The notes beneath the pieces were generated by a model. The model had not been told where the DNA came from and did no database searches. It worked only from the letters and a program-made list of their open reading frames with translations. Shown here piece after piece: positions 1 through 64,000 of a stretch of DNA of 64,000 nucleotides; the first letter of the stretch is position 1, and each line of letters starts with the position of its first letter. Source of the stretch: an uncultured Candidatus Saccharibacteria bacterium (GTDB taxonomy: Bacteria; Patescibacteriota; Minisyncoccia; Ryanbacterales; GWA2-47-10b); contig CAYHJF010000001.1 in assembly GCA_964356915.1 (NCBI GenBank), forward strand, positions 146,200 through 210,199. Direction: 5' to 3'. Both the position numbers and the translations under genes were made by a program.

Positions 1-152
1 AAAATCGTGAACAAACCAAAAAGTAACACCACCGCAAGCAGAAGCATCGTCGCCACCATATTGGGCATCCAAATATCAAACGGATTTGCAAGTAGTATTA
101 ATAGAATGAGAAGTACGAAAGTTACGATAAATTCTGATAATGCATTATTCAT
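1..152 (-). CDS. small hydrophobic membrane protein, 5-prime part only (runs off window start)
   Basis: ATG at 150-152 (rc). Translation [38 protein letters not shown]... is strongly hydrophobic. Start overlaps the stop of the upstream XRE regulator gene by 8 nt (ATGAATAA), typical operon coupling. Confidence 0.3.
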
Positions 153-348
153 AAGTAAAAATATGTTCGATGGGTTTTTTAAATAATCGTGCGATTTTAA
201 ACGCAAGTAAAAGTGAGGGAACGTAGTTTCCTTTTTCAATTGCAATAATTGTCTGCCGTGTCACACCAACTTTATCAGCAAGTTCTTCTTGTGTGAGATT
301 AACGCGCGCACGTAATACCGATACGCTATTTAAGATCGACTCTTTCAT
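145..348 (-). CDS. XRE/Cro-C1 family helix-turn-helix transcriptional regulator (67 aa)
   Basis: [23 protein letters not shown] is a canonical XRE HTH motif. Size and pattern match short phage-like repressors. Confidence 0.75.
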
Positions 349-545
349 ACAATATGTTCATCGTAGCGCACGAACTATGTATGTCAAATATACTTTACAT
401 CCGCGCTCACGTCATAACACTAGGTGCACTTGACATGCCCTGCTTATCATTATAAAATCTTTTCAGTATTTTTCATTGTCCTCGAACCTCCCTCATATCA
501 ATAATTGAACGAAAAAACGTCCACAACCCAAGGGAGGGTCGAACA

Positions 546-791
546 ATGACAACCGTACACCTACAATATGAAGGCGAGCCGTGGTGCATCGCCCACTATC
601 AATTCCACCGCCAGCTCCGTCATGAACTAAGCTTGCTCGAGAGCCTAAGCACAAACGCATGTGCTTTCGAGCTACCACGTGACCAAATAGAGATTGTATC
701 TATCATAGAACTATTACGTGGCGTCGGTATCGACATCAAAATCGTTGCGGGCAAATGCCCCGCAAGCGAAGACGGTATCGAAACGTATTAA
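546..791 (+). CDS. hypothetical small protein (81 aa), divergent from the XRE regulator
   Basis: ORF with putative RBS (agggagggtcgaacaATG) followed directly by a strong hairpin terminator. No recognisable motif. Confidence 0.35.
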   Translation: MTTVHLQYEGEPWCIAHYQFHRQLRHELSLLESLSTNACAFELPRDQIEIVSIIELLRGVGIDIKIVAGKCPASEDGIETY

Positions 792-797
792 TCAAAC

Positions 798-828
798 AAA
801 AGCGCGACTGATAGTCGCGCTTTTTTAT
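798..828 (+). terminator. rho-independent terminator
   Basis: agcgcgact-gat-agtcgcgct perfect 9-bp stem followed by TTTTTT, immediately after the stop of ORF 546..791. Confidence 0.7.
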
Positions 829-1023
829 ATCAAAAAGTAATTCAAAAAATCTTATGCGGTCGCGAGTAAAATAAAAAAACAACTTTTACTAACCAATCAT
901 CGACAGCATTAAAATGCTACGAAGCGTACTCCAACGAGAACAAGGAGTACAACGATCATAACCATCGTGCGTTGATTCATGGTTTTAGTATATCAAATGA
1001 ATATGATAGAGTGAAAGCCACTA

Positions 1024-1094
1024 CGGGATGTAGTATACCGGCAGTACGCATGCATGGGGTGCATGTAGACCGGGTTCAATTCCCGGCATCCCGA
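1024..1094 (+). tRNA. tRNA-Pro (anticodon GGG), no encoded CCA
   Basis: Cloverleaf folded by hand. Acceptor cgggatg/catcccg 7 bp. D arm gta/tac. Anticodon stem catgc/gcatg with loop atGGGgt. T arm ccggg-ttcaatt-cccgg. Discriminator a. Confidence 0.65.
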
Positions 1095-1178
1095 TAAATA
1101 AGTACGAATTTTAATGACGGGTATTGAACGCGTGCTGGGGGCATGCGGGGCTTTGCACTAAGCGAAGCGCAGAAAAAG

Positions 1179-1195
1179 AATTCCCAGCATCCCGA
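1179..1195 (+). repeat. 17-bp direct repeat of the tRNA-Pro(GGG) 3-prime end (aattcccagcatcccga vs aattcccggcatcccga), att-like remnant
   Basis: 16/17 identity with positions 1078-1094, located 85 bp downstream of the tRNA. Confidence 0.5.
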
Positions 1196-1204
1196 CACTC
1201 AAAC

Positions 1205-1240
1205 AAAAACGCCCATAGTATGAGCGTTTTTGTTTACTTA
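1205..1240 (-). terminator. hairpin terminator downstream of rpmB (bidirectional-looking)
   Basis: aaaacgc-ccatagtatga-gcgtttt with flanking A/T runs, directly 3-prime of the rpmB stop on the minus strand. Confidence 0.45.
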
Positions 1241-1252
1241 TGAACAAAGTTC

Positions 1253-1444
1253 TTATTTTACAGGCTGTTTTTGTTTCTTGAGACAACTTGTGCACATTTT
1301 TACTCGAGGCCCATCTCCAATACGCCCCCACTGTAAATTTGGGTATTTCCGTTCCCACTTTGTCGGGTTATAATGAGCACGCAAAAGACGGCGCTTCCCG
1401 CCCATTCGTGAACCTTTACCACATATTGCGCAAACTTTTGACAT
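1253..1444 (-). CDS. rpmB: 50S ribosomal protein bL28 (Zn-ribbon form)
   Basis: MSKVCAICGK...HYNPTKWERKYPNLQWGRI...CTSC has the L28 signature (CxxCGK ... PNLQ ... RI) with a C4 zinc ribbon. Start taken at the internal Met (MSKV) rather than the ORF-track Met. Confidence 0.6.
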   Translation of the reverse strand: MSKVCAICGKGSRMGGKRRLLRAHYNPTKWERKYPNLQWGRIGDGPRVKMCTSCLKKQKQPVK

Positions 1445-1488
1445 AGTCTTCTTACAAATTTGTAACCTCATTGTTATAACACACGTAT

Positions 1489-2112
1489 ATGCCTGATGCA
1501 ATATCTCTCGTCTTTGGACTCGCCATTCTCGTCATGTCAGTCGTCATCCATGAGGTATCCCACGGAATCGCCGCCTACCTCCTCGGTGATAAAACTGCCT
1601 ACTATGAAGGCAGATTGACACTCAATCCAATCCCACACATCGATCCTTTTGGGTCAATTCTTTTACCGCTCCTCCTAAGCCTCACAGGAAGTCCTTTTTT
1701 AATCGGATGGGCAAAACCTGTACCATTTAACCCCTACAACCTCATAAAAGCACCGAAATGGGGGCCAGGTATCGTTGCTGCCGCAGGGCCTATCTCTAAC
1801 CTGGTAATCGCAACGTTCTTCGGAATTTTAATTCGTCTTGGGGGACACAACATCATTCCATTTCCTCAACAATTTCTTGAGATTTCAGCTCTCATCGCCC
1901 TCCTCAATATCGCACTTGCGGTTTTTAACCTCGTTCCTATCCCACCTCTCGATGGATCAAAAGTACTCATCGCTGCCTTACCGGATCGCCTGCACAACAT
2001 CGCGATCGCACTCGAAGCATGGGGCTTCGTGCTACTCATCGCCTTTATTCTATTATTCTCGCCGGTTGTTAGTGTTATTACCTCAATACTCTTTCGCATC
2101 ATCGTTGGATAA
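1489..2112 (+). CDS. site-2 protease family (peptidase M50) zinc metalloprotease
   Basis: Polytopic membrane protein with HEVSHG (HExxH) in the first TM region and LNLVPIPPLDGSK (the LDG motif of the M50/SpoIVFB family). Confidence 0.7.
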   Translation: MPDAISLVFGLAILVMSVVIHEVSHGIAAYLLGDKTAYYEGRLTLNPIPHIDPFGSILLPLLLSLTGSPFLIGWAKPVPFNPYNLIKAPKWGPGIVAAAGPISNLVIATFFGILIRLGGHNIIPFPQQFLEISALIALLNIALAVFNLVPIPPLDGSKVLIAALPDRLHNIAIALEAWGFVLLIAFILLFSPVVSVITSILFRIIVG

Positions 2113-2120
2113 TAAATTTT

Positions 2121-2654
2121 ATGATGCCATCAAAAATCGCATTTACCGACCTCGAGATGACGGGACTCAATCCGACAGAACACGAGATTATAGAAATTGG
2201 GCTCATTGTCGCAGATGCTACAACACTTCAAGAGCTCGATCGATTTGAAACGCGCGTACACCCACAACATTTAGAAACCGCGAACTACCAATCACTTCAG
2301 TTCACCGGATACAATGAACAAAACTGGGCAAATGCACTCTCGCTCAAGGATGCGCTAACAGAATATTCAAAGCGCGCTACTGGATCAGTGTTTGCTGCAT
2401 GGAACACTCCGTATGATTGGATGTTTTTAGTAGCTGCGTACCAAAAAGAAAGACTAGAGATACCCCTCGACTATCACACGCTCGACATCTTTTCTATTGC
2501 ATACGAAAAAATGCGTGACGATGAACACTTTAGTATCAAACTTACAAAACTCTGTACATCTCTTGGGATCCCGCGCGAACCAATGCCTCATCGCGCAATC
2601 AACGGCGCAGAACAAGCGTTTGAACTCTACAAAAAACTGCGAGAACAAATTTAG
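2121..2654 (+). CDS. DEDD-type 3-prime-5-prime exonuclease (DnaQ/oligoribonuclease-like)
   Basis: N-terminal Exo I motif AFTDLEMTGL ... EIIEIG. Conserved H near the C-terminus (MPHRAINGAEQ). Size 177 aa. Confidence 0.65.
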   Translation: MMPSKIAFTDLEMTGLNPTEHEIIEIGLIVADATTLQELDRFETRVHPQHLETANYQSLQFTGYNEQNWANALSLKDALTEYSKRATGSVFAAWNTPYDWMFLVAAYQKERLEIPLDYHTLDIFSIAYEKMRDDEHFSIKLTKLCTSLGIPREPMPHRAINGAEQAFELYKKLREQI

Positions 2655-2666
2655 AACTTATAATTT

Positions 2667-2741
2667 TGGTGCCCTCGGTAGGAATCGAACCTACATTAAC
2701 TCCTTAGAAGGGAGCCGTTCTATCCATTGAACTACGGGGGC
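2667..2741 (-). tRNA. tRNA-Arg (anticodon TCT) with encoded CCA
   Basis: rc = GCCCCCGTAGTTCAATGGATAGAACGGCTCCCTTCTAAGGAGTTAATGTAGGTTCGATTCCTACCGAGGGCACCA. D stem gttc/gaac. Anticodon stem gctcc/ggagt, loop cTTCTaa. T arm gtagg-ttcgatt-cctac. One C-A mismatch in the acceptor stem. Confidence 0.65.
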
Positions 2742-2768
2742 GCGCTACTATGTATAGTAGTAGATATC

Positions 2769-3101
2769 TTACTCGAATGGAGTTCTCGATGGAAGATCCG
2801 CTCCTGACCCTGCTAACACCTCTGCTCTATTCGCCAAAATCGCACGCACGTCATCAAGTAGCTTACGATTCAATCTCTTCACTCCCGGGTCAAGAGAAAG
2901 CTCGGTACCCGAAGGAAGAGGAGCCTCTGTGTGAAATAAAAACACGTATCCATCGTACGCCACAACGCCAACAAGCAATCCTCCAAGCACAATCAGAGAA
3001 AGGCGCCATAATAAGGAGCCGTGGACCAGAATATTTGTCTTTTGCGCGGAACTTTTCCGTCGCAACGAGAAATGCATTGAAATAGGAAGATTAAATTTCA
3101 T
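2769..3101 (-). CDS. hypothetical membrane protein, last gene of the pilus cluster (PilP-like by position only)
   Basis: Start overlaps the pilO-like stop by 4 nt. One TM helix (LSLIVLGGLLVGVVAY). No conserved motif recognised. Confidence 0.35.
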   Translation of the reverse strand: MKFNLPISMHFSLRRKSSAQKTNILVHGSLLWRLSLIVLGGLLVGVVAYDGYVFLFHTEAPLPSGTELSLDPGVKRLNRKLLDDVRAILANRAEVLAGSGADLPSRTPFE

Positions 3102-3607
3102 AGCGCTGCAATTGACATAGTAATCTGAGTTGAATTCGCAAGGATTGAAAGTTGGTTAATCGTTATAAAAAAGCGTTCATTTTCAAGCTCGCGGAGCATT
3201 CTAATAACATTTGTATAGGAACCATTAACTGTCAAACTTACGCCCACCTTCCCTGCCTCAAGTGCTCCTGGTGGAGTGATGGATACCTGCCCAAGATTGT
3301 TCCGCTTGATAATTTCATCGATAAATAAAACGAGCTCGAGTTCTTTTTTATCATCGTTCGCGATGAAAAATAAATTCTCAATCTTCGTAATATCTTTTTG
3401 CGCATCCTCATACTCTGGTAAAATTTGTCCGCGATATGCTCGTAACTCTTGTTCCGTTGTCCGAATCTCTTTTTCCATCTCAAAAAATTTATTTGATAAT
3501 GGAAAAATCTGGTAAAAAACAAGATACGCAAATACCGCACAAAGTGCCGCGTTTGCTAGCACGACACCCGCAGTCGTCAAAATAAATTTTTTCTGAATAG
3601 GCATCAT
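3098..3607 (-). CDS. pilO: type IV pilus assembly protein PilO-like
   Basis: N-terminal TM followed by coiled-coil (EKEIRTTEQELRAYRGQILP). Size and position after the pilN-like gene. 4-nt overlaps with neighbours. Confidence 0.5.
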   Translation of the reverse strand: MMPIQKKFILTTAGVVLANAALCAVFAYLVFYQIFPLSNKFFEMEKEIRTTEQELRAYRGQILPEYEDAQKDITKIENLFFIANDDKKELELVLFIDEIIKRNNLGQVSITPPGALEAGKVGVSLTVNGSYTNVIRMLRELENERFFITINQLSILANSTQITMSIAAL

Positions 3608-4152
3608 AACTGTATACGAAGCGTAAGATTAAAATCAGCGTTCTGCTCTTTTAAAATGTTTGTTACTGGGGAATCGTATGATTTTACCTTTGGATGAGCT
3701 TTGAGTGCATCAAAAAAGCTCAAAAAAGAGGAGCGCGTATTCGCAATGCCCGACAATTTGATTACACCTCCCGGCTTACCATCAACCTGCGCCCGATCAA
3801 GCTCAATACTCGTGAGATGAATATCGGAGCCAACTTTATTTATGATTTCTTCTAAAGATCTCATCACTGGTAACGTATCTTTCCCATACCCAGCAACATT
3901 TCGTAATAACGTATTTACTTTACCAAGTCGCTTTCCTGTCTCATCAAGCTCTTTAAATTCCTGACTTTTCTGAATCGATGAGAGGTAATCCTGTTTTGCG
4001 TCAAAACGAAATGTAAGGGCAAAAAATGAAGGTAACAAAAGTAAATCTCCCGCGAGTGCGACCACGCCAAAATAAAGTCCAAATGTAACAACATATCGCC
4101 GCCACGCCTCATACCGAAGTTCTTTTTTATATGAATCAGGAAGTAAGTTCAT
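3604..4152 (-). CDS. pilN: type IV pilus assembly protein PilN-like
   Basis: Short cytoplasmic N-terminus (MNLLPDSYKKELRYEAWRRY) then a TM then periplasmic domain, the classic PilN architecture. Immediately follows pilM. Confidence 0.55.
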   Translation of the reverse strand: MNLLPDSYKKELRYEAWRRYVVTFGLYFGVVALAGDLLLLPSFFALTFRFDAKQDYLSSIQKSQEFKELDETGKRLGKVNTLLRNVAGYGKDTLPVMRSLEEIINKVGSDIHLTSIELDRAQVDGKPGGVIKLSGIANTRSSFLSFFDALKAHPKVKSYDSPVTNILKEQNADFNLTLRIQL

Positions 4153-5219
4153 ACGATGTTGAGAGAAACAATATCACCGCCACGCAGTGCGAGACCAAAT
4201 GTAGTCGCATATCTCATAGTCTCGCGTGCCGTGATCGAAGGAATTTGTTTTTCAAGATTAAATATATTTTCCCAAATACGAGCTCGCTCAACTGGGATAC
4301 GAAGTTCTTGGGCGAGAAATTCTGGTAATCCATGCAGCAGGGCATCGCCTCCACATAAATACACGCGAGAAACCGGATCACGCTCCGGATATCGTCTCTC
4401 CCAAAAACCAATCTGGCGATCGGCCTCATCTTTCAGCGCAACGAGCGCGGGCGTCAGGCTCTTGATAATATCTTCGGACATTGCATCAAAACCTCTTCCA
4501 AACTTTACCTCTTTAGCCTGCTCGGGTGTTAGTTGAAGTGCGTTCATTAAAATCGCATCAATATCGCGCCCGCCAACTTTCACCGTAGAGGTAAAGTTCA
4601 CGGTACCCTCCGAGACAATAGAAAATGTCGTTCGCGTCTTACCAAGATCACCGACTAAAAAAACACCTTTGGTATTTCTTGGTACAACCGCGCGCGCGAT
4701 CGCCTGCGACTCAAGCTCGAAAACAAGCGGGAGAAAACCTGCTTTTTGGACTGCGTTCATATATGACTCGACTGTCGCTTTTGGATAGGCAGTGACAACA
4801 ACGTCCATTGTAGGACGACTACGCTCAGCGAGATCGAGGACTTGATAGTCAAAATACAAATCTGCTGGAGGGAATGGAATATGCTCTTCAAGCTGAAACT
4901 CAAGAGCTTGGCGTAACTCACCCAAAGGAATGCGCTGCGTGCGGATAAGTCGTAAAAATCCCTTTTCTTCAGGCAAAGATAAAATAAGATACGGGTCTCG
5001 AAGCTTTTTCTTTCCTCCAAAATTTTGAATGCGCTTTAATGCTTCACCAAGAGCAACTTCATCTTTGATCTCACCGGCATCAATAATACCTTTGGCGAGA
5101 GGTTCCTCTCCAAAAAATGTAACGTCTTGTTCATCCTTATGCTTATCAAGACGCAAATATTTAAATGATTCGTCAGAGATATCGAGGCCTATGACTGAAA
5201 ACAAAAACGGGTTTGCCAT
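4149..5219 (-). CDS. pilM: type IV pilus assembly protein PilM (actin-like ATPase fold)
   Basis: N-terminal IGLDISDESFKYLRL (actin/HSP70-like phosphate-1 motif as in PilM/FtsA), 356 aa, followed by pilN/pilO. Confidence 0.7.
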   Translation of the reverse strand: MANPFLFSVIGLDISDESFKYLRLDKHKDEQDVTFFGEEPLAKGIIDAGEIKDEVALGEALKRIQNFGGKKKLRDPYLILSLPEEKGFLRLIRTQRIPLGELRQALEFQLEEHIPFPPADLYFDYQVLDLAERSRPTMDVVVTAYPKATVESYMNAVQKAGFLPLVFELESQAIARAVVPRNTKGVFLVGDLGKTRTTFSIVSEGTVNFTSTVKVGGRDIDAILMNALQLTPEQAKEVKFGRGFDAMSEDIIKSLTPALVALKDEADRQIGFWERRYPERDPVSRVYLCGGDALLHGLPEFLAQELRIPVERARIWENIFNLEKQIPSITARETMRYATTFGLALRGGDIVSLNIV

Positions 5220-5240
5220 GCCCGTTTATTATATCGCACT

Positions 5241-7613
5241 TTATTCAATTTCGTGAAATTCTGTGATATCAAGATTTGCGGACGATGGAGTACAAGAAAG
5301 GCATGCCGCTCCCTTTCTGTACGTAAGAACACTCTTATCACGAATCTCAAGACCTGCCGCAACAACCTGACTCAAAAGAGGATTGTCATTAATTAGCAGC
5401 CTACCAAAGGGCACGAACACGGATCCTCGCAACTTCGCTATAGCTGGATTATCCATTGTAAAAACTTCATTTGAGCTCAATGTGTTGAATGAGTTCTGTA
5501 GAGAATATAGATATACATCGTCTTTATACGCCGGATTTCTTGTTAAGTAGGAATTTTTACATCCCGCGTATGAAGATGGATTACATCCGATAATTTCTGG
5601 GCCGGAGTTGGTGACACTTACCGTTCCATCAAAGAGAACTGCGGCAAAGACTGGATCTGGTGTCGTATTGCCAGGCTTATCGAGATAAATACCGCATTTC
5701 TGAGCCGACGTACAACTAATATTCGCCGCTCCAGTAAAGTAAAAGATGGGCTCCTGATTTGCTGGCACAGATAAGATTAGCTTGCCATTACCTGAGATGG
5801 TCAGGCTGCCATATTTGCCCGGCTGTATCGTAGTTGTCGCACTACCAGCAATACTAATATTTGTACCTTCGGCAACTGGCGTTGTTACATTGTAACCATC
5901 CGCTGTCGTCTTCCATGTCTTAATGAGTGTTTTTGGTGAATTACCATCTCCCTCAGGAGTAAATAACATTGGCAATATACCAGGACCTGACGCAAAAGGA
6001 CCTGTACCTGAAGCTGGCACCGTAGACGTCGCTGGCGCAGGATACGGAGAAGAGTTTACACACTCAGCAGCAACTGACATCGTATTGTCACAATATTTCT
6101 TACAATATGTAGTACTCGGAGATGGACCATCGGCACAATCCTGAGTTGCACCATAAGGCTGTGGAGGATAGCGCACATCGGTACGTGCATATCCATAGTG
6201 GAATGCTCCTGTTGTAGAGGCAAGCTGACCCGCATTACCTTCGACCTGCTGTGCCTTCAAAAGCCCGTCGGTTGCAGCAACACGTTGCGTATCCATCGAC
6301 ATAGAACGCGTGAGAAAGCGCGTATTACTTGCAGAATCTTTTGTCTCTTCTCCTTGAAAAATTTTAAACGCTATCGAGCGTGTTGATGTCAATGTATCCC
6401 AACCCGCAGCCTCTTGGCGTAGCTCGGCATCAACAGCAAATTTAAGTGCTGGCGCGTGCCATTCGGCAGTTCCATATGTTTGGTCAGGAGTTGAACCACA
6501 TGAATCTCCATAACATGCCGGATAATTAATATGATTCGGAATTGTAATTCCCTGCGGCACATACGAATTATTTTTTGACATAAATACCCAATGATTTGAA
6601 GCATCCCCGCCCGATCCTGTAAGCGAAAGAACTAACCAGTATTTTTCACCTTCAACCATTGGAAAGTCACTCGAATAATCAGTAAGAAAATCAAAACACT
6701 TCCACTCAAAATTAGTAGTCGCGTTGCTTGCATTCAGCGTCTTTAATTGATTTGTATGATATGAAGAATCATTCGCATCATATGGAGATCCTCCACGAGT
6801 AGCCGTACTCGATGCCACTGACGCCCCAACGGGATCATTGGGCTCAATTGTTAATTGTAACGCGGGAGGAGTTCCTACTTTTTTCAAATATACACACGCG
6901 CGCATCGCATATGCGGTAACAGCCGGAACAAAAGCCTGCGCCATATCTTTTTTACCTACAGTACCAAGCTTCACCGTAATAGAATCCCAGCTCGCCCAGT
7001 TATCCGATGGCTTATTTACACAGTTACCATTTTCTTTTGGATTGCATTGGGCCCACGTTGAGCTCGCGGCGATTGAATTCGCAACCATAATATCTCCGTA
7101 TACAACGGGAGCAGTGGCACCACTCGCATCAATCGTACTGTTTGAATAAAAAGTAGTAGACTCACCAATATTCACACTGCGAACAGTAGGGCTATCGTTT
7201 ACACGAACTGTCAAAAATCCTATTTGTGCGGCATTATTGAGATCGGGAAAACCGCCATCGAGAGATCCTCCATCAAAGACAATTCGCGCGCTTCGGTGAC
7301 GATTTGAAAGATTACTCCGTGATACAAGCGTGTATGGACCAGTTCCACTAATCGTCACGCTCGCCGTTGCGCTATTGAGCGTAACGCTCTCTGGAGTCGC
7401 ATATGTCTGCGTATTTTGAATACGAGATGCGACTTCTTCTATCCCAGACTCCGCAGTAATAAAACTCTTTTTTGCGTATGCAAGCTCACGAGCACGATTG
7501 AGCTCAGTCACCGCAATATATCCATATGCTCCAAGGATTAAAAGCGAGATAAAAAAGAAAAATAGCACTGCCATCAATGCTGCCTGTCCTTTGGTATATA
7601 AAATCTTATTCAT
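5241..7613 (-). CDS. large (790 aa) pilus-associated extracellular protein with N-terminal pilin-like TM anchor; candidate tip adhesin or GspK/PilX-like minor pilin
   Basis: N-terminus KGQAALMAVLFFFFISLLILGAY resembles a prepilin leader without Glu5 (as in GspK-type minor pilins). The rest is S/T/N/G-rich with many Cys pairs. Sits between pilin genes and pilM. Confidence 0.4.
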   Translation of the reverse strand: MNKILYTKGQAALMAVLFFFFISLLILGAYGYIAVTELNRARELAYAKKSFITAESGIEEVASRIQNTQTYATPESVTLNSATASVTISGTGPYTLVSRSNLSNRHRSARIVFDGGSLDGGFPDLNNAAQIGFLTVRVNDSPTVRSVNIGESTTFYSNSTIDASGATAPVVYGDIMVANSIAASSTWAQCNPKENGNCVNKPSDNWASWDSITVKLGTVGKKDMAQAFVPAVTAYAMRACVYLKKVGTPPALQLTIEPNDPVGASVASSTATRGGSPYDANDSSYHTNQLKTLNASNATTNFEWKCFDFLTDYSSDFPMVEGEKYWLVLSLTGSGGDASNHWVFMSKNNSYVPQGITIPNHINYPACYGDSCGSTPDQTYGTAEWHAPALKFAVDAELRQEAAGWDTLTSTRSIAFKIFQGEETKDSASNTRFLTRSMSMDTQRVAATDGLLKAQQVEGNAGQLASTTGAFHYGYARTDVRYPPQPYGATQDCADGPSPSTTYCKKYCDNTMSVAAECVNSSPYPAPATSTVPASGTGPFASGPGILPMLFTPEGDGNSPKTLIKTWKTTADGYNVTTPVAEGTNISIAGSATTTIQPGKYGSLTISGNGKLILSVPANQEPIFYFTGAANISCTSAQKCGIYLDKPGNTTPDPVFAAVLFDGTVSVTNSGPEIIGCNPSSYAGCKNSYLTRNPAYKDDVYLYSLQNSFNTLSSNEVFTMDNPAIAKLRGSVFVPFGRLLINDNPLLSQVVAAGLEIRDKSVLTYRKGAACLSCTPSSANLDITEFHEIE

Positions 7614-7619
7614 AGATAC

Positions 7620-8120
7620 TTAGTAACTCCCTCGTAGAATCGCAAGTGCAGAATACGATCGCGTTACGTAATATTTTCCACGACCAGACTCTACGGTCAT
7701 TGTAACTCGAATACCATTTGAAACCGTACCGCTCAACTGATCAAAATCAAACGCGGTAACTGTTACATCCGGAGCTGTTAGATCGGCACCTGCAATCGTT
7801 ATTTTATTTGAAGCGTATGCAATCGTACGCGACGTACCTCCAGGACATGCAGTTGCACTTGAAAAATCAGCGAACGTATCAAGCGTAATACTCGTTCCGC
7901 TAAACGTGGTGACACTACATGCGAGGCGCAACTCGCGCACAATCCGCTCAAGAGCAGTATCTGCAGCTTCCGCAACTCGTTGCTCGCTTCGTGCCTTACC
8001 ATATGTCTGTGAAAGCTGGACGATACTAAAGGCAACAAAAACAATAGTCATCGTTAGTATTGCGATGTAAACCACAAGCTCCATCAACGTTGTCCCTCGC
8101 TTCATCATATTAGTTGCCAA
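7620..8120 (-). CDS. type IV pilin-like protein (prepilin N-terminal motif)
   Basis: MKRG|TTLMELVVYIAIL: G-x-x-x-E5 class III signal followed by a hydrophobic helix. Confidence 0.6.
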   Translation of the reverse strand: MATNMMKRGTTLMELVVYIAILTMTIVFVAFSIVQLSQTYGKARSEQRVAEAADTALERIVRELRLACSVTTFSGTSITLDTFADFSSATACPGGTSRTIAYASNKITIAGADLTAPDVTVTAFDFDQLSGTVSNGIRVTMTVESGRGKYYVTRSYSALAILRGSY

Positions 8121-8616
8121 AAAGATCTGCGATATAAAAATCGACTGACTCCGTAAACTGATCCCACGAAGCCGTCACTGTGACACGTTTTGTATCCGAA
8201 TCGAGCGTACTCCCCGAGCAGACTCCCGTCGTAACGCCAACGATATCACCCGTAGAACTATTCCGACATACATCCTGTATATTCATCGCGACTTTAACAT
8301 TGGCGGTGATCGCCGTTGGGCACGGGGAAGTCGCGGTCAGCACATATGCCCCCGCGACATACGTAAGACAATAATTTGGTGTTGTAGAAAGCGTAAGAGC
8401 TGGCGATGCAATATTCGCCGTCCAACCCGAATCTCGCCTATATCGCATCGCCTCTACCGCCTCTTCCAAAATAAATAATGCCTGCGTGCGGCGTGCGGCA
8501 CGTGTTACTGATCGATCAGCAAGAATTACCGCTCCATAAATTGTTGAAAAAGATGCCGCCAATACTCCAAGAGCGACGATAAGTTCTACAATCGAAAATC
8601 CGCGACTTCGATGCAT
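8110..8616 (-). CDS. type IV pilin-like protein
   Basis: RG|FSIVELIVALGVL canonical prepilin cleavage/methylation motif. Confidence 0.65.
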   Translation of the reverse strand: MHRSRGFSIVELIVALGVLAASFSTIYGAVILADRSVTRAARRTQALFILEEAVEAMRYRRDSGWTANIASPALTLSTTPNYCLTYVAGAYVLTATSPCPTAITANVKVAMNIQDVCRNSSTGDIVGVTTGVCSGSTLDSDTKRVTVTASWDQFTESVDFYIADLFGN

Positions 8617-8625
8617 GATTCTATT

Positions 8626-9207
8626 TTACGGTAATGTAGCAATGACGCCAGTAGGACGCACTGTAATAATGCGTGTATCGTTGATGCGCTCAGCCGTAAA
8701 CTGCACGAGCACACCATTTGGAGAGGTCGGAGAACACGTAGCAACGGCAGCAACACTCTGAAGCGCGTTTCCCGCAGTCCTTCGCTCTGCCTCACCAGTT
8801 ATTCGTTTAAAATAAATCTCTGGACGGGGGTCTGGCTGTGTATTCCCCGATATACAAATAACACTCATTGTGACTTCGCCCGGTATCGTATATGTTTCCT
8901 CTACCGTTAATGTCTGCGGAGCGCCTGTAGAATATTGAAAAAGTCTAATCTCTTTTGTCGCTGAATCAAAATGAATTCCGTATTGTGTCCCTGTACTTGT
9001 GCTGTCCTGTGAGGCGAGCGTTCTACTGCGCGCCTTCCCAAGCATGGCATATGTAGTCTCCGCGGCAGCGTTAAGTCCTTGGCGAGCCACAAATCGAGAA
9101 TATACCCCAACGAGTAGAGAAGAAATGACGGCCATAACAACTACAACAATAACAAGCTCGAGCATCGCAATACCTCGCTTTTGATTAAATCGCGCTCGAT
9201 ATTCCAT
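8626..9207 (-). CDS. type IV pilin (candidate major pilin)
   Basis: KRG|IAMLELVIVVVVMAVI prepilin motif. First pilin gene after pilC. Confidence 0.65.
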   Translation of the reverse strand: MEYRARFNQKRGIAMLELVIVVVVMAVISSLLVGVYSRFVARQGLNAAAETTYAMLGKARSRTLASQDSTSTGTQYGIHFDSATKEIRLFQYSTGAPQTLTVEETYTIPGEVTMSVICISGNTQPDPRPEIYFKRITGEAERRTAGNALQSVAAVATCSPTSPNGVLVQFTAERINDTRIITVRPTGVIATLP

Positions 9208-10426
9208 ACATTGGCTGAATCATTGAAACCGCGAAGAATCCGACAAATCCTCCAATCACAACCATCAACAAAGGCTCAATAACCGTTGAAAGATTACTCG
9301 TTGCATCCGATACCTGCCCCTCGTAGAAAAGAGCGACCTCGTTAAGCATCTTTGAACTCTCACCTGTCTCTTCTCCGACTGCGAGCATCTCACCCATCAG
9401 TGATGGATAGAGATGTTCATATTTCAAAAAAACTTTCGATATTGTCTCTCCTTTCTGAATGGAACTTTTTGCTTCCTGTAAAATGCTTGAGTACAAATGA
9501 TTTTGTATGATACGCGAGGTAATATCGAGCGCCTCGAGTACCTGTACGCCCGATGAAATCAAAGACGCGAGCGTACGCGCAGTACGAGCTGCATTAAATT
9601 TTTTCGCGATAGGTCCTATGATCGGAGCACGCACCGTAAAATTATCTATCAGATTTTTTCCTTGTTTCGTATGTACACCATATCGCACAGCAAAGACAGT
9701 CCCCACAAACCCAACAAGAGCCAAAAATCCGTGATTCTGCAAAAACTTCGATGTATTAATAATGAGCTGGGTACTAAACGGTAAATCAATCTTTAAATCT
9801 TCAAACACTTGAGTGAGTGTTGGCACGACATAAATCATCATCAACACGCCAATCAAAATCATGGCGCAGATAACAATTAATGGATACATCATGGCGCCGC
9901 GTATTTTCCGACGCAAATCATAATCAGACTGCATTTGAGTCGCGAGCACAGTCAATGCCTCTCGGAGCTGCCCGGACTTTTCACCCGCCTCTACCATCGC
10001 TGTATATAATGGAGGAAATACATCCGCATGAGTCCCAAGTGATTCAGAAAACGTCTTACCCTTGCGTACCTGTTCAACTACATCAGCAACTACTTCTTTA
10101 TAATGTGGATTTTGAGATTCGCGGGAGAGCGCCTCTAGCGCGCGTGTAAGCGGCAACCCCGCACCAATCATAACCCCAAGATTTTTTGAAAAAAGAATCT
10201 TGTCGATTAATTTAATGCGATTAAATATATTGAGAACGCGCTTGGAAAGCTGTGCTTGAGCTTGGTTAACGGCACTCTTACTCGATCCATCGGACTCCGA
10301 AGCAGAGAGGAGCATAAAGCCCTCTTGGCGAAGAACGCGAGCAAGCTCAAATCGATCACTCGCATCACGAACTCCCATCACCTCCTGTCCTTCCCGATCT
10401 CGAGATTTGTAATTAAAACGTGCCAT
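9185..10426 (-). CDS. pilC: type IV pilus assembly platform protein PilC (GspF family)
   Basis: Two GspF-type repeats (KNLGVMIGAGLPLTRALEAL ... SLMGEMLAVGEETGES) and three TM segments. 413 aa. Confidence 0.8.
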   Translation of the reverse strand: MARFNYKSRDREGQEVMGVRDASDRFELARVLRQEGFMLLSASESDGSSKSAVNQAQAQLSKRVLNIFNRIKLIDKILFSKNLGVMIGAGLPLTRALEALSRESQNPHYKEVVADVVEQVRKGKTFSESLGTHADVFPPLYTAMVEAGEKSGQLREALTVLATQMQSDYDLRRKIRGAMMYPLIVICAMILIGVLMMIYVVPTLTQVFEDLKIDLPFSTQLIINTSKFLQNHGFLALVGFVGTVFAVRYGVHTKQGKNLIDNFTVRAPIIGPIAKKFNAARTARTLASLISSGVQVLEALDITSRIIQNHLYSSILQEAKSSIQKGETISKVFLKYEHLYPSLMGEMLAVGEETGESSKMLNEVALFYEGQVSDATSNLSTVIEPLLMVVIGGFVGFFAVSMIQPMYGISSAI

Positions 10427-10485
10427 GCAAAAAGTCGTATTACTTACTATAGTAACACGACTTTTTGTAGATACGATGAATATCT

Positions 10486-12243
10486 TTACTCTTGAGTAAC
10501 TCGGAGCACCTCTTCAATTGTAGTCCTTCCTTCGGCTGCCTTAAAAATACCATCTTCAAGCATCGTCATCATGCCAGTCTTACGCGCGAGCGTATCAATA
10601 TCAGCCGCTGATGCATTTTTAATAACCATTTCTTTAATCGCCGGCGTCACTTGCAACACCTCATGAATGCTAATACGCCCTTGATATCCATCTGGTACAT
10701 CGGGCGTTGGCTCAGGAACGTAAAATGTTATATCTTCGAGCTGATCTTTTGGCCCGATAATTTTCTCAGTTCGTAAAAATTTCAACATGCGCTCAACATC
10801 AATAATATGCTCGAGCTGCGTAATCTCATCTTTATTTAGTTTATGTGGTTTCTTTGATTTATACAGTGTGCGAACAAGACGCTGAGCAATAATCACATTG
10901 ACTGTAGATGAAATTAAAAATGGCTCAACACCAAGATCAATGAGACGAGGAAGGGCGCCTGCGGCAGAATTAGTATGCAGCGTTGAAACAACGAGGTGAC
11001 CGGTGAGGGCAGCGTTAATCGCAAGATTGGCAGTCTCAGTATCACGAATCTCACCAACCATGATGATATCGGGGTCTTGGCGCAGTAACGATCGAAGTCC
11101 GTTTGCAAACGTAAACCCAATATCGGGACGAATCTGCGATTGATTCACGCGTTGCATACGATACTCGATCGGATCCTCAACGGTAGAGATATTAACCTCT
11201 GCGGAATTTAGTAAATCAAGCACCGTATATAGTGTTGTCGTCTTACCAGATCCCGTAGGCCCCGTAGCAAGAATCATGCCAACTGTTCGTTGGATATTTC
11301 TATGCAATGCCTCGAGCCCCTCGCCATGAAACCCCAGCGATTCAAGTGTAAAGCCCTGTGAATTTTCAGGGAGCAAACGCATAACAATTTTTTCACCATC
11401 ATAGACGGGAAGAACGGAAACACGAAAAGAGATCTTATACTCTGCCGTGTCTATCTTAAAACGTCCGTCTTGCGGCAAACGCTTTTCATCAAGTTTAAGT
11501 CCTGCGAGCACTTTTACGCGCGCAACGATCGCGGGAGCAACTTTTTTTGGTAATACCATCGCATCACGCAAAATACCGTCAATACGATATCGTACGACGA
11601 GTTCATTTTCAAATGGCTCGATATGAATATCAGAAACTTTTTGTAAAATCGCGTGCCGCACAAGCGTATCCACGATTTTTACAATCGGGAGTTCTTCGGC
11701 AATTTTCTTAAGATCAATCTCTCCCGCTTCCGTAGCCTCATCCGTCTTTACTCCAGCCGCGGTCAATAACTCGCTGTCACCTTTGATAATCTCGCCAAAT
11801 TCTACCTCGAGACTTTTTTGGTAAAGCGACAACAAATACTTCATTGACGCATCACTTGTTAACCGCGGCTTGATATCGAGATCGGCCTTTTTGCGGATAA
11901 ATTCGATCGTCTCCAAATCCTCCGGATCAAGCATTGCGACTTCGAGACTTCTTCCTTCCTTCTTATACGCCACCACATTATGCGTACGAGCAATCGGCTC
12001 TGGGATGATCTGAAGAACGATTGGATCAACCTTCTCACCCTCAAGACTGACAAAAGGAATGCCTAAAATATAACTTTGAAGCCGCCCAAGATCTTTTGCC
12101 GAAAGCTTTCCTTCTGTAACAAGAACGTCACCTGCGCGCTTATGTTCTGTCTCCGCTTTTTTGAGTGCAGCATCAATATCAGGTTCTGAAACAAGACCTG
12201 TATCAAGCAGAAAGGATTTAAATTGCTTCGGATCTATCCTCAT
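10486..12243 (-). CDS. pilB: type IV pilus assembly ATPase PilB (GspE family)
   Basis: N-terminal GSPII_E_N-like region. Walker A GPTGSGKTTTLY. Asp box and His box (VGEIRDTETA ... LVVSTLHTNSAAG). 585 aa. Confidence 0.85.
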   Translation of the reverse strand: MRIDPKQFKSFLLDTGLVSEPDIDAALKKAETEHKRAGDVLVTEGKLSAKDLGRLQSYILGIPFVSLEGEKVDPIVLQIIPEPIARTHNVVAYKKEGRSLEVAMLDPEDLETIEFIRKKADLDIKPRLTSDASMKYLLSLYQKSLEVEFGEIIKGDSELLTAAGVKTDEATEAGEIDLKKIAEELPIVKIVDTLVRHAILQKVSDIHIEPFENELVVRYRIDGILRDAMVLPKKVAPAIVARVKVLAGLKLDEKRLPQDGRFKIDTAEYKISFRVSVLPVYDGEKIVMRLLPENSQGFTLESLGFHGEGLEALHRNIQRTVGMILATGPTGSGKTTTLYTVLDLLNSAEVNISTVEDPIEYRMQRVNQSQIRPDIGFTFANGLRSLLRQDPDIIMVGEIRDTETANLAINAALTGHLVVSTLHTNSAAGALPRLIDLGVEPFLISSTVNVIIAQRLVRTLYKSKKPHKLNKDEITQLEHIIDVERMLKFLRTEKIIGPKDQLEDITFYVPEPTPDVPDGYQGRISIHEVLQVTPAIKEMVIKNASAADIDTLARKTGMMTMLEDGIFKAAEGRTTIEEVLRVTQE

Positions 12244-12608
12244 TCGCCAAGGACCTCTTTGACCTTCGCGAGCACTTCTTTAAGCGCATAATTTGCCTTG
12301 ATAAGATACCCGCGTGCACCAAGTTCAATCGATTTCATTACATCCTCACTCTCTTCAAGATTAGTTAACACAAGTACCGGAATATGTTTTGTCGTATCAT
12401 TCGATTTCATCTCTTTCAAAACATCAAATCCGTGCTTCTTCGGCAAAATAAGATCAAGCAACACGAGATCTGGTTTTGTTTCCGTAAGCTTTGTAGCAGC
12501 CTCCTCTCCATCAAATGCCTGCATAATTGTATACCCCGCACCTTCAAATGACTGCTTTAACGCATCCTGCAATGCCACCTCATCTTCTACAACAAGAATA
12601 GTTTTCAT
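12240..12608 (-). CDS. single-domain response regulator (CheY-like receiver)
   Basis: MKTILVVEDE ... DLVLLDLILP...HGFDVL...K: receiver-domain D/D/K residues. Start placed at the internal Met with RBS (agagga). Directly follows the kinase stop. Confidence 0.7.
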   Translation of the reverse strand: MKTILVVEDEVALQDALKQSFEGAGYTIMQAFDGEEAATKLTETKPDLVLLDLILPKKHGFDVLKEMKSNDTTKHIPVLVLTNLEESEDVMKSIELGARGYLIKANYALKEVLAKVKEVLGE

Positions 12609-12610
12609 AA

Positions 12611-13642
12611 TTATTTTTTTTCCTCTTGCTCCGCGCTCTGCTGTGACGCGCCTTGAATTAATGGGAGCCCAAACCAAAATGTCGATCCTTTACCTTCAAG
12701 CGAAGCAAACCCAACTCGTCCGCTCATCGCCTCAACAAGTGACTTCACAAGATACAAACCAAGGCCTGTACCGTGCGTACGAAGTCGAATTGCATTTTCC
12801 GCTCGAAAAAATTTTGTAAAAATCTGCGCCTGCTCTTTGATTGGAATACCAACACCCGTATCACTCACCTCGATACGGCCTGTGGCGCCGTCCTTGATAA
12901 TACGGATGGTCACTTCCCCTTGCTTCAGAGTATAGCGTAACGCATTGTCAATCAAATTTTCTGTCACCCAACGTAACTTTGATTGGTCAGCGAAAACCCA
13001 CAAAGGTCGCGCCTCTATTTCACACTCAATGCGTACCTCTGCTTGGGCTGCGAGCGGTTCATACCCTTTGGCGATTTGTTCAACAAACGAGTCAAGAGAA
13101 ATCATGACTGGGCGAAGAATCAATCGATCGTCTTCAATACGATTCACCTCGAGCAAATCATTAACAAGTACGATCATCCGTTCATTTTGCTCACGAAGCC
13201 CTCCCATCGTTGTCTGAAACTCTTGGGGCAAATCTTTCATCTTCTCGAGCATAATCTCAAGCTGCCACTTGATCGCGGACAATGGGGAGCGTAGTTGGTG
13301 AGAAACGATATTAACAAATTCTGACTTCATGCGCGACGCCTCAGCCAGCTTTTGAAATGCCGCTACGAACGCGTGCCCAATAATAAAGAGGAAGCCCGCC
13401 ATAATAGAAACCGCCATTACGACAACTGCAGGGTCATCTGAATACGCTCGCGCGAGCACAGTTGTAATCAACATCGCGGCGATAATAATAATACCCATCA
13501 CAATAAATAAAAATTGCGGACAGGCAAAAATGGAGACTTTATAGTACCCGCATTGCTCCTTAATATTGAGGCCCCGAAAAAATCCTTGGAACATTACTTC
13601 TATTATATGCAAATGAGGACCTCTTGACACTGGGTATAACAA
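12611..13642 (-). CDS. sensor histidine kinase (2 TM, HisKA + HATPase_c)
   Basis: H-box SHQLRSPL. N, D and G boxes (NLIDNALRYT, DTGVGIP, GTGLGL). Two N-terminal TM helices. True start may be the internal Met at 13594. Confidence 0.75.
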   Translation of the reverse strand: MLYPVSRGPHLHIIEVMFQGFFRGLNIKEQCGYYKVSIFACPQFLFIVMGIIIIAAMLITTVLARAYSDDPAVVVMAVSIMAGFLFIIGHAFVAAFQKLAEASRMKSEFVNIVSHQLRSPLSAIKWQLEIMLEKMKDLPQEFQTTMGGLREQNERMIVLVNDLLEVNRIEDDRLILRPVMISLDSFVEQIAKGYEPLAAQAEVRIECEIEARPLWVFADQSKLRWVTENLIDNALRYTLKQGEVTIRIIKDGATGRIEVSDTGVGIPIKEQAQIFTKFFRAENAIRLRTHGTGLGLYLVKSLVEAMSGRVGFASLEGKGSTFWFGLPLIQGASQQSAEQEEKK

Positions 13643-13673
13643 TGCTACGCTGTAGGCATTCCTGATGTTCTTG

Positions 13674-13706
13674 AAAAGGTCCGCGCCGCGGGCCTTTTTT
13701 GTAAGA
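13674..13706. other. GC-rich hairpin flanked by A-run and T-run in the divergent kinase/nusA intergenic region
   Basis: aaaa-ggtccg-cgccg-cgggcc-tttttt. Confidence 0.3.
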
Positions 13707-13749
13707 TGGAATCCCTATTATTCGCCTACATACTTTTAGGAAACTGCTC

Positions 13750-14937
13750 ATGGATCTTAAAAACCTCAAAGCAGCTCTCGATGAGCTCGCTGAAGAAAAA
13801 GGAATCGCAAAAGAAAAGGTCATTGAAACAATTGAGATGGCTCTTGCTGCCGCCTATAAACGTGATTACGGAAAAAAGGCTCAAATCGTACGTGCAATAT
13901 TTGACCTCGATACCGGTGGCGCATCGTTCCGTCAAATAAAAATCGTTCTCGATGAATCAATGATCAAGCCTGAGGATGAAACGGGCGGAGAAGAATCTGA
14001 AACTCAAGAAGAGTCAGTGGATGGCATCAAGAAAGTCCGTTTTAATGAAGAGCGCCACATCATGATCGATGAAGCTCGTAAGCTCAAAAAAGATGTCACA
14101 CCTGGTGAGGAACTCGAGTTTCCTCTAGAAATGCATAAAGACTACGGAAGAATCGCCGCGCAAACCGCGAAACAAGTCATCATCCAACGCATTCGAGAGG
14201 CGGAACGAGAAGCAATCTTTGATGAATTCCGTGGAAAAGATGGCTCTGTCGTAAGTGGCATCGTGCAACGAGTTGAGGGACGCAACGTATTCCTTGATCT
14301 CGGCCGTACAACCGCACTCCTTCCTTATGAAGAACAAATTCCTCATGAACGCTATCGCATGGGCGAGCGCATTAAAGGCCTTTTGCTGTTTTCTGAAAAA
14401 GGCACTCGTATGCCAAGCCTCTTTATCTCGCGCTCTCATCCAAAGTTCGTACTTAAACTCTTTGAAATGGAAGTCCCCGAGATCGCTCAAGGTCTTGTCG
14501 AGGTAAAAAATATTGCCCGTGAAGCTGGCTCTCGATCAAAAATCGCTGTTTCCTCAAAAGAAGACGGCGTCGATCCGGTCGGATCGCTCGTTGGACAAAA
14601 GGGCGTTCGTGTTGATACGGTCATCGCAGAACTTGGTGGTGAAAAAATCGATATTATTGAATGGTCTGACAATGCCGAACGCTTTATTAAAAATTCTTTG
14701 TCCCCCGCAAAAGTTCTTAGTATCGAACTCGATGCAGGAATGGCTACGGCGACCGTAACCGTAGACGAAGGCCAACTTTCCCTCGCGATTGGACGCAATG
14801 GACAAAACGTTCGTCTTGCCGCGAAACTGACTGGGTGGAAGATCGATATTGTAGGGCCAAACGCATCCCCTACTACAGATGAACCATCTGAAGAAAATGT
14901 CGAGACAAAAGAAAACAACGAATCATTAGAAGAATAA
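13750..14937 (+). CDS. nusA: transcription termination/antitermination factor NusA
   Basis: N-terminal NusA domain ([14 protein letters not shown]), S1 and two KH domains (GxxG motifs such as [11 protein letters not shown]), acidic tail. Confidence 0.85.
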
Positions 14938-14947
14938 CCTATTATAT

Positions 14948-16990
14948 ATGGAAGCAGCACTTTCATTCGTACAAAAATTTAGTGAGATTATTGTATTTGG
15001 ATCGTCGGTCATTGCCATCATTACCGCACTCTTACTCCGTCGCTCGATCGCCAAGCTGCCAGAAGGCACAGAAAAAATGCAAGAAATTGCAGAAGCAATT
15101 CGCGAAGGATCGTTTGCGTTTCTCAAGCGTCAATATACTACAATAGCAATCGTTGCTGTCATACTATTTGTTGCGCTGTTCTTTACCTTTAACCACGAGA
15201 CTGCTTTCGGTTTTGCAGTTGGCGCAGTTACCTCCGCGCTTGCAGGATATATTGGTATGCAAACTGCAGTTATGGCAAATGTTCGCACGACTGAAGCAGC
15301 TCGCCATAGCATCAAGTCAGCATTTAACGTCGCCTACCGTGGCGGCGCAGTAACAGGATTTCTTGTTGCAGGATTGGCACTTCTTGCCGTATCACTCTCA
15401 TATGCCATGTCGATCATCCAAAACCCTCAAACCGATCTCAGCGGCCTCATTGGTCTTGGCTTCGGTGCATCCCTAATCTCTGTCTTTGCTCGCTTAGGTG
15501 GAGGAATCTTTACCAAAGGCGCTGACGTTGGAGCAGATTTAGTCGGGAAAGTAGAAGCTGGAATCCCAGAAGATGATCCTCGAAACCCTGCGGTTATTGC
15601 AGATAACGTTGGTGATAACGTTGGAGACGACGCTGGTATGGCCGCTGATCTTTTTGAAACTTATGCGGTCACACTTGTTGCCGTATTATTACTTTCAGGA
15701 TATCTCGATGATCGATTTGCAATTTACCCCCTTCTTTTAGGAGCAGTTGCACTCATCGCATCAATTATAGGATTCTTCTTCGCAAAAGTTGAGAACGAGC
15801 ACACAATTATGCGCGGTCTCTACCGCTCACTTCTTGCAACATGTATTTTTTCAGCCGGAGGATTTTTACTCGTTTCTCGTTCACTCTTCCCAACACTTTG
15901 GCAACCACTCTTTTACTCCAGCCTCGTTGGTCTCGGAGTAACTGCGGGTATGGTCTTGGTCACAGAATACTACACATCAAAAAGCTATCGCCCCGTAAAA
16001 GGAATCGCGGAAGCATCTGAATCAGGACATGGTACCAACGTAATTATGGGGCTCGCTTACGGCATGGAAGCAACATTTGCGCCGATCATTATCATCACCG
16101 CAGGCATGCTCATTTCATTTGCGTTCGCTGGACTGTATGGCGTCGCGATTGCCGCATTCAGCATGGTTTCACTCTCTGGCATTATCGTCTCCATCGATGC
16201 GTTTGGTCCAATTACTGACAACGCAGGAGGTATTGCGGAGATGGCAGGACTTCCTGCCGACGTTCGCAAAAATACCGATCCACTTGACGCAGTCGGAAAC
16301 ACAACGAAAGCGGTTACCAAAGGATATGCTATCGCATCGGCAGGACTCGCGGCTATCGTTCTCTTTTCAGTTTATGTAAATGAAGTGCATCGATTACTTC
16401 GCGGAGCGGCAGACTTTGCAGGAGGAGATGTCTCATTCGATATCTCAAACCCCCTCGTTCTTGCGGGACTCTTCATTGGAGGCTCTCTTCCATATCTCTT
16501 TGGCTCAATGGCGATGCGTGCCGTCGGAAAAGCTGCGGGCTCAATCGTCACCGAAGTACGCCGACAATTTCGTGAGATCCCCGGTATTATGGAAGGAACA
16601 GGAAAACCTGACTATGCTCGCGCCGTTGATATCGTTACTCGCGCAGCACTTCGTGAGATGGTTCTCCCTGCAATCGTGCCTATCGCGGTCACGCTCGGGG
16701 TCGGATTTATCCTCGGCCCTATCGCACTCGGCGGACTTCTCATTGGCGTTATCGTTACCGGACTCTTCGTTGGACTCTCTATGACATCAGGAGGAGCTGC
16801 GTGGGACAACGCAAAGAAATATATTGAAGACGGACATCATGGTGGCAAGAAATCTCCCGCTCACCAAGCAGCAGTTACCGGAGACACGGTCGGCGATCCC
16901 TACAAAGACACTGCGGGTCCTGCGATCAACCCAATGATCAAAGTAGTGAATATCGTTGCACTTCTCATTGTCGGCCTCTTAATTGGTTAA
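14948..16990 (+). CDS. hppA: membrane-bound proton/sodium-translocating pyrophosphatase
   Basis: About 15 TM helices. Signature [19 protein letters not shown] and DNVGDNVGD of V-type H+-PPases. 680 aa. Confidence 0.85.
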
Positions 16991-16996
16991 TACTCT

Positions 16997-18010
16997 ATGA
17001 ATTCAACCGTAACAAACCTCCCGAAATCACGGATCGAGGTTAAAGGAACTCTACCCGCATCAACGTTTGATGAATGGGTCAAAAAAGCAACTGCAGTATT
17101 TGTTGAGAACACTGAGATCCAAGGGTTTCGAAAAGGAAAAGCGCCAGAAAAAATGGTTGTCGAATCAGTGGGAGACGGACGTATCCTCGAAGCAGCCGCG
17201 GAAAAAGCATTGCAAGCCGAATGGCCAACTATTCTTGCGGAGCACAAAATCGAAGCAATTGGCCCCGCAGAATTTCACATCCTCAAACTTGCGCGTGGGA
17301 ATGATCTTGAATGGAAGGCAGAAGTCACCATACTTCCCGTAATCACACTCCCTGACTACAAAACGATCGCAAAAGAAGCAAACACAAAAAAAGAAAAAAT
17401 TGATCCGGAGCCAACTGAAAAAGAAATTGAAGAAACACTTCAATACATCGCGCGTTCACGTACCGAGGAAGGAAAAGAACCTCCAACGATCGACGACGAC
17501 TACGCTCGGGTAATTGGGAACTTTTCGGACTTGGCTGCGTTAAAGAAGAGTATCGAAGATGGTATTCGTCTTGAAAAAGACCAAAAAAATCGCGAGGCTC
17601 ATCGGATGGCAATTATTACTACAATCGCAGAGATCATTATGATGGATATCCCAGATCTCCTCATTACCATGGAAAAAGAAAAAATGCTCCATGAACTTCA
17701 AAGCAGTATCGCTGAGATGGGACTTGAATGGAATAAGTATCTCGAACACCTCAAAAAAACAGAAGAGAGTCTTAAACAAGAATGGGATAAGGACGCTGAA
17801 AAACGCGTACGCGTTGCATTCTCACTTCGTGAAATCGCACGCACAGAATCCATCGAACCAAGCCCCGAAGAAATAAAAGAAAAAGTCGACTACTACCTTG
17901 CACCGTATTCTGAAGAAGAACAAGCAAATCTTGACCATCACCGCATCGAAGAATACGCTAGAGGTACTATTAGAAATGAAAAAGTATTTCAACTTCTCGA
18001 AACATGTTAA
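16997..18010 (+). CDS. tig: trigger factor (short form)
   Basis: N-terminal ribosome-binding signature GFRKGKAP. Located immediately upstream of clpP (conserved tig-clpP synteny). 337 aa, apparently lacking a full PPIase domain. Confidence 0.65.
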
Positions 18011-18594
18011 TCCCAACAGTCATTGAAAAATCAACGTATGGCGAACGTGCCTACGACATATACTCGCGACTCTTAAAAGACCGCATCGTATTTTTAGGCA
18101 CCGGTATTAATGATCAAGTTGCAAACGCGATCATCGCCCAATTTTTGTTTCTTGAACTTCAAGATCCAAAAGAAGACATCCACTTTTACATCAACTCTCC
18201 TGGTGGATCGGTTTCGGCAACACTTGCAATCTACGACACCATGCAACATGTCAAACCAAATATTGCGACAATCTGCATAGGACTTGCCGCATCTGGTGGA
18301 GCAATTTTGCTCGCCGGAGGACAGAAGGGTAAACGTTATGCGCTTCCAAACTCTGAAGTCATGATTCATCAAGTACTTGGTGCGGCCGAGGGACAAGCAA
18401 CTGAAATCGAAATTTCAGCCCGACACATCCTTAAGATTAAAGATCGGCTCAATAAAATTCTCTCAAAACACTCCGGCCAATCATACGACAAAATTGAAAA
18501 AGATACCGACCGCGACTTCTTTATGGACGCCGATGAAGCAAAAAAATATGGCCTCATCGATGAGGTCATCAAGCCAAAAGGTGGCGGAAAATAG
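18004..18594 (+). CDS. clpP: ATP-dependent Clp protease proteolytic subunit
   Basis: [15 protein letters not shown] (Ser nucleophile), MIHQ (His), and the rest of the ClpP family pattern. 196 aa. Confidence 0.9.
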
Positions 18595-18600
18595 AAGAAT

Positions 18601-18631
18601 ATAAAATGCCCTCAACGGGGCATTTTGTTTT
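18601..18631 (+). terminator. rho-independent terminator after clpP
   Basis: aaaatgccc-tcaacg-gggcatttt followed by T-run. Confidence 0.7.
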
Positions 18632-18642
18632 AAAAAGATATC

Positions 18643-19245
18643 TCATGTCGGAAGTTTTGTTATTGCAACAAGAAGTTTACGTACACAATCAATCTGCATG
18701 ATCGCTGCTGTGCGCCACGCCCCAACAGACCGATATCCACCAATATTCCCGAGAATATGAAAGAACTCACGAGCATGTTTGTCGAGCATTTCGGTTGTAA
18801 CCTCTTTCACGGCCAGCGGCTTTCCTCTCTGATCCAACCGTACAAGCTCAGAATTGATTAAACCGCTCGGAGTGACGACATTGCGATACCCAAAATAGAT
18901 ACGCTCTGCAAGTGTATTGGTAGGTAGAGCTATCGTAGATGCAAGACGCGGAACCCATTGCCCGCTTTCTCTCAATCCAGAAACTGTACATACCACACAC
19001 TGTGGTCCCTTTCGTCCCGAAATGAATTTTGGGACAACCTGTATCTCTTGATGAGCGAAATACGTATCCCTCTCCTCGGGGAAAGAAAGGCCTTGAGGAT
19101 AAAAATCCACCTCCTCCCACACGTCTCGCTCATATCCATATTCCCGTAACACAATATCTTCTGTCATCCTTAACGCCAAAAGAGTTGGTACAAAAAGCTT
19201 TTGAGGCGAAAAATTATGGTGACCGCTAAAGCGCCAGCTGTTCAT
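18643..19245 (-). CDS. hypothetical protein (200 aa)
   Basis: Long ORF with good spacing to neighbours. No motif recognised by eye. Confidence 0.4.
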   Translation of the reverse strand: MNSWRFSGHHNFSPQKLFVPTLLALRMTEDIVLREYGYERDVWEEVDFYPQGLSFPEERDTYFAHQEIQVVPKFISGRKGPQCVVCTVSGLRESGQWVPRLASTIALPTNTLAERIYFGYRNVVTPSGLINSELVRLDQRGKPLAVKEVTTEMLDKHAREFFHILGNIGGYRSVGAWRTAAIMQIDCVRKLLVAITKLPT

Positions 19246-19315
19246 AGCACATAACCTCTAAGAACAGATTTACATAAAAATCATATTTTGTCAATATGCG
19301 TGTACCACCAACTTC

Positions 19316-20893
19316 CTACACGAGCAGTCTCGGCAACAGATCAATGCCTGTCATCTCAGCTGGGACTTCAAGCTGCATAAGGTTAAGCATCGTAGGCCCT
19401 ATATCGGAAAGCACTCCCTCAACACTTGCGAGCGCTGCCTTTACCTCCTGCTCGGAACGCGGAGTTTTACGCTTAAACTGTTTTCCAAAAAGGTAAAATG
19501 GTACGGGATTCGATGAATGTTTTGTCCGAGGTTCGCCGGTAATACGATAACGCTTCTCTTCTGCGTTGCCATGATCAGCCGTCAGGATCATCACGCCTCC
19601 TACTTCAAGTATTTTTTCTTTAATACGTCCGAGACATTCATCAAGTATCTCGATTGACTTTGTTGTTGCGTCAAAATCACCCGTATGCCCAACCATATCT
19701 GCATTGGCAAAATTTACTAAAATAAAATCGTAGTTCCCAATCTCCGCGAGCAATGCATCGGTAATCTCGCGAGCCGACATCTCAGGCTTTTGATTAAACG
19801 GTACGCGAGCGGAAGGAATCAATTTTCGATCTTCCCCCGGAAACGGCTGTTCTTTTCCTCCATTAAAAAAGTACGTTACATGAGCATACTTTTCTGTCTC
19901 GGCGACATGTAACTGCTTAAGGTTTGCGTATGAAATAACGCGAGCAAGTGGCCATTCAATATCAAGCGGAGGAAATGCTACATGCGCATTGAGGCCCTTT
20001 TCGTACTCCGTCATTGTTACCGTAAATACATCGGTTAATGCTGTACGTGGAAAACGAACAAAGTCGTGATCCAAAAATGAATGTGTAATCTGACGGATAC
20101 TATCTTCCCGAAAATTAAATATTACTACCGCATCACCATTTTGGATTCTCCCCTTAGGCTTCCCTTCAGCATCAATACGCCACGCCGGCGTAAAGAACTC
20201 ATCGGTAATGCCTGCCTGATATTGCTCATCGATAAATTTTCCCGGACGATCAAACGTCGCCCCCTTTACCCCTACAAGACAATCATACGCCTGTTGAGTC
20301 AGCTCCCAACGCTCCTCTCGATCCATTGAAAAATGCCTCCCCATAATAGAAGCGATGTACGCCTTGGGGAACTGTCCTTCGATACGCTCCTCAAGTTGCG
20401 GTAAAAATGTCTTCATTTCACGTACTGGAGCATCACGGCCATCCCCAAAAAGGTGGAGTGCGATCTTTTCAAGCCCCTGCTCATGGGCAAATTTCATGAG
20501 CGCATAAAGATGATCGACATAAGCATGCACGGATCCACTCGAAAAAAGCCCCACAACATGAAACGTACTATTATTCGTCTTTACATGCTGGGCGGCATTT
20601 ATAAATGCTTGGTTTTCAAAAAATGTTCCGTCCTGGATTGAGACGATAATGCGTGGAAGATGATGGTAAAGCACCCGACCCGATCCCATTGTGAGGTGAC
20701 CGACCTCCGAGTTGCCCTCCTCTCCCCATGGTAACCCGACCGCGAGGCCAGAAGCCTGCAATGTCGTCATGAGATACCACTGATTCAGATCATCAAGTTG
20801 AGGATGTTTAGCCATCTGTAGCGGTGATTCTCCAGGGAGCGTATTAACTCCAAAGCCATCAAAGATCGCTAATACAAGCGGGCGAAAATTCAT
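19316..20893 (-). CDS. gpmI: 2,3-bisphosphoglycerate-independent phosphoglycerate mutase
   Basis: N-terminal LAIFDGFG (iPGM LxILDGWG motif), metal-binding residues of the alkaline-phosphatase-like core (TADHGN). 525 aa. Confidence 0.85.
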   Translation of the reverse strand: MNFRPLVLAIFDGFGVNTLPGESPLQMAKHPQLDDLNQWYLMTTLQASGLAVGLPWGEEGNSEVGHLTMGSGRVLYHHLPRIIVSIQDGTFFENQAFINAAQHVKTNNSTFHVVGLFSSGSVHAYVDHLYALMKFAHEQGLEKIALHLFGDGRDAPVREMKTFLPQLEERIEGQFPKAYIASIMGRHFSMDREERWELTQQAYDCLVGVKGATFDRPGKFIDEQYQAGITDEFFTPAWRIDAEGKPKGRIQNGDAVVIFNFREDSIRQITHSFLDHDFVRFPRTALTDVFTVTMTEYEKGLNAHVAFPPLDIEWPLARVISYANLKQLHVAETEKYAHVTYFFNGGKEQPFPGEDRKLIPSARVPFNQKPEMSAREITDALLAEIGNYDFILVNFANADMVGHTGDFDATTKSIEILDECLGRIKEKILEVGGVMILTADHGNAEEKRYRITGEPRTKHSSNPVPFYLFGKQFKRKTPRSEQEVKAALASVEGVLSDIGPTMLNLMQLEVPAEMTGIDLLPRLLV

Positions 20894-21020
20894 ATATTTT
20901 AGTATAGCACAGAGGCGTATCTCGCCCGAATTTTGCGGGGTTGACTTTGCCTATAATCAAAATAGTATTAAAGATACTACATTTATTTGAACGTTATGAG
21001 TCTAGGATCACTTACATTTT

Positions 21021-22550
21021 ATGGAACCCCTCACACAACTATTGGTTGTGGCGGCGGTTTTTCTCGTGGGATCGGGAATCGGATACTTCACGCGAAAAAT
21101 TGTTGCTCAACAACAGAAAAATTCGATCGAGCTATCGATCAAAAAGGCGACCCTCGAAGCTGAGAACGAAGCTCAGCGAATTGTCTTAGAAGCAAAAGAA
21201 AAAGCGACAAAGATCCTCGATGAGATAAAAGACGAGGAAAAAATTCGCGAAGCAGAGTACCACAAACGCGAAGAGCGCTTTGCAAAAAAAGAAGAGCAGT
21301 TTGAAGATAAAGCTCAAGACTTAGAAAAAGAAAAGAAAGATCTCCGAGAAAAAGTAGAGCGTGTTCGTGGCGCACAAGAAGCGCTCAAGCTCAAAGAAGA
21401 AGAGAAGCGTCTTGAACTCGAGCGTGTCGCGGGACTTTCTCGCGAAGAAGCCAAAGATACGCTGTATGCTGCAGTTGAAAAAGATTATGAAGGAGACCTT
21501 CTCGAACGCCTCCATAAACTCGAAATGACTGGTGAAGAGCGCCTGCAACGAAAAGCGCGCGACATTCTGGCATCTCTCATTCAACGCATTGCCACCTCAA
21601 CGGCATCCGAAGTTACAACAACAAGCATTACAATTCCGTCAGAAGATCTCAAAGGGAAAATCATTGGACGTGAAGGACGAAACATTCGTTCACTTGAGCG
21701 TGCCGCGGGTGTAGAGATTATTGTTGATGACACGCCCGGAGCAATCATTATTTCTGGATTTGATCCTGTCCGCCGTCACATTGCAAAAATGGCGCTTGAA
21801 GATTTGATTACCGATGGTCGCATCCAACCAGCAAAGATTGAGGAAGCGGTTGAAAAAGCAAAATCGCAAATTGAAAAAATAATGAAAGAAGCTGCGGAAG
21901 CTGCAGCATACGAAGTCGGAGTCTTTGACCTCGATCCTCGGCTCATGCAACTTTTAGGTAGACTTCGCTTTCGCACAAGCTATGGTCAAAATGTCCTCCA
22001 GCACTCAATCGAAATGTCTCACCTCTCTGGAATGCTCGCGAGCGAACTTGGCGCCGATGTTGGCGTCGCAAAAAAAGGAGCGCTCTTGCATGACATCGGA
22101 AAGGCAGTTGATCATGAAGTACAAGGAACTCACGTTGAAATCGGTCGACGTATTCTTCAAAAATTTGGCGTTGAATTGCCCGTTATTCAGGCGATGCAAT
22201 CACACCATGAAGAATATCCATACGAAACACTTGAATCAATCATCGTCCAAACCGCTGATGCAATCTCCGCTTCCCGCCCTGGTGCGCGCCGCGACTCTGT
22301 AGAAAATTATCTCAAGCGACTCGAAGATCTTGAATCAATCGCAACTTCTTTTGACGGAGTTGAAAAATCATATGCAATTCAAGCAGGTCGCGAAATCCGA
22401 GTGTTCGTAACGCCAGATAAAATAAATGATCTTGAAGCTCGCGCGATCGCTCGACAAATCGCAGACCGCGTAGAACAAGAACTCAAGTATCCGGGTGAAA
22501 TCAAAGTTGTCGTCATTCGTGAAAATCGCGTCATCGAATACGCTCGCTAA
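21021..22550 (+). CDS. rny: ribonuclease Y
   Basis: N-terminal TM, long K/E-rich coiled coil, KH domain (IIGREGRNIRSLE), HD domain (LLHDIGKAVDHE). 509 aa. Confidence 0.85.
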   Translation: MEPLTQLLVVAAVFLVGSGIGYFTRKIVAQQQKNSIELSIKKATLEAENEAQRIVLEAKEKATKILDEIKDEEKIREAEYHKREERFAKKEEQFEDKAQDLEKEKKDLREKVERVRGAQEALKLKEEEKRLELERVAGLSREEAKDTLYAAVEKDYEGDLLERLHKLEMTGEERLQRKARDILASLIQRIATSTASEVTTTSITIPSEDLKGKIIGREGRNIRSLERAAGVEIIVDDTPGAIIISGFDPVRRHIAKMALEDLITDGRIQPAKIEEAVEKAKSQIEKIMKEAAEAAAYEVGVFDLDPRLMQLLGRLRFRTSYGQNVLQHSIEMSHLSGMLASELGADVGVAKKGALLHDIGKAVDHEVQGTHVEIGRRILQKFGVELPVIQAMQSHHEEYPYETLESIIVQTADAISASRPGARRDSVENYLKRLEDLESIATSFDGVEKSYAIQAGREIRVFVTPDKINDLEARAIARQIADRVEQELKYPGEIKVVVIRENRVIEYAR

Positions 22551-22565
22551 AAAATATCGAACACT

Positions 22566-22598
22566 AAAACAACCGCCACGTAAGGCGGTTGTTTTTAT
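22566..22598 (+). terminator. rho-independent terminator after rny
   Basis: aaaacaaccgcc-acgtaa-ggcggttgtttt then T-run. Confidence 0.75.
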
Positions 22599-22617
22599 AT
22601 AAAATTCAAAATAAAAA

Positions 22618-22835
22618 AAAGTCCGGTGCGGCTGCTCGCTTGTAGCGAGACAGCCGCCCGGGGTTCAGATCTTGTCGTCCTGGCTAGACGACGTTCTTCT
22701 CGGCGAGCCAGCCGGACTTGGTGGTCAGGGTGGCGGCCGGTTCACGGGCTCGGGCCATGGAGACCTCCTCGTGAAGAGCGCTCGAGAGCGCCAGTTCGGG
22801 GAACAGGTACGTTTGTAATCTTACGACATCTTAAA
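22618..22835 (+). ncRNA. candidate structured ncRNA (GC-rich non-coding island, identity unknown)
   Basis: About 215 nt at roughly 65% GC in a roughly 45% GC genome. No credible ORF on either strand (translations are Arg/Trp-rich nonsense). Multiple perfect nested stems: gcggctg-ctcgct-tgt-agcgag-a-cagccgc, gtcgtc-ctggcta-gacgac, gcgctc/gagcgc. Confidence 0.35.
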
Positions 22836-22875
22836 ATACCGCGCAAGCCCCTTTTAACCATCTCCACAGAAAAGT

Positions 22876-22904
22876 GTTGCAAATCAAAGCGACATTGGTA
22901 CTAT
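22876..22904 (+). promoter_or_regulatory. candidate sigma-70 promoter for hupA
   Basis: TTGCAA, 16-17 nt spacer, TACTAT, about 65 nt upstream of the hupA start. Pattern match only. Confidence 0.25.
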
Positions 22905-22970
22905 GAACCTACAAGAAAGTAACCTACGGAAAGGTCGAGTTAGATATCATTTTCGTAACACTAGTTCACC

Positions 22971-23243
22971 ATGAATAAAGGCGATCTCGTCGAATCAGTA
23001 TTCAACAAAATTGGAGGCACAAAGAAAGGAGCCGAAGAAGCAGTTGAAACAGTTTTCGACACAATCACAAAAGCACTTTCAAAAGGTGACGAGGTAGCAG
23101 TATCAGGCTTCGGTACGTTTCTTGTAAAGAAACGCCAAGCTCGCACTGCTCGCAACCCTCGCACCGGAGCAACGGTTCATGTACCTGCAACACAGGTTCC
23201 AAAGTTCCGTCCAGGCAAAGGCCTCAAAGAAGCAGTTAAGTAA
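22971..23243 (+). CDS. hupA: DNA-binding protein HU
   Basis: MNKGDLVESV...VSGFGTFLVKKRQARTARNPRTGATVHVPA: full HU/IHF family signature including the Arg-rich beta-arm. 90 aa. Confidence 0.85.
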   Translation: MNKGDLVESVFNKIGGTKKGAEEAVETVFDTITKALSKGDEVAVSGFGTFLVKKRQARTARNPRTGATVHVPATQVPKFRPGKGLKEAVK

Positions 23244-23261
23244 TAAAATTCTTCGTATGAC

Positions 23262-23292
23262 AAAAAATTCCTTTAACGAGGAATTTTTTGTT
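23262..23292 (+). terminator. rho-independent terminator after hupA
   Basis: aattcct-ttaacg-aggaatt followed by TTTTT. Confidence 0.6.
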
Positions 23293-23550
23293 TCTTCTCA
23301 CTAAACGTCAATCCAATGAAATCTATGAAAGCTTCTACTTTTGATCTCATGGGTAGCGCCTTGGCAAAAAAAAAATACAAAAACTTCGCCATGAAAGAGC
23401 ACCATTTAAGCATGCGCGCTTTTTATGTATCTATCTCAAAACTGAATTCAAAGACGATGTCTCGCACATTCAACGTAGTGTGAAACGGCCTATATACGCA
23501 GCTCGGAAATTAAATCCTTTTCAATTTCATAGTCTTTCTGTAGAATATCT

Positions 23551-23593
23551 GTGCCGCCGTAAACCCTTCTTTCGAAGGGGATGAAGGCGGCAC
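23551..23593 (+). other. 43-nt nested perfect hairpin abutting the 5-prime end of tRNA-Gly
   Basis: gtgccgcc-gtaaa-cccttc-ttt-c-gaaggg-gatgaa-ggcggcac. An 8-bp outer stem plus a 6-bp inner stem, ending 2 nt before the tRNA. Confidence 0.4.
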
Positions 23594-23595
23594 GA

Positions 23596-23667
23596 GCGGT
23601 CGTCGTATAACGGCTATTATGGCTGCCTTCCAAGCAGCAGACGCGGGTTCGACTCCCGCCGACCGCA
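23596..23667 (+). tRNA. tRNA-Gly (anticodon TCC), no encoded CCA
   Basis: Acceptor gcggtcg/cgaccgc perfect. Anticodon stem gctgc/gcagc, loop ctTCCaa at positions 32-38. T arm gcggg-ttcgact-cccgc. Discriminator a. Confidence 0.7.
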
Positions 23668-23688
23668 CACACCAAAAAGACTCAAACT

Positions 23689-23720
23689 AAAAACCGTCTT
23701 ATAACAAAGACGGTTTTTAG
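23689..23720. terminator. bidirectional terminator (tRNA-Gly on plus, repeat-protein gene on minus)
   Basis: aaaaaccgtctt-tataaca-aagacggttttt, with A-run and T-run on both sides. Confidence 0.7.
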
Positions 23721-23733
23721 TTTATCTAATCTC

Positions 23734-26025
23734 TTACGGGTATGTTTCCCAGTAGTCGTTTTCGGATTCGGTCATGTGTGGCGGAAAAACTTTTGGAGAT
23801 TCTGCCGAGTCAAAGACTGGCAAATTTTCCGGAGCATGAGGCTCTGATCGAGGAGGCACTGGAGTTGGAGAAATATTTTTTATTCCGCCATCCGATGCAC
23901 CCGACGAAGGAGACTCATTTTCTTTTTTATCAGCATGATCGCGCATGAGATGCGCGATAAACAATGCCAACGTAATCAACCACAATAACCATCCGATACT
24001 GCACCACTCTTCGAGCCAATTGAGAAAATTGAACAACCCCGCGGTAAGGAATGCCCCAAACGGACGACGCTCGCTAGCAGGCTCAATCGTCGGTTGTTCG
24101 GGTGTTGGAATTGAAACTTCTGGAAACGTAGGGACGGACGGTGTAATCGGTAAAACTGTAGATCCGGAATTCTGTACAGGAATAAATTGTGAAGGTGCTG
24201 GTTGTGTTGCGGGAACACTGACTGTCACTATTGGCGTAAGAACGACTTGTGTACTTGGTGTGCCTGGAGGTTGAAGTGGAACGATGGGGCCATTGCCTCC
24301 TCCGCCACCTCCTCCACCCCCACCACCTCCGCCTCCGGAGCCAGTGTTGGTAGTACCTCCATTATTATTTCCATTATTATTTTTTGGACGAACCTCTATC
24401 ACGACATCTCGTGTTGTAGTTGCTCGTCCATCTGATGCGAAGAATTTTGCGGTCGATGTACCAATTTGCGACTCGCTCGGAGTCCAAACAAATTGATTTG
24501 TACTCGTCGAGTACGTAGCACCATTTGGTAATTCGAATGTGATCGTAACAAGATCACCATCAGGATCATTTACACTTTCGAAAAATGAAACTGACTCTCC
24601 AACAATCGCGGTCGCGGATGTCGGACCGAAAAATACTGGAGCGTGATTTCCTTCAAAAACAAAAATGATTACTTCTCGCGTCGTGGTCGCGATTCCATCT
24701 GAAGCGAAAAATCTCACCGTCGATGTACCACTCTGCATTTCTGTTGGCGTCCAGACAAACTCTCCTGCCGCGCTGTACGTGGCACCACTTGGAAGTTCGC
24801 TGGTAACTTCAACGAGATCTCCATCGGGGTCGTTTACTGTTTCAAAAAATGAAACGGGACTACCTACGATAGTGATTGCTGATGTTGGACCGAAAAATAC
24901 TGGAGCGTGATTATTACTTTCAAGAACGTAAACGATAACCTCTTGTGTTGTCGTTCCCGTTCCATCAAACGCGTAGAATGTTGTAGTCGCAGTACCTGCA
25001 ACTACGGGAGTCCACTCAAAAAGTCCTGTGCTTGTGGCATACGATGCGCCGTCTGGCAAAATCGCCGAGACTACCACCAAATCACCATCAAGATCATTAG
25101 CCGTCTTTGAGAAACTCACGGAAGCGCCAACCGTTGTCGTCGCTGATGTTGGGCCAAAAAACGTAGGAAGATGATTACTATCTGAATCATCCAAAGGAGA
25201 AACTACAATAATAACTTCCCGTGTTGTTGTGCCAACTCCGTCAAACCCACGAAATAATACCGTCGATGTACCACTCTGCATTTCTGTTGGCGTCCAGACA
25301 AACTCTCCTGCCGCGCTGTACGTGGCACCACTTGGAAGTTCGCTGGTAACTTCAACGAGATCTCCATCGGGGTCGTTTACTGTTTCAAAAAATGAAACGG
25401 GACTACCTACGATAGTGATTGCTGATGTTGGACCAACCCAACTTGGAAGCTGATTTACTAATGGATCTTTGAGAACAGTAACGAGAACATTATATGTCGA
25501 CGTTCCTGTACCATCAAAACCAAAGAAATGGATAGGATATGAACCCTGCGCAGTCGGTGTCCATGTGAACTTCCCTATTATGCCGTCATACGATGCTCCA
25601 CTTGGAAGATCGCTGGTAACCTCTACCAAATCTCCATCAGGATCATTGACCGTGATAAAAAATGATACGGGATTACCCGTAACCGCAAACGCAGTTACCG
25701 GACCTGCAAAAACAGGGAGTTGATTTGTAACAAGAGAAGAAAACGCAGTCATCATAACTGCCGAGTTTTCAGATGCGTCATCTCCAGCATCAGGAAGCGT
25801 ATACGAATTCTTAGATTCCCCCCGATAATCTGATTCCGATGACTCACTTTCTACAACTTCTTCTACAACTACAGAAGACTCTGATTCTTCGGAGACTGAA
25901 CCTTCAGTTCCCGTGGAAATGATAGTCGCATCAGACGACCCTAAATCAGAAATCTTCTCACCAAGTGCATACAATGGGGAAACAACCAATGTAAGAGAAA
26001 AGAATATTGCAAATATTCTTTTCAT
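23734..26025 (-). CDS. cell-surface protein with six tandem roughly 95-aa Ig/cadherin-like repeats (DPDGD motif), Gly/Asn linker, Pro-rich stalk and C-terminal TM anchor
   Basis: Signal peptide MKRIFAIFFSLTLVVSPLYALG. Repeats of the form FFGPTSA..VG.PVSFF.TVNDPDGDLVEVTS.LP.GA.Y......F.WTPT. G15 run and NNNGNNNGG. PxxP-rich segment. Hydrophobic helix near the C-terminus. Confidence 0.6.
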   Translation of the reverse strand: MKRIFAIFFSLTLVVSPLYALGEKISDLGSSDATIISTGTEGSVSEESESSVVVEEVVESESSESDYRGESKNSYTLPDAGDDASENSAVMMTAFSSLVTNQLPVFAGPVTAFAVTGNPVSFFITVNDPDGDLVEVTSDLPSGASYDGIIGKFTWTPTAQGSYPIHFFGFDGTGTSTYNVLVTVLKDPLVNQLPSWVGPTSAITIVGSPVSFFETVNDPDGDLVEVTSELPSGATYSAAGEFVWTPTEMQSGTSTVLFRGFDGVGTTTREVIIVVSPLDDSDSNHLPTFFGPTSATTTVGASVSFSKTANDLDGDLVVVSAILPDGASYATSTGLFEWTPVVAGTATTTFYAFDGTGTTTQEVIVYVLESNNHAPVFFGPTSAITIVGSPVSFFETVNDPDGDLVEVTSELPSGATYSAAGEFVWTPTEMQSGTSTVRFFASDGIATTTREVIIFVFEGNHAPVFFGPTSATAIVGESVSFFESVNDPDGDLVTITFELPNGATYSTSTNQFVWTPSESQIGTSTAKFFASDGRATTTRDVVIEVRPKNNNGNNNGGTTNTGSGGGGGGGGGGGGGGNGPIVPLQPPGTPSTQVVLTPIVTVSVPATQPAPSQFIPVQNSGSTVLPITPSVPTFPEVSIPTPEQPTIEPASERRPFGAFLTAGLFNFLNWLEEWCSIGWLLWLITLALFIAHLMRDHADKKENESPSSGASDGGIKNISPTPVPPRSEPHAPENLPVFDSAESPKVFPPHMTESENDYWETYP

Positions 26026-26180
26026 AATGATTGTTTATTATGCGCACGAAAGCCAATAAAAATTGCTAGTATGCACTCACTTCAATTCCAACTATTCGAT
26101 TGTAAAAGAGCATATTGAATGGCAAAACTTTACCACATTTAAAAGATTTTTGCAAGCATTCCAACATTTTTTTAAATATA

Positions 26181-26216
26181 AAAATGCCCCGAAATATTCG
26201 GGGCACGCTGTTTTAT
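26181..26216 (-). terminator. rho-independent terminator after the S/T-rich protein gene
   Basis: tgccccgaa-atat-ttcggggca, with T-run on the minus strand. Confidence 0.6.
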
Positions 26217-26217
26217 T

Positions 26218-27894
26218 CTAGTTGCAACCAAGTCCTTCATCGGTTGCACCATCACAATCATTGTCGAGGTGATCGCAACCAAACAAAGATTCGGGCTGAG
26301 ACGCAATGTCTGGGTTACAGAACAAGTAATGAGTAGGATTTGATGTAACACACACCGCATGTCCAACCGCACACTGACCAAGTTGGCCAGTATTGCAGGT
26401 CTGTCCACCTTGAGGATTCCCCTCGTCGACGGAGCCGTCACAATCATTGTCGATATTGTCACAAAGTTCGCTCGCTGCTTGCGCGGGGATGCACGCACCC
26501 CATGCGTTATTCGAGCACGTCTGTGTGCCGTTACGACATGCGCCAACAGCGCCGGAAGCGGTACACGCCCGTTGCTGACCGTTGCTACATACGAGCAACG
26601 TAGTCGACGTTGTCGTACTCGTCGAAGTCGTAGTCGATGACGTGCTCGAAGTTGTTGAAGTCGAGGTAGTCGTCGATGACGATGTCGTTGAGGTTGACGT
26701 AGTTGAAGTGGTTGTACTAGTCGAGGTCGACGTTGTCGTAGGCCTTGATGTACTCGTCGTGGTCGATGTAGACGTTGTAGACGTGGATGTAGTCGTCGTA
26801 CTTGTGGTGGTAGTTGTTGAAGTCGTACTCACCCTAGTAGTTGACGTTGTCGTACTCGTCGAAGTCGTAGTCGATGACGTGCTCGAAGTTGTTGAAGTCG
26901 AGGTAGTCGTCGATGACGATGTCGTTGAGGTTGACGTAGCGATAACTCCACGACACACATTCGGATACGACTTAAACTGCGGTACCGCAAGGATATCCGT
27001 GCAGTCAATCTTGAAATCAGCAACGCACTGAACGCACGTTGCCATATCGAGCATCCCGCCAATAGAGCGGGCGCAAATCTGACCATTTGGTCGTACTACA
27101 TCGGTACAAGTTGAAATGAATCCAACTTGTACGGGCGTAAAGTCGGTCGGATCTTCAGGAAATCCGCAGCGACGATCAGCGCCGCCACACGCCTGACAAA
27201 TCTTCTCGAGCATACGCTCTCGTTGAACTGCAACTAAACGGTCGGCTGCTCCATCGCCAGGCAAATGACAGTCAGTACTATGTGTACCGGCAATACGATT
27301 TGTCCAGCATGTTGAGAGCACTTTCGCCTTCTTACGTTGAAAGGCAACGGCATACTTGAGATTCGCACGCTGACACTTGAGTACTGCGGCCGTAGGATTT
27401 GGCTGCAATGCGTCAGCATAAAGATCGACTGACTGATCAACTGCGATCTTCCCAATACAGGAAAGGCAGTGGTATACGTCATCAAAATTGTTAATGGAGT
27501 TATCACAGCCCCTGTTTTCGAAATCAGGACACTGACTCCCCCACCCAATATCACTAGGCGCGACATCATTAACCCCATCACAATCGCCATCGCAGCACTG
27601 CGATCGAATATTGCGATGAAGACGAATATCACGCCTTGCGAGCCGACGCGATTGAGCCGGATCTGTCACACAGTCGATTCCCCAAGGCAGATAACCCCTG
27701 AGCCTCTTATCCTCGCATGACAGCTGATCGCGAAGACGACCATCTACATATGCGGCAAAACCCTTACTAAGGGTAGTTTGACACGTATTCATATTGGAAG
27801 CGGATACTGGCGCAGCAAATATCGACGCCGAGAGAAAAACAAACAATGCGATTGCTCGCATGAGACTCCTTCCATTTCTTGCCCTAAATTTCAA
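26218..27894 (-). CDS. secreted Cys-rich protein with a roughly 150-aa mucin-like Ser/Thr low-complexity region
   Basis: Signal peptide (MRAIALFVFLSASIFAAPVSA). Cys-rich N- and C-terminal domains (CxxxxC, DNDCDG repeats). Central TSTSTTSSSTTT... tract encoded by tandemly repeated DNA. Confidence 0.55.
   Translation of the reverse strand: MKFRARNGRSLMRAIALFVFLSASIFAAPVSASNMNTCQTTLSKGFAAYVDGRLRDQLSCEDKRLRGYLPWGIDCVTDPAQSRRLARRDIRLHRNIRSQCCDGDCDGVNDVAPSDIGWGSQCPDFENRGCDNSINNFDDVYHCLSCIGKIAVDQSVDLYADALQPNPTAAVLKCQRANLKYAVAFQRKKAKVLSTCWTNRIAGTHSTDCHLPGDGAADRLVAVQRERMLEKICQACGGADRRCGFPEDPTDFTPVQVGFISTCTDVVRPNGQICARSIGGMLDMATCVQCVADFKIDCTDILAVPQFKSYPNVCRGVIATSTSTTSSSTTTSTSTTSSTSSTTTSTSTTTSTTRVSTTSTTTTTSTTTTSTSTTSTSTTTSTSRPTTTSTSTSTTTSTTSTSTTSSSTTTSTSTTSSTSSTTTSTSTTTSTTLLVCSNGQQRACTASGAVGACRNGTQTCSNNAWGACIPAQAASELCDNIDNDCDGSVDEGNPQGGQTCNTGQLGQCAVGHAVCVTSNPTHYLFCNPDIASQPESLFGCDHLDNDCDGATDEGLGCN
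26596..26940. repeat. tandem DNA repeat (unit about 242 bp, two copies with roughly 100-bp exact identity) inside the S/T-rich coding region
   Basis: gtcgtactcgtcgaagtcgtagtcgatgacgtgctcgaagttgttgaagtcgaggtagtcgtcgatgacgatgtcgttgaggttgacgtag occurs at 26609-26700 and again at 26849-26940. Confidence 0.7.
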
Positions 27895-28135
27895 GGGGCG
27901 CTAGAGCTGAAACTACAATAAAATTAGAAAAAAATCAAGTATCACAAACAAAAAAAATACCCGCGGCTACGGCAAAAAAATCTTAGAACAAGATCTAAAA
28001 CAAAAGATTAAGTAGTTTTTTCGAAAAAACCTGAGAATCTTAGACCAAAAACATCCACCCCTAATACTCGATACTCTGCGCAGAGTATCAATAAACTCTC
28101 ACAAAGCACTAAATCAATTGCACGCCACGTTTTTG

Positions 28136-28206
28136 TCGGAGAGCCGGGAATCGAACCCGGTCTACCTGCTCCCAAAGCAGGTGTACTGCCGGTATACTAC
28201 TCTCCG
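28136..28206 (-). tRNA. tRNA-Pro (anticodon TGG), no encoded CCA
   Basis: rc = CGGAGAGTAGTATACCGGCAGTACACCTGCTTTGGGAGCAGGTAGACCGGGTTCGATTCCCGGCTCTCCGA. Anticodon stem cctgc/gcagg, loop ttTGGga. D arm nearly identical to tRNA-Pro(GGG) at 1024. Confidence 0.7.
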
Positions 28207-28216
28207 TTTTGAAAAC

Positions 28217-28937
28217 AATTTCACGTGAAATTGTTTTCACGTGAAATCATGCATCAAGCATAACATTTTCAATATGCTTGATTATAGCGGTATTTCTTAA
28301 AAAATCTAATAAAACACTGAAAACATCTACCTGCCAATCATTTTCTATATTTTTCTCTATTAAATAAGCTTCTATTACTCGCAAAAGATTTCTCTGCTTG
28401 TGAAAATGAACGTTGTCTTCCGGTCTATAATCATCATAATTGCTGTTTTCACGTGAAATTTCAATTTTTAACTTTTTATTTGTGAAACTATATCGTGAAA
28501 ATATACGTGAAACAATGTTTTGGTCTTTTTTATCTATTTCACGTGAAATAGTTCTTGATTTAACCTCTATAAAATGAATTATTCCGTCTTTTTGAGCGAC
28601 TATATCAATCTCGCCAATCTTTCTTAGATAATTTCGATCAAGGACGGTAAAGCCAGACCTCTCAATATAGCGAACCACTGTATCTTCCGCGATATTACCA
28701 ATTCGTCTATTTTTACTGTATTTCTCTTTATCAGACATTTATAAAAGACATTTATACACAGAAACAGGCCTTTATACATGGGTTATTAACAGATATAGCT
28801 GAAATGTTATTAAACAGACATTGCTTATAAAAGACACTATATAAGACAATTGCACTTGTGGGGTAGAAAAGTAATTCTATGACTTTTCCCTGTTCTCTCT
28901 TTCACGTGAAATTGAAACGCTAGACTTTCACGTGAAA
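28217..28937. repeat. seven copies of the 12-bp perfect palindrome TTTCACGTGAAA (one split into half-sites) over about 720 bp
   Basis: Copies at about 28218, 28234, 28448, 28491/28503 (half-sites), 28537, 28899 and 28925. Two lie just 3-prime of the nuclease gene stop, three lie inside its coding sequence (encoding ISRE twice), and two lie upstream. Confidence 0.75.
28247..28738 (-). CDS. YraN/UPF0102-family endonuclease-like protein (163 aa; longer than the usual roughly 120 aa)
   Basis: RRIGNIAEDTVVRYIERSGFTVLDRNYLRKIGEIDIVAQKDGIIHFIEVKSR matches the YraN pattern (GxxGE..A...L...G..IL.RN.R...GEIDIIA...L.FVEVK.R). The C-terminal half carries insertions encoded by the palindrome copies. Confidence 0.55.
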   Translation of the reverse strand: MSDKEKYSKNRRIGNIAEDTVVRYIERSGFTVLDRNYLRKIGEIDIVAQKDGIIHFIEVKSRTISREIDKKDQNIVSRIFSRYSFTNKKLKIEISRENSNYDDYRPEDNVHFHKQRNLLRVIEAYLIEKNIENDWQVDVFSVLLDFLRNTAIIKHIENVMLDA

Positions 28938-29048
28938 CCGCCTATCGGATAAATCTTATCAATCCTGATGAGATCTACTGCTTTATCGACATGTACTGCA
29001 TTTATAAAATGCTTGTAACGCTCTAAAGCTTCGAATACTTATTTGTTG

Positions 29049-29119
29049 TGGACCTAGGGAGAATCGAACTCCCGTCCCGGCAATGCGAATGCCGTGTACT
29101 ACCACTATACGATAGGCCC
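29049..29119 (-). tRNA. tRNA-Ala (anticodon CGC), no encoded CCA
   Basis: rc = GGGCCTATCGTATAGTGGTAGTACACGGCATTCGCATTGCCGGGACGGGAGTTCGATTCTCCCTAGGTCCA. G3:U70 Ala identity pair present. Anticodon stem cggca/tgccg, loop ttCGCat. Confidence 0.7.
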
Positions 29120-29263
29120 AAGACTTTTGTAGTGTAAACAACTATCTTTCTCTTTTCAAACTAAAAAATTTAGCTTGAAAAGAGATTCCTATACTTAATA
29201 TATTGCTCTTTATTAATATAACTTTTCTTCGAAAAATCCTTTCGGCGGTCATAAGATTGAAAC

Positions 29264-31525
29264 TTGATCAGCCAAATTATTTATAACAATCCCGCGCGTA
29301 ATATGTTTGAAGAACTAGAGAAAGGAACTGTCTCGCCTAGTAAGCCAACGATATCGCCCCATATTCTATTGGGAGTGATTGGCATTATATTCATCTTCGC
29401 AGTTGGAATTTTTACAACGTGGATTAGCAGGGCATCAGTAGAACTAAATATGACTGAAGCGGCTCCAAGATCAAAACTCTCAAGAGCCACAACCATTGCC
29501 GTAAAGGCATTTCCTACAGCGGAAGGATATGGGGCCGACACCATTGGAGGACGCGGAGGAAAGATAATTCAAGTTACTAATCTTAACGACTCAGGTCCTG
29601 GTAGTTTTCGTGAAGCGGTCATGACTTCAGGACCACGTATTATTGTTTTCCGTGTAGGAGGAGTCATTAAATTAGAAAGTAATATCGTTATCTCGGAACC
29701 ATTCCTTACTATCGCGGGTCAAACCGCTCCAGGTGATGGTATTGTGATCCGTAACTATACCGTGGAGATTACGGCCTCGGATGTCATCGTGCGCAACATG
29801 CGCTTCCGCGTAGCCGACGCTGAAGATGGTGGCGATCCCTGTTGTCGTCGCGCGCTATCTATTGGAGCCGGCGCAAATGGAGCATCTCGCGTTATTCTTG
29901 ATCATGTATCTGCAAGCTGGGGAGTTGATCAAACTATCGACGTTCATCGCTCTTCTGATGTCACCATCCAATGGAGCCTAATCAGCGAATCGCTTAATAA
30001 AAGTCTTCACGTAGAAGATACTCGCCAACAACACGCGTTTGCTTCTTTGAATTACTCTGGCAGCCGTGTTACGTATCATCATAATCTTTACGCTGAACAT
30101 CGTGGTCGCGTTCCCCGATTTGATGCCCAGAAACAGGCTGACTTTGTAAACAATGTTATCTATGATTGGCATGCGAATGATATTGATGGTCTTGGAGGCG
30201 CTACTACGGTCAATGTAGTAAAAAATTACTTCAAAATGCGACCCGGTACTGTTGCCGCGCGCCCCATAACTCTTCGCGATAATGCGAAAGTATATTTGGA
30301 AGGTAATATCGGTCCCTCAACCACAGAAACAAGCGACCAGTGGCAAATGACCCAAGGATCGCCCGGCACTGGGATTGTACCGCTCGCGGCCACCAGCTTC
30401 CGTTCACTCACGCGATTTGTGAACAAACCGATCGCCGAAGACCCAGCCGCGGTTGCATTCTCTCGTGTTACAAGCGGGGATAGCGTTGGAGCGACCCGCG
30501 GTACCAATGCTGACGGTTCACCAAAAAACACGCGAGACACTACTGACGCACGCGTTATAAATGCAGTCGTCACAGATACTGGAAAAATTATTGATAAAGT
30601 TTTTCCTGCGAGTACAAATCATCCCTGGTATGGAACGGTCTGTTATCCGACAAGTACTCAAGCCGCGTGCCAAGCTTCCGATCTTCCAGAGGGAACATTC
30701 CCAACTTACCAAAGCGGCCCTCCTTACCCGGATACTGATTCGGATGGAATTGCTGATAGCTGGGAATTTTTCCACGGCCTTAAACATAATGATGCGACCG
30801 ACGGCAACCAATATGCATCAAATGGTTATACAAATATTGAAAATTATATAAACGAGCTCGCAGGAGATACTACAGCGCTTCCGCCGCCGCCCATGCCCCC
30901 AACTGACAACAGTGCTCCTTCAATTTCTCTCCAACAACCAGCAACCACCGCAAGCGTGTACCTCACAAACGCGACAACAATCACTACGGCCGTTACGGCA
31001 TCGGATACAAATGGCATCGGCTCAATCGCATGGAAAAATACTTCTGGAAATACGAGCGGGGGTACCATTCAAAAAACCTCTACTACTTATGAAGCAGCGA
31101 TTCCACTTGTGAAGGGAAAGAATAAAATTACATTTACAGCAAAAGATCCGTCAGGGAATGCGAGCTACGCCTCCATATCAATCTACTATCTCGATCCCTC
31201 TGACTCTCTCGACTACTCCATAAGCGGCACACATCAAATTGGGATAAGACGAACTCAAACAGCAAAAACTGATTTTAGTGCAATAATGGCATCGGGCAAA
31301 ATTCCACCATCATTTTCGTGGTCAGTGTCAGGACTCCCCAATACCGTAACTGCCGCATTTACTTCTCCGAACACACCCTTACCGACTGGGGCTATCGGTA
31401 CTTCAAACACGCTCTCGATAACTCCGAGCTCCCAAGCTCCGTTGGGAAACATACCGATAACAATATCCGTAACCTCAGGAAGTGTAGTGAAAACATTTAT
31501 ATTGAATGCAAATCTCGCATTGTAA
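29264..31525 (+). CDS. membrane-anchored right-handed beta-helix protein, pectate-lyase-like, with C-terminal Ig-like region
   Basis: N-terminal TM (ILLGVIGIIFIFAVGIF). AEGYGADTIGGRGGKIIQVTNLNDSGPGSFREAV..GPRIIVFRVGGVIKL...ISEPFLTIAGQTAPG resembles pectate lyase / beta-helix lyase N-terminal signatures. S/T-rich C-terminal domains. Confidence 0.45.
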   Translation: MISQIIYNNPARNMFEELEKGTVSPSKPTISPHILLGVIGIIFIFAVGIFTTWISRASVELNMTEAAPRSKLSRATTIAVKAFPTAEGYGADTIGGRGGKIIQVTNLNDSGPGSFREAVMTSGPRIIVFRVGGVIKLESNIVISEPFLTIAGQTAPGDGIVIRNYTVEITASDVIVRNMRFRVADAEDGGDPCCRRALSIGAGANGASRVILDHVSASWGVDQTIDVHRSSDVTIQWSLISESLNKSLHVEDTRQQHAFASLNYSGSRVTYHHNLYAEHRGRVPRFDAQKQADFVNNVIYDWHANDIDGLGGATTVNVVKNYFKMRPGTVAARPITLRDNAKVYLEGNIGPSTTETSDQWQMTQGSPGTGIVPLAATSFRSLTRFVNKPIAEDPAAVAFSRVTSGDSVGATRGTNADGSPKNTRDTTDARVINAVVTDTGKIIDKVFPASTNHPWYGTVCYPTSTQAACQASDLPEGTFPTYQSGPPYPDTDSDGIADSWEFFHGLKHNDATDGNQYASNGYTNIENYINELAGDTTALPPPPMPPTDNSAPSISLQQPATTASVYLTNATTITTAVTASDTNGIGSIAWKNTSGNTSGGTIQKTSTTYEAAIPLVKGKNKITFTAKDPSGNASYASISIYYLDPSDSLDYSISGTHQIGIRRTQTAKTDFSAIMASGKIPPSFSWSVSGLPNTVTAAFTSPNTPLPTGAIGTSNTLSITPSSQAPLGNIPITISVTSGSVVKTFILNANLAL

Positions 31526-31585
31526 TAATTGAAACGCCGTAAGTAAAAGTTTGAAATTCATTAATTCATCGAGCGCCAAGGATGG

Positions 31586-32374
31586 CTATGAAACATAAAA
31601 AACGTGTTCTTCCTGACTAGCAGCATGCGATTCTTTTTCTCGTGCGACAGCTCCGTATGCAATCAAAAATGCGACTAGATACACGAGCCTCAGCGCGATC
31701 AAATTCCAACCAACTACAAATCCTATTTGATCGATAACACCTACTGATACATACATCACAATAGATAACACGGAGAGCACTTCGTGCCCGGCTCCATTCC
31801 CATGCATATATCGTATTGCCTCATATACTGTCTCGAGAATACTAACAATAATCATGGGGGCCATGGCGATGATTGCAAATAAAGAAGCGGGGAAGAGAAC
31901 AAAATATTTTGTACTAAAAAAATCTGGAGGCAACGCTTCGATGCCATATATAAGTGTTGCTATAAAACCAAAAAAGCCAAGTAAGATATAGCATCCCTGA
32001 ACAATATATCCCGTCCGTCCACCTGAAACTATCTTGTTGATTAGATACGGAGCGAGAAAAACACCCGATACATAAAGAAAGAGCTGTGAACCGTAGAAAA
32101 ATAATTTATCTATACTAAAAATCTCATACGCTGAAAAAACATTCCGAATCGTACTTGAAATCCACAAAAAACCTGTCGCGATCCAAAAATAAGCAAAGAG
32201 TTTTTGCTGACGAGAAAGAAATCCTGACTTTAAAATACTCCACCCAAGAGAGAACGACGAAAGGGCAATAATAAGCACTACCACCGCATTGAGTAAACGC
32301 CCTGTAAGTGGTAGGGCATGTTCAAGAGCTACCATTTTTTTATTATACCAGACCGAACCTCCATAAGCGGACAT
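31586..32374 (-). CDS. polytopic membrane protein, hypothetical (about 7 TM)
   Basis: Hydrophobicity pattern only. Confidence 0.4.
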   Translation of the reverse strand: MSAYGGSVWYNKKMVALEHALPLTGRLLNAVVVLIIALSSFSLGWSILKSGFLSRQQKLFAYFWIATGFLWISSTIRNVFSAYEIFSIDKLFFYGSQLFLYVSGVFLAPYLINKIVSGGRTGYIVQGCYILLGFFGFIATLIYGIEALPPDFFSTKYFVLFPASLFAIIAMAPMIIVSILETVYEAIRYMHGNGAGHEVLSVLSIVMYVSVGVIDQIGFVVGWNLIALRLVYLVAFLIAYGAVAREKESHAASQEEHVFYVS

Positions 32375-32435
32375 ATTGATATATGTCTATGTATATGATA
32401 AGGTGGCAATTCACTTTCTTTGACAAAGGACTCGA

Positions 32436-33254
32436 ATGAAGCGCGCGACTGAAGCAGAAATCTTTCAGGCATACACAAAACGCGTCCGAATACTGACTCC
32501 CGAATATACCGAGGATCTAATCCCATGGCATCTCGATGGTAATGCATCGCCCGACCCGGATCTTTTCCGTTATATACAACATATCGAAGCGCTTACAGCA
32601 GTAGTCTACGGACCCTATCTTGAACTGACTCCGTCTGGACGCCATCCCGTTATCTCAGTATTCTTAAAACGCTGGGTAACGGAAGAAACAACTCACGGAG
32701 AACTCTTTGCGAGATATCTTCAACTGCGCGGTATCGAAATTCATCCGCTCCCACAGCATACTGGGCTCGATAGATTTTTCGAAGTTATTCGAACGCTACC
32801 GGAAAATCTTGCCGGTAGCGCATTCATCACACTTCACATGGTATGGGGTGCAGCAAATGAATTTACGACGCTCGCGCTCTACCAACGTATACGAAAACTT
32901 TCCCGCGACCCTGTTTTGAGCGCGATACTCGATGGAGTCATAATCGAAGAGGGGAGACATGCTATGTTTTATAACGACATAGCACGACTACGTCTCGGAA
33001 AATCGCGCTTTGAGCAAATCTTTGTGCGTACCGTGATGAAACTCCTCTGGCAACCTGTTGGATCGGGCGACCTCGATCCTACCCCCGCGCTACAAATATT
33101 TGCCGGCGATGGAATCCACATATTTTGCGACAAGGTCACCGCACGAATTAATCGCTTACCAGGCCTTGCCGATCTCTGTCTCACTCTTGCGGTTCAGTCC
33201 GCAATGCAAAAACGTAATATTCCTTTTCTTCCAGAGAAAAGACCGACCACCTGA
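32436..33254 (+). CDS. ferritin-like di-iron carboxylate protein (acyl-ACP-desaturase-like EExxH x2)
   Basis: Two EExxH motifs about 90 aa apart (EETTHGE, EEGRHAM), as in the di-iron desaturase/ferritin-like superfamily. Confidence 0.4.
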   Translation: MKRATEAEIFQAYTKRVRILTPEYTEDLIPWHLDGNASPDPDLFRYIQHIEALTAVVYGPYLELTPSGRHPVISVFLKRWVTEETTHGELFARYLQLRGIEIHPLPQHTGLDRFFEVIRTLPENLAGSAFITLHMVWGAANEFTTLALYQRIRKLSRDPVLSAILDGVIIEEGRHAMFYNDIARLRLGKSRFEQIFVRTVMKLLWQPVGSGDLDPTPALQIFAGDGIHIFCDKVTARINRLPGLADLCLTLAVQSAMQKRNIPFLPEKRPTT

Positions 33255-33320
33255 TTGGTGGTTTTTTTATTTTTATCTCTACCAAATGAAAGACTAACCG
33301 CAACGGTTAGTCTTTCATTT
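33248..33320 (+). terminator. two tandem hairpin terminators after the di-iron protein gene
   Basis: accacc-tgatt-ggtggt + T8, then atgaaagactaaccg-caa-cggttagtctttcat + T6. Confidence 0.65.
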
Positions 33321-33323
33321 TTT

Positions 33324-33355
33324 GTCGGAATGCCGAGAATCGAACTCGGCCTTCA
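33324..33355 (-). pseudogene. tRNA 3-prime-half fragment (T arm plus acceptor), a near-duplicate of the tRNA-Pro(CGG) 3-prime end
   Basis: gaaggccgagttcgattctcggcattccgac vs gaaggccgagttcgattctcggcaccccgac of the intact tRNA. No matching 5-prime half. Preceded by a 9-bp hairpin gagaatgcc-ggg-ggcattctc. Confidence 0.5.
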
Positions 33356-33412
33356 CAATTTTCTTTTCGAAAATTCTAGAGAATGCCCCCGGCATTCTCG
33401 TTGAACACTTAG

Positions 33413-33483
33413 TCGGGGTGCCGAGAATCGAACTCGGCCTTCGCGCACCCGAAGCGCGCGTACTGCCGATATACTACACCCCG
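33413..33483 (-). tRNA. tRNA-Pro (anticodon CGG), no encoded CCA
   Basis: rc = CGGGGTGTAGTATATCGGCAGTACGCGCGCTTCGGGTGCGCGAAGGCCGAGTTCGATTCTCGGCACCCCGA. Anticodon stem cgcgc/gcgcg, loop ttCGGgt. An alternative register would give TCG (Arg), but the D arm and acceptor match the other two Pro tRNAs. Confidence 0.6.
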
Positions 33484-33489
33484 ACCAAG

Positions 33490-33533
33490 TACTCAACCCC
33501 AAATCGTGCGTACTGCCGGCATACTACATCCCG
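33490..33533 (-). pseudogene. tRNA-Pro 5-prime-half fragment (acceptor plus D arm identical to tRNA-Pro(GGG) 5-prime half), truncated
   Basis: rc = CGGGATGTAGTATGCCGGCAGTACGCACGATTTGGGG..., with no T arm or 3-prime acceptor following. Confidence 0.5.
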
Positions 33534-33578
33534 ATAGTATTCATGCGATACCAATACGCACTATCGATATACACAATA

Positions 33579-35045
33579 TTATTTCACCCAATGTTTTTTC
33601 TTGATCTCTCCTACCTTTTCTTCTTCGAGAGCCGATGACTTATTCTTTGCTTCTTTTGCTAAATTTGCAAGTTCTGAATCAGAGAGAGAAACGAGCTCAT
33701 TGAGACGTTCTGTAAGATATTTTTTTGTATTACGCTTTGGATCATCAAGCACTTCTTCGAGGAGCGCGTTGAGAAGCATTCCTATGCGCGGCCCTGGATC
33801 AAGCTTTCCAATCTTCATAACCGCATCTCCATTAATTTTTAGCATCTTCACTGAGATGGGATCGCGTGAAAGTTTTTCGATAAGAAAACGAAAGTGACGC
33901 AACTTATAAGGCTCTGCCTTAGGTACGCCTGATCCGATCCGATCGCACACACGAACCTTGATCAAGTCTTCCATATTTTCTGGACCAACTTTTCTAATAA
34001 GACGCCTCACCGATCCTTCGCCAACCTCATCCACGTTGTAGTAAAAAAGATGAAACCGAACAAGAGTCGTTACCTTTGCGACTAATTCACTCGGATACTT
34101 CAAACGCTTGAGGATTTCTTCTGTCATTGTCCCACCGACAATTTCATGCCCATAAAACGTAGAGTCTGGACCGTCTCCACGCTTTGCCCGCGGTTTACCA
34201 ACGTCATGTAACAAAGCGGCGAGCCGTACATCGAGCGCCCAATGCTTTGACGCCGCATGACGCAACGCGTATAGATTGTGCTCCCATACAGAAAAAATAT
34301 GATGCTTGTTTTGCCCCACAGCAAACCCCTCTTCGAGTTCTGGCATTACATATTTTAAAACACCGAGTTCACGCATCCGATCTAAAACCACATGCGGCTC
34401 CGGAGACATAATAATTTTTGAAAATTCATCTCGAATACGTTCCTGAGAAATAAATCTCAAAAGCTTTGCTTCTTTTTTTATCGCGGCCTCTGTCTCTGGC
34501 TCAAGTGAAAATCCGAGCTCAGCGACCAAACGAAGTGCTCGCATAATACGTAGCGCGTCTTCTTTAAATCGCTCGACTGGTTTTCCAACCGCACGTAAGA
34601 TACCTTCTTTAAAATCTTTTTTTCCGTTAAATAAATCTATCACTTCATCCGTTCGTACATTGAGCGCCACGGCATTGATAGTAAAATCGCGACGAGCAAG
34701 ATCATCCTTGAGAGATTTCCCAAATTCAACTTTATCCGGATGACGCTTATCAGAGTACTTTGATTCTGTGCGATAAGGTGTTACCTCAACCATCTTCAGT
34801 GATTCGTCAGAGACATTTTTAGGAAATATGGCAACGGTGCCAAAATCATTTTCATAAACACTGTCAGGAAATATTTTTTGAATTTCTGACGGTGTCGCGC
34901 TCGTCGTAATATCCCAATCCTTTGGTTTGCGCCCTATTAAAAGATCTCTCACGCATCCGCCAACGATATACGCTTCAAAATGAGCGGCTTCAAGTGCTTC
35001 TATAACAGCGACTATTTCTTTAGGAATCGGAGCTTGTTTAGACAT
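33579..35045 (-). CDS. cca: CCA-adding tRNA nucleotidyltransferase with C-terminal HD domain
   Basis: Pol-beta-like head (FEAYIVGGCVRDLLIGRKPKDWDITT), RRDFTINA, HD motif (LAALLHDVGKP). 488 aa. Consistent with tRNAs lacking an encoded CCA. Confidence 0.8.
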   Translation of the reverse strand: MSKQAPIPKEIVAVIEALEAAHFEAYIVGGCVRDLLIGRKPKDWDITTSATPSEIQKIFPDSVYENDFGTVAIFPKNVSDESLKMVEVTPYRTESKYSDKRHPDKVEFGKSLKDDLARRDFTINAVALNVRTDEVIDLFNGKKDFKEGILRAVGKPVERFKEDALRIMRALRLVAELGFSLEPETEAAIKKEAKLLRFISQERIRDEFSKIIMSPEPHVVLDRMRELGVLKYVMPELEEGFAVGQNKHHIFSVWEHNLYALRHAASKHWALDVRLAALLHDVGKPRAKRGDGPDSTFYGHEIVGGTMTEEILKRLKYPSELVAKVTTLVRFHLFYYNVDEVGEGSVRRLIRKVGPENMEDLIKVRVCDRIGSGVPKAEPYKLRHFRFLIEKLSRDPISVKMLKINGDAVMKIGKLDPGPRIGMLLNALLEEVLDDPKRNTKKYLTERLNELVSLSDSELANLAKEAKNKSSALEEEKVGEIKKKHWVK

Positions 35046-35153
35046 GGTATATCTGACTTTAGAGAAATAAATGAGGGTATCTATGACGTCGATCTCTAGA
35101 CTATAGTCTCGCTAACACCTAGACAGTGATCGTGGATAATACTCTCAACATTG

Positions 35154-35226
35154 TCCGCCCGGTAGGATTCGAACCTACGACCATCTCCTTAAGAGGGAGT
35201 TGCTCTACCAACTGAGCTACGGGCGG
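35154..35226 (-). tRNA. tRNA-Lys (anticodon CTT), no encoded CCA
   Basis: rc = CCGCCCGTAGCTCAGTTGGTAGAGCAACTCCCTCTTAAGGAGATGGTCGTAGGTTCGAATCCTACCGGGCGGA. Anticodon loop ctCTTaa. Confidence 0.7.
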
Positions 35227-35295
35227 ATTGTTCCTACATTATATAGAAAATAAGGTGAGTTTCAATCATTCGATTCAATAACGTAACTAGACACT

Positions 35296-36489
35296 CTAAT
35301 TAACCCTTTCTCCCTTTTGAAATCGCTGGTCAATTGCAATGCCATGATTTGCAAGATCCATCATCGCTACCTTCCTTACATGACTATCAAGGGCCTCGGG
35401 AGGAAACACGCCTCGCTTTTTAATATTTGGAATCAACGCAGAAAATACATACGCCGCGGTCCCTGTTGGGTAAGAAATGTACGTACCGCCAGGGAAAATC
35501 TTATTGATAGCTTTCAAGTCTGGAAAAATGGCGCTCATTTTAATTCTTAAATTTTTATTGTGTTTTTTTCCAACTACTTCAACAGTCAAAGCAAAAATCG
35601 CATTTTCAATAATCCCATTACGGATCATGGTGCGCATCATATCAGGAGGGGGAACGGCTGGAGCAAGCTTCTTGAAAAGCTCGAGCGGCGCAAACTTTAC
35701 ACCACCGATAGCAACGGGCTTTTTACTAAACAAACCGAGGCTTGAAAGTGCCTTTGAAAATTCAATATCGGCTCCTGCTGATTTAAAATCAACATTTTTC
35801 GTTTTAATAAAATAGGGGATTGTCGCCACTTCATCACCATAAATACTAAACGCTCGTTTCGTTCCTAACTGACCAGGAAATTCATAATCTTCCGGATCAT
35901 GGAACGGTTTCGTTGTTTTAAATTTTCCGTTCTTATAGACGAGCGGAGGCGCGGTTAGATCATCAAATGTCGTTTCTGCAGACCATGAAAATACGAACTC
36001 GCTCGCTTTTTGTTCCTCAACACATCGAATATGGATTGAATCGACGACATCAAACATATCTGCAGCTTCCCGCGCAAGAAGATTTGTAACACCCGGCGCA
36101 ACACCAGTATTGATTAAACCCGTAAGGCCTGCTCGTTCGAATCTCTTATTAAATTTAAATTGTTCAACTGTCTTAAGATCCTTAAGCTCTGAAGCAAGGT
36201 CCTGATAGTGAGCACCCACCTTCAGAGCTGCCTCCATAATATTCACATTAAAACGTGGGAGACTTGCATTAATAATCAGATCGACTCCTACTGCTCTTCT
36301 TACAATGTCATTTATATTCGCTGCATCGAGAGAAATGAGTTTTATTTTTTTATTATGTACTTTAATAAAACTGCGAGCACGCTTCAAATCATTTGAACCA
36401 CATAAAACCTCTGAAACCCTCTTATCAGTACTCAAATGGTGAGTAATCACGGAACTAACTGCGCCAGCTCCCACGATCAATATCTTCAT
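35296..36489 (-). CDS. saccharopine-dehydrogenase-family NAD(P)-binding oxidoreductase
   Basis: N-terminal Rossmann motif MKILIVGAGAVSS. About 400 aa with the C-terminal fold typical of saccharopine/carboxynorspermidine dehydrogenases (family level only). Confidence 0.45.
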   Translation of the reverse strand: MKILIVGAGAVSSVITHHLSTDKRVSEVLCGSNDLKRARSFIKVHNKKIKLISLDAANINDIVRRAVGVDLIINASLPRFNVNIMEAALKVGAHYQDLASELKDLKTVEQFKFNKRFERAGLTGLINTGVAPGVTNLLAREAADMFDVVDSIHIRCVEEQKASEFVFSWSAETTFDDLTAPPLVYKNGKFKTTKPFHDPEDYEFPGQLGTKRAFSIYGDEVATIPYFIKTKNVDFKSAGADIEFSKALSSLGLFSKKPVAIGGVKFAPLELFKKLAPAVPPPDMMRTMIRNGIIENAIFALTVEVVGKKHNKNLRIKMSAIFPDLKAINKIFPGGTYISYPTGTAAYVFSALIPNIKKRGVFPPEALDSHVRKVAMMDLANHGIAIDQRFQKGERVN

Positions 36490-36559
36490 AAGTTTATTAT
36501 ATAGAAGTTCTCTTTAGAGTAACAAGGATTTTAATCGGCTAATACAATTTCTTTTAACA

Positions 36560-36598
36560 AAACAAAACGCCGAGCATAAAGCTCGGCGTTTTGTTTTG
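36560..36598. terminator. bidirectional terminator
   Basis: aacgccgagc-ataaa-gctcggcgtt flanked by A-run and T-run. Confidence 0.65.
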
Positions 36599-36600
36599 TG

Positions 36601-36672
36601 TGCTCCCGGAGGGATTCGAACCCCCAATACTAGTTCCGAAGACTAGTGTGATATCCATTTCACCACAGGAGC
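36601..36672 (-). tRNA. tRNA-Arg (anticodon TCG), no encoded CCA
   Basis: rc = GCTCCTGTGGTGAAATGGATATCACACTAGTCTTCGGAACTAGTATTGGGGGTTCGAATCCCTCCGGGAGCA. Anticodon stem ctagt/actag, loop ctTCGga. Amino-acid identity from the anticodon only. Confidence 0.55.
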
Positions 36673-36754
36673 ATGCTTCTATATTATGTAGCATACAAAG
36701 TTACAAGAGAAAAATAAAACGCTCTCCGTATTTTGGAGAGCGTTGATTCAACAT

Positions 36755-38164
36755 TCATCGAGGTAACCCTCGACTCACGTCTTTTTTGATAAAGAGCACG
36801 TAACCATCCGAGGCAACGCCCACGACCGAAAGATCGATTTTGGCGCCACGCTCCATCCATTCGTCCTCGAGCGGGTAATGGTAAAACCCTGAGTAGATGG
36901 TTCGTCCATCGACATCCCAGACCGTGAGGTGTAAAGATGTCGGTTCACGACCATCAAGGGTTATGATTTTCCACTGAGTCCGCGTAAATGAAACGTCGAG
37001 CTCGCGCAACGGCTCCTCGAGACGAAATACGTACCGCACGATGGAGCCAACTTCCGCCACATCGACAGCTTGATGATACACATCAAGGCTTGCGAGTGAC
37101 ACAGATGCTGGAGCTCGATATGGAACATCCGGCTTCCAAAGAGGATCTTTCATCATGATGACGTATAGAACGGCAATCACCATGAGTGCTCCGACGACGA
37201 ATCGACGAAATCCTGAAGATCTTACGAGAGCCGTCATGATAATGACGACGATGAGTACCGTGAATACAATTATATATGGCACATCACCGACCTCACTAAG
37301 GCGCTGCCTCATTCTTTCAATGAACGGACGTGGATCGCCGAGATCTAAGTCCGGCATCGTTGGGAATGAAATGTGAGGCATTGCTGGCAACGAAACACTT
37401 GGAAGAGAAATATGAGGAAGCTCTGTAGGAAGATAGCTCGTCGGGTCCTTATACCCGTATTTCGCGCGAATATCTCGCTCCATTTGTGGAAGCTTCTCGA
37501 GAATCTGTATTTGCTCTGGCGAGAGCGACTTTATCTTTGCCGTCTCACGCAATGCCTTACCAATCGCTCGGAGAGGATCAAGCTCGCGCTCCATTTGAGC
37601 ATGCTTAACCTCAAGAACAACATCATCGGTAAACATTCCACCGAAAAGCCCGCATGACTTTACGATGAAGAGCATCCCAATGATTACGGAAAGTGCGATC
37701 ATCCAGCGTCGCGCGGGATGCGTTTCCCACTCACGCGGAAGACTGAGCCCCCACGCAACAAGAAACATCAAAACCGCAAGCACAAGCCAGAGTGGGCTGT
37801 AGTTATGCCACGCCCACGGCAACAATTGCCATGCGCCAACAGTCACAAGAATAATCGCGCCCGCAAGAATAATTCCGTTTCTGCGAGGAGCAATTGTCGC
37901 CCATGCAGCCCCGAACGCTCCTCCAATACGCGACCGTATTGATACACGCGGAGTTGAAACAATAACCGGAGCTGGCACTGGCATTACTGCCGGCGTAGAC
38001 GCAATACTAGATGCTCGTGAAGACGGCTGCTGACCACGATTTGATACCGTGAGATCCCATAGCCGCACAACAATCGCACCACCAACAACAAGTACAGCAA
38101 TTACTGTAAAGAAAATCTCCATTACGGAGTCCCTCCACTCGTAGGCGTCCCGCCACTCTTCCAA
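36755..38164 (-). CDS. polytopic membrane protein, hypothetical (469 aa)
   Basis: Multiple TM helices, Pro-rich linker, C-terminal soluble domain. No motif recognised. Confidence 0.4.
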   Translation of the reverse strand: MEEWRDAYEWRDSVMEIFFTVIAVLVVGGAIVVRLWDLTVSNRGQQPSSRASSIASTPAVMPVPAPVIVSTPRVSIRSRIGGAFGAAWATIAPRRNGIILAGAIILVTVGAWQLLPWAWHNYSPLWLVLAVLMFLVAWGLSLPREWETHPARRWMIALSVIIGMLFIVKSCGLFGGMFTDDVVLEVKHAQMERELDPLRAIGKALRETAKIKSLSPEQIQILEKLPQMERDIRAKYGYKDPTSYLPTELPHISLPSVSLPAMPHISFPTMPDLDLGDPRPFIERMRQRLSEVGDVPYIIVFTVLIVVIIMTALVRSSGFRRFVVGALMVIAVLYVIMMKDPLWKPDVPYRAPASVSLASLDVYHQAVDVAEVGSIVRYVFRLEEPLRELDVSFTRTQWKIITLDGREPTSLHLTVWDVDGRTIYSGFYHYPLEDEWMERGAKIDLSVVGVASDGYVLFIKKDVSRGLPR

Positions 38165-39624
38165 CGCTTCATCATACCTCCGATAAGACTGGTAACCCGC
38201 CCAATTGCGGCCGACACTTTCGATTTCTTGGGATCCTTCTTCTTAACCGTCTCGAACACTTTCGTCGCTTGAGCGGTAAGAGCGCCGATACTAAGAGGTC
38301 CGCCACCATCTCCCGAGTTAATGACGACAGCAACATTACCTTCCTTGATCGCGTCCATTTGACGCTCGAGGAGGCCCAGCGTTGCAGCCTGCTCAGGAGA
38401 AAGACCAGCACCATCTCGAATCTTGGTAATCCGAGCGGCTTCACCTTCGCCCTCAAGTTCGCGGCGTACTTTTTCGGCAGCACCGAGTCGTTCGATACCA
38501 CGTCCTTCGCCGTCAGCCTCGAGGAAACGAGCGTCGCCCGTTGCCCGCCCTTGGATGCGCTTGCGTCGCGCTTCTTCGGTTGCCTTACTAAGCACAACGT
38601 CAACGATCATGAAGCGCTTCAGTTTGATACCCCACTCATTGAGTTGAGCCTCTACTGAAGCGCAGATCTGCGAGTTAAGTGAACTTTCTTTTTCTTTCTT
38701 ACCATCGTCCTTGTTATCAATAATTTTCGCCACCTTCTCAGCAAGCACATCATCAACGTTCATGCCACCGAGCATTGTACGAATACGATCCTCGATCATT
38801 GAGAGAACGGCATGGATATAATCATCGACAAGATATGTAGCCTCAAAAGCTGATTTCTGATCGCGACGGTACTCGACCTCAATGATCAATTCACACTTGA
38901 GACCAACCGTATCATCAGCGACATCAACCTGACTCCGGAACTCAACTTTCGAATCCTTTCCGTCACGCCTGAGCTCTCTTTGAAGTGCGATCTCTTCTTC
39001 TGTTGTCCCTTCGGGGAAACCAAGAAGCCACAATGTCAATTTGCGATCTCCGATATAGAGCCGCTTCTTTACGTAGAAGATTCCAGGGATAATGAGATAG
39101 AATCCCTGTGGAAGAGTCTTGCAATAGATACCAAAGAGCTCAACCACATCAACGTATTGTTGAGGAATGATACGTGCACATCCATAGAAAAAAACAGCGA
39201 AAACGATAGCAGGCCATACTTTTGCCGCGCCCGAGAGAAAAAATACTCCCGCGATCGCAAACAAAAATAAAATACCCACTATGGTAAATGAAAAACGCAT
39301 CCAAATCTTCGGCAGAAAACCAAAACCCTGATCCTCTGTATCCAGAAGAGTGGGATTTTTTTTGTGACGATGCCACATGTAGAACCCGCCAAAAGCAAAT
39401 ACCAATGCTGTCACTTCGAACAAGAAGAATGGTGAATATGAATCTTTCACCCACCATGCAAGAAATACAGCTATACCCATAAGAAGACCATCGATAATAA
39501 TCTGCCAACGTTTCATAGATGCCTTTGCACCCACAAGAAGACCATCGACAATCATATGCCAACGTTTCATAGATGCCTTTGCACCCACAAGAAGACCATC
39601 GACAATCATATGCCAACGTTTCAT
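38122..39624 (-). CDS. SPFH/band-7 (flotillin-like) membrane protein with tandemly repeated N-terminus
   Basis: Two TM helices. SPFH core (YVDVVELFGIYCKTLPQGFYLIIPG...). C-terminal coiled-coil E/A/R-rich flotillin-like tail. Three in-frame MKRW(H/Q)(M/I)I(V/I)DGLL starts; the likely true start is the third (about 39516). Confidence 0.55.
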   Translation of the reverse strand: MKRWHMIVDGLLVGAKASMKRWHMIVDGLLVGAKASMKRWQIIIDGLLMGIAVFLAWWVKDSYSPFFLFEVTALVFAFGGFYMWHRHKKNPTLLDTEDQGFGFLPKIWMRFSFTIVGILFLFAIAGVFFLSGAAKVWPAIVFAVFFYGCARIIPQQYVDVVELFGIYCKTLPQGFYLIIPGIFYVKKRLYIGDRKLTLWLLGFPEGTTEEEIALQRELRRDGKDSKVEFRSQVDVADDTVGLKCELIIEVEYRRDQKSAFEATYLVDDYIHAVLSMIEDRIRTMLGGMNVDDVLAEKVAKIIDNKDDGKKEKESSLNSQICASVEAQLNEWGIKLKRFMIVDVVLSKATEEARRKRIQGRATGDARFLEADGEGRGIERLGAAEKVRRELEGEGEAARITKIRDGAGLSPEQAATLGLLERQMDAIKEGNVAVVINSGDGGGPLSIGALTAQATKVFETVKKKDPKKSKVSAAIGRVTSLIGGMMKRWKSGGTPTSGGTP

Positions 39625-39650
39625 AGACGCCTTTCTTGCCCTTTATCACG
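39490..39650. repeat. three tandem copies of a 54-bp repeat covering the SPFH gene start and RBS region
   Basis: ccaacgtttcatagatgcctttgcacccacaagaagaccatcgacaatcatatg unit. Period exactly 54 (copies anchored at 39505, 39559, 39613). The third copy is diverged (gacgcctttcttgccc). Confidence 0.7.
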
Positions 39651-39727
39651 TCAAAGAGCTTTGCACTACTATATAAGGCTTTTTCTTATTTGTCAAGGTC
39701 TTTTCTGGCGCCTTCACGAAGAAAGGA

Positions 39728-39756
39728 TTGACAAATAGGATAAATAATGCTAATAT
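39728..39756 (+). promoter_or_regulatory. near-consensus sigma-70 promoter (TTGACA - 17 nt - TAATAT) driving the GC-rich non-coding region
   Basis: TTGACA at 39728-39733, 17-nt spacer, TAATAT at 39751-39756. Confidence 0.55.
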
Positions 39757-39764
39757 ATTTATCG

Positions 39765-40306
39765 AGAGCAAGGACTGCCCAAATTCTTATATAAATTAAA
39801 TAATCTTGGGCTCTTTCCTTGCTCCATCATGAAACCTAATAAACACAGAAATTGGGTTGCGCGATGGAGCTGGGGGAATATACTAGCTCTAGACTTGGTG
39901 AGGGGACTCGAGCCTCTCCCAAGGTGGGGGTCTACTATGGTCAGCGAGTGGTCTCGTCGAGCAGCGCGAGGACATGCGCGCTTCGACTCAGCGATCGTCC
40001 AGAAGCGCGAACGCGTCACTGAACGAATCGCACCCACAACCAGCGGACAGCTCGCTGGAGCGCACCCGGGGCAGACTGCCAAAACGGCTGCCACCACCAC
40101 ACACAAGCGTCCTCCTCAGTAGGACGCCCCTCCACGCCCGGCCTTCAGGGGGCCGAATCATCAGTCGGAGAAACCCGACCGAATAGAGGCGCTCACCCGG
40201 CGCCCAAAAGCAGATCGATACACTGTACAAAGTATCGGCGGAAGAGTGCCCCGCCAAGGCATTCAAAAAAAAGGGGGACCTGCGCAAGCGGGCCCCCATT
40301 TTTCTT
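39765..40306 (+). ncRNA. candidate large structured ncRNA (about 520 nt, GC-rich, unidentified) with its own promoter and terminator
   Basis: No protein-like ORF on either strand. Sharp GC rise. At least 8 perfect local hairpins (gctccatc/gatggagc, gcgtcct-cctcagt-aggacgc, ggcgc-tcacccg-gcgcc, cgatac-actgtacaaa-gtatcg and others). Upstream consensus promoter, terminal terminator. Confidence 0.4.
40272..40306. terminator. bidirectional GC-clamp terminator (ends the ncRNA candidate on plus and xer on minus)
   Basis: aaaaaaaa-ggggg-acctgcgcaagcgggc-ccccc-attttt. Confidence 0.6.
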
Positions 40307-40326
40307 TGTAAAAAATTTTTGAAAAA

Positions 40327-41202
40327 CTACTTTCTTCTACGTCCGTGAAATGCCTTGTGCACATCTCGTAACTGCCGATCGGTTACGTGCGTATAAATTT
40401 GTGTCGTCGTAATCGATGAGTGCCCCAACAGTGCCTGTACCGATCGAAGATCCGCGCCATTGATAAGTAAGTCAGTCGCAAACATATGACGCAGCGTATG
40501 AGGTGTTACCTTTGACCCAATACCAGCAGCAATCGCATATCTATGTACAAGACGCTCAATTTGCCGAACTGTAAGGCGAGTTGGTTTTTTTCCTGTAGCA
40601 ACAAATAATGCCTCTAAAATATCTTCTCGGCGAGCAAAATAATCTTTCAAAATCTGCTTTGCTTCAGAAGAAAGAAAAACAAGGCGCACCTTTCCACCTT
40701 TCCCGCGAACAGAAAATTCATCTCGTTTGAGATCGATGGAATCTTGATTAAGGGCAACGAGTTCAGAGATTCGAAGACCCGTAGAAAACAAAAGCTCTAA
40801 AATCGCACGGTCTCGCAACCCCTGCAACGTCGATGTTTTTGGCGTAGCAAGTAATCGTTCAAGATCTTCAATGCGCGGGATATCAATGTCTCGATCCTGA
40901 AGTTTTGCAAGTTCTATTCGATCGGGTGCAAGTGATACTATCTCTCGGCGTACAAGATATTTTAGAAATTGCCTCAACGCGATGAGATGATAATTACGCG
41001 TACGAACAGAAAGATGCTCTCGATTGAGCCACAATCGAAAAGCGCGTATATGATCATCATTAATATCGGCAGGGGATTCTATCTGCTCCCGCAAAAAAAA
41101 TCGTTCGAGGTAATGACGATAATTTTCAATCGTTTTTTGAGACCTTCCGCGCCCAAGCTCGAGGTCTTCAAGAAACTCTCGGAGAGCAATCTTAATATTC
41201 AT
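40327..41202 (-). CDS. xerC: tyrosine site-specific recombinase, XerC/XerD family
   Basis: N-terminal SAM-like core-binding domain. Catalytic R...HxxR...Y (GLRISEL, HTLRHMFAT, LGHSSITTTQIYTHV). 291 aa. Confidence 0.8.
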   Translation of the reverse strand: MNIKIALREFLEDLELGRGRSQKTIENYRHYLERFFLREQIESPADINDDHIRAFRLWLNREHLSVRTRNYHLIALRQFLKYLVRREIVSLAPDRIELAKLQDRDIDIPRIEDLERLLATPKTSTLQGLRDRAILELLFSTGLRISELVALNQDSIDLKRDEFSVRGKGGKVRLVFLSSEAKQILKDYFARREDILEALFVATGKKPTRLTVRQIERLVHRYAIAAGIGSKVTPHTLRHMFATDLLINGADLRSVQALLGHSSITTTQIYTHVTDRQLRDVHKAFHGRRRK

Positions 41203-41292
41203 AGATATTTATAGGCAATGTCGCACAATATTAGTGTACCTGAGCGGGGGCTTGATTTAAATAGAAAAGTCGTATATAATGGCGTTCATATT

Positions 41293-41559
41293 ATGTTGTC
41301 GACAAAAACTAAAACAAAGGTGATCGGAAAACACCAGATCCATGAAAAAGACACGGGTTCTTCAGCCGTGCAAATCGCCCTGCTTTCAGAGCGTATTGAT
41401 TCGCTCGCAGAGCATCTCAAAAAGTATAAAAAAGACAACCACTCTCGTCGTGGTCTCTTGAAGATGGTTGCAAAACGTAAATCTCTTCTCGAATACTTAG
41501 CGTCAGGTGACCAAAAAGTATTGTTGGATCTTCGGAAGAAATTCGGTCTCAAAAAATAA
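41293..41559 (+). CDS. rpsO: 30S ribosomal protein uS15
   Basis: DTGSSAVQIALLSERIDSLAEHLKKYKKDNHSRRGLLKMVAKRKSLLEYL is the full S15 signature. Start set at the internal Met (MLSTKTK...) to give the usual 88 aa. Confidence 0.85.
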   Translation: MLSTKTKTKVIGKHQIHEKDTGSSAVQIALLSERIDSLAEHLKKYKKDNHSRRGLLKMVAKRKSLLEYLASGDQKVLLDLRKKFGLKK

Positions 41560-42096
41560 ATGAGCGATCTTAAACACAAAGACCAGCGCGTCGCTGTATT
41601 CATCGATGCGCAGAATCTTTATCATTCAGCACGTAGTCTGTTTGGCGCCCGAGTCAATTTTAAAGAAGTTCTCAAGATAGCGGTCAGCGGGCGCAAACTC
41701 ATTCGAGCATTTGGATACGTGATTAGTACAAAAACGGGAGAGGAGCAACCATTTTTTGAATCTCTCACGAGCCTCGGCATCGAAACACGAGCAAAAGAAC
41801 TCCAAGAATTTTTCGGTGGCGCAAAAAAAGCCGACTGGGATGTTGGTCTTGCTATCGACGCGGTTCGTACCGCGGAGATTGTCGATACCGTCATCATCTG
41901 TTCCGGAGATGGGGACTTTGTACCACTCGTTGAGTATTTAAAAAATAATGGAAGACGGGTAGAAGTCATCGCATTTGGCCGCAGCTCATCACTCAAACTT
42001 AAAGAAGCGGCTGATGACTTTACCGATCTTGGTGCATCACAGAAATTTTTGATGCGCATTCACCGCAATACTAGGAAGACTGAAAACGATGCTTGA
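41560..42096 (+). CDS. NYN-domain (LabA/DUF88-like PIN-fold) putative ribonuclease
   Basis: VAVFIDAQNLY ... DVGLAIDAV ... VIICSGDGDFVPLVEYLKNNGRRVEVIAF, the acidic-residue pattern of NYN domains. Inserted between rpsO and pnp. Confidence 0.6.
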   Translation: MSDLKHKDQRVAVFIDAQNLYHSARSLFGARVNFKEVLKIAVSGRKLIRAFGYVISTKTGEEQPFFESLTSLGIETRAKELQEFFGGAKKADWDVGLAIDAVRTAEIVDTVIICSGDGDFVPLVEYLKNNGRRVEVIAFGRSSSLKLKEAADDFTDLGASQKFLMRIHRNTRKTENDA

Positions 42097-44236
42097 ACGC
42101 ACAAAATTTGAAACTACTGTCGCTGGTAAAAAAATAATTGTTGAATTTAATCCGATCGCCTCGCAGGCAAACGGTTCTGTTATGGTTCGTATGGGGGATA
42201 CCATCATTTTAGGCACGGCCGTCATGTCAAAAAATGCCCGCGAATCAATTGATTTTTTCCCACTCGTCGTTGATTACGAGGAAAAATATTACGCGGCCGG
42301 ACGAATCTTGGGATCTCGCTTCGTACGTAGAGAGGGACGCCCTTCTGAAGAAGCCGTTCTTATCTCGCGTCTCATTGACCGTACGATCCGTCCTCTTTTC
42401 GATCATCGTATTCGTAACGATGTACAGGTTGTTCTCATGGCACTTTCAGTTGACGAAGAAAACAGTCCTGATATCCCCGCAATTATGGCGGCATCACTCG
42501 CACTCGGTACATCAAATATTCCATGGGATGGGCCGGTAGCAGGAGCGCGCATTGCTCATATCGATGGAAATTTTGTCGTAAACCCAACTGATACAGAACG
42601 AGCGCTCTCAGAGATGGACCTTATCATCGCGGGAGGACATGGTCACATCAACATGATCGAAGGCAAAGCAAAAGAAATTCCTGAAGAACGCATACTTCAA
42701 GCTTTCGAAACCGCACTCAAAGAAATCGACCAACTCTCAAAGTTTCAAGAAGAGATTATTTCAAAAATCGGAAAAGAAAAATCTATACCAAAAATTGAAG
42801 AAGTTCCAGCAGAAGCTCACGACTCTCTTCAAAAACATTTTCGTACACGAATTGGCGATGCAATGTATACGCTTGGCAAAAAAGAACGCGAGCATGCGCT
42901 CTCAGATCTAAAATTTGAGTGGATGGAATCAATAAAAGAACGTTGCCCTGAACTCTCAAAGGGTATGGCGTCTTTACTCTTTGAAGAGACAATTGATGAA
43001 ACTGTTCATGAAAGAATATTAACAAAAGGAGAGCGCCCCGATGGACGCCACGTAAAAGAAGTTCGCCCACTACTTGCAGAAACAAGTCTTCTCCCGCGCG
43101 CACATGGATCCGGACTTTTTTTTCGCGGAGATACTCATATTCTATCGACCGTAACACTTGGAGCGCCGGGGGATGAGTTGCTGATCGAAGGCATGGATGT
43201 ACGAACAAAGAAACATTTCATTCATCACTATAACTTTCCTCCATTTTCAGTAGGAGAAACTGGACGCATGGGGTCTCCTGGACGGCGCGAGATCGGTCAC
43301 GGAGCTCTTGCAGAAAAAGCTCTTGAAGCAATTATTCCTCCAAAAGAAGTGTTCCCTTATACAATTCGTATCGTCTCCGAAACACTCTCATCAAATGGAT
43401 CGTCTTCGATGGGATCAGTTTGCGCATCTCTTTTAGCACTTATGGATGCAGGTGTACCGATTAAAAAACCGGTCGCGGGAATCGCGATGGGTCTCATGAT
43501 GGAAAGTGACACAAACTATAAAGTGCTTACTGACCTCCAAGGACCTGAGGATCATCATGGCGACATGGATTTTAAGGCCGCTGGAACAAAAGATGGTCTT
43601 ACTGCGATTCAAATGGATGTAAAGGTAAAAGGCGTAACGTTGGGGATTCTCAAAGATGCACTCGCAGATGCAAAAGATGCTCGCATGAAAATCATGAGCG
43701 TACTCTTAGAATGTATTGGTGAATCACGCAAAACACTCTCTCCCTATGCGCCTCGTATCATTCAAATGCAAATCCCAATTGATAAAATTCGCGACGTCAT
43801 TGGCCCAGGCGGTAAAACAATCAACGAGATTATTGCCGAAACTGGAGCTCAAATCGATATCGAACAAACCGGCGATATCTATATTACCGGTATGACTCAA
43901 GAAGCAGCCGAAAAGGCACAAGAACGAATCGCCCTCATTACAAAAGAAATTGAAGTTGGAACTATTTATAAGGGCAAGGTAACGCGCATCTTTGAATTTG
44001 GCGCGATGGTTGAAGTCGCTCCAAAACAAGAAGGTCTTGTTCATATCTCTGAACTTGCTCATCAGCGAGTTAACAAGGTTAGCGATGTCGTACAAGTCGG
44101 CGATGAAGTAACCGTACAAGTTACGCAAATTGATAGTCTTGGACGCATCAATCTCTCTATCAAAGCACTCACGGAAAAACCCGATGGTATGCCTGATGAG
44201 GAAAATCACAAACCTCGTCCGCAACACCGACGCTAA
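42089..44236 (+). CDS. pnp: polyribonucleotide nucleotidyltransferase (PNPase)
   Basis: Two RNase PH domains, KH (IGPGGKTINEII) and S1 (GTIYKGKVTRIFEFGAMVEV) domains. 715 aa. Confidence 0.9.
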   Translation: MLERTKFETTVAGKKIIVEFNPIASQANGSVMVRMGDTIILGTAVMSKNARESIDFFPLVVDYEEKYYAAGRILGSRFVRREGRPSEEAVLISRLIDRTIRPLFDHRIRNDVQVVLMALSVDEENSPDIPAIMAASLALGTSNIPWDGPVAGARIAHIDGNFVVNPTDTERALSEMDLIIAGGHGHINMIEGKAKEIPEERILQAFETALKEIDQLSKFQEEIISKIGKEKSIPKIEEVPAEAHDSLQKHFRTRIGDAMYTLGKKEREHALSDLKFEWMESIKERCPELSKGMASLLFEETIDETVHERILTKGERPDGRHVKEVRPLLAETSLLPRAHGSGLFFRGDTHILSTVTLGAPGDELLIEGMDVRTKKHFIHHYNFPPFSVGETGRMGSPGRREIGHGALAEKALEAIIPPKEVFPYTIRIVSETLSSNGSSSMGSVCASLLALMDAGVPIKKPVAGIAMGLMMESDTNYKVLTDLQGPEDHHGDMDFKAAGTKDGLTAIQMDVKVKGVTLGILKDALADAKDARMKIMSVLLECIGESRKTLSPYAPRIIQMQIPIDKIRDVIGPGGKTINEIIAETGAQIDIEQTGDIYITGMTQEAAEKAQERIALITKEIEVGTIYKGKVTRIFEFGAMVEVAPKQEGLVHISELAHQRVNKVSDVVQVGDEVTVQVTQIDSLGRINLSIKALTEKPDGMPDEENHKPRPQHRR

Positions 44237-44255
44237 TTTCCTGTACAATAGAACG

Positions 44256-45083
44256 ATGACAGATGATGGGCGTCCGACTATTCGGACGATGAAAACAGAC
44301 GTTGACGAACTCCTCACAAAAGAACCGGAGTCAATTTTGAAATCCATCACTGACGGTCCGCGTGAACGCTACGAACGTGGCTACGCTCCACCTCACGGTC
44401 AAAAAAATTATCTCCGTATTATACTTGGCATACTCTTGATGTTTGGTATTACAGGAGCAGGAATTGGCATCTACTCTCTTTTTGCCCCAAAACCAATTCC
44501 TCCCAAATTGCCCCTCGCGATCCCGCGCTCATTCATACCAACCGACTCAACTCACGAGCTTAAGATTACAGCGGGGGATAGAACTGGACTTATTGGCGCA
44601 CTTCAAGATTTAAGAACATCACCAAACAAATCATTCGCCCACATACCTTTTATTGTGGCAGAATTTACAAAAGATCCTCATGTAGGCACAATCCAAGAAT
44701 TTTTTGGAACACTGCGCATCACACTTCATCCTGATGTTGAAAAAAGTCTCACGGGAAAATGGAATATCCTATCCTCCAAAGGTGGAATCATTTTGGTTTT
44801 TGAAATCAAAGATGAGCAAAAGGCTCTGGGGGGCATGTTACGGTGGGAAGAAAAATTCGTACAAGACCTAACACCCGTTACGGGCGTTGCTCCCGAAGGT
44901 ACAATTGAATTTCACGATATTGTAATAAAAAACAACATCGCTCGCGTCGTTACACTCTCAGAAACAGAGGACCGATCAATCGGATACGCCATACTCCCAC
45001 AGGGGTTTCTTTTAATCACGACCTCGGAGGCGTCTCTTCGCGAATCAATCGACCGATTTATTGCCGGGCCCATTACAAACTGA
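44256..45083 (+). CDS. hypothetical membrane-anchored protein
   Basis: Single TM (ILGILLMFGITGAGIGIYSLF). Start chosen downstream of the pnp stop. No motif recognised. Confidence 0.35.
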   Translation: MTDDGRPTIRTMKTDVDELLTKEPESILKSITDGPRERYERGYAPPHGQKNYLRIILGILLMFGITGAGIGIYSLFAPKPIPPKLPLAIPRSFIPTDSTHELKITAGDRTGLIGALQDLRTSPNKSFAHIPFIVAEFTKDPHVGTIQEFFGTLRITLHPDVEKSLTGKWNILSSKGGIILVFEIKDEQKALGGMLRWEEKFVQDLTPVTGVAPEGTIEFHDIVIKNNIARVVTLSETEDRSIGYAILPQGFLLITTSEASLRESIDRFIAGPITN

Positions 45084-45095
45084 TACGATACTCTT

Positions 45096-45449
45096 ATGAA
45101 CATGAAAGAATTTGAATCATTACTCCTCGCTGAAAAAACAGAACTCGAACGGTCACTTAAAGCAACAGGAATGTCGGATCCTGCGCATCAAGAAGAAACT
45201 GATACGGTTCGTCCTAACATGAATCTTGATCCTGCCGATAAAATGGATGTTGCTGATGAACTCGAAGAGTACGAGACCGATGTTACAATCAACGCGACAC
45301 TAGATAGTCAATATGAAAATGTGCTCGCGGCACTCGAACGAATTAAAGAAGGGACGTATGGAACTTGCGAAGTTGGAGGCGAGATGATGAACGAAGAACG
45401 ATTACGGGCAAACCCCGCAGCCCGCACCTGCGTTGAACATTCTCAGTAA
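45096..45449 (+). CDS. DksA/TraR-family-like protein (2-Cys variant of the C4 finger)
   Basis: Coiled-coil N-terminus. C-terminal GTCEVGGEMMNEERLRANPAARTCVEH resembles the DksA/TraR zinc-finger region (CxxC...RL.A.P.A..C..C) but has only two Cys. Confidence 0.4.
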   Translation: MNMKEFESLLLAEKTELERSLKATGMSDPAHQEETDTVRPNMNLDPADKMDVADELEEYETDVTINATLDSQYENVLAALERIKEGTYGTCEVGGEMMNEERLRANPAARTCVEHSQ

Positions 45450-45450
45450 T

Positions 45451-45478
45451 AAAAAATGCCCTGGTGGGCATTTTTTAT
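45451..45478 (+). terminator. rho-independent terminator
   Basis: aaaaaatgccc-tggt-gggcatttttt. Confidence 0.7.
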
Positions 45479-45643
45479 TTTATAGAAGTCCAAACTCGCC
45501 AACTGGGGAAATGTACCGTAAGTACAATAAAAATACTATAAACAATAAAACTACGATACCGAGCGCAAATGGCACTGTACGATTCATGTATCTATAATAC
45601 GCAACTTATTGCGAAAAAACGAGCAGGCTGTTAAAACAAACAT

Positions 45644-47164
45644 ATGTCGAGCACTCTTGTATCCGGACAGGTCGTAGGTCTGAAAGGCGTTCGCATTGAT
45701 GTTGAGATCGATCTTTTACCCGGACTTCATCGTTTTACAATCGTTGGACTTCCTGACAAAGCAACTGAAGAAGCGCGTGAACGAGTATCCGCAGCGATTA
45801 AAAACTCTAACTTTCGTCCTCCCCAAAAGAAAAATCACCGTATCACCGTAAATCTCGCGCCGGCAGATCTCCCCAAAGAAGGCGCCTTATTTGATATACC
45901 GATCGCGCTCGGATATCTACGTGAATCTGAACAGTTAAAATTTGACCCGCAAGGAAAATTTTTCGTAGGAGAGCTCGCACTCGATGGTACCGTACGACCT
46001 GTGCGTGGCATACTACCTCTCGCTATCGCGGCTCGTGATTTTGGATGCACGGAGCTTTTTATCCCAAAAGAAAACGTACCTGAAGCATCTTTGATTGATG
46101 GGATTTCTATCTTTGAAGTCTCGACGTTGCGCGCGCTTACTGATCACCTCACAGGAACAGCACCCATCACACCAACAGCTCATAGAAAATTTGTACCAAC
46201 TCCTCATGAAACACGACATGATTTTCATGACATTAAAGGGCAAGAATTCGCGAAGCGAGGATTAGAAATCGCGGCAGCGGGAAATCATCATGTCGCATTT
46301 ATTGGACCCCCAGGAACAGGTAAGACACTCCTCGCGCGAGCGCTAGCCTCTGTTTTGCCACCGCTTTCTTTTAAGGAAGCTCTTGAAATCACATCAATCC
46401 ATAGTATTGCAGGCTCACTCGGACAAGGAGTCATGAGTACTCGTCCTTATCGTAGCCCACACCATACAACATCCTACGTCGCCCTCATTGGAGGTGGAAC
46501 AATTCCAAAGCCAGGAGAGATCACTCTCGCCCATAAAGGAGTACTATTCCTTGATGAATTTCCTGAATTTGAGCGACGTGTCATTGAAACGCTTCGCGAA
46601 CCACTCGAGGAGCGCTCGGTCACCGTCTCACGCGCCAAAGGTTCAATGAATTTCCCTGCTGACATCATGCTTGTTGCAGCAATGAATCCGTGTCCGTGCG
46701 GGAATCGCGGGTCTCAAAAAGAATGCGTCTGCGCGCCTCGAGATCTTCTGCGCTATTCAAGAAAAATATCTGGCCCAATCATTGATCGTATTGATATTTG
46801 GCTCACAATGTCTCCCGTAGACTATAAAAAATTGGAAGAAAAATCTTCCGGAGAATCTTCCACCCTCATACGAAAACGTGTTGAGAAAGCACGTTTACTC
46901 CAACAAAAACGTTTTTCAAAAACTACAATCTCCACAAACAGTCAGATGGGCATTAAAGAACTTAAAACATTCGCCTCTCTCGGCGAAGATGAGCAACAAT
47001 TACTCGAAGTTGCGGCAAAAAAACTCGACCTCTCCGCACGAGCATACCATCGAGTTATTAAGGTTGCGCGCACAATCGCAGATCTTGAAAACTCAAAGAC
47101 GATTAAAAAGGAACACCTTTTGGAAGCTCTTCGCTATAGACCACACCTTGAGACCCTTGAGTAA
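45644..47164 (+). CDS. comM: YifB/ComM-family Mg-chelatase-like AAA+ ATPase
   Basis: N-terminal Lon-protease-like domain. Walker A GPPGTGKT, Walker B LFLDEF. C-terminal Mg-chelatase ChlI domain and Cys cluster (CPCGNRGSQKECVC). 506 aa. Confidence 0.8.
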   Translation: MSSTLVSGQVVGLKGVRIDVEIDLLPGLHRFTIVGLPDKATEEARERVSAAIKNSNFRPPQKKNHRITVNLAPADLPKEGALFDIPIALGYLRESEQLKFDPQGKFFVGELALDGTVRPVRGILPLAIAARDFGCTELFIPKENVPEASLIDGISIFEVSTLRALTDHLTGTAPITPTAHRKFVPTPHETRHDFHDIKGQEFAKRGLEIAAAGNHHVAFIGPPGTGKTLLARALASVLPPLSFKEALEITSIHSIAGSLGQGVMSTRPYRSPHHTTSYVALIGGGTIPKPGEITLAHKGVLFLDEFPEFERRVIETLREPLEERSVTVSRAKGSMNFPADIMLVAAMNPCPCGNRGSQKECVCAPRDLLRYSRKISGPIIDRIDIWLTMSPVDYKKLEEKSSGESSTLIRKRVEKARLLQQKRFSKTTISTNSQMGIKELKTFASLGEDEQQLLEVAAKKLDLSARAYHRVIKVARTIADLENSKTIKKEHLLEALRYRPHLETLE

Positions 47165-47181
47165 CTGAGTACAATAGAATA

Positions 47182-47841
47182 ATGCGCATCTCTGAACTTA
47201 TGACGAAGGAAGTACTTTCCGTTCTTCCCTCAACTCCATTTATTCAGGCGGCTGCACTGTTAGTAAAAAATAATTACTCTGGGCTTCCTGTAGTGGACGA
47301 AGAAAATAACATCGTCGGAGTTTTGACCGAATATGACATGATCATCAGAGGGTCGCAACTCCACATGCCCACATTTATATCATTACTTGAACAATTGCCC
47401 GTTCACTCACGAGACAAATCGCCCTTTAACGCGAATCTTCAAAAAATCATAGACCTGAAAGTAGCAGATGTCATGAATCCAGACCCACTTACCACTGAAG
47501 AAAACAGCTCTATCGATGATGTTGTTCGAATATTCGCCGAGCATCACCGAGTCAATCCAATCCCCGTCATTTCACATGATAAAAAACTCGTTGGCATCAT
47601 AAGCAGATTTGATATTATTAAATTTTTTGCTCCTGCAGACGTCTTAGAAGCTCAGGAAATAGCAAATAAACGAAATCTGGATACGAGTATTAGCCTATTC
47701 ATTCGATCGTTCCGGCGACGCTTCGTGCTTGTTTCGCGCTACCGCACAGCATACTGGCTTCTCATCAGCTTCTCCTTCATGCTCATCGGGTTCATTATCG
47801 CCATGGCCTTGATGCTAAGAATCGTCATCAACGGCTATTAG
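47182..47841 (+). CDS. CBS-pair domain protein with C-terminal TM anchor
   Basis: Two CBS motifs (GLPVVDEENNIVGVLTEYDMI; PIPVISHDKKLVGIISRFDIIKF) and a terminal hydrophobic helix. Confidence 0.6.
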   Translation: MRISELMTKEVLSVLPSTPFIQAAALLVKNNYSGLPVVDEENNIVGVLTEYDMIIRGSQLHMPTFISLLEQLPVHSRDKSPFNANLQKIIDLKVADVMNPDPLTTEENSSIDDVVRIFAEHHRVNPIPVISHDKKLVGIISRFDIIKFFAPADVLEAQEIANKRNLDTSISLFIRSFRRRFVLVSRYRTAYWLLISFSFMLIGFIIAMALMLRIVINGY

Positions 47842-47870
47842 TAACACGGACTTAAAAAGCCTTCTTACTA

Positions 47871-47900
47871 TAAAACGCCCCTTGGGGGGCGTTTTATTTT
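47871..47900. terminator. bidirectional terminator between the CBS gene and the M23 peptidase gene
   Basis: aaaacgcccc-ttgg-ggggcgtttt. Confidence 0.7.
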
Positions 47901-47924
47901 ATCTACTATTTTTATTTTTGAAAA

Positions 47925-48971
47925 CTAAAAAGGATTTTTTGCTCCACGAATCTCAAAGTGAAGATGACAACCAGTTGACTTACCTGTCGTACCAACAAGA
48001 CCAATGAGCTGGCCTTGCGTAACGCCCGCAGCAACTGATACGTCAACGGAACTTAAGTGCGCATACAATGTCTGCGTACCATTTGGATGCGCGATCGCGA
48101 CATACTTTCCATATCCTCCATTCCATCCGGACGAACGAGCGATCGCGACAGTACCACCAGCAGAAGCATACACGGGAGTCCCACATGAGTTAGCAAGATC
48201 AACGCCATTATATCCATGCACTCCACGAGATCGACGTCCTCCTGAAACTGGACGAATATAATACCCCGCAATTTCTGGACCTCCTGCACGCACATAAGTA
48301 GGAGTGCTACCACTCGGTCGCGTATCGACAGGTGGAGCCGTGAGCTCACCATCGGGCACAAGAACTACTGACCCCGCAGCAAGCGCCTCTCCAACCGTCA
48401 GGCCGTTGAAATCATAAATATCATCGGGATCACCACCATATTTTTTTGCGATCGATGCAACCGTATCGCCCCTTGCAACAGTATGCTTCACACCAGAGAC
48501 CGGAAGAATAACGAGTACTTGCCCAGGTTTAATTGACCCTGTACGCGAGATATCATTTGCCCAGCGAATCGTTGCTGGAGTAATATCAAATGTTTCTGCA
48601 ATAAGTGAAATTGTGTCACCCTCCCGTACTGTGTATGTCGTAATACGATATGACTGACTGAGTTCGGCTACATCTGCAATACTACCCATCGGCCCCACAA
48701 CGGGGACAAGCGCCGCATCATCAACGATCTCAAGACCGCCACCCCCAACTGCAATTTTTGGATCCGAGTTCTGAACTGCAGACAAAAAAGGGAATGGCTT
48801 TGCGGTCGCCTCCGTTGTCTCGGCTGCCGCATCAATTGACCATCCAAAGAAGCTTTTTATAAATCCCGTGAAACTAAAAGCGCTCGCCTGAAGAGGGAGC
48901 GCGAAAAGCAGTGACGCAATAAAAATAGCGCCTAACGTACCCCTTGAAACATGATTTTTTTGTCTTAACAC
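47925..48971 (-). CDS. LysM-domain M23 family metallopeptidase (peptidoglycan hydrolase)
   Basis: Signal/TM. Two LysM motifs (YTVREGDTISLIAETFDI; HTVARGDTVASIAKKYGG). M23 HxxxD and HLHFE active-site motifs (GVDLAN..GTPVYA...HLHFEIR). Confidence 0.75.
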   Translation of the reverse strand: MLRQKNHVSRGTLGAIFIASLLFALPLQASAFSFTGFIKSFFGWSIDAAAETTEATAKPFPFLSAVQNSDPKIAVGGGGLEIVDDAALVPVVGPMGSIADVAELSQSYRITTYTVREGDTISLIAETFDITPATIRWANDISRTGSIKPGQVLVILPVSGVKHTVARGDTVASIAKKYGGDPDDIYDFNGLTVGEALAAGSVVLVPDGELTAPPVDTRPSGSTPTYVRAGGPEIAGYYIRPVSGGRRSRGVHGYNGVDLANSCGTPVYASAGGTVAIARSSGWNGGYGKYVAIAHPNGTQTLYAHLSSVDVSVAAGVTQGQLIGLVGTTGKSTGCHLHFEIRGAKNPF

Positions 48972-49136
48972 GCGTATTCAATAGATGAAGGAAGTTTGAT
49001 AAGGCGTCTACAGCCCTCTCATACCCCTCTGTAACCGTCCACATATCATAGCTTTTTTAAGGTCATTTTTCAATGATTCTGTGGACGTAAAAAGTGGCTT
49101 GAAATAAGGACTTTTTACCCTTACAGTGAGATAATC

Positions 49137-51065
49137 GTGGCAATTCTCGACGGGCTCAATGATCGACAAAAAGAGGCAGTTTTGACTCAAAACGGGCCTT
49201 TATTAGTTATTGCCGGCGCAGGATCAGGAAAAACAAAAACTATCACTCACCGAATCGCCCATTTAATCGCAAACGGCGTAGAACCCAGTAAAATCCTTGC
49301 GGTTACATTCACCAATAAAGCCGCCGAAGAAATGAAAGAGCGGGTCTTCGCGCTCCTTCAAAAAGAAGGGCTGCATTCCTCAGAATGGAACCGTCCTTTT
49401 ATTGGAACCTTTCATGCGCTCGGTGTATCCATACTTCGCAGTCATGGATCTGCGATTGGCATCCCAAAAAACTTCAACATTCTCGACGAAGAAGACACTC
49501 GTCAAGTTTTTAAAAATCTCGTAAAAGAGTACGAACTTGATCCTGATGTATACGCACCCCAGCGCATACGATCGATCATCTCGAAATTAAAGCAGGACCT
49601 AACAGACCCCGCGCTCTATGCGGAACGTGTTGGCGCAAGTCCCTTTGAGCGCGCGGTCCTCATGATATACGGAGCGTATGAAGCAAATCTTTTCAAAACT
49701 CACGCCCTCGACTTTGACGATCTTTTAATGAAAACAATTATCTTATTTGAAAAATCAGAAACTGCGCGAGCATACTACGAACAACGCTGGGATTACATCC
49801 ATATCGACGAGTACCAAGACACAAATCAAGCGCAATATCTTCTCTCGCGTATTCTCGCGAGACGCACGAGCAACATCACAGTCGTTGGAGACGTTGATCA
49901 GGCGATTTATTCTTGGCGAGGGGCTGATTGGAGAAATATCTTACAATTTGAAGAAGATTGGCAAAATACAAAAACTATTCTTCTTGAAGAAAACTATCGC
50001 TCAACAGAAGTTATTCTTGAGGCTGCCAATGCGCTCATAGAGCACAATACGGAACGAAAAGAAAAAATTCTCTGGACTCAACGTAAAGGTGGGGAAAAAA
50101 TTGGACTCATCATTCTTGAAGATGAAAAGATGGAAGCACTCTTCATCGCTACCTACATACAACTTCTTGAAAAAAATGGCGCGCGTCTCGACGAGATAGC
50201 AGTACTTTTTCGTACCAATGCGCAATCGCGCGCAATCGAAGAAATGTTTTTAAAAAGAAAAATTCCTTACCGTCTTGTTTCTGGAGTTCGCTTTTATGAA
50301 CGAAAAGAAATTAAAGATGTTCTTGCGTATCTCAAATTCGCCTCAAACCCGTCTGATACGCTTTCTCAAAAAAGAATCTTGAATACACCTCCACGCGGTA
50401 TCGGCAAAGTTACCATGCTTAAATATCTAGGCGGAATGGCACTCGGGCGCCCTGAACAAGAGAAAATAGCCCGATTCCAAGACGTTATGGCTCGCATACA
50501 AAATGATATTACTTCTCTCCCAACATCCACAGCATTAAAAAATCTCCTCAATCATGCCGGCTTTGCATTCCACTATAAGGGGAACAAACTCGAGGAAGAC
50601 CGCTGGCAAAACATTCAAGAACTTCTTTCAGTTGCTCAAAAATTTGATAGCGTCAGTCCTCCCGAGGGGATTGAACGATTACTAACTGAAGCAGCACTGA
50701 TGAGCGAAACTGAAGAAACGGAAATACCGGAACATCAAGTCACACTCCTTACCGCACACTCAGCAAAGGGTCTTGAGTATCGCCATGTTATCATTGCCGG
50801 CATGGAAGAAGGATTATTTCCTCACAGTCTTTCCGAAACAAATTCGGACGTGGAAGAAGAGCGGCGACTTTTTTATGTTGCTCTCACACGAGCAAAAGAG
50901 AAACTTATTATCACACTCTCTCATAAACGGATGATTTTTGGAGAAACGTCTTACAATGATCCGTCTCGATTCTTAGGAGAAATCCCTGATCACCTTATCG
51001 AACATGCCTCTCTTGATCCACGCCACGACTCATCATATGAAGAAGAAACCATCTCGTTTGACTAA
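49137..51065 (+). CDS. pcrA: UvrD/PcrA-type ATP-dependent DNA helicase
   Basis: Motif I AGAGSGKTKTITHR, motif II DEYQDTN, and the rest of the SF1 helicase motifs through VALTRAKE. 642 aa. Confidence 0.85.
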   Translation: MAILDGLNDRQKEAVLTQNGPLLVIAGAGSGKTKTITHRIAHLIANGVEPSKILAVTFTNKAAEEMKERVFALLQKEGLHSSEWNRPFIGTFHALGVSILRSHGSAIGIPKNFNILDEEDTRQVFKNLVKEYELDPDVYAPQRIRSIISKLKQDLTDPALYAERVGASPFERAVLMIYGAYEANLFKTHALDFDDLLMKTIILFEKSETARAYYEQRWDYIHIDEYQDTNQAQYLLSRILARRTSNITVVGDVDQAIYSWRGADWRNILQFEEDWQNTKTILLEENYRSTEVILEAANALIEHNTERKEKILWTQRKGGEKIGLIILEDEKMEALFIATYIQLLEKNGARLDEIAVLFRTNAQSRAIEEMFLKRKIPYRLVSGVRFYERKEIKDVLAYLKFASNPSDTLSQKRILNTPPRGIGKVTMLKYLGGMALGRPEQEKIARFQDVMARIQNDITSLPTSTALKNLLNHAGFAFHYKGNKLEEDRWQNIQELLSVAQKFDSVSPPEGIERLLTEAALMSETEETEIPEHQVTLLTAHSAKGLEYRHVIIAGMEEGLFPHSLSETNSDVEEERRLFYVALTRAKEKLIITLSHKRMIFGETSYNDPSRFLGEIPDHLIEHASLDPRHDSSYEEETISFD

Positions 51066-51801
51066 TACCGTGCCGACCAGACCAAATAAACTACTTGGCC
51101 AAAATTTTTTGCGCTCAGAAAAAATTGTACTTAAAATCATCGATACGGCAAAACTTTCTTCGAGTGACACTGTGCTTGAAGTGGGACCGGGGAAAGGCAT
51201 ACTCACAAAAGAACTCGTCTCTCGAGCAGGTCATGTTATCGCAATCGAAAAAGATGCGCGATTCGCTGAACATATTAAACAAGAATTCGCTCGCGAAAAA
51301 AACTTAGAAATACTCTGTAACGACATCCTTCGTATCGACCGTGAGCTCATCGGCCTTCGAGAAGGAGACTACACTATCGTCGCAAATCTTCCTTACTATC
51401 TTACGTCTCATTTTCTTAGACTTTTTTTAGAAAAATCGCCACGACCAAAAACAATGGTCCTTATGGTACAAAAAGAAGTTGCGCTTCGCATCATTGCTTC
51501 ACCTCCTAATATGAATTTACTTGCGCTGTCCGTCCAAGCATTCGGAAGACCACGTATCGTTGTACGCGTGCCCAAAGAGCTTTTCAGTCCAAAACCAAAA
51601 GTTGACTCCGCTGTTATTGAAATATCTCAAATAAGCGAAAAGTTCTTTACAGACAACCACATTACGCCATCTCAATTCTTTCAACTTACTAAAAAAGCAT
51701 TTGCACAAAAGCGCAAAATGCTTAGAAACTCACTTGGCATCAACTCTGAAAAGCGCCCTCAAGAACTTTCGCTTGAAGATTGGTTAGTTCATCTGCGTTG
51801 A
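51037..51801 (+). CDS. rsmA: 16S rRNA (adenine1518/1519-N6)-dimethyltransferase RsmA/KsgA
   Basis: LGQNFL, VLEVGPGKGILT (SAM motif I), NLPY motif. Start at the internal Met overlapping the helicase end. Confidence 0.8.
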   Translation: MKKKPSRLTNTVPTRPNKLLGQNFLRSEKIVLKIIDTAKLSSSDTVLEVGPGKGILTKELVSRAGHVIAIEKDARFAEHIKQEFAREKNLEILCNDILRIDRELIGLREGDYTIVANLPYYLTSHFLRLFLEKSPRPKTMVLMVQKEVALRIIASPPNMNLLALSVQAFGRPRIVVRVPKELFSPKPKVDSAVIEISQISEKFFTDNHITPSQFFQLTKKAFAQKRKMLRNSLGINSEKRPQELSLEDWLVHLR

Positions 51802-52956
51802 ACCATTTTCGCCCGTAGACCCACCACTTCCCTCTGAACTATTTGAATTACCGGAATCATCAGTACCTTGATTTTCGTTTGTTTTCTGTGGGTCATCGCA
51901 AGCGCATTTATTTGTATATTCGGAGACATTACCAATGGTTGGTGGAAAGATTCCATCCCAAATTGCATTATTCCATCCCTCGCACGTCTTATTGAGACAC
52001 CCTAGATGAATGTCACAAAGCTCTGACTGTGCATCTTTACCTGCAAATGGCCCACAATCGGTCATGAAAACAGGGATATATCCGTAAAACTTAATCCCGC
52101 AATTACAACAAAAAGAGTAAAAATCCTTTCCTACGTTGCCTTGTGCAGGATTGATACCCTTGAAACACGTATCAAAGGTCTCCCAAATCCCAGGAACATT
52201 AATTTGGGCGTGAGCCTCTGGCACCGCAGTAAATACAAGAGAAATAACACGTCCTAACTGCTCTTCATAATCAGCGATAACGGGGTGAGACAAGTCAAAA
52301 ACATCAAAAATCGATGCCTGAGGTCTACGTAAAAGAGCTTTTCTTTGCTCAAGCAGTCTCGGATATCCCTTTGTAACTGCATACCGCGCCGCCGCTCGAG
52401 CCTTTTCGTCAGGATATGCTCCGTGATCAATAAGAATCTCTTGTGTCGCACCTAAAAACTCCAAGACCCGAGGCTCTGTATCAAGTGCCTTGCGTTTCTG
52501 CGAGTCAATCCATCCAATTTCAATGAGCTGACCTTGAATATGGTTAAGGCTTGCAAGATAAAAACTTGGGAACAAGTCATCAAAAATCTCCCGTTCGCTC
52601 AATACTTTCTGTGCGGGAAGATTCTGAGGGTTTTTTATAGGATTAACGATCGGCTTTGTGATAGAGCTGAAAGGATCCACAATATTCTCAAATGGAACGG
52701 GGACAATGGTCTGACCCCCAAAACCACCTCCACTCTCTCCAAATGCGTTCAATATCTGCTGATTTTTTGGCTTATTTGTGTCTTGAGGTCTCGTAAGAGA
52801 TACATTTGGCGTTTCCACTCCAACCTGATGAACATTTCCAGTAAAAAAACCACCGAGCACTCCGAGTGCAATAATAAAAACCCCCACAATGCCAACAAGT
52901 TGCAAACGACCAATTTCCATCAACGCCAGTATACACCCGAAAAATTCTTTATCCAC
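51784..52956 (-). CDS. hypothetical N-terminally anchored extracytoplasmic protein with Cys-rich C-terminal region
   Basis: TM helix near the N-terminus. Cys cluster (CFKG..CCNCG..C..CD..C..C..C.C). S/G-rich tail. Divergent from the secretion operon. Confidence 0.35.
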   Translation of the reverse strand: MDKEFFGCILALMEIGRLQLVGIVGVFIIALGVLGGFFTGNVHQVGVETPNVSLTRPQDTNKPKNQQILNAFGESGGGFGGQTIVPVPFENIVDPFSSITKPIVNPIKNPQNLPAQKVLSEREIFDDLFPSFYLASLNHIQGQLIEIGWIDSQKRKALDTEPRVLEFLGATQEILIDHGAYPDEKARAAARYAVTKGYPRLLEQRKALLRRPQASIFDVFDLSHPVIADYEEQLGRVISLVFTAVPEAHAQINVPGIWETFDTCFKGINPAQGNVGKDFYSFCCNCGIKFYGYIPVFMTDCGPFAGKDAQSELCDIHLGCLNKTCEGWNNAIWDGIFPPTIGNVSEYTNKCACDDPQKTNENQGTDDSGNSNSSEGSGGSTGENGSTQMN

Positions 52957-52972
52957 AAATAATTAAGGACTT

Positions 52973-53878
52973 TTGCACAGGATTGAGTGGTATAATAATA
53001 GCGGTGAAAAATATTCACCAACCACTTTGAGTTACATGCCTTCGAAAAAAATTCTTTTTGCCATCACCCTTGCTCTCACCATTATCGGTGGTACTGTTTT
53101 TGTCTCTAATCACAACGAAAGTCAAAAGAATATCATCCCAAAGCATGAGGCGGCGCTAAAAGCAGAGGTTATTCGTTCAGGAAAAGATTGGCAAAACACA
53201 CTTTCCGATAATCAATCCTTAAGCGGAAAGCAATTTACAACAAACCCCGAACAGAATCTCTTTGAAAACCTGGTACGCGGATATGGAGAAACGGTTATTT
53301 CAAACCAAACAACCAACCTCTCACAAGAATCGCTCCAAAATATTGCGGACGCCGTTGCGGCTGATGCTGACCTATCGGTAAAGGCAAATAAAAACCCTTA
53401 CTCCGCGACCGACGTAATGGTAGATCAGAAAGAAACGGTGAAAGAATACTTTAATAATGTTGCTCGCATAAGTAAGAAGTATTTTCCCGACAACTCAAAC
53501 AATGAAATTCTCGTAATAGGCAAAGCAGCCGCGACCAAACAAGTACAGACATTAGCAGAAGAGTTACAGTCTCATCATTATAGTTATAGCCAAGTAGCAA
53601 AAGAACTTGCTCGCGTTCATGTTCCACCGGAAGCGGTTGAAGTACATGTGGCATTTCTCAACTCATTTGCAAATGTTGCGCTCGCGATAGATGAAATTAG
53701 CGCGTTTAGCAGGAAAGACCCCCTCACTGGAGTACTTGGAATGGAAAACTACAAACTTGAACTTATTGAAGTCCCAAAAATATTTGCAAAAGCAAAGGCA
53801 CTAGCTCAAGCAAATCACATCGTATTTGCATCCGATGAGCCTGGGTACGAACTTCAAAAATATTTTGACAAAATATGA
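52973..53878 (+). CDS. hypothetical membrane-anchored protein (first gene of the secretion-system operon)
   Basis: TM (ILFAITLALTIIGGTVFV). True start possibly the internal Met at 53036. 4-nt overlap with the next gene. Confidence 0.35.
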   Translation: MHRIEWYNNSGEKYSPTTLSYMPSKKILFAITLALTIIGGTVFVSNHNESQKNIIPKHEAALKAEVIRSGKDWQNTLSDNQSLSGKQFTTNPEQNLFENLVRGYGETVISNQTTNLSQESLQNIADAVAADADLSVKANKNPYSATDVMVDQKETVKEYFNNVARISKKYFPDNSNNEILVIGKAAATKQVQTLAEELQSHHYSYSQVAKELARVHVPPEAVEVHVAFLNSFANVALAIDEISAFSRKDPLTGVLGMENYKLELIEVPKIFAKAKALAQANHIVFASDEPGYELQKYFDKI

Positions 53879-54867
53879 TCTCTAAACGCTACCAAAAAAT
53901 TATTGCGACATCTCTCCTTTTACTTTTGGTACACGCGGAGATTGCGCTCGCTGTCGTACCAACATGGGATGTAGGATTGAACGGACCTCCTCCAACTTTA
54001 AGTTTGGGTAACTACGGGATTCTCACTGCTCAAAGCGGTTGGGATGTAAGTAAAGAAAAGCAAATTGTTCTTCCGAGCCTTGATCTTTCCTCTATTGGAA
54101 GTTTTGCCTCAAGTGTTGCTGACGCGGCAGCATCTGCGGCATCAAACCTTATTCCTTCATGGGATAATATTATGTGGTATTTAACCCGCCTGATTGTGCA
54201 AGAATTGAAAAAAGAAGTCATTAGCTGGGCACAAGGAGGATTTCAAGGCGGGCCATCATTTATTGAGAACCCTGAACGATTTTTCACGAATGTGGGAGAC
54301 CAAGCATCTGCAATATTTATGGAAGAATTGGGCACTCGACTGACGGGAAATCCAAATTTTCTCTGTGAAGATTTCTCGTTCCAAATTCAACTCGCACTCC
54401 CCGGATATGGTAAATATGAAACACGCGCGGGATGTACAATCAACAAAGCAACCGAAAACTTTAAAAACATGTCGCAACACTTTGATAACTTTGAGAAAGG
54501 CGGATGGAAATCATTCGTTAATATCTCTCAAGAACAAAATAATTTTGGTGGGGCATACATGATGACATTTGATGCACGAAACGCTGCGATCAACCAGGCG
54601 ATTGGGAATCGCGCAGCAGCAGCTGGGTGGTCACAAGGATATCTTGGATCAGAAAATTGCCCTCCTGGCGCGCGAACACAATATGGGTGTCGAGGCTTTA
54701 AAGTCCAAACCCCTGGGAAACTTATCGGTGACCGTGTCGCACAAGCAGTGGGTACCGACTTTGAATCAGTTATCACCGCCGATGAGGTGGGGGAGGTGAT
54801 ACAAGTTCTTATCGATATGGCGATACAAAAGGTTGTTACCGATCTCGCGAATGGAGATAACGAATAA
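53875..54867 (+). CDS. hypothetical secreted protein (signal peptide)
   Basis: MISKRYQKIIATSLLLLLVHAEIALA signal peptide. Translationally coupled on both sides. Confidence 0.35.
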   Translation: MISKRYQKIIATSLLLLLVHAEIALAVVPTWDVGLNGPPPTLSLGNYGILTAQSGWDVSKEKQIVLPSLDLSSIGSFASSVADAAASAASNLIPSWDNIMWYLTRLIVQELKKEVISWAQGGFQGGPSFIENPERFFTNVGDQASAIFMEELGTRLTGNPNFLCEDFSFQIQLALPGYGKYETRAGCTINKATENFKNMSQHFDNFEKGGWKSFVNISQEQNNFGGAYMMTFDARNAAINQAIGNRAAAAGWSQGYLGSENCPPGARTQYGCRGFKVQTPGKLIGDRVAQAVGTDFESVITADEVGEVIQVLIDMAIQKVVTDLANGDNE

Positions 54868-54869
54868 TT

Positions 54870-57401
54870 ATGAAATTCTTTTCAAAATTTATCATCGTAG
54901 CTATCGTTCTCTCTATACTTTTCGCACCCGTGCAACCAGCACTTGCAAGTCACGATGGAACATCTCACGAAGAACCAAATTACACGCCCGCCCAAGACCC
55001 TAACAGTGAAAAGGTTATAAGAGACTCTGGAGTTCAAAATCGTCCGGGGGCAACACAGCGCGGAGGGATCCCCGATCCAGCGCACGGGATGGTTACTCCT
55101 GCGGGAGGGACTCCACCGACGGAGGCAGCCGCTGACACTGGCTGCATTAAAACAGGACCTCTTGGCGTTCCGTACCCTGGTGACTTAAAGATGTGTGTCG
55201 TAGAAATTTTTGCTCACATAGCAAACTGGGTAATGTGGGGCATGTCATGGTTTGTCTGGATGTCAGCAAAGTTTCTTAACATGGCTCTTGCCATTCAAAA
55301 CGAAGCGTTTATCGATCCTGTTCTTGTAAATGTCGGGTGGCAGATTGCGCGTGACACCGTAAACATGTTCTTTATTCTGGTTATACTCGTTATTGCGATT
55401 TCAATGATCCTTGGCCTCGGACAATATGGAACTAGTCAGACGCTCGTATCTCTCCTCATATCTGCCGTGCTCATTAACTTTAGCCTCCCGCTCACGGGTA
55501 TTGTTATTGATTTTTCAAATACACTTGGTAATACCTTCTACGACAAAATGGGAAGCGAGCAGGATAACGACATCGCTGGCATGGAAGGCATACGAAAACG
55601 CGATATCTCTGTCGTGTTAGTCAGTGGATTTGCCGTTCAAAAAACATTTCAAACAACGGGAACCGCTACTTTTGGGTCATCATTCAATACAATATCGAAC
55701 ATCATTCTCAATGGACTCATGGGATCTATTCTCATGGCCATTATGTCATTCACACTCCTTGCGGCTACGGCACTCTTGATTATGCGAATTATCGTGCTCT
55801 GGATACTAATGATCCTCTCGCCACTCGCTTTCTTCGCAAATGGAGTCCCAAGCTTAAAAGGATACTTTGGCACCTGGGCAAGTAAGCTTATGCGACAAGC
55901 ATTTTTCTATCCCGCCTATATGTTTATGCTCTATCTCGTCGTATCGGCAATCGACGGGGGAGTTATTGAGCATCTCTTTAAAAGCCAACACGCGCTGAGT
56001 ACCGCAAGCATGTTTCAATCAGCCGAAGCACAAGCATTTACGGGAGCGATCACATCAAAGGTAAATATCATCCTTGGATTCGTCTTTTTGGGAGCTCTAA
56101 ATATCGCTGCTCTCACCGTGGCAACAAGCATGGGTGCCTATGGAGCGGGCGCTGTCATGAAGCAATGGGGGAGCGTCTCTGGTCAAGCACGATCTCTCGG
56201 AAGACGAATCGCCACCTCTCCACTACGCTCACGCGCAGCAGGAGCGGTCGCATCTGGAGTTGCCACGACCACTGGGTCTGCCGCTGGCCTTGCCGGTCGT
56301 ATACCTCTTATCGGCAACGCAACAGCTCGTGGGCTTGCTCGTGCTGGCAGTGCCCCTCAACGAGCCTATACCAAAGCGGCCGAAGAGCGCGCCACTCAAC
56401 GAACTGACTACATGAAGACGCTCTCTCCGCGAGACTTTACCGCAAGCATGCACACAATAACGCAACCTCAAGATCAGGCACGTGCCTGGAAAAATGCCAA
56501 CGATTCACAGCGCGCTTCATATATGCAAAGTCTTGATCCTCAAGCACAAGTACAGTTCATCAACTCAGTCCATGGACACGTCGCCCAGCAACAAGGAACT
56601 CGTGAAGCTGACGCATTTAGGAAACAGGCAGCCTTGTCTGGAGGTGGGGTCGGAACCGCACTCACGGCACTCTACGGTCAGCAAAGCCCCATACTACAAA
56701 GATTTAATGGGAGAGCTGCTACCGATATTACAGACGCGGAGTTTGCTGCAGCGGGCACAACGCGCTCACAATACACAACAGAACGTCAATCTCGCATGGG
56801 TAACTTGGTACGCAATATGAGTGAAGGTGATCTTGGAAAAGTTGCCGCCGCATCAGTCGCAGGGGACACTGATTTCCGTCGTGCACTCCTCGAACAAGGA
56901 AAAGATGTAAACAAGCTTACTGAGATCAAAGAAGGTGTGAGCGAAGATACACGACGAGCATATGAAGAGTTCTCAGCTCTTACAAAGAACCCCTCGCGTG
57001 CAGTAGAGCTACGCTATGGTATGCCCGAACCTCAAGCAGGTGCCTCTCAACAAGAGATCGATGCGTTCCAAGGGAATATGAATGAATGGGTTGGGAATAT
57101 GGATGACAAGACGGTCAGTAAGCTCGATGCAAACGCGATTAGAAATAATCACTACTTGCAAAACGCCATGGCACAGATGTTTAGCCCTCAAGACATTAAG
57201 CGTGTTGCAAGTAACACTGAACGGGCGCAGGCTTTGCACGATCTCTTTTATCGAGATCAGGGCGTTAATCGCTCACCAGAATTTAATCAATTTGTACAAG
57301 ATAATCAGAGACTTTCAAAAGGAATTAAAGGAAACGCTGGAGTCCGATCAGTCATATTCGGCGGTCGCGTAGCAACAAAGCGTGATGTCGATACTCCATA
57401 A
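54870..57401 (+). CDS. VirB6/TrbL-like polytopic membrane protein with long hydrophilic C-terminal tail
   Basis: Signal peptide, at least 6 TM helices in the central 350 aa, then a roughly 400-aa A/G/R/Q-rich soluble tail. This architecture and its position upstream of VirB3/VirB4-like genes fit T4SS VirB6 homologues. Confidence 0.45.
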   Translation: MKFFSKFIIVAIVLSILFAPVQPALASHDGTSHEEPNYTPAQDPNSEKVIRDSGVQNRPGATQRGGIPDPAHGMVTPAGGTPPTEAAADTGCIKTGPLGVPYPGDLKMCVVEIFAHIANWVMWGMSWFVWMSAKFLNMALAIQNEAFIDPVLVNVGWQIARDTVNMFFILVILVIAISMILGLGQYGTSQTLVSLLISAVLINFSLPLTGIVIDFSNTLGNTFYDKMGSEQDNDIAGMEGIRKRDISVVLVSGFAVQKTFQTTGTATFGSSFNTISNIILNGLMGSILMAIMSFTLLAATALLIMRIIVLWILMILSPLAFFANGVPSLKGYFGTWASKLMRQAFFYPAYMFMLYLVVSAIDGGVIEHLFKSQHALSTASMFQSAEAQAFTGAITSKVNIILGFVFLGALNIAALTVATSMGAYGAGAVMKQWGSVSGQARSLGRRIATSPLRSRAAGAVASGVATTTGSAAGLAGRIPLIGNATARGLARAGSAPQRAYTKAAEERATQRTDYMKTLSPRDFTASMHTITQPQDQARAWKNANDSQRASYMQSLDPQAQVQFINSVHGHVAQQQGTREADAFRKQAALSGGGVGTALTALYGQQSPILQRFNGRAATDITDAEFAAAGTTRSQYTTERQSRMGNLVRNMSEGDLGKVAAASVAGDTDFRRALLEQGKDVNKLTEIKEGVSEDTRRAYEEFSALTKNPSRAVELRYGMPEPQAGASQQEIDAFQGNMNEWVGNMDDKTVSKLDANAIRNNHYLQNAMAQMFSPQDIKRVASNTERAQALHDLFYRDQGVNRSPEFNQFVQDNQRLSKGIKGNAGVRSVIFGGRVATKRDVDTP

Positions 57402-57406
57402 ATATT

Positions 57407-57994
57407 ATGTCTTACCCAAGAACTGAAATAGAAAAACGATACGAAAACCTTCCTGAATCACTCAAGGAGCTTTTGTTTGCGGACGAAACAACCGAACACA
57501 TTGAAGCGCTCGGACAAAAGTATAATTTACTTCTCGATAAAACTGGCGCCCTTTCCGAAGAGGTGGGATACTTTGTTCTTGGTCTCACTCATCCAAAAAA
57601 TTTCCGCGGGCGGATCATTAGCGCGACAGGTGTATCTGATATTCAAGCAAACGAAATTATCGAAGACCTCAACAACTCCCTTTTCCGACCGCTCCGTAAC
57701 GAACTCATGGCGCTTCACGGGGAAGGGGACGCAGCGTTTATAACAACAGTCACTCCGAAACCGGAGAGCGCATTCTCATACCAAAGCATTAAACCGAAAC
57801 CGATTCCTTCGGCGCCAGTTTTCAGCTCAACTACATCTCCCGCCCAATCTCAACAAACAACAACGCCATCTCAATCCGTACAATCACCTCAAGTAACTGA
57901 GACTCGACCGAGCGCAACTGAAAAACTCGTACCTTCATCTCCTCAGACCCAAAGCACGATTATCAATGATCCGTACCGTGAGATACCTACATAA
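57407..57994 (+). CDS. hypothetical protein with S/T/P/Q-rich C-terminus
   Basis: ORF with RBS spacing. Low-complexity tail (SAPVFSSTTSPAQSQQTTTPSQSVQSPQ). Confidence 0.3.
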   Translation: MSYPRTEIEKRYENLPESLKELLFADETTEHIEALGQKYNLLLDKTGALSEEVGYFVLGLTHPKNFRGRIISATGVSDIQANEIIEDLNNSLFRPLRNELMALHGEGDAAFITTVTPKPESAFSYQSIKPKPIPSAPVFSSTTSPAQSQQTTTPSQSVQSPQVTETRPSATEKLVPSSPQTQSTIINDPYREIPT

Positions 57995-58002
57995 TATTTC
58001 CC

Positions 58003-58413
58003 ATGCAACAGTTTCAAGTTCCACAATTCATTGATGTCGAAGATAAAATCTTCGGACAGCTTACCGCAAAGCAATTTCTTTACCTCTTAGGAGGTGGAGC
58101 GTTTATGCTCGTCTTTTGGCTCATGCGCCTACCTACGATCATACTTTTTTTTCTTATGGCTCTATTTGGTGGATTCTTTGGAGCGCTCGCATTCGCAAAA
58201 GTTAACGGCCAACCATTTGTCGTATTTCTCAATAATGCCGCAAACCACTACATACACCAGCGCATCTACATATGGAAGCGCCGAGAAAAAAAAGCCGAGG
58301 CAGCCGCAGAAATAGCCGCCGCCACAACTCCATATACGCCCAAACTTACAAAAAATGCTCTCAAAGAACTATCCTGGTCGCTTGATATTAAGAACGTTGA
58401 ACATAGACGATAA
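58003..58413 (+). CDS. VirB3-like small two-TM protein
   Basis: 136 aa with two adjacent TM helices (FLYLLGGGAFMLVFWLM; IILFFLMALFGGFFGALAF), immediately upstream of the VirB4 genes with a 1-nt overlap. This is the conserved VirB3-VirB4 arrangement. Confidence 0.4.
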   Translation: MQQFQVPQFIDVEDKIFGQLTAKQFLYLLGGGAFMLVFWLMRLPTIILFFLMALFGGFFGALAFAKVNGQPFVVFLNNAANHYIHQRIYIWKRREKKAEAAAEIAAATTPYTPKLTKNALKELSWSLDIKNVEHRR

Positions 58414-59087
58414 TGGCATTTGTTGAATCAAAACTCGCCGCAAAAGCAGCCGCATCCCAAGAGCTCGTCCCTATTCGAGAAGTTCGTAATGGCGTCGTTA
58501 TTTTAAAGGATGGCTCTCTTCGTGTTGTATTGATGGCCTCGAGTCTCAATTTTGCTCTCAAATCAGCCGTGGAGCAGGATGCTATCATTCTTCAGTACCA
58601 AAATTTTCTTAATTCTCTCGATTTCTCAATCGAGTTTTTCATTCAATCCCGCAAACTCAATATCGAGCCTTACCTTGAAACACTACGCGCACGACTCAAA
58701 GTAGAAACAAGCGAGCTTTTGAAAATTCAGATCTCTGAATATATTACATTTGTAAAAGATTTTGTAACAACAGCAAATATTGTTTCGAAAACATTCTATG
58801 TTGTTATTACATACGTTCCATCTTCAATTACCGTGAACTCAGCGACTGGTGGTTTTTTTGGAAAAAAGAACTCTGGGAAGGCCTTCGATGAATCAAAATT
58901 TCAAGAATATCAAGTGCAACTCTCTCAACGCTCAAGCGTAGTTATCGACGGACTCGCACGATGCGGCGTGCGCGCAGTACCACTCAACACAGAAGAACTC
59001 ATTGAACTTTATTATGGTCTTTACAACCCAGGTGAAGCGGAAAAGGGGGGCGCACCCGAACTTCTCAGTCAGGAGCAACAAGGATAA
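58413..59087 (+). CDS. VirB4/TrbE N-terminal domain encoded as a separate ORF
   Basis: LVPIREVRNGVVILKDGSLRVVLMASSLNFALKSAVEQDAIIL resembles the N-terminus of Gram-positive-type VirB4 ATPases (ip..i.dGiivtkDg.y..il.v.piNf.l.s..Eq). Ends 4 nt before the VirB4 core ORF in a different frame. Confidence 0.5.
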   Translation: MAFVESKLAAKAAASQELVPIREVRNGVVILKDGSLRVVLMASSLNFALKSAVEQDAIILQYQNFLNSLDFSIEFFIQSRKLNIEPYLETLRARLKVETSELLKIQISEYITFVKDFVTTANIVSKTFYVVITYVPSSITVNSATGGFFGKKNSGKAFDESKFQEYQVQLSQRSSVVIDGLARCGVRAVPLNTEELIELYYGLYNPGEAEKGGAPELLSQEQQG

Positions 59088-59091
59088 TTAT

Positions 59092-60909
59092 ATGGGAATT
59101 TTTGACTTTCTATCAAAAAAAGAACCGAGCAGCGAAGCTCTGCCCGTTCTTCCGCAAGAAATTTATACTTCCGGACTTTTAGAGCTACAAGACGTTATCG
59201 CACCGTCTGCACTTGAGGTCAATTCAAACTACATCCGACTCGGAGAAAAGCTCGCGCGTACTATTTTCGTATTCGCGTACCCACGGTTTCTTGCAACAGG
59301 GTGGTTTTCGACAACGATAAACCTCGATAAAATTTTTGATGTCGCGATTTACATTCACCCCGTCGACACAAGTATTGTTATGCGACAACTTCGAAAAAAG
59401 GTTGCGCAGGTACAGTCACAGATCTCTACACGAGAAGAAAAGGGGCTCGTCCGTGATCCAATGCTCGATACTGCACACCAAGATCTCGAAAGTCTTCGCG
59501 ATAAACTTACTCAGGCACAAGAAAAGCTCTTTCAGTTTGGAATCTATCTCACGATCTACGCGAACACCATAGAAGAACTCAATCAAAATGAGACTGAAAT
59601 TAAATCGCTTTTAGAGGCTCGCCTCGTCTATTCAAAACCCGCACTCTTTCAACAGAAAGAGGGTCTCAATACCGTATTTCCATTTGGGAAAGATGAAATC
59701 GGCGTATACAGCTTCTTTAACTCATCCCCCGCCTCATCTGTCTTTCCATTTGTCTCCTTTGATCTCACCTCAAACAAAGGGATCTTGTTTGGCATCAACC
59801 GCCACAACAACTCCCTCATTCTCTTCGATCGCTTTGGAATGGAAAATTATAACTCAGTTATGTTCGCAAAGTCTGGATCTGGAAAATCATATACTACCAA
59901 ACTTGAGATTCTTCGCTCTCTTATGTTTGATACTGACGTAATCGTCATCGACCCAGAACGCGAATATGAGTACCTTGCCGAGTCCGTAGGGGGGCGCTAT
60001 TTTAATATCTCTCTTACCTCAAAGCACCACATCAATCCATTTGATTTACCCGTGCCTCGCGAAGATGAATCGCCTGCAGATGTCCTACGCTCGCACATCA
60101 TTGGACTCGTCGGGCTATTCCGACTCATGCTTGGCGGTCTCACACCTGAAGAGGATGCAATTATCGACCGCGCGATCACAGAAACATATGCCGCGCGAGA
60201 CATTACACCTAATGCTGATTTTTCTCAAACAGCCCCTCCAACTCTATCAGATCTCCAGCTCGTACTTGCAAACATGCAGGGCGGGGAAAATCTTGGAATA
60301 CGTCTTAAAAAATATACGGAAGGTACTTGGGCTGGGTTTATTAACCAACCCTCAAACGTTAACATCAATCAACGGCTAATCGTCTTTTCAATCCGTGACA
60401 TGGAAGAAGAGCTTCGCCCAATCGCAATGTATCTTATCGTTAACTATATCTGGAGCGCAGTACGTCGAAGTCTCAAAAAACGCCTACTCGTCATCGATGA
60501 GGCGTGGATCATGATGAAATCTCAAGACAGCGCATCTTTTCTTTACGGCCTTGTAAAGCGGGCTCGCAAATATTATCTTGGCGTCGCTACTATTACGCAA
60601 GATGTCGCTGATTTTATGCAATCACCGTATGGCAAGCCAATTGTCACTAACTCATCGATTCAACTTCTTCTTAAGCAATCTCCTGCCTCCATTAACGCAG
60701 TCCAAGATATTTTTAATCTTACTGAAGAGGAAAAGTTTCTTCTTCTGGAATCTGACGTTGGGGAGGGGATCTTCTTTGCAGGCCTTAAACACGTAGCGAT
60801 TAAAGTACAGGCATCCTATACCGAGCATCAAATCATCACTTCTGATCCAAAAGAACTTCTTGCCATTAAACAAGCAAAAGATTCAATACAAACAGGGGGC
60901 ACCTTTTAG
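59092..60909 (+). CDS. VirB4/TrbE/CagE-family type IV secretion ATPase (core and C-terminal ATPase domains)
   Basis: YPRFLATGWFSTTINLD (VirB4 middle-domain pattern), Walker A MFAKSGSGKS, Walker B LLVIDEAW, ITQDVADF. Start at MGIFDF with RBS aggat. Confidence 0.7.
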   Translation: MGIFDFLSKKEPSSEALPVLPQEIYTSGLLELQDVIAPSALEVNSNYIRLGEKLARTIFVFAYPRFLATGWFSTTINLDKIFDVAIYIHPVDTSIVMRQLRKKVAQVQSQISTREEKGLVRDPMLDTAHQDLESLRDKLTQAQEKLFQFGIYLTIYANTIEELNQNETEIKSLLEARLVYSKPALFQQKEGLNTVFPFGKDEIGVYSFFNSSPASSVFPFVSFDLTSNKGILFGINRHNNSLILFDRFGMENYNSVMFAKSGSGKSYTTKLEILRSLMFDTDVIVIDPEREYEYLAESVGGRYFNISLTSKHHINPFDLPVPREDESPADVLRSHIIGLVGLFRLMLGGLTPEEDAIIDRAITETYAARDITPNADFSQTAPPTLSDLQLVLANMQGGENLGIRLKKYTEGTWAGFINQPSNVNINQRLIVFSIRDMEEELRPIAMYLIVNYIWSAVRRSLKKRLLVIDEAWIMMKSQDSASFLYGLVKRARKYYLGVATITQDVADFMQSPYGKPIVTNSSIQLLLKQSPASINAVQDIFNLTEEEKFLLLESDVGEGIFFAGLKHVAIKVQASYTEHQIITSDPKELLAIKQAKDSIQTGGTF

Positions 60910-60912
60910 TGT

Positions 60913-61431
60913 ATGGACGAAGAATACGAATTTGCAGCAGACCTACATAGCTCTCGATTATTAGATGCTGAGAGATTAAAACATCTCGTAGTCGATGCTG
61001 CGGAACGAGTCGCTCGAAAACTCAACGAGCTTATTGCTCAAGGACATGACACTACAGCGTTTTCAATTGCCTTATTTCTTGCCCTACTCAAAGATGTCGT
61101 ACTAGATTTTCTCCTTGATTTTACCGGTATCGGACTTATTCCTGTTCTTGGCCAATTACCTGGACTCTTTGTAAGTGCCGCTCTCATGTACTTTTTATGG
61201 GGGAAAGGATGGTTTTTGGCGCCTCGAGTACGAATTATCTGGTGGATCTTTGGATTTTTCTTTGATAACCTACCTCTTTTTGAAGAATTGCCCATCACAA
61301 TCATTGTAGTTCTTTACGCATGGCACATTGTTCGTAAACGAGCGGAGAAAGCCCAAGCTCAACTTGAGAATCTCAACTCCCTAACTGAAAGAGAACTGGA
61401 AGAGATTGAGGATGAGTTAGTTATAGCCTAA
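60913..61431 (+). CDS. small polytopic membrane protein (candidate pilin/VirB2-like or accessory subunit)
   Basis: 3-4 hydrophobic helices in 172 aa. Tightly linked to VirB4. Confidence 0.3.
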   Translation: MDEEYEFAADLHSSRLLDAERLKHLVVDAAERVARKLNELIAQGHDTTAFSIALFLALLKDVVLDFLLDFTGIGLIPVLGQLPGLFVSAALMYFLWGKGWFLAPRVRIIWWIFGFFFDNLPLFEELPITIIVVLYAWHIVRKRAEKAQAQLENLNSLTERELEEIEDELVIA

Positions 61432-61459
61432 CGATGCCAGGAACGTTATAATAAAAGAA

Positions 61460-62638
61460 GTGATGCATACGCTCAGAAAAAAAATATCAGCAACATTGCC
61501 TATCTTGATTATAATCTCGTGCTTCTTCGCGTCTTCTGTATCAGCCCAAGAAATCGCATCCACAACACCTCAAGTTTTTACCCCACAAGACCTTACCGTT
61601 GAGCAACAACTCATCATACGAAAACAAATCCTTGATCTATTTGGCATCCCTACCGACGCTCAAATTAGTCTTTTTGATACGATAAAGGGAAATCCATTTG
61701 GAAATAGCCTACCAGGAAAACTTGACCCTCTTCGTGATGTGGAGATTGTTGTTGGAGACGAAGCACTACAACCAGGAACACGCGGATCTTTATATGTAGT
61801 CGCGGCAAACACAAACCTACGCCAATCAACAATCACGTGGTCACGAAACAACAAGATAGAAGCCTCAGGGAAAGGAGCAACTGTTTTTTCCTTTCCTGTA
61901 GGAGCGATCGGATCGCGTGATATTATAAAAGTGACTATACGAACGCCTGAAGGTAGCGTGAAGCAGCTAACCAAAACCATTAACCCCGCGCGCATTCACT
62001 TTGCCTGGTCAACAGACTCCTACACCCCGACATGGTATCGAGGAAAAGCTCTTCCAGTCCCTGGTTCAGGCATTAGTGTAACCGCCTTTCCTGAAGTCCG
62101 AGTAAATAATATTCCTGTCCCTCAGGCAAACCTTGATTACGAATGGTCTGTAAATGATGAGGTGCGCCTACGAGAACAACGGGGGGCATCAACGTTTTCT
62201 TTTTTGACATCGGAGTTCCAGCGTACACCCTATCAAATTAGCGTGCGGGTACGTGACTCTCAGCGTAATGTTGTCCACCGAGAAACAATATTAATAAAAA
62301 CTGTAAGTCCATTTATCAGATTTTATCGAGAGGACGCGCTTTATGGACTCATGACAAATGCTTCCATCCAAAATCTTGTACTAAAACCAGGTGATGATTC
62401 TTTAATTGATTTTGAGCCTTACCACATGCCCTACGGCGCACTTGATAATATGGCTTTCCGGTGGGATTTTGGATCCAATCAAGGACAGCAAACAGGGATT
62501 AATGACCGCAAGCTACGCATCACCACTCCATCAGACGGACTCTCCAGTTGGTCTCTCTCAATATCATACTCAACTCCCTCACATGTGCTCTTGCGTGGAA
62601 AATCTGACCTCTTAACTATCAGTAATCAATCTCTCTAA
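61460..62638 (+). CDS. hypothetical secreted protein (signal peptide)
   Basis: MMHTLRKKISATLPILIIISCFFASSVSA signal. Beta-rich composition. Confidence 0.35.
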   Translation: MMHTLRKKISATLPILIIISCFFASSVSAQEIASTTPQVFTPQDLTVEQQLIIRKQILDLFGIPTDAQISLFDTIKGNPFGNSLPGKLDPLRDVEIVVGDEALQPGTRGSLYVVAANTNLRQSTITWSRNNKIEASGKGATVFSFPVGAIGSRDIIKVTIRTPEGSVKQLTKTINPARIHFAWSTDSYTPTWYRGKALPVPGSGISVTAFPEVRVNNIPVPQANLDYEWSVNDEVRLREQRGASTFSFLTSEFQRTPYQISVRVRDSQRNVVHRETILIKTVSPFIRFYREDALYGLMTNASIQNLVLKPGDDSLIDFEPYHMPYGALDNMAFRWDFGSNQGQQTGINDRKLRITTPSDGLSSWSLSISYSTPSHVLLRGKSDLLTISNQSL

Positions 62639-62641
62639 ATT

Positions 62642-63856
62642 ATGTCTCGCAGAACTCAAATAATTCTCGGCATCATCGCCATCATACTCATTATCGCCCT
62701 TGGCGTGTGGCTCTTTTTACGGAACCGAACTGGGTCCACAGCAGGAGGAGGGCTACCATTTTTTGGAGGAGGGAATCTACCTTCAACAGGAGGGAATGGG
62801 GGATCTTTGGGCGGAGGATCGACTCCTGGAGGAGAGCTGGAGAATATTCCTACGGGCGGTACTGTACCCGTAACTGAAGAAGAGAAAAAGCGTCTCGTCC
62901 AGCTCACCCATGAACCAACAATTGGAGCTACTGTAAGTCCAGCTGAAAATCGAGTTATGTACTTCAAACTTGGTCTCGGACATCTTTTTGACACCGCATT
63001 TGACGGAGAAGGTGGGGAAGTGAACCTCTCCACAATCACAACAAAAAATATCATTGACGTGGACTGGTCAACAAAAAAAACGTATGCCTTTGTCACTGGG
63101 CTTATTAACGACTCTGTTGAAAATCACTGGTTTCACATAACAAGCACTTCTACAGTAGAACACGGCACGTTTCGTGAACCGATCGTAAGTGCGGATTTTT
63201 CTCCATCAGCAGAAAAGCTCGTTACCATAGTAAGAGCCGGGAAAACATCGACCGTACGTACCTCGAACCCCGATGGATCAAATATGAAACAACTTATCGC
63301 ACAACAAATCCCCGATCTAGATGTCGAGTGGATTAGGCAAGATCTCGTATTTCTTAAAACGAAAACTTCTGCGTTCGCAGAAACTCTCCTTGAGACTGTT
63401 TCTATTCCTTCCGGAATATCAACGTTCGTACCATTCAACCAAAAAGGAGTTGATGTTTTATGGCACCCCGATGGTGACCAATATCTCGCATCTGTAAGCG
63501 ATGATAATGGGGCCTTTAGTAGCATCACACTTCGATCGCGCACATCTCCAAATTACAAACCATTTCTCTATCGCACCGTACCCGAAAAATGTTACTTCTC
63601 TAAAAAAGATTCGAAAGTTCTCTATTGTGCAATTCCGAAAAATTTTACCGTTGACTCTATGCCTGACATTTGGTGGCAAGGAAGTATACAGTTCTCTGAT
63701 GAGCTCTGGAAAATCAATATCGAAAGTGGCGAAACAACAATTCTTCTTGATGGTGGTGGCTTCGACATAACAAACCTGTTTACATCTCCAAATGAAAATT
63801 TCATTTTCTTTATTAATAAAAATGACCTAACTCTTTGGAGCTATAGACTTTTATAA
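62642..63856 (+). CDS. membrane-anchored Gly-rich, beta-propeller-like (PD40/TolB-like repeats) protein
   Basis: N-terminal TM (IILGIIAIILIIALGVWLF), G-rich linker, recurring xPDGxx motifs (SNPDGSNM; WHPDGDQYLA; SPNENFIFF) as in TolB/DPP-IV-type propellers. Confidence 0.35.
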   Translation: MSRRTQIILGIIAIILIIALGVWLFLRNRTGSTAGGGLPFFGGGNLPSTGGNGGSLGGGSTPGGELENIPTGGTVPVTEEEKKRLVQLTHEPTIGATVSPAENRVMYFKLGLGHLFDTAFDGEGGEVNLSTITTKNIIDVDWSTKKTYAFVTGLINDSVENHWFHITSTSTVEHGTFREPIVSADFSPSAEKLVTIVRAGKTSTVRTSNPDGSNMKQLIAQQIPDLDVEWIRQDLVFLKTKTSAFAETLLETVSIPSGISTFVPFNQKGVDVLWHPDGDQYLASVSDDNGAFSSITLRSRTSPNYKPFLYRTVPEKCYFSKKDSKVLYCAIPKNFTVDSMPDIWWQGSIQFSDELWKINIESGETTILLDGGGFDITNLFTSPNENFIFFINKNDLTLWSYRLL

Positions 63857-63858
63857 GT

Positions 63859-64000
63859 ATGAAAAAAAATACCGCGCGTATACTAACCCTTACTCTTATA
63901 GCGATCGCTCTTCCGCTCTTCGTTTCCGCAGAAATTCAATATGGCCTATCAGCTCCTCTACCAGGAGGATCCTTGGCCACAAAGACAAGCCCTCAGATCG
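63859..64000 (+). CDS. signal-peptide protein, 5-prime part only (runs off window end)
   Basis: ATG at 63859. MKKNTARILTLTLIAIALPLFVSAEIQYG... is a typical Sec signal. Continues past the window. Confidence 0.3.
   Translation, partial: MKKNTARILTLTLIAIALPLFVSAEIQYGLSAPLPGGSLATKTSPQI

Follow-up and report, generated by a model that had tools for sequence, protein, structure and literature searches.

A dense cluster of parS-like palindromes in and around the origin-proximal yraN gene of a Paceibacteria bacterium

Chromosomal partition sites (parS), to which ParB (Spo0J) binds, are conserved across very distant bacteria. Published consensus sequences include TGTTNCACGTGAAACA for B. subtilis and C. 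glutamicum, GTTTCACGTGAAAC for M. smegmatis, and TGTTTCACGTGAAACA for H. neptunium, and the idealised site is written TGTTTCAC-GTGAAACA. Copies of parS may sit inside genes, as does the parS within spo0J of B. subtilis. Recognition of the base adjacent to the parS core has been tied to a single ParB residue: R173, which is conserved in all extant ParB orthologues, goes with a core-adjacent G, and an R173Q change switches the recognition of this position to adenine. Two further kinds of site are close to parS. The Noc-binding site (NBS) of Bacillota reads TATTTCCC-GGGAAATA; Noc is not known outside Bacillota, where it marks all of the chromosome but the terminus and not a single origin-proximal cluster. 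Half-parS sites are bound by the ParB of Pseudomonas aeruginosa, as described in two reports (PMC10419367; 10.1101/280743).

The window analyzed here is the whole 64-kb stretch of DNA, and the segment of interest within it is bounded by tRNA-Pro(TGG) and tRNA-Ala(CGC), on which the earlier note, ARAGORN, and Rfam agree. The only credible gene between the two tRNAs is yraN, and its product, already taken for a YraN/UPF0102 nuclease in that note, carries both marks of this family. A match to Pfam PF02021 (UPF0102/YraN; E = 1.6e-17; score 64 bits, cutoff 23.6) falls in two stretches split by an insert, and the catalytic D...E-x-K residues (D45 and E58-V59-K60) are invariant among 27 homologues. 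The NCBIfam equivalog scores were below their cutoffs (84 vs. 111), as is expected with the insert present. By direct search of the window, the palindrome TTTCACGTGAAA was found in six exact copies, at 28219, 28235, 28447, 28537, 28900, and 28926, and not in the seven reported earlier; all six fall within 28219-28937 (0.72 kb). The features of the segment are as follows.

28135-28206, minus strand: tRNA-Pro(TGG), called by ARAGORN and Rfam, immediately downstream of yraN
28219-28230: parS-like site 1, with the 12-bp core, 12 of 16 positions matching TGTTTCACGTGAAACA
28235-28246: parS-like site 2, 12 of 16 positions matching, adjoining the yraN stop codon (28247-28249)
28247-28738, minus strand: yraN, encoding a UPF0102 PD-(D/E)xK nuclease of 163 aa (Pfam PF02021)
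about 28430-28558: lineage-specific YraN insert (residues ~61-103), holding parS-like and half-parS-like sites
28447-28458: parS-like site 3, within yraN and in frame as I94-S95-R96-E97, 12 of 16 positions matching
28482-28513, minus strand: three direct half-parS-like heptamers, between sites 3 and 4
28482-28488, gene strand: half-site GTTTCAC, encoding S84-F-T
28495-28501, gene strand: half-site TTTTCAC, encoding F80-S-R
28507-28513, gene strand: half-site GTTTCAC, encoding V76-S-R
28537-28548: parS-like site 4, within yraN and in frame as I64-S65-R66-E67, 14 of 16 positions matching, with the 16-mer TATTTCACGTGAAATA at 28535-28550
28752-28760: degenerate DnaA box TTATACACA, 8 of 9 positions matching, just upstream of the yraN start
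28900-28911: parS-like site 5, 162 nt upstream of the yraN start codon, 13 of 16 positions matching
28926-28937: parS-like site 6, 188 nt upstream of the yraN start codon, 13 of 16 positions matching
28983-28991: second DnaA box, 8 of 9 positions matching
29048-29119, minus strand: tRNA-Ala(CGC), called by ARAGORN and Rfam, the upstream boundary of the segment

Two copies thus lie just past the stop codon (28219 and 28235) and two upstream of the gene (28900 and 28926), as had been described. Of the three in-frame ISRE copies claimed in the same description, two were recovered (I64-E67 and I94-E97), whereas the third was not, and three half-sites, spaced 12-13 nt apart, are found instead. Site 1 forms the middle of a 30-bp perfect palindrome (28210-28239) and lies upstream of tRNA-Pro, 12 nt from its 5' end. 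Outside the cluster, the 64-kb window contains no copy of TTTCACGTGAAA, and allowing one mismatch adds none, which extends the earlier statement that the palindrome is absent from the rest of it. The improbability of a chance origin was likewise borne out: 0.005 exact copies are expected from the base composition, and in 100 dinucleotide-preserving shuffles, with one mismatch permitted, the mean was 0.33 matches and none of the shuffles reached six.

The hexamer CACGTG at the center of the palindrome is a type II restriction site, and the fold of YraN is PD-(D/E)xK, so the copies might be read as recognition sites of a CACGTG-specific restriction-modification system or nuclease, with YraN as the nuclease. 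We consider this the least likely of the four rival explanations that were weighed. The conserved span is 12-14 bp rather than 6, no methyltransferase adjoins yraN, and YraN, found nearly universally, is a housekeeping nuclease for which a role with ComM has been described. Moreover, CACGTG occurs only four times outside the cluster in 64 kb, in no case with flanking TTT/AAA.

Nearly all of the papers listed by a full-text literature search on the 12-mer concern ParB-parS. Although the earlier note could name no described system that matched, sequence identity equates the 12-mer with the invariant core of parS tGTTTCACGTGAAACa, the canonical chromosomal binding site of ParB/Spo0J. In the window the 12-bp core is exact in all six copies, whereas the full 16-mers match the consensus at 12-14 of 16 positions, the outer positions being weaker than in canonical sites. 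Among relatives, coding and non-coding copies share one common consensus, and the non-coding copies of 77 other Paceibacteria loci have G as the core-adjacent base in 66 of 92 half-sites, which gives the consensus tGTTTCACGTGAAAC. We proposed that the six palindromes are very probably chromosomal parS sites and form a dense origin-proximal partition locus centered on yraN, and that none of the four possibilities raised before (a selfish element, an autoregulatory operator, a nuclease recognition site, or a CACGTG restriction arrangement) fits best.

The likeness to chromosomal parS lies in a palindromic site, an identical 12-bp core, and, within the 84 kb covered, a small number of clustered copies near the replication origin. 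The differences are that the full sites match only in part, that the core-adjacent G is not conserved in the clade of the window, and that two full sites and three half-sites are present as an in-frame protein insert. In addition, six sites per 0.72 kb is much denser than is known of chromosomal parS clusters. Like the half-parS sites of P. aeruginosa, the half-sites in yraN are heptamers that consist of one parS arm (GTTTCAC) without the partner arm; however, those of P. aeruginosa are numerous and dispersed, whereas the three in the window are direct, 12-13 nt apart, placed between full sites in an open reading frame, and conserved among relatives. A resemblance to the NBS is also seen, since several copies have A beside the core (ATTTCAC...GTGAAAT) and the site at 28535-28550 is a parS/NBS hybrid at the core-adjacent position. 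The NBS was nevertheless rejected, because it requires a CCC-GGG center and all six copies in the window have the parS-type CAC-GTG. The order of the half-sites did not fit LexA, Rex, CRP/FNR, CodY, or LacI-type sites, or DnaA boxes, and these identities were rejected as well.

To place the cluster relative to the replication origin, the window was extended by ~10 kb at each end, and at the right edge the protein encoded there led to the locus L086 (21 kb), giving 84 kb in total of a contig of 284 kb. Just to the right of the window, this locus carries jag-yidC-rnpA and then dnaA-dnaN, with dnaA beginning near window coordinate 66483, at a distance of 37.5 kb from the cluster. The GC skew was negative over the whole 64-kb window and changed sign in L086, from -0.069 before dnaA to +0.016 after dnaA/dnaN. 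Both the dnaA-dnaN genes at 37.5 kb and this change of sign give the cluster the origin-proximal location of parS. An origin at the cluster itself was rejected for this genome, because the GC skew is monotonic through 28 kb and flips at dnaA. A scan for parS-like 16-mers with up to three mismatches gave no other site in the window and none in L086; thus, the cluster is the sole parS-like locus in 84 kb of origin-proximal DNA. A generic genome-wide repeat, which the earlier note had named as fatal to its interpretation, was not seen in these 84 kb.

At the position of the degenerate DnaA box at 28752-28760, relatives carry an array of perfect DnaA boxes, of which the box in the window looks like a remnant. 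Since the DnaA boxes at yraN are degenerate and the skew switches at dnaA, the yraN/parS locus appears to have been separated from the origin in the sub-clade of the window. As a separate observation, in 14 of 37 related loci the cumulative skew minimum falls upstream of yraN at a distance of at most 1.2 kb, and DnaA-box arrays together with GC-skew minima suggest that in many Paceibacteria oriC is located beside yraN.

We then compared the DNA of relatives, obtained for two insert-bearing homologues and 80 species-representative genomes, in 83 loci. The density of the exact motif was 0.63 per kb at yraN, defined as the interval from 300 nt upstream of the gene to 100 nt beyond its end, versus 0.007 per kb in the 10-kb flanks, a difference of ~88-fold. 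The positions of the motif relative to yraN are stereotyped. The usual layout is tRNA-Arg/tRNA-Gly, an upstream site, yraN with an internal site, and tRNA-Pro(TGG), with one site 20-200 nt upstream of yraN and one ~165-230 nt into the gene. The same motif occurs upstream of, inside, and downstream of yraN (before tRNA-Pro) in relatives whose YraN is 40-50% identical; the homologues L001 and L003 have their sites in the same layout as the window, and site 4 is homologous to the in-gene EVK[ST]-V-S-x-E site of most Paceibacteria yraN genes. With six exact sites, the window ranks highest among 84 non-redundant yraN loci (itself included), for which the median is zero exact sites and one site with at most one mismatch; the sub-clade of the window has four to seven sites per locus. 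In some relatives, extra copies are found inside the neighboring genes for the CCA-adding enzyme (cca) and exonuclease III (xth). A tRNA-maturation regulon of yraN, cca, and xth was rejected, as cca in the window (33579-35045) has no copy and these genes are merely origin-proximal neighbors.

The extra length of YraN is ~30-35 residues relative to most relatives (119-148 aa), and the figure given earlier (~40) was too high. The earlier attribution of the added residues to the palindromes was upheld. The insert proved to be lineage-specific, being carried by only ~18 homologues of 158-176 aa, and many shorter Paceibacteria YraN proteins do not have it. Its DNA architecture is conserved between the window and the five closest loci (L001, L005, L003, L006, and L007): a full parS-like site, ~27 nt, three direct NTTTCAC heptamers 12-13 nt apart, ~22 nt, and a second full site. 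In the AlphaFold2 model, the core of YraN has pLDDT values of 83-94, whereas those of the insert (~residues 64-105) are 47-59, and the insert lies outside the conserved catalytic residues. We infer from this model that the ~35 extra residues may be a tolerated by-product of the multiplication of DNA sites rather than a functional protein module.

The comparison with relatives also bears on the possibility that a MITE-like miniature selfish element, or an inserted islet, colonized the gene and its flanks. Several identical short inverted repeats, an in-frame insert flanked by two copies, and the lower G+C content (0.39) of the 2-kb bin holding the cluster would agree with such an origin, and highly iterated palindromes, REP elements, and MITEs are likewise short, perfect, repeated palindromes that are partly intragenic. 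However, those elements have hundreds of copies genome-wide, whereas the motif of the window occupies a single conserved locus and shows none of the dispersed copies of such an element, with no copy elsewhere in 84 kb. No transposase is present, and the order tRNA - yraN - tRNA-Pro(TGG) is kept across Paceibacteria; thus, the segment is neither a mobile element nor an inserted islet, although the earlier note had called it an islet. In addition, the layout of a full site, three half-sites, and a second full site is conserved among proteins of ~50% identity, which indicates purifying selection and not a recent insertion. We therefore regard a mobile element as highly improbable, ranking it above only the restriction arrangement.

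Codon usage distinguished a constraint on the DNA from a constraint on the protein. In 33 genes of relatives the in-gene site encodes EVK[ST]-V-S-x-E, where x is R, Y, C, or H. The V codon is GTT in 32 of the 33 genes (97% vs. a background of 39%), the S codon is TCA in 23 (70% vs. 26%), and the E codon is GAA in 31 (94% vs. 64%), while the codons for x (CGT, TAT, TGT, and CAT) are distinguished by the central dinucleotide of the palindrome alone. This bias shows the target of selection to be the DNA motif and not the encoded peptide, and the site is thus conserved in relatives independently of coding constraint. The xSRE frame (xTT-TCA-CGT-GAA) is used by 48 of 54 copies within yraN; the third reading frame of the motif would contain TGA. 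Orthologues with the peptide but without the palindromic DNA, the other finding that the original interpretation could not have survived, were not seen, and the DNA motif is more conserved than the peptide.

As a rival reading, the palindromes might be transcription-factor operators, possibly for YraN itself, at which looping would repress yraN and the tRNA genes. A dimeric DNA-binding protein would suit a perfect palindrome, the arrangement of upstream and intragenic copies resembles looped operators, and the copies in or near cca and xth of relatives have the look of a small regulon. This is the likeliest of the rival explanations, and it is itself very unlikely. The palindromes have the same sequence as the parS consensus that ParB recognizes throughout bacteria, which makes an operator unnecessary; the sites are kept within open reading frames and downstream of the gene, where operators have little role; and cca and xth are just origin-proximal in those genomes. 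YraN, moreover, has been reported as a single-stranded DNA endonuclease acting with the ComM helicase in the resolution of transformation D-loops, and not as a sequence-specific duplex binder, which argues against YraN as the reader of the palindromes. A ComM homologue is present in the window at 45644-47164.

A function at the RNA level was weighed as well, in which the palindromes would form hairpins in a tRNA-Ala/yraN/tRNA-Pro transcript and act as terminators, processing sites, or stabilizers. The tandem sites 1 and 2 past the stop codon can pair as a hairpin of 16 bp (-19.8 kcal/mol, z = -3.9) with UUGUUUUC after it, but the pairing of any two nearby copies of a palindrome is an expected by-product. 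A lone copy yields only a 4-5 bp A/U-rich stem, and most relatives have single copies per position. As the terminator scan was empty and Rfam returned only the tRNAs, we judged RNA hairpins to be quite improbable, somewhat less so than a mobile element and more so than operators.

If the palindromes are parS sites, as we favor, a ParB protein would be their reader, and we searched for its gene. Searches by tblastn gave no parB or parA match across the window, the flanking loci L085-L090, and the DNA up to 10 kb from yraN in any of the 83 loci. Spo0J of B. subtilis, confirmed as authentic at 100% identity, served as the query, and searches with Spo0J, Soj, and DnaA gave a sole match, dnaA in L067. 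A regular expression for the GERRxRA motif of parB had no match, the extension of the window by 10 kb at each end revealed dnaA but not parB, and a ParB profile retrieved only proteins of Bacillus and Caulobacter from the database, a result uninformative for this lineage. For the wider group, gene content can be read from COG assignments, where we take COG1475 to be the ParB/Spo0J family and COG1192 to be Soj/ParA. The Parcubacteria core-gene table lists COG1475 in 13 of 17 genomes and SMC in 14 of 17, and COG1192 was absent from the supplementary files searched (Nelson and Stegen, PMC4508563). A ParB-SMC system without ParA exists in Streptococcus pneumoniae; by analogy, and with COG1475 and SMC listed and COG1192 not, such a system is plausible in the lineage of the window. 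Apart from this COG table, nothing on ParB, parS, or chromosome segregation in Patescibacteria, CPR, or Parcubacteria was found in the searchable literature.

From established ParB biology, a working model can be outlined. Dimers of ParB would nucleate on the full parS sites, close as CTP-dependent clamps, and slide onto the flanking DNA; ParB would then load SMC and, if one is present, engage ParA, leading to segregation of the origin region. At the three half-sites, ParB may make additional weak contacts, as in P. aeruginosa. Since parS can be translated harmlessly in one frame, (V/I/L/F)-S-R-E-(T/N/I), further copies could have accumulated inside yraN as an in-frame insert.

Like the outcome of the parB searches and the unusual density of the sites, the loss of the core-adjacent G in the window and its clade counts against the assignment to parS: in the insert-bearing clade, G is found at this position in 5 of 26 non-coding half-sites, compared with 66 of 92 in other Paceibacteria (p = 2e-6). 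An account that we regard as doubtful, though worth stating, is that the centromere of this sub-clade has been remodeled, such that its ParB reads the core-adjacent position differently or in a relaxed manner and the weak sites are compensated by their number. Such an altered readout would be analogous to the R173Q step on the path from ParB to Noc. The two parts of this account may also be alternatives, with sites that are weak one by one but offset by number, or with a changed readout. More remote is the possibility that the sites of the sub-clade are read by some protein different from canonical ParB.

An origin-proximal parS cluster, which the locus most probably represents, is a kind of element already known; what would be unusual here is its extreme density and the conserved in-frame array of sites that lengthens a protein. 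A seemingly unexplained repeat would thereby become an ordinary and important element, a chromosome partition site. For Paceibacteria, of the candidate phyla radiation, the results would provide the first concrete landmarks of chromosome organization that we found in the searchable literature: a parS locus conserved at yraN and a probable oriC that in many members lies next to yraN and not next to dnaA. They also present a case in which a DNA-binding motif dictates protein sequence, as one residue (R/Y/C/H) varies with the palindrome center and putative binding sites make up an insert of 35 residues, and this cautions against taking lineage-specific protein inserts for functional protein modules.

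Of the 84 yraN loci scanned, 48 carried a perfect DnaA box (TGTGGATAA) no more than 300 nt upstream of yraN, the UPF0102 nuclease gene; these boxes numbered 50, a 37-fold enrichment. The region is given as 20-300 nt upstream of yraN in L005-L084, the loci of related Paceibacteria (for example, L020 at about 9786-9830). This box often opened an array of three, TGTGGATAA-N3-TGTGGATAg-N2-GTTGATAAAGGACA. Among 37 loci, 14 had their cumulative GC-skew minimum 228-1200 nt upstream of yraN and none had its maximum in that interval; dnaA was found within 10 kb of yraN in one locus only (L067). Taken together, the box enrichment, the skew minima and the general distance from dnaA suggest that, in many Paceibacteria, oriC is located beside yraN rather than beside dnaA. 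At the window's own yraN locus, neither a GC-skew switch nor a perfect DnaA box was observed, and the DnaA-like boxes were 8-of-9 matches only:

28752-28760, DnaA-like box
28983-28991, DnaA-like box

Other repeats were also observed around yraN. In relatives, ATAAAGGACA and the palindrome AAAGACAGTCTTT directly followed the DnaA boxes upstream of the gene. In the window, a second repeated word, TTATAAAAGACA, occurred upstream of yraN at 28739 and 28825, and 28739-28870 held further copies akin to it, AAAAGACATTTATACA and similar words.

On the other side of the gene, between tRNA-Pro and the yraN stop codon (window 28210-28246), a 30-bp perfect palindrome was centred on the first parS-like site, and the first two sites were jointly predicted to form a 16-bp RNA hairpin (-19.8 kcal/mol, z = -3.9), after which comes a U-rich tract. 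The parS-like palindrome also had a symmetric centre variant, TTTCATATGAAA, in which CATATG replaces CACGTG and which encodes V-S-Y-E-T; it was seen repeatedly in several lineages, in coding and non-coding copies, and showed no clean mutual exclusion with the CG form within one genome. In other Paceibacteria, parS-like sites (at most one mismatch) were found inside cca (CCA-adding enzyme; up to four per gene) and xth (exonuclease III) near yraN, reading mostly V-S-R-E-T or V-S-R-D; the window's cca (33579-35045) had none.

TTTCATATGAAA within yraN: L009, L029, L032, L058, L064, L065, L067, L075
TTTCATATGAAA upstream: L011, L012, L017, L022, L037, L048, L076
cca with internal sites: L027 6888-8360; L010 8348-9823; L046 7605-9125
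xth with internal sites: L012 8643-9413; L048 8775-9560

The yraN locus is an assembly break-point (window about 29142-29186, adjoining tRNA-Ala), since in sample ERZ1292624, another assembly of the same population, a 109-kb contig ended at about 29142 and a 32.7-kb contig started at about 29186, and in two further samples yraN lay on contigs of ~2 kb. The window also contained:

3098-12243, type IV pilus/type II secretion-like cluster (PilM, T2SSF)
26218-27894, 558-aa protein with long Ser/Thr repeats
52973-63856, continuing into 1-12030 of L086 (the locus extending the right edge), type IV secretion-like cluster (TrbL, PrgI, TraC-like, TraG-like ATPase, T4SS pilin), immediately adjoining jag-yidC-rnpA-dnaA

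COG1475 corresponds to the ParB/Spo0J family, COG1192 to Soj/ParA. The Parcubacteria core-gene table includes COG1475 and SMC (PMC4508563, supplementary table 1), and COG1192 was absent from the supplementary files of that paper that were searched. These entries hint at a ParB-SMC system operating without ParA in Parcubacteria.

Follow-up and report, generated by a model that had tools for sequence, protein, structure and literature searches.

A 64,000-nucleotide stretch of bacterial DNA (hereafter, the window) holds an intact tRNA-Pro(CGG) gene with a piece of a tRNA-Pro gene on either side, which raises the question of whether the two pieces are unrelated scars or parts of a single gene. On the minus strand, the 5' piece (33533–33497) is followed by the intact gene (33483–33412) and then by the 3' piece (33358–33324). 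The original prediction treated the pieces as independent orphans left by integrase-mediated insertion and excision or by recombination among three tRNA-Pro genes, with a split tRNA as a more exotic alternative.

The two pieces are halves of one interrupted tRNA-Pro gene

ARAGORN and Rfam call only one tRNA in the interval, the tRNA-Pro(CGG) gene at 33412–33483 on the minus strand. Both partial copies were recovered in a direct-repeat search, which aligned 33498–33534 to the 5' part of the intact gene (84% identity) and 33321–33354 to its 3' part (91% identity). They were also detected by nhmmer with a tRNA-Pro profile, the 5' piece at model positions 1–43/44 (33490/1–33533; E = 1.5e-5) and the 3' piece at model positions 40–72 (33324–33356; E = 1.3e-4). 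Together, these searches confirm the reported order of an intact tRNA-Pro(CGG) gene between a 5' and a 3' piece and refine the extent of both pieces. The 5' piece had been described as a 44-nt fragment; its tRNA part holds but covers positions 1–38 (33533–33497), and the final ~7 nt (TTGAGTA) belong instead to the 5' strand of a helix (H1, described below), whose partner strand is the inner tRNA trailer. The 3' piece does contain the T arm and acceptor strand ascribed to it, but it measures 35 nt (33358–33324) rather than 32 and includes the 3' strand of the anticodon stem (TTGTG). Nor are the acceptor and D arm of the 5' piece identical to those of the tRNA-Pro(GGG) gene, as had been claimed; they match at 24 of 25 positions and carry G14 instead of A14.

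When joined, the two pieces form a complete 72-nt cloverleaf that ARAGORN calls as tRNA-Pro(UGG). Between the outer halves, 7 of 7 acceptor-stem pairs and 5 of 5 anticodon-stem pairs can form, A5:U68 and A31:U39 among them; these two pairs are absent from the inner gene. Because the joined cloverleaf is complete and the halves share pairs that the inner gene lacks, the two pieces are parts of one interrupted tRNA-Pro gene and not orphans. Furthermore, all 8 stem differences between the outer and inner copies keep pairing, three of them as double compensatory changes (5:68, 28:42 and 31:39) and two as G.U pairs. ARAGORN in intron mode leaves the outer gene unreported in the native sequence because the call for the inner tRNA masks it. 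Once the inner tRNA was shuffled or deleted, the same mode joined both pieces as one tRNA with a 138-nt intron, the result that the original prediction had named as contrary to its own reading; in this call the splice junction was placed elsewhere and the tRNA was labeled tRNA-Leu(UAA). The minimum free energy (MFE) fold of the unit is a cloverleaf within a cloverleaf (−98.7 kcal/mol, z = −7.1).

The insert is a hairpin-shaped module with a complete tRNA at its tip

The interval is one outer tRNA-Pro gene, split between positions 38 and 39 of the anticodon arm by a 138-nt insert at 33496–33359 (Table 1). The insert is made up of a leader–trailer helix (H1), the intact inner tRNA-Pro and two more hairpins. 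Its complementary arms, H1a on the 5' side and H1b on the 3' side, stack on the inner acceptor stem and give the module the shape of a hairpin with the complete tRNA-Pro(CGG) at the tip. In both the MFE and centroid folds, H1 and the inner acceptor stem form a continuous 22-bp helix, the 3' strand of H1 beginning with the discriminator base of the inner tRNA (A73) and the base next to it. Two hairpins come after H1b before the outer gene resumes. Hairpin 2 is the 9-bp hairpin already noticed in the ~55-nt spacer (33399–33379); the final 2 nt of hairpin 3 overlap the 3' strand of the outer anticodon stem. The outer 5' half comprises the acceptor strand CGGGATG, the D arm, the 5' strand of the anticodon stem (CACGA) and the loop TTTGGGG, in which the anticodon is now TGG. 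The outer 3' half continues from the TTGTG strand with the variable loop AAGG, the T arm, the acceptor strand CATTCCG, A73 and a C.

The neighbors of the unit are cca, encoding the CCA-adding enzyme, and a gene for a di-iron protein, the latter syntenic in the closest relative (L001). No promoter fitting the sigma-70 consensus was found between cca and the nested unit. To judge from its sequence, the hairpin directly 3' of the outer 3' half probably ends the transcription unit, and a terminator scan placed a bidirectional terminator-like site past this hairpin, at 33245–33263. The host is a Patescibacteria (Parcubacteria-type) bacterium.

Table 1. Features of the nested tRNA-Pro unit and its upstream neighbor, by position in the window.
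Feature	Coordinates	Strand	Evidence
Outer tRNA-Pro 5' half (positions 1–38)	33497..33533	−	nhmmer, direct repeat, pairing with 33358–33324
Helix H1 5' strand (GTTGAGTACTTGGT), the inner tRNA leader	33484..33497	−	pairs with 33413–33400
Inner intact tRNA-Pro(CGG), presumed functional gene	33412..33483	−	ARAGORN; Rfam tRNA 53.3 bits, E = 2.3e-10
Helix H1 3' strand (ACTAAGTGTTCAAC)	33400..33413	−	complementary to 33497–33484, G.U pairs included
Hairpin 2 (GAGAATGCC-GGG-GGCATTCTC)	33379..33399	−	in MFE fold
Hairpin 3 (AATTTTC-GAAAA-GAAAATT)	33357..33375	−	in MFE fold
Outer tRNA-Pro 3' half (positions 39–74)	33324..33358	−	nhmmer, direct repeat, complementarity to outer 5' half
Hairpin directly 3' of outer 3' half (TGAAAGACTAACCG-TTG-CGGTTAGTCTTTCA, then TTT)	33287..33317	−	read from sequence
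cca (CCA-adding enzyme), directly upstream of unit	33579..35045	−	Pfam PolyA_pol, PolyA_pol_RNAbd and HD domains

Conservation and covariation of the insert

The architecture of the insert (H1, hairpin 2 and hairpin 3) is common to the window and to loci L052, L056 and L077, where it occupies a different tRNA-Pro gene. Across these units, 94.4% of the cells in the insert structure are paired compared to 80.8% in shuffled controls (0 of 500 reach 94.4%), and 31 pairs have changed on both sides versus 13.5 in the shuffles. Slid controls had only 31–52% of cells paired. The 22-bp helix of H1 and the inner acceptor stem is 98.9% paired in the four homologous units, and 14 of its 22 pairs have changed on both sides. 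Hairpin 2 has homologues in the same place in the three other loci, with both-side changes at 4 of 8 pairs, and the position of hairpin 3 is also conserved there (both-side changes at 3 of 7 pairs). The H1 helices of this family (family A) contain six G.U cells and no A.C; across the leader–trailer helices, the ratio of G.U to A.C oppositions, which could have told selection on H1 as RNA from selection on it as a DNA inverted repeat, is 23:12 and does not reach significance (p = 0.09). A sister family of nested units has an H1 motif of its own (CCCGTTAGA.../...TCTAACGGG) that flanks both tRNA-Pro and tRNA-Ala cargo and is also found as stand-alone palindromes in other genomes.

The arms of H1 are terminal inverted repeats of 11–14 bp that flank the cargo. 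The insert itself is without coding capacity, 138 nt being too short for a transposase or an integrase. Neither enzyme was found, no direct repeat of the kind left by target-site duplication is present at the junctions (33497/33496 versus 33359/33358), and H1 and hairpin 2 are both single-copy in the 64-kb window. For these reasons, only the distribution of the insert suggests that it is mobile. No high-copy repeat was found in the window. A candidate target-site duplication (TTGAGTA/TTGTGAA) was rejected after the repeat was traced to H1 plus the anticodon stem. Also rejected was a likeness of H1 to integron attC sites (GTTRRRY/RYYYAAC), in which the boxes were in the wrong order and which was not conserved in homologues. 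A blastn search of phage records for a phage or viral origin gave no match, and the family-B pattern was unmatched in viral contigs.

Nested tRNA genes recur patchily among related bacteria

We used cca as a syntenic anchor to collect 160 related loci, dozens of which keep the order cca to tRNA-Pro(CGG). The same nested layout recurs in this set for tRNA-Pro, Ala, Arg and Gly and is found in many related bacteria from groundwater. Partial copies of the same type, as detected by nhmmer, flank 16 of 120 Pro, 9 of 51 Ala, 9 of 122 Arg, 5 of 42 Gly and 2 of 26 Lys genes. Around the intact tRNA of the same type, 5' parts lie upstream rather than downstream in 26 cases to 0 and 3' parts downstream rather than upstream in 23 to 0. 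Furthermore, every detectable pair of halves (15 of 15, or about a dozen once duplicate loci are removed) encloses exactly one intact tRNA of the same type, and none is empty. Random insertion cannot explain so constant a match between cargo and target, which needs strong selection, homology-dependent spread or a targeting mechanism of a new kind.

The sister family of nested units breaks exactly at position 35/36, and the T loop and the D/anticodon junction are further sites of inserts in relatives. Stacked 3' relics follow some tRNAs downstream (L010, L037 and L106). Nesting is patchy among close relatives; for example, the tRNA-Pro gene is nested in the window and not in relatives with 72–78% cca identity, suggesting both gain and loss of the arrangement. 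We also read roughly a dozen tRNA-Pro units by eye and found at least seven (e.g., L005, L013, L021, L047, L052 and L077) in which compensatory pairs distinguish the outer from the inner acceptor stem. Outside the acceptor stems, the outer and inner copies of L047 and L052 are nearly identical. A full-text literature search returned no description of tRNA genes nested in tRNA genes in bacteria.

Probable explanation: a replacement tRNA inside a decaying cognate gene

The inner gene is an uninterrupted cloverleaf that is recognized by tRNA models and conserved against its orthologues. It is identical to the simple tRNA-Pro(CGG) gene of L001 at 68 of 72 positions, compared to 60 of 72 for the outer gene. 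The outer gene has kept its cloverleaf but is interrupted, has a G in place of A14 and reads TGG where the syntenic anticodon is CGG; a separate tRNA-Pro(UGG) gene is present at 28135 in the same genome. Drift of the outer anticodon extends to other loci, which have AGG (L009) or, in the Ala outers of L001 and L069, UUC and UUU, anticodons that would decode Glu and Lys codons if these genes were spliced. Outer copies in other genomes form a decay series, with extra hairpin insertions, broken T loops or only one half left. The outer gene is thus probably not matured into a working tRNA.

We favor, as the probable explanation, a small palindromic insert with a replacement tRNA that sits in the cognate tRNA gene and has left the outer halves as a decaying relic. 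On this view, the inner tRNA serves as the working tRNA-Pro(CGG), and a single RNA, probably ending at the hairpin after the outer 3' half, is predicted to be transcribed from the whole unit. Ordinary tRNA end-processing would free the inner tRNA from this RNA before the addition of CCA. Its release may be preceded by cutting of the 22-bp leader–trailer helix by a double-strand-specific RNase. The outer halves would no longer make a decoding tRNA and would persist as a relic whose two parts can still pair. Probably, the unit belongs to a recurrent, patchily distributed class of small palindromic inserts, each bringing a replacement for the tRNA whose gene it interrupts, a property that would explain how they are tolerated in small genomes with probably few spare tRNA genes. 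Candidate routes into the cognate gene include transposition, homology-assisted replacement with the tRNA halves as arms, or another process. Several observations count against this explanation, among them the lack of a transposase, integrase or target-site duplication and the constant match of cargo to target. The inner gene of the window, and not the outer one, resembles the resident gene of the relatives, so that either copy may be the foreign one. The outer stems of the window are fully intact and have compensatory pairs. Such intact, compensated stems could reflect continuing RNA-level constraint rather than a passive relic.

A bolder reading, which we regard as possible but doubtful, makes the nested units of Patescibacteria an as yet undescribed class of self-targeting element or RNA architecture and takes one of two forms. 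Either a hairpin module brings its tRNA specifically into the loop of the cognate tRNA gene, with the cargo as a possible guide or the tRNA halves as possible homology arms, or the interrupted outer tRNA is matured by a splicing or processing route that depends neither on group I introns nor on bulge-helix-bulge (BHB) motifs.

Alternative explanations

Selection might also maintain the outer fold and H1 as a functional RNA scaffold, so that the outer halves would be no passive relic. For example, the nested architecture could insulate the inner tRNA from misfolding with its near-identical flanks or present it to processing enzymes. The intact, compensated outer stems of the window are consistent with such roles, as are the covariation in H1, hairpin 2 and hairpin 3 and the bias of family-A H1 toward G.U over A.C. 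The compensatory acceptor differences read by eye in at least seven units would, moreover, reduce mispairing between outer and inner copies. However, differences confined to the acceptor stem can also come from gene conversion that stops short of the ends of homology, and the overall G.U to A.C test is not significant. We consider a scaffold unlikely, given that a simple gene suffices in close relatives and that many outer copies are visibly decaying or half-lost. A true intron or split tRNA, in which the 138 nt are removed from the RNA and the halves ligated into a working tRNA-Pro(UGG), the inner tRNA being a second, intron-encoded product, is quite improbable, even though the outer sequence misses no tRNA position, folds as a cloverleaf and is broken in the anticodon loop. 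To our knowledge, all known bacterial tRNA introns sit in this loop. Such introns are abundant in Patescibacteria, including at position 35/36 (PMC13011429), where the second nested family also breaks. Yet the non-tRNA part of the insert amounts to only 66 nt, which leaves no room for a group I core, and a scan of 32800–34000 against Rfam matched neither group I introns nor ribozymes, even at E ≤ 10. Similarly, a search of the whole window at the Rfam gathering threshold gave no match to Intron_gpI, tRNAs being the only matches. A BHB motif consists of a 3-nt bulge, a 4-bp helix and a 3-nt bulge at the exon–intron junctions. Inspection of the sequences identified no such motif conserved among homologues, and manual threading of the window junctions gave at best 3 of 4 weak A-U/G-U pairs, which are in competition with H1 and hairpin 3 and missing from the homologue L052. 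The existing tRNA-Pro(UGG) gene, the departure of the outer anticodon from the orthologous CGG, the G at position 14 and the Glu and Lys codons assigned to the Ala outers also argue against splicing. Hence, the split tRNA contemplated in the original prediction was right about the architecture, two halves of one gene, and probably wrong about a working spliced product.

Partial tRNA copies beside tRNA genes are a classic signature of integrative elements (PMC9897764), and the stacked 3' relics of L010, L037 and L106 resemble serial integrations. Nonetheless, it is very unlikely that the pieces are scars of integrase-mediated integration and excision at the tRNA gene. Neither an integrase nor an island is present, only 55 nt lie between the intact gene and the 3' piece, and the flanks are syntenic with those of relatives. 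A hybrid tRNA gene with a repeat of its 3' (rarely its 5') end is what integration leaves, together with an island and an integrase. Here, a 5' half is present too, two complementary halves surround a complete, different allele, and neither acceptor strand of the inner gene is the same as its outer counterpart. Nor does this mechanism predict that 5' parts lie strictly upstream and 3' parts strictly downstream, or that the helices are conserved. The earlier idea of DNA inserted at a tRNA gene survives without its integrase. Local rearrangement alone, whether by two partial tandem duplications or by recombination of tRNA-Pro paralogues that left extra halves by chance, would draw on the long identical stretches common to the three tRNA-Pro genes and on the resemblance of a 9-mer upstream of the outer gene (TGAATACT) to the inner leader (TGAGTACT; p about 0.08). 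It is highly improbable, however, as the spacers are unlike the outside flanks in 6 of 6 units (p = 0.08–0.99) and form conserved helices instead, contrary to the recombination originally proposed. Furthermore, duplication does not predict the complementarity of leader and trailer, and H1, hairpin 2 and hairpin 3 recur at the different tRNA-Pro gene of L052, L056 and L077. The sequence is MAG-derived and its repeats are short (34–37 nt), features that could favor an assembly artefact from repeated tRNA k-mers or strain mixtures, to which we give almost no credence. Positions 33200–33600 are identical in a contig of the Hainich groundwater metagenome (L081), which may be the same assembly. More generally, nested homologues with insert-specific sequence and covariation are found in many independent assemblies from different sites and studies, making a one-off misassembly very unlikely.

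Relation to known systems

The unit resembles tRNA-integrated islands and prophages in that an insert interrupts a tRNA gene in the region of the anticodon loop or T loop, supplies sequence that maintains a working tRNA and leaves partial copies. Unlike these elements, the insert is 138 nt long, has no integrase and brings an entire tRNA, not just a new 3' end; the 5' and 3' halves of the old gene both persist and are complementary, and the cargo is enclosed by a helix made from the two ends of the insert. Group I introns are also intervening sequences of bacterial tRNA anticodon loops and interrupt position 35/36 in the same phylum (PMC13011429), as the sister family does. In contrast to them, the insert has no detectable core, is too short and contains a tRNA, and the gene it interrupts shows signs of decay.

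Archaeal split, permuted and multi-intron tRNA genes offer a parallel in halves that pair into a full cloverleaf and in adjacent sequences that form extra helices. Similarly, the archaeal tRNA-Trp intron with a C/D box RNA is a precedent for a functional RNA inside a tRNA intervening sequence. The BHB-dependent archaeal genes differ from the unit described here, which has a bacterial host (a C1:G72 tRNA-Pro of Patescibacteria) and no BHB. Its halves are, moreover, contiguous around a complete paralogous tRNA. Small palindromic repeats (Rickettsia RPE, REP/BIME and MITEs) are likewise short, non-coding hairpins bounded by inverted repeats whose insertion into genes is tolerated, and a related H1 motif does occur as dispersed stand-alone palindromes. 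What sets the insert apart from them is the tRNA gene at the hairpin tip, the cognate tRNA gene as its site, and the lack of a target-site duplication and of a second copy in 64 kb. By analogy with the intervening sequences of 23S rRNA that RNase III removes, the insert puts a long stem into the gene for a structural RNA, and a double-strand-specific RNase could plausibly cut this stem without any need for religation. The host RNA cut in its anticodon loop would be non-functional here, unlike the rRNA, and the useful product would be the cargo of the insert.

Significance for tRNA gene annotation and turnover

These results suggest a route by which essential tRNA genes of very small genomes could be invaded and replaced without loss of function. 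The nested units could serve as a testable system for how tRNA genes turn over, how leader–trailer helices are processed and whether cognate genes are targeted in uncultivated bacteria. If a self-targeting element or a maturation route independent of group I introns and BHB motifs proved true, it would represent a new mechanism of bacterial tRNA gene turnover or tRNA maturation. For annotation, the locus reads as one working tRNA-Pro(CGG) gene and one disrupted tRNA-Pro gene instead of a gene with two unrelated scars. Standard tRNA finders miss the nested layout because they call only the inner gene, yet among the relatives sampled it affects about one tRNA-Pro gene in eight and one tRNA-Ala gene in six.

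An interrupted tRNA-Pro gene carrying a second tRNA-Pro

The only tRNA called by ARAGORN and Rfam in the interval is the inner tRNA-Pro(CGG), on the minus strand like the rest of the unit. The original prediction that partial copies flank this gene was confirmed, with slightly corrected boundaries, by a repeat search in which both outer pieces aligned with the inner gene as direct repeats (84% identity across 37 nt and 91% across 34 nt) and by partial matches to the tRNA-Pro profile (E=1.5e-5 and 1.3e-4). The pieces are not the orphans they were taken for; rather, they pair with each other. Their acceptor strands (CGGGATG/CATTCCG) match at 7/7 positions, including A5:U68 and G4.U69, and their anticodon-stem strands (CACGA/TTGTG) at 5/5; the inner counterparts are CGGGGTG/CACCCCG and CGCGC/GCGCG. 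Eight of the 12 differences between outer and inner copies fall in stems and all eight preserve pairing, with three double compensatory changes and two G.U pairs.

Joining the pieces yields a cloverleaf of 72 nt, which ARAGORN identifies as tRNA-Pro(UGG). In intron mode the program reports the inner gene alone on the native sequence and, once that gene is removed or its sequence shuffled, a single tRNA across both pieces with a 138-nt intron, a differently placed junction and the label tRNA-Leu(UAA). The original prediction held that a predictor joining the fragments into one intron-containing tRNA would overturn its reading; by that standard the fragments are therefore parts of one interrupted gene. 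A single tRNA-Pro gene is split by a structured module of 138 nt that contains an entire tRNA-Pro(CGG). The gene for the CCA-adding enzyme (cca) lies directly upstream of the nested unit, and none of the three tRNA-Pro genes of the window encodes the 3' CCA.

Features of the nested unit, the window and related loci (L numbers)
Feature	Position	Strand	Description
Outer 5' piece	33533-33497	-	tRNA positions 1-38; CGGGATG TA GTAT GCCGGCA GTAC G CACGA TTTGGGG
Insert	33496-33359	-	138 nt
Inner tRNA-Pro(CGG)	33483-33412	-	intact
Hairpin 2	33399-33379	-	9 bp, 3' of inner tRNA
Hairpin 3	33375-33357	-	7 bp; 2-nt overlap with outer anticodon-stem 3' strand
Outer 3' piece	33358-33324	-	tRNA positions 39-74; TTGTG AAGG CCGAG TTCGATT CTCGG CATTCCG A C
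9-mer TGAATACT	33534-33545	-	just 5' of outer gene
TGAGTACT	33484-33496	-	inner leader
tRNA-Pro genes of the window	1024-1094; 28135-28206; 33412-33483		
Nested tRNA-Ala(CGC)	L001:6451-6634; L069:5777-5965		
tRNA-Arg(CCG), T-loop region	L019:2943-3110		
tRNA-Gly(GCC), T-loop region	L076:159-558		
Stand-alone palindromes	L058:2745-2790; L027:1414-1472; L045:4941-5054; L122:339-405		no tRNA
Relic 3' halves	L005:~2160-2222; L007:~5565-5621; L010:~3010-3090; L037:~6150-6215		two-hairpin T-loop insert
Outer 5' halves	L047:6428-6464; L063:~5748-5786; L067:~5826-5845; L106:~2791-2826		hairpin-CAGGC insert
Repeats	24404-25725; 26600-26939		diverged direct and short-period
Tandem repeat	39475-39636		3 x 54 nt

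The 14 nt 5' of the inner tRNA (GTTGAGTACTTGGT) pair with ACTAAGTGTTCAAC, which begins with the discriminator base and its 3' neighbor and runs on for 12 nt. Together with the inner acceptor stem, on which it stacks, this leader-trailer helix (H1) makes 22 continuous bp. In the predicted fold of the 213-nt unit, one cloverleaf is nested inside another (MFE -98.7 kcal/mol, z=-7.1 versus shuffles). A strong hairpin and then a terminator-like site follow the outer 3' half; no sigma-70-like promoter was found between cca and the unit.

Homologous and other nested units

Three related loci collected via cca (L052, L056 and L077) carry units whose elements are arranged as in the window (H1, inner tRNA, hairpin 2, a 3-4-nt joiner and hairpin 3). 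In these loci the interrupted gene is tRNA-Pro(UGG), on the opposite side of cca. Across these three and the window unit, four sequences from which the structure was itself derived, 94.4% of cells were paired versus 80.8% in shuffles (0/500 reached the observed value) and 31-52% in slid controls. The same four sequences yielded 31 pairs changed on both sides, among them 14 in the 22-bp helix of H1 plus acceptor, 4/8 in hairpin 2, 3/7 in hairpin 3 and 2/7 in the outer acceptor stem.

A second family breaks tRNA-Pro(CGG) at 35/36, right after TTCG, with arms CCCCGTTAGAAATT/AATTTCTAACGGGG (L013, L021 and L047), which also surround a tRNA-Ala cargo in L096. Its arm motif (CCCGTTAGA.../...TCTAACGGG) recurs as stand-alone palindromes, some with short flanking direct repeats (TAAA, TGAA, TTCA), that resemble a family of palindromic repeats dispersed in Parcubacteria. 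tRNA-Ala(CGC), the next tRNA gene of the syntenic block, is nested likewise in the closest relative (L001) and in a distant one (L069); these units have their arms in common (CCGCCCACCAT/ATGGTGGGCGG), their inner genes are almost identical, and a compensatory change distinguishes their outer anticodon stems (A28:U42 versus G28:C42). In two further units the inner gene sits in the T-loop region of a same-type outer copy instead of its anticodon loop; these are a tRNA-Arg(CCG), with arms forming a 15-bp helix (CGCCCCCACACCTAT/ATAGGTGTGGGGGTG), and a tRNA-Gly(GCC).

Type-specific tRNA profiles run on 160 related loci found an adjoining same-type partial copy at 16/120 intact Pro genes (both halves in 7), 9/51 Ala (4), 9/122 Arg (0), 5/42 Gly (0) and 2/26 Lys (0). 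All 26 of the 5' parts lay upstream of the intact tRNA and all 23 of the 3' parts downstream. Each of the 15 pairs of halves (~12 without duplicate loci) enclosed exactly one intact same-type tRNA, and no interrupted gene lacking an inner copy occurred among them. Two to three dozen inner genes are bracketed by strong leader-trailer helices. The module is a member of a recurrent, patchily distributed class.

The relatives of the upstream cca are Patescibacteria of the Parcubacteria/Paceibacteria type, and a Hainich groundwater contig (L081) is identical to the window over 33200-33600. The order tRNA-Arg, (tRNA-Lys), cca, tRNA-Pro(CGG), tRNA-Ala(CGC) is widely conserved among related loci. In the closest relatives, at 72-78% cca identity, the cca stop is followed within a few bases by a simple tRNA-Pro(CGG), and nested units are patchy along the cca similarity ordering.

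State of the outer copy

The evidence favors the outer gene being a relic rather than a working gene. The inner gene matches the simple gene of the closest relative at 68/72 positions and the joined outer gene at 60/72. Position 14, universally A in tRNA, is G in the outer gene, which reads UGG at the anticodon where the syntenic gene reads CGG. A separate tRNA-Pro(UGG) gene lies at 28135. Outer anticodons in other loci include AGG (Pro), and those of the Ala copies in L001 and L069 have decayed to TTC and TTT (UUC and UUU), with the G3:U70 identity pair retained. Elsewhere, outer copies have mutated or replaced T loops or additional hairpins after the D arm or within the T loop, and often one half alone remains. 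Relic 3' halves carry a conserved ~40-nt two-hairpin insert directly after TTCG (GGTTCG/CCCTATCATTCGATAGGG CG CCCCGTCGGATGACGGGG CG/ATTCC, slashes marking its borders), whose stems covary between genomes, and two or three 3' relics are stacked at several loci. Outer 5' halves can have a hairpin with the conserved tail CAGGC between the D arm and position 26.

Alternatively, the outer copy could be under continued constraint. The outer stems of the window are fully intact, and many units show compensatory differences between the acceptor stems of the two copies, in some cases with the remaining molecule nearly identical. Such differences could reflect selection against outer-inner mispairing or gene conversion sparing the ends. 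G.U versus A.C oppositions in H1 numbered 23:12, short of significance (p=0.09).

Origin and maintenance of the module

The original prediction also read the fragments as scars of integrase-mediated insertion and excision; this was ruled out, as no integrase or island was found among the flanking genes and the downstream gene has a homologue at the equivalent place in L001. Rfam finds only tRNA, excluding a group I intron or known ribozyme, and manual threading ruled out a BHB intron. Two tandem partial duplications were rejected because comparison of the spacers with the outside flanks showed no match (p=0.08-0.99). The 9-mer just 5' of the outer gene is similar to part of the inner leader (p ~0.08 by local alignment), a likeness not seen in five other units. 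The phage and viral collections searched gave no support for a phage origin, and the 64-kb window contains no high-copy repeat.

We infer that the functional product of the locus comes from the inner gene. Normal end-processing would free this tRNA from a common transcript, perhaps once the 22-bp helix has been cleaved. Insertion may be tolerated because the module supplies its own replacement tRNA; the outer halves would then decay, and direct-repeat deletion could restore a simple gene. In the literature searched, no account of bacterial tRNA genes lying inside other tRNA genes was found. Closest to the present case are studies of group I introns in tRNAs of Patescibacteria (PMC13011429) and of the tRNA gene fragments that integrated elements leave behind (PMC9897764).

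Elsewhere in the window, two segments contain diverged direct repeats of ~90-260 nt (62-87% identity, spacings of ~267 and ~543 nt) and densely arrayed repeats of short period (9-15 nt), and probably represent a repetitive coding region. The 54-nt tandem repeat is separate from them.

What the first reader, a model, noticed from the sequence alone, without database searches (positions are those of the whole stretch)
38122..39650. Three 54-bp tandem repeats creating three alternative in-frame starts for the SPFH/flotillin-like gene
The repeat unit encodes MKRWHMIVDGLLVGAKAS. Two perfect copies plus a diverged third (which begins the TM helix) precede the SPFH core, and each copy carries its own ATG. 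Copy-number change by slipped-strand pairing would lengthen or shorten the N-terminus or shift which start is used. This is a plausible contingency locus, or the scar of a recent duplication.
Basis: seen in the sequence. Interest (0 to 1): 0.5.

Follow-up and report, generated by a model that had tools for sequence, protein, structure and literature searches.

The report
Variable 54-bp repeat at gene start
The first 54 bases of a membrane-scaffold (SPFH) gene in an uncultured groundwater Patescibacterium, ribosome-binding site and start codon included, are tandemly duplicated, and independent assemblies of the same population carry two or three copies; this is an ordinary unstable minisatellite caught varying, with no evidence that it acts as a switch.

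Summary
On the minus strand, a 54-bp unit is present three times head to tail (39475..39636), in frame, at the 5' end of a 500-aa SPFH/Band 7 gene (38122..39624). In true register the unit is 12 nt of 5'-UTR (with the SD-like AAAGG) plus ATG and 13 further codons, so each copy carries its own RBS-like motif and ATG.

Five orthologues in syntenic loci have one canonical SD, one start and no repeat. Their N-termini align with copy 3, so ATG 39516 is the ancestral start.

The history has two steps. The outer units are only 47/54 identical (old duplication). The middle unit is exactly the hybrid expected from out-of-register exchange between them (recent).

Copy number differs among assemblies of one well, sampled in one campaign: replicates R1 and R3 have 2 copies; R2 and the window have 3. 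Everything else is identical, with 0 differences in 22,148 bp against R3. Collapse by the assembler cannot be fully excluded without reads.

Changes are always in frame, and the extra units are too polar to span the membrane, so nothing supports ON/OFF switching. Best reading: a near-neutral VNTR. New member of a known kind; modest interest.

The parts
39583..39636 (-). Repeat unit U1, promoter-proximal: AGAAAGGCGTCT + ATG (39624..39622) + 13 codons of the A-type body. The SD-like AAAGG lies at 39634..39630.
39529..39582 (-). Repeat unit U2, middle: a C-type 12-nt head (GCAAAGGCATCT), then ATG (39570..39568) and the A-type body. It is absent from the 2-copy allele. It is the exact hybrid expected from out-of-register exchange between U1 and U3.
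39475..39528 (-). Repeat unit U3, gene-proximal: GCAAAGGCATCT + ATG (39516..39514) + the C-type body, which continues into TM helix 1. It corresponds to the ancestral start of the gene.
38122..39624 (-). SPFH/Band 7 membrane-scaffold gene. It encodes 500 aa from ATG1, 482 aa from ATG2 and 464 aa from ATG3. Four hydrophobic segments (residues ~41-59, 65-84, 111-130, 136-154 in 500-aa numbering) are followed by the SPFH domain (152-373) and a helical C-terminus.
39668..39696 (-). Sigma-70-like promoter TTGACA-17-TATAGT (11 of 12 matches). It would give a leader of about 37-43 nt before ATG1. This is a prediction only.
36755..38122 (-). Downstream partner gene: 455 aa, membrane protein, no Pfam or NCBIfam match. 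Its ATG overlaps the SPFH stop codon (TAATG). The pairing is conserved in the orthologous loci.

Best explanation
This is a lineage-specific minisatellite (VNTR) made by two successive tandem duplications of the translation-initiation region of an SPFH gene. It is now unstable in copy number within a natural population and has little or no functional consequence.

Step 1 (old, inferred): a 54-bp segment was duplicated in frame. It comprised the last 12 nt of the 5'-UTR with the Shine-Dalgarno remnant, the ATG, and 13 codons of TM helix 1. The former UTR now encodes the linker A-K-A-S. The upstream copy then diverged to 47/54 identity.

Step 2 (recent, reconstructed exactly): slipped-strand mispairing or unequal exchange occurred within the shared 17-nt TCTATGAAACGTTGGCA of the two old units. 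It added a third unit and created a 125-nt perfectly periodic tract, which is expected to expand and contract readily.

Both 2-copy and 3-copy alleles are seen in replicate assemblies of the same aquifer population. Translation can in principle start at any of the three SD+ATG sites. All of them read into the same frame, giving proteins of 464, 482 or 500 aa that differ only by an 18- or 36-residue N-terminal extension. That extension is positively charged, probably cytoplasmic, and lies ahead of the ancestral TM helix. Shown here: the anatomy, the absence from orthologues, the copy-number difference between assemblies, and the exchange reconstruction. Inferred: slippage as the mechanism, near-neutrality, and cytoplasmic location of the extension. 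Unknown: which start is used.
For: Array and register.

Orthologues: they lie in conserved synteny (PNPase-NYN-S15 / xerC-like / SPFH / partner). All have a single start behind a canonical SD (AAAGGAGGG, GAAAGGAGA, AAAAGGAGGA and similar). None has a tandem repeat at the 5' end. Those that begin with a TM helix (P0004, P0009, P0012) align with copy 3. No relative above 50% identity exists among 1.84 billion representatives.

Two-step history: U1/U3 are 47/54 identical, U1/U2 51/54, and the A-type bodies 42/42. Simulated out-of-register exchange with a breakpoint at unit offsets 9-26 reproduces the 3-copy allele exactly.

Polymorphism: R1 contig has 2 copies, R3 contig (= GenBank JBBTQU010000006.1) has 2, and the R2 contig and the window have 3. 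Apart from the 54-bp indel there are 0 differences in 22,148 bp against R3, 0/6,652 against R2 and 0/10,717 against a Logan contig. The three replicates came from the same well and sampling campaign (January 2019), were sequenced 2x150, and were each assembled separately with metaSPAdes v3.13 (PMC8672522). The 3-copy allele has unique k-mers at every k of 21 or more, so it needs real reads. Logan k=31 contigs of run ERR3858121 break exactly where a read set containing 3 copies would branch.

Likely tolerance: units 1-2 reach a hydropathy of at most 0.7. AF2 models residues 2-62 as one helix continuing TM1, with low to moderate confidence.

Precedent: copy-number variation of promoter tandem repeats at 1e-2 to 1e-3 per chromosome in isogenic M. 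tuberculosis (PMC12817950).
Against: No reads were available. For k of 72 or less, the k-mers of the 2-copy allele are a subset of those of the 3-copy allele. The 2-copy contigs have low coverage (4x and 8x) and could therefore be a loop skipped by the assembler rather than a real allele. At k=55, 3 and 4 copies are indistinguishable, so '3' may be a lower bound. Near-neutrality is argued from the sequence only. The 2-copy state has apparently persisted long enough to accumulate 7 substitutions, which could also mean that the extension is useful. All 4 substitutions in the 42-nt body are non-synonymous but conservative, which is uninformative at this sample size.
Confidence: 0.62

Rival explanations
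1. The array is a fixed duplication with no real polymorphism. The population carries only the allele with 3 or more copies, and the 2-copy contigs from R1 and R3 are assembler collapses of a de Bruijn loop. The array would still be a lineage-specific tandem duplication, but not demonstrably unstable.
For: At metaSPAdes k values (21, 33, 55) every k-mer of the 2-copy allele also occurs in the 3-copy allele. Coverage is only 4-8x (contig names). A k=31 assembly breaks at the array. Tandem repeats are a known source of assembly error (PMC6868369, listed).
Against: Two independent replicate assemblies made with the same software both traverse the array with 2 copies and long flanks. In a pure 3-copy read set the loop-back edge would have full coverage, and no read would thread entry-unit-exit directly. 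With 150-nt reads the 71-nt periodic tract of the 2-copy allele is easily spanned. This last argument is reasoning only; no assembler was run here.
Confidence: 0.2
2. The array is an adaptive contingency locus or translational rheostat. Copy number is selected to vary because each unit adds an SD+AUG, or lengthens the juxtamembrane helix of each protomer of the SPFH assembly. That would generate subpopulations with different dosage or scaffold properties.
For: Each unit carries an SD-like motif and an ATG. The array is the only variable site in 22 kb. The 2-copy state appears old yet is retained without stops or frameshifts. Tandem repeats of similar unit size at the 5' ends of M. tuberculosis genes are proposed to be phase-variable.
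Against: The change is always in frame, so there is no ON/OFF switching. The repeated peptide is not predicted to be exposed. None of five orthologues has anything similar. Only one such array exists in the 64 kb. In the predicted mRNA fold the internal AUGs sit in the 3' arm of a 10-bp hairpin formed with the preceding unit, which would not favour extra initiation (weak evidence). No expression data exist.
Confidence: 0.12
3. The repeats act at the DNA or RNA level, for example as iterated binding sites for a regulator or as a structured leader. Under this reading only ATG3 is used, and the upstream units are simply an extended 5'-UTR.
For: The 222-nt 5' region folds better than shuffles (z = -3.5), with the same two hairpins in each unit. 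ATG3 is the ancestral start.
Against: The z-score is inflated because the same hairpins are counted in each repeated unit. The units contain no stop codon and stay in frame with identical SD-like context, so nothing prevents initiation upstream. No such element exists in the orthologues, and there is no match to any Rfam family.
Confidence: 0.06

Closest known systems
Bacterial VNTR/minisatellite loci at gene 5' ends, e.g. Mycobacterium tuberculosis promoter tandem repeats and MIRU-VNTRs
   Same: Units of tens of base pairs, head to tail, at the 5' end of a gene. Copy number differs between otherwise isogenic genomes. Slipped-strand mispairing or unequal recombination is the accepted mechanism (PMC12817950). 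That MIRU units are about 50-bp class and can overlap start and stop codons is from my own knowledge.
   Different: Here the unit is not a dispersed family; it occurs only at this locus in the window. It lies downstream of the predicted promoter and spans SD, ATG and 13 further codons, so it changes the N-terminus or the choice of start rather than promoter architecture. The organism is an uncultured Patescibacterium.
Classical contingency loci (simple-sequence-repeat phase variation in Neisseria, Haemophilus, Campylobacter)
   Same: A repeat tract in or near the start of a gene whose length changes by slippage, producing heterogeneity within a population.
   Different: Contingency loci use 1-8-nt units, whose changes shift the frame or promoter spacing and switch surface determinants ON and OFF (own knowledge, summarised in PMC12817950). 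Here the unit is 54 nt, always in frame, in a probably cytoplasmic N-terminal tail, and no switch is possible.
Perfect in-frame tandem repeats creating amino-acid repeats (aaTRs), e.g. in Borg elements
   Same: Recently formed, near-perfect repeats with a unit divisible by 3. They arise independently, are absent from homologues, and are explained by replication slippage (PMC9879509).
   Different: Borg aaTRs are pervasive across the genome, are depleted in ATG, and encode disordered, often extracellular regions. This is a single locus whose unit contains the start codon and half of a hydrophobic helix.
SPFH/Band 7 scaffolds such as E. coli QmcA (PDB 8z5g), HflK/C and flotillins
   Same: Pfam Band_7 above threshold. 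Best solved relative is QmcA, E 7e-8. N-terminal membrane anchor followed by the SPFH domain and a helical C-terminus. Operon with a membrane-protein partner.
   Different: Four predicted hydrophobic segments instead of one. The partner has no NfeD or any other Pfam domain. No NCBIfam assignment. The family is restricted to a small Patescibacteria clade, with only 10 representatives at E<=1e-10.

Membership tests
VNTR / minisatellite generated by slippage or unequal exchange | Head-to-tail direct repeats of a unit of 10 bp or more with high identity | tested here: met
   54 bp x 3.0 copies, 95% matches, no indels; units 51/54, 50/54 and 47/54 identical
VNTR / minisatellite generated by slippage or unequal exchange | Copy number differs between otherwise near-identical genomes | tested here: met
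   2 copies in the R1 and R3 contigs, 3 in the R2 contig and the window. There are 0 other differences in 22,148 bp. Caveat: this is assembly-level evidence; reads were not available.
VNTR / minisatellite generated by slippage or unequal exchange | The new allele is explicable by one out-of-register event between existing units | tested here: met
   Simulated exchange between U1 and U3 at offsets 9-26 gives the observed 3-copy allele exactly
Contingency (phase-variable) locus | A change in repeat number reversibly switches expression ON/OFF, by frameshift or promoter spacing | tested here: not met
   The unit is 54 nt, i.e. 18 codons, and every allele stays in frame. The array lies downstream of the predicted -10 box.
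Contingency (phase-variable) locus | The variable part is a surface-exposed or host-interaction determinant | tested here: inconclusive
   Units 1-2 are too polar to span the membrane (19-residue hydropathy at most 0.7) and begin with K/R, so they are probably cytoplasmic. AF2 gives a helix continuing TM1 with pLDDT 54-72. No topology predictor or experiment was available.
Contingency (phase-variable) locus | Mutation rate at the tract far above background, with a phenotypic consequence | not testable with these tools
   The only available facts are that this is the only variable site in 22 kb and that there are no rate or phenotype data.
Dispersed repeat family (MIRU/REP-like) | The same unit is present at several loci of the genome | tested here: not met
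   The 42-nt body with up to 3 mismatches matches only the two copies at this locus in 64 kb. The rest of the genome was not available.
SPFH / Band 7 protein family | SPFH domain above the Pfam gathering score | tested here: met
   PF01145, 51.1 bits against a cut-off of 23.6, residues 152-373; QmcA 8z5g, E 6.7e-8
SPFH / Band 7 protein family | NfeD-type partner in the operon, as in QmcA-YbbJ and YqiK-YqiJ | tested here: not met
   The downstream 455-aa partner has no Pfam or NCBIfam hit
SPFH / Band 7 protein family | Assembly into a large membrane-attached ring or cage | not testable with these tools
   A monomer model only, mean pLDDT 60.5

The most novel reading that the evidence does not exclude
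The array is a 'translation-start VNTR' used as a population-level rheostat by an ultrasmall bacterium with few regulators. Each gain or loss of a unit would add or remove one SD+AUG and one 18-residue juxtamembrane helical segment on every protomer of an SPFH cage. That would tune scaffold dosage or geometry at high frequency without ever inactivating the gene.
Probability: 0.1. Interest if true: 0.55.

Novelty: new member of a known kind. Interest (0 to 1): 0.3.

Why it matters
If the 2/3-copy difference is real, this is a clean natural example of minisatellite instability caught inside one uncultured Patescibacteria population. It would be the only variable site in 22 kb or more. It also shows how a 5'-UTR can be recruited into coding sequence: AGAAAGGCGTCT became the linker A-K-A-S. 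Practically, the array makes gene callers disagree on the start (482, 477 and 495 aa for one gene). It breaks or alters short-read assemblies at this point, so it warns against reading such differences between MAGs as strain differences. It does not open a new biological question unless copy number turns out to affect expression.

Tried and rejected
1. Close relatives that could date the duplication. The search for homologous proteins returned only the protein itself. Two genome-contig scans found nothing, then one distant Elusimicrobia hit. The metagenome-contig scan found only the R1 contig and one distant locus. The full HMMER scan found no representative between 46% and 100% identity.

2. 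Exact look-ups of the 500-aa and 495-aa products found no record.

3. NCBIfam gave no family for either the SPFH protein or its partner.

4. Internal promoter or terminator inside the units. No promoter-like site was found. The two 'terminator-like' hits inside units 1-2 are weak G-U-rich stems without a proper T-run, at a frequency within the shuffle expectation. Rejected.

5. Dispersed repeat or mobile-element origin. Rejected, because the unit is unique to this locus.

6. Cleavable signal peptide. The unit MKR + WHMIVDGLLVG + AKA|S superficially resembles an n-h-c signal peptide with an AxA site. I consider this unlikely: there is an Asp in a short h-region, and a positively charged MKRW follows immediately. 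No signal-peptide predictor was available, so this is untested.

7. Start-site choice from SD strength. It cannot be decided. All three ATGs share the same 4-nt AAGG context. This genome uses SD weakly, with only 15 of 49 long ORFs having an SD match of 4 nt or more.

8. dN/dS-type argument on the diverged unit. There are 4 non-synonymous and 0 synonymous changes in 42 nt, which is too few to interpret.
Full report
**1. What is in the sequence**

The feature lies on the minus strand. Tandem Repeats Finder reports a single array at 39475..39634: period 54, 3.0 copies, 95% matches, no indels, score 285. In the whole 64-kb window the next-best array scores 89.

The ORF 38122..39624 (-) encodes 500 aa. 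It matches Pfam Band_7/SPFH at residues 152-373 (E 2e-13, 51 bits against a cut-off of 23.6). Its best solved relative is E. coli QmcA (8z5g, E 7e-8).

Read in ATG register, copies 1 and 2 are 54/54 identical and encode MKRWHMIVDGLLVGAKAS. Copy 3 (MKRWQIIIDGLLMGIAVF) is 38/42 identical over its first 42 nt and then runs into the first transmembrane helix. The 42-nt body occurs nowhere else in the window, and none is expected by chance.

Two refinements matter:
- The true register of the repeat begins 12 nt upstream of each ATG. The units are U1 = AGAAAGGCGTCT+body, U2 = GCAAAGGCATCT+body, U3 = GCAAAGGCATCT+body. What was duplicated is the end of the 5'-UTR with its SD-like AAAGG, the ATG and 13 further codons. 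The linker A-K-A-S is former UTR.
- The first 49 codons contain six in-frame ATGs, not three.

**2. Context**

A sigma-70-like promoter (TTGACA-17-TATAGT, 11 of 12 matches) lies at 39696..39668 (-), giving a leader of roughly 40 nt. This is a prediction only.

The SPFH stop codon overlaps the ATG of a 455-aa membrane protein with no Pfam or NCBIfam match. Upstream, after a 680-bp gap, lies a xerC-like recombinase gene.

The source is a groundwater Patescibacteria MAG. The identical protein is GenBank MEK7643163.1, 'MAG: SPFH domain-containing protein [Patescibacteria group bacterium]'.

**3. Ancestral state**

A full HMMER scan of 1.84 billion representatives found 77 relatives. None lies between 46% and 100% identity.

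I retrieved the loci of five relatives: P0004, P0005, P0006, P0007 and P0012.
- Three of these loci (L007, L010, L012) show the same neighbourhood: PNPase-NYN-S15, divergent xerC-like gene, SPFH gene, partner membrane protein. They are therefore orthologues.
- In all five, the gene has one start preceded by a canonical SD 5-9 nt upstream (AAAGGAGGG, AAAGGAAGGAGAG, GAAAGGAGA, AAAAGGAGGA and similar). None has a tandem repeat at the 5' end.
- In the protein alignment, the N-termini of P0004, P0009 and P0012 (M-x-x-W followed by a hydrophobic helix) align with copy 3.

So the array is specific to the window's lineage, and ATG 39516 corresponds to the ancestral start.

**4. History**

Pairwise identities are U1/U3 47/54, U1/U2 51/54 and U2/U3 50/54. 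The 42-nt bodies of U1 and U2 are identical.

U2 is a hybrid: it has the 12-nt head of U3 and the body of U1. I simulated an out-of-register exchange between U1 and U3 of a 2-copy allele. Any breakpoint at unit offsets 9-26, the shared TCTATGAAACGTTGGCA, gives exactly the observed 3-copy sequence.

The history therefore has two steps:
- An old duplication, with 7 substitutions accumulated between its units. By contrast, co-occurring genomes show none in 22 kb.
- A very recent gain of a third unit by slippage or unequal exchange.

The 3-copy allele contains a 125-nt perfectly periodic tract, against 71 nt in the 2-copy allele. From general knowledge of RecA-independent repeat instability, this should make it more unstable.

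**5. Copy-number polymorphism**

The exact-protein look-ups returned independent assemblies of the same organism (copy numbers):

| Assembly | Record | Copies |
|---|---|---|
| R3 | ERZ1292624 Hain_H41_01um_R3_165, 109,418 bp, cov 8 (identical to GenBank JBBTQU010000006.1) | 2 |
| R1 | ERZ1292625 Hain_H41_01um_R1_33687, cov 4 | 2 |
| R2 | ERZ1292619 Hain_H41_01um_R2_9460, cov 4 | 3 |
| Window | its product matches P0003, from a 284,758-bp NCBI contig | 3 |

According to the source paper, these are triplicate 0.1-um filters from well H41 of the Hainich Critical Zone Exploratory, sampled in January 2019. They were sequenced 2x150 and each assembled separately with metaSPAdes v3.13 (PMC8672522).

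After one unit is removed, differences from the window are few or none:
- 0 in 22,148 bp against the R3 contig.
- 0 in 6,652 bp against R2 and 0 in 10,717 bp against a Logan contig.
- 2 in 7,927 bp against one R1 contig.
- 3 in the other R1 contig (L002), all within 35 nt of its end.

The repeat is thus the only difference seen between the window and the R2 and R3 assemblies.

**6. How far the polymorphism can be trusted**

The 3-copy allele has private k-mers at every k of 21 or more: the junction GGCATCT|ATGAAACGTTGGCAT. It cannot be assembled from 2-copy reads.

The Logan (k=31) contigs of run ERR3858121 end at window 39598 and restart at 39532. These are exactly the positions where a k=31 de Bruijn graph of a read set containing 3 copies branches. 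A pure 2-copy read set gives an unbroken unitig.

The 2-copy allele has no private k-mer for k of 72 or less, so at metaSPAdes' k=55 it is a sub-path of the 3-copy graph. At k=55, 3 and 4 copies are also indistinguishable. The 2-copy contigs could in principle be a skipped loop, and '3' may be a lower bound.

I consider real heterogeneity more likely. Two independent replicates traverse the array with 2 copies. A pure 3-copy sample would give the loop edge full coverage. This is reasoning, not a test; read mapping would settle it.

**7. Consequences for the protein**

Kyte-Doolittle averages over 19 residues never exceed 0.7 across units 1-2. They reach 1.9, 1.6, 2.6 and 1.7 for four hydrophobic segments at about residues 41-59, 65-84, 111-130 and 136-154.

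With K/R at each unit start and HRHKK after the second segment, the positive-inside rule places the N-terminus, the loop and the SPFH domain in the cytoplasm (inference). Extra units would then only lengthen a cytoplasmic, positively charged tail. AlphaFold2 with a shallow alignment models residues 2-62 as one continuous helix (pLDDT 54-72, mean 60.5), so it offers only weak support.

All three ATGs share the same weak SD-like context. SD use in this genome is weak: only 15 of 49 long ORFs have an SD match of 4 nt or more, and many genes look leaderless. In the predicted mRNA fold, each internal AUG sits in the 3' arm of a 10-bp, G-U-rich hairpin formed with the end of the preceding unit. That might disfavour internal initiation, but the evidence is weak. 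Start usage is undetermined. Annotation pipelines already give 482, 477 and 495 aa for the same gene.

**8. Interpretation**

The best-supported reading is an ordinary, lineage-specific minisatellite spanning the translation start. It was formed in two steps and now varies between 2 and 3 copies in one population, with little functional effect (confidence about 0.6).

The label 'contingency locus' is not earned, for four reasons:
- Changes are always in frame.
- There is no exposed epitope.
- No relative has such an array.
- No phenotype is known.

What remains open:
- The 2-copy contigs may be collapses (about 0.2).
- Copy number may tune initiation or scaffold properties (about 0.1).
- The units may act only as an extended leader (about 0.06).

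**9. Comparison with known systems**

Mechanistically this matches bacterial VNTRs such as the M. tuberculosis promoter tandem repeats. Those vary at 1e-2 to 1e-3 per chromosome in isogenic cultures (PMC12817950). It also matches recently formed in-frame perfect repeats such as Borg aaTRs (PMC9879509).

It differs in three respects. It is a single, non-dispersed locus. It includes the SD and ATG. It sits in a half-helix of a membrane anchor. It fails the defining ON/OFF criterion of classical contingency loci.

Novelty: new member of a known kind. Interest: 0.3.

**10. Dead ends**

Searches for closer relatives gave nothing useful, nor did exact look-ups of the 495- and 500-aa products or NCBIfam. 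Rfam found only the window's eight tRNA genes at gathering score and no credible match in the intergenic regions searched. A literature search on Patescibacteria ncRNAs also led nowhere.

**11. Side observation**

The 680-bp gap next to the gene holds what looks like an unclassified, conserved, structured RNA of about 540 nt. Details are under 'noticed in passing'.

Noticed in passing
window 39763..40310 (+); homologous regions L007 2294..2868 (-) and L008 1..650 (-): Candidate unclassified structured ncRNA of about 540 nt between the SPFH gene and the xerC-like gene. GC is 0.61-0.65 against about 0.42 around it. It has its own TG-extended promoter TTGACA-17-TAATAT at 39728..39756 and a strong intrinsic terminator GGGGGACC..GGGCCCCC plus a T-run at 40274..40310. 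The fold z-score is -5.7, and -4.8 for the L007 counterpart. The promoter, the 'ATCGAGAG' 5' end, the 5' hairpin (with C-G to U-G and A-U to G-U changes that fit this strand) and the terminator are conserved in L007, where the neighbouring protein is only 46% identical. No Rfam family matches at gathering score or at E<=1, and there is no tmRNA. It is absent from the more distant orthologous loci L010 and L012, where the gap is 228 and 141 nt. GenBank annotates a 97-aa hypothetical protein here (39829..40122 +) that is not conserved. Only three divergent copies were available, so no covariation test was possible.
   Followed up: partly
window 39680..39744: The -35 regions of the two divergent promoters, for the SPFH gene and for the ncRNA candidate, form a 17-nt inverted repeat (TTTTTCTTATTTGTCAA / TTGACAAATAGGATAAA, 88% complementary, 31 nt apart). 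It may be a shared operator or simply two similar promoters back to back.
   Followed up: no
whole window, e.g. upstream of the ATGs at 5219(-), 13594(-), 20893(-), 36489(-), 41202(-), 61462(+): Roughly 10 of 49 long ORFs have a TATAAT-like box ending only 7-13 nt before the ATG and no SD. This suggests frequent leaderless or near-leaderless mRNAs in this Patescibacterium. Only 15 of 49 have an SD match of 4 nt or more.
   Followed up: no
window 36755..39624 (-) with 40327..44236; loci L007, L010, L012: The gene order PNPase-NYN-S15 / xerC-like / SPFH / membrane partner without any domain hit is conserved across Patescibacteria whose SPFH proteins are only 32-46% identical. The partner (455 aa here; 284-365 aa elsewhere) is translationally coupled (TAATG) and matches nothing in Pfam or NCBIfam. 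It may be a lineage-specific functional analogue of NfeD.
   Followed up: partly
window 26621..26697 and 26858..26934, inside ORF 26217..27861 (-): Two arrays of a 39-bp unit with the same consensus lie 237 bp apart, and a 21-bp array lies between them. This suggests a larger internal repeat in a 547-aa protein.
   Followed up: no
L012 3925..3998: The orthologous SPFH gene of another Patescibacterium carries a 33-bp x 2.2 in-frame repeat (82% matches) in its C-terminal helical region, AEGDRDSAILR-like. This is a different place in the gene from the array studied here.
   Followed up: no
L014 (ends at window 39598) and L018 (starts at window 39532): k=31 Logan contigs of run ERR3858121 break exactly at the repeat. 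The array fragments short-k assemblies and truncates the gene call there.
   Followed up: yes
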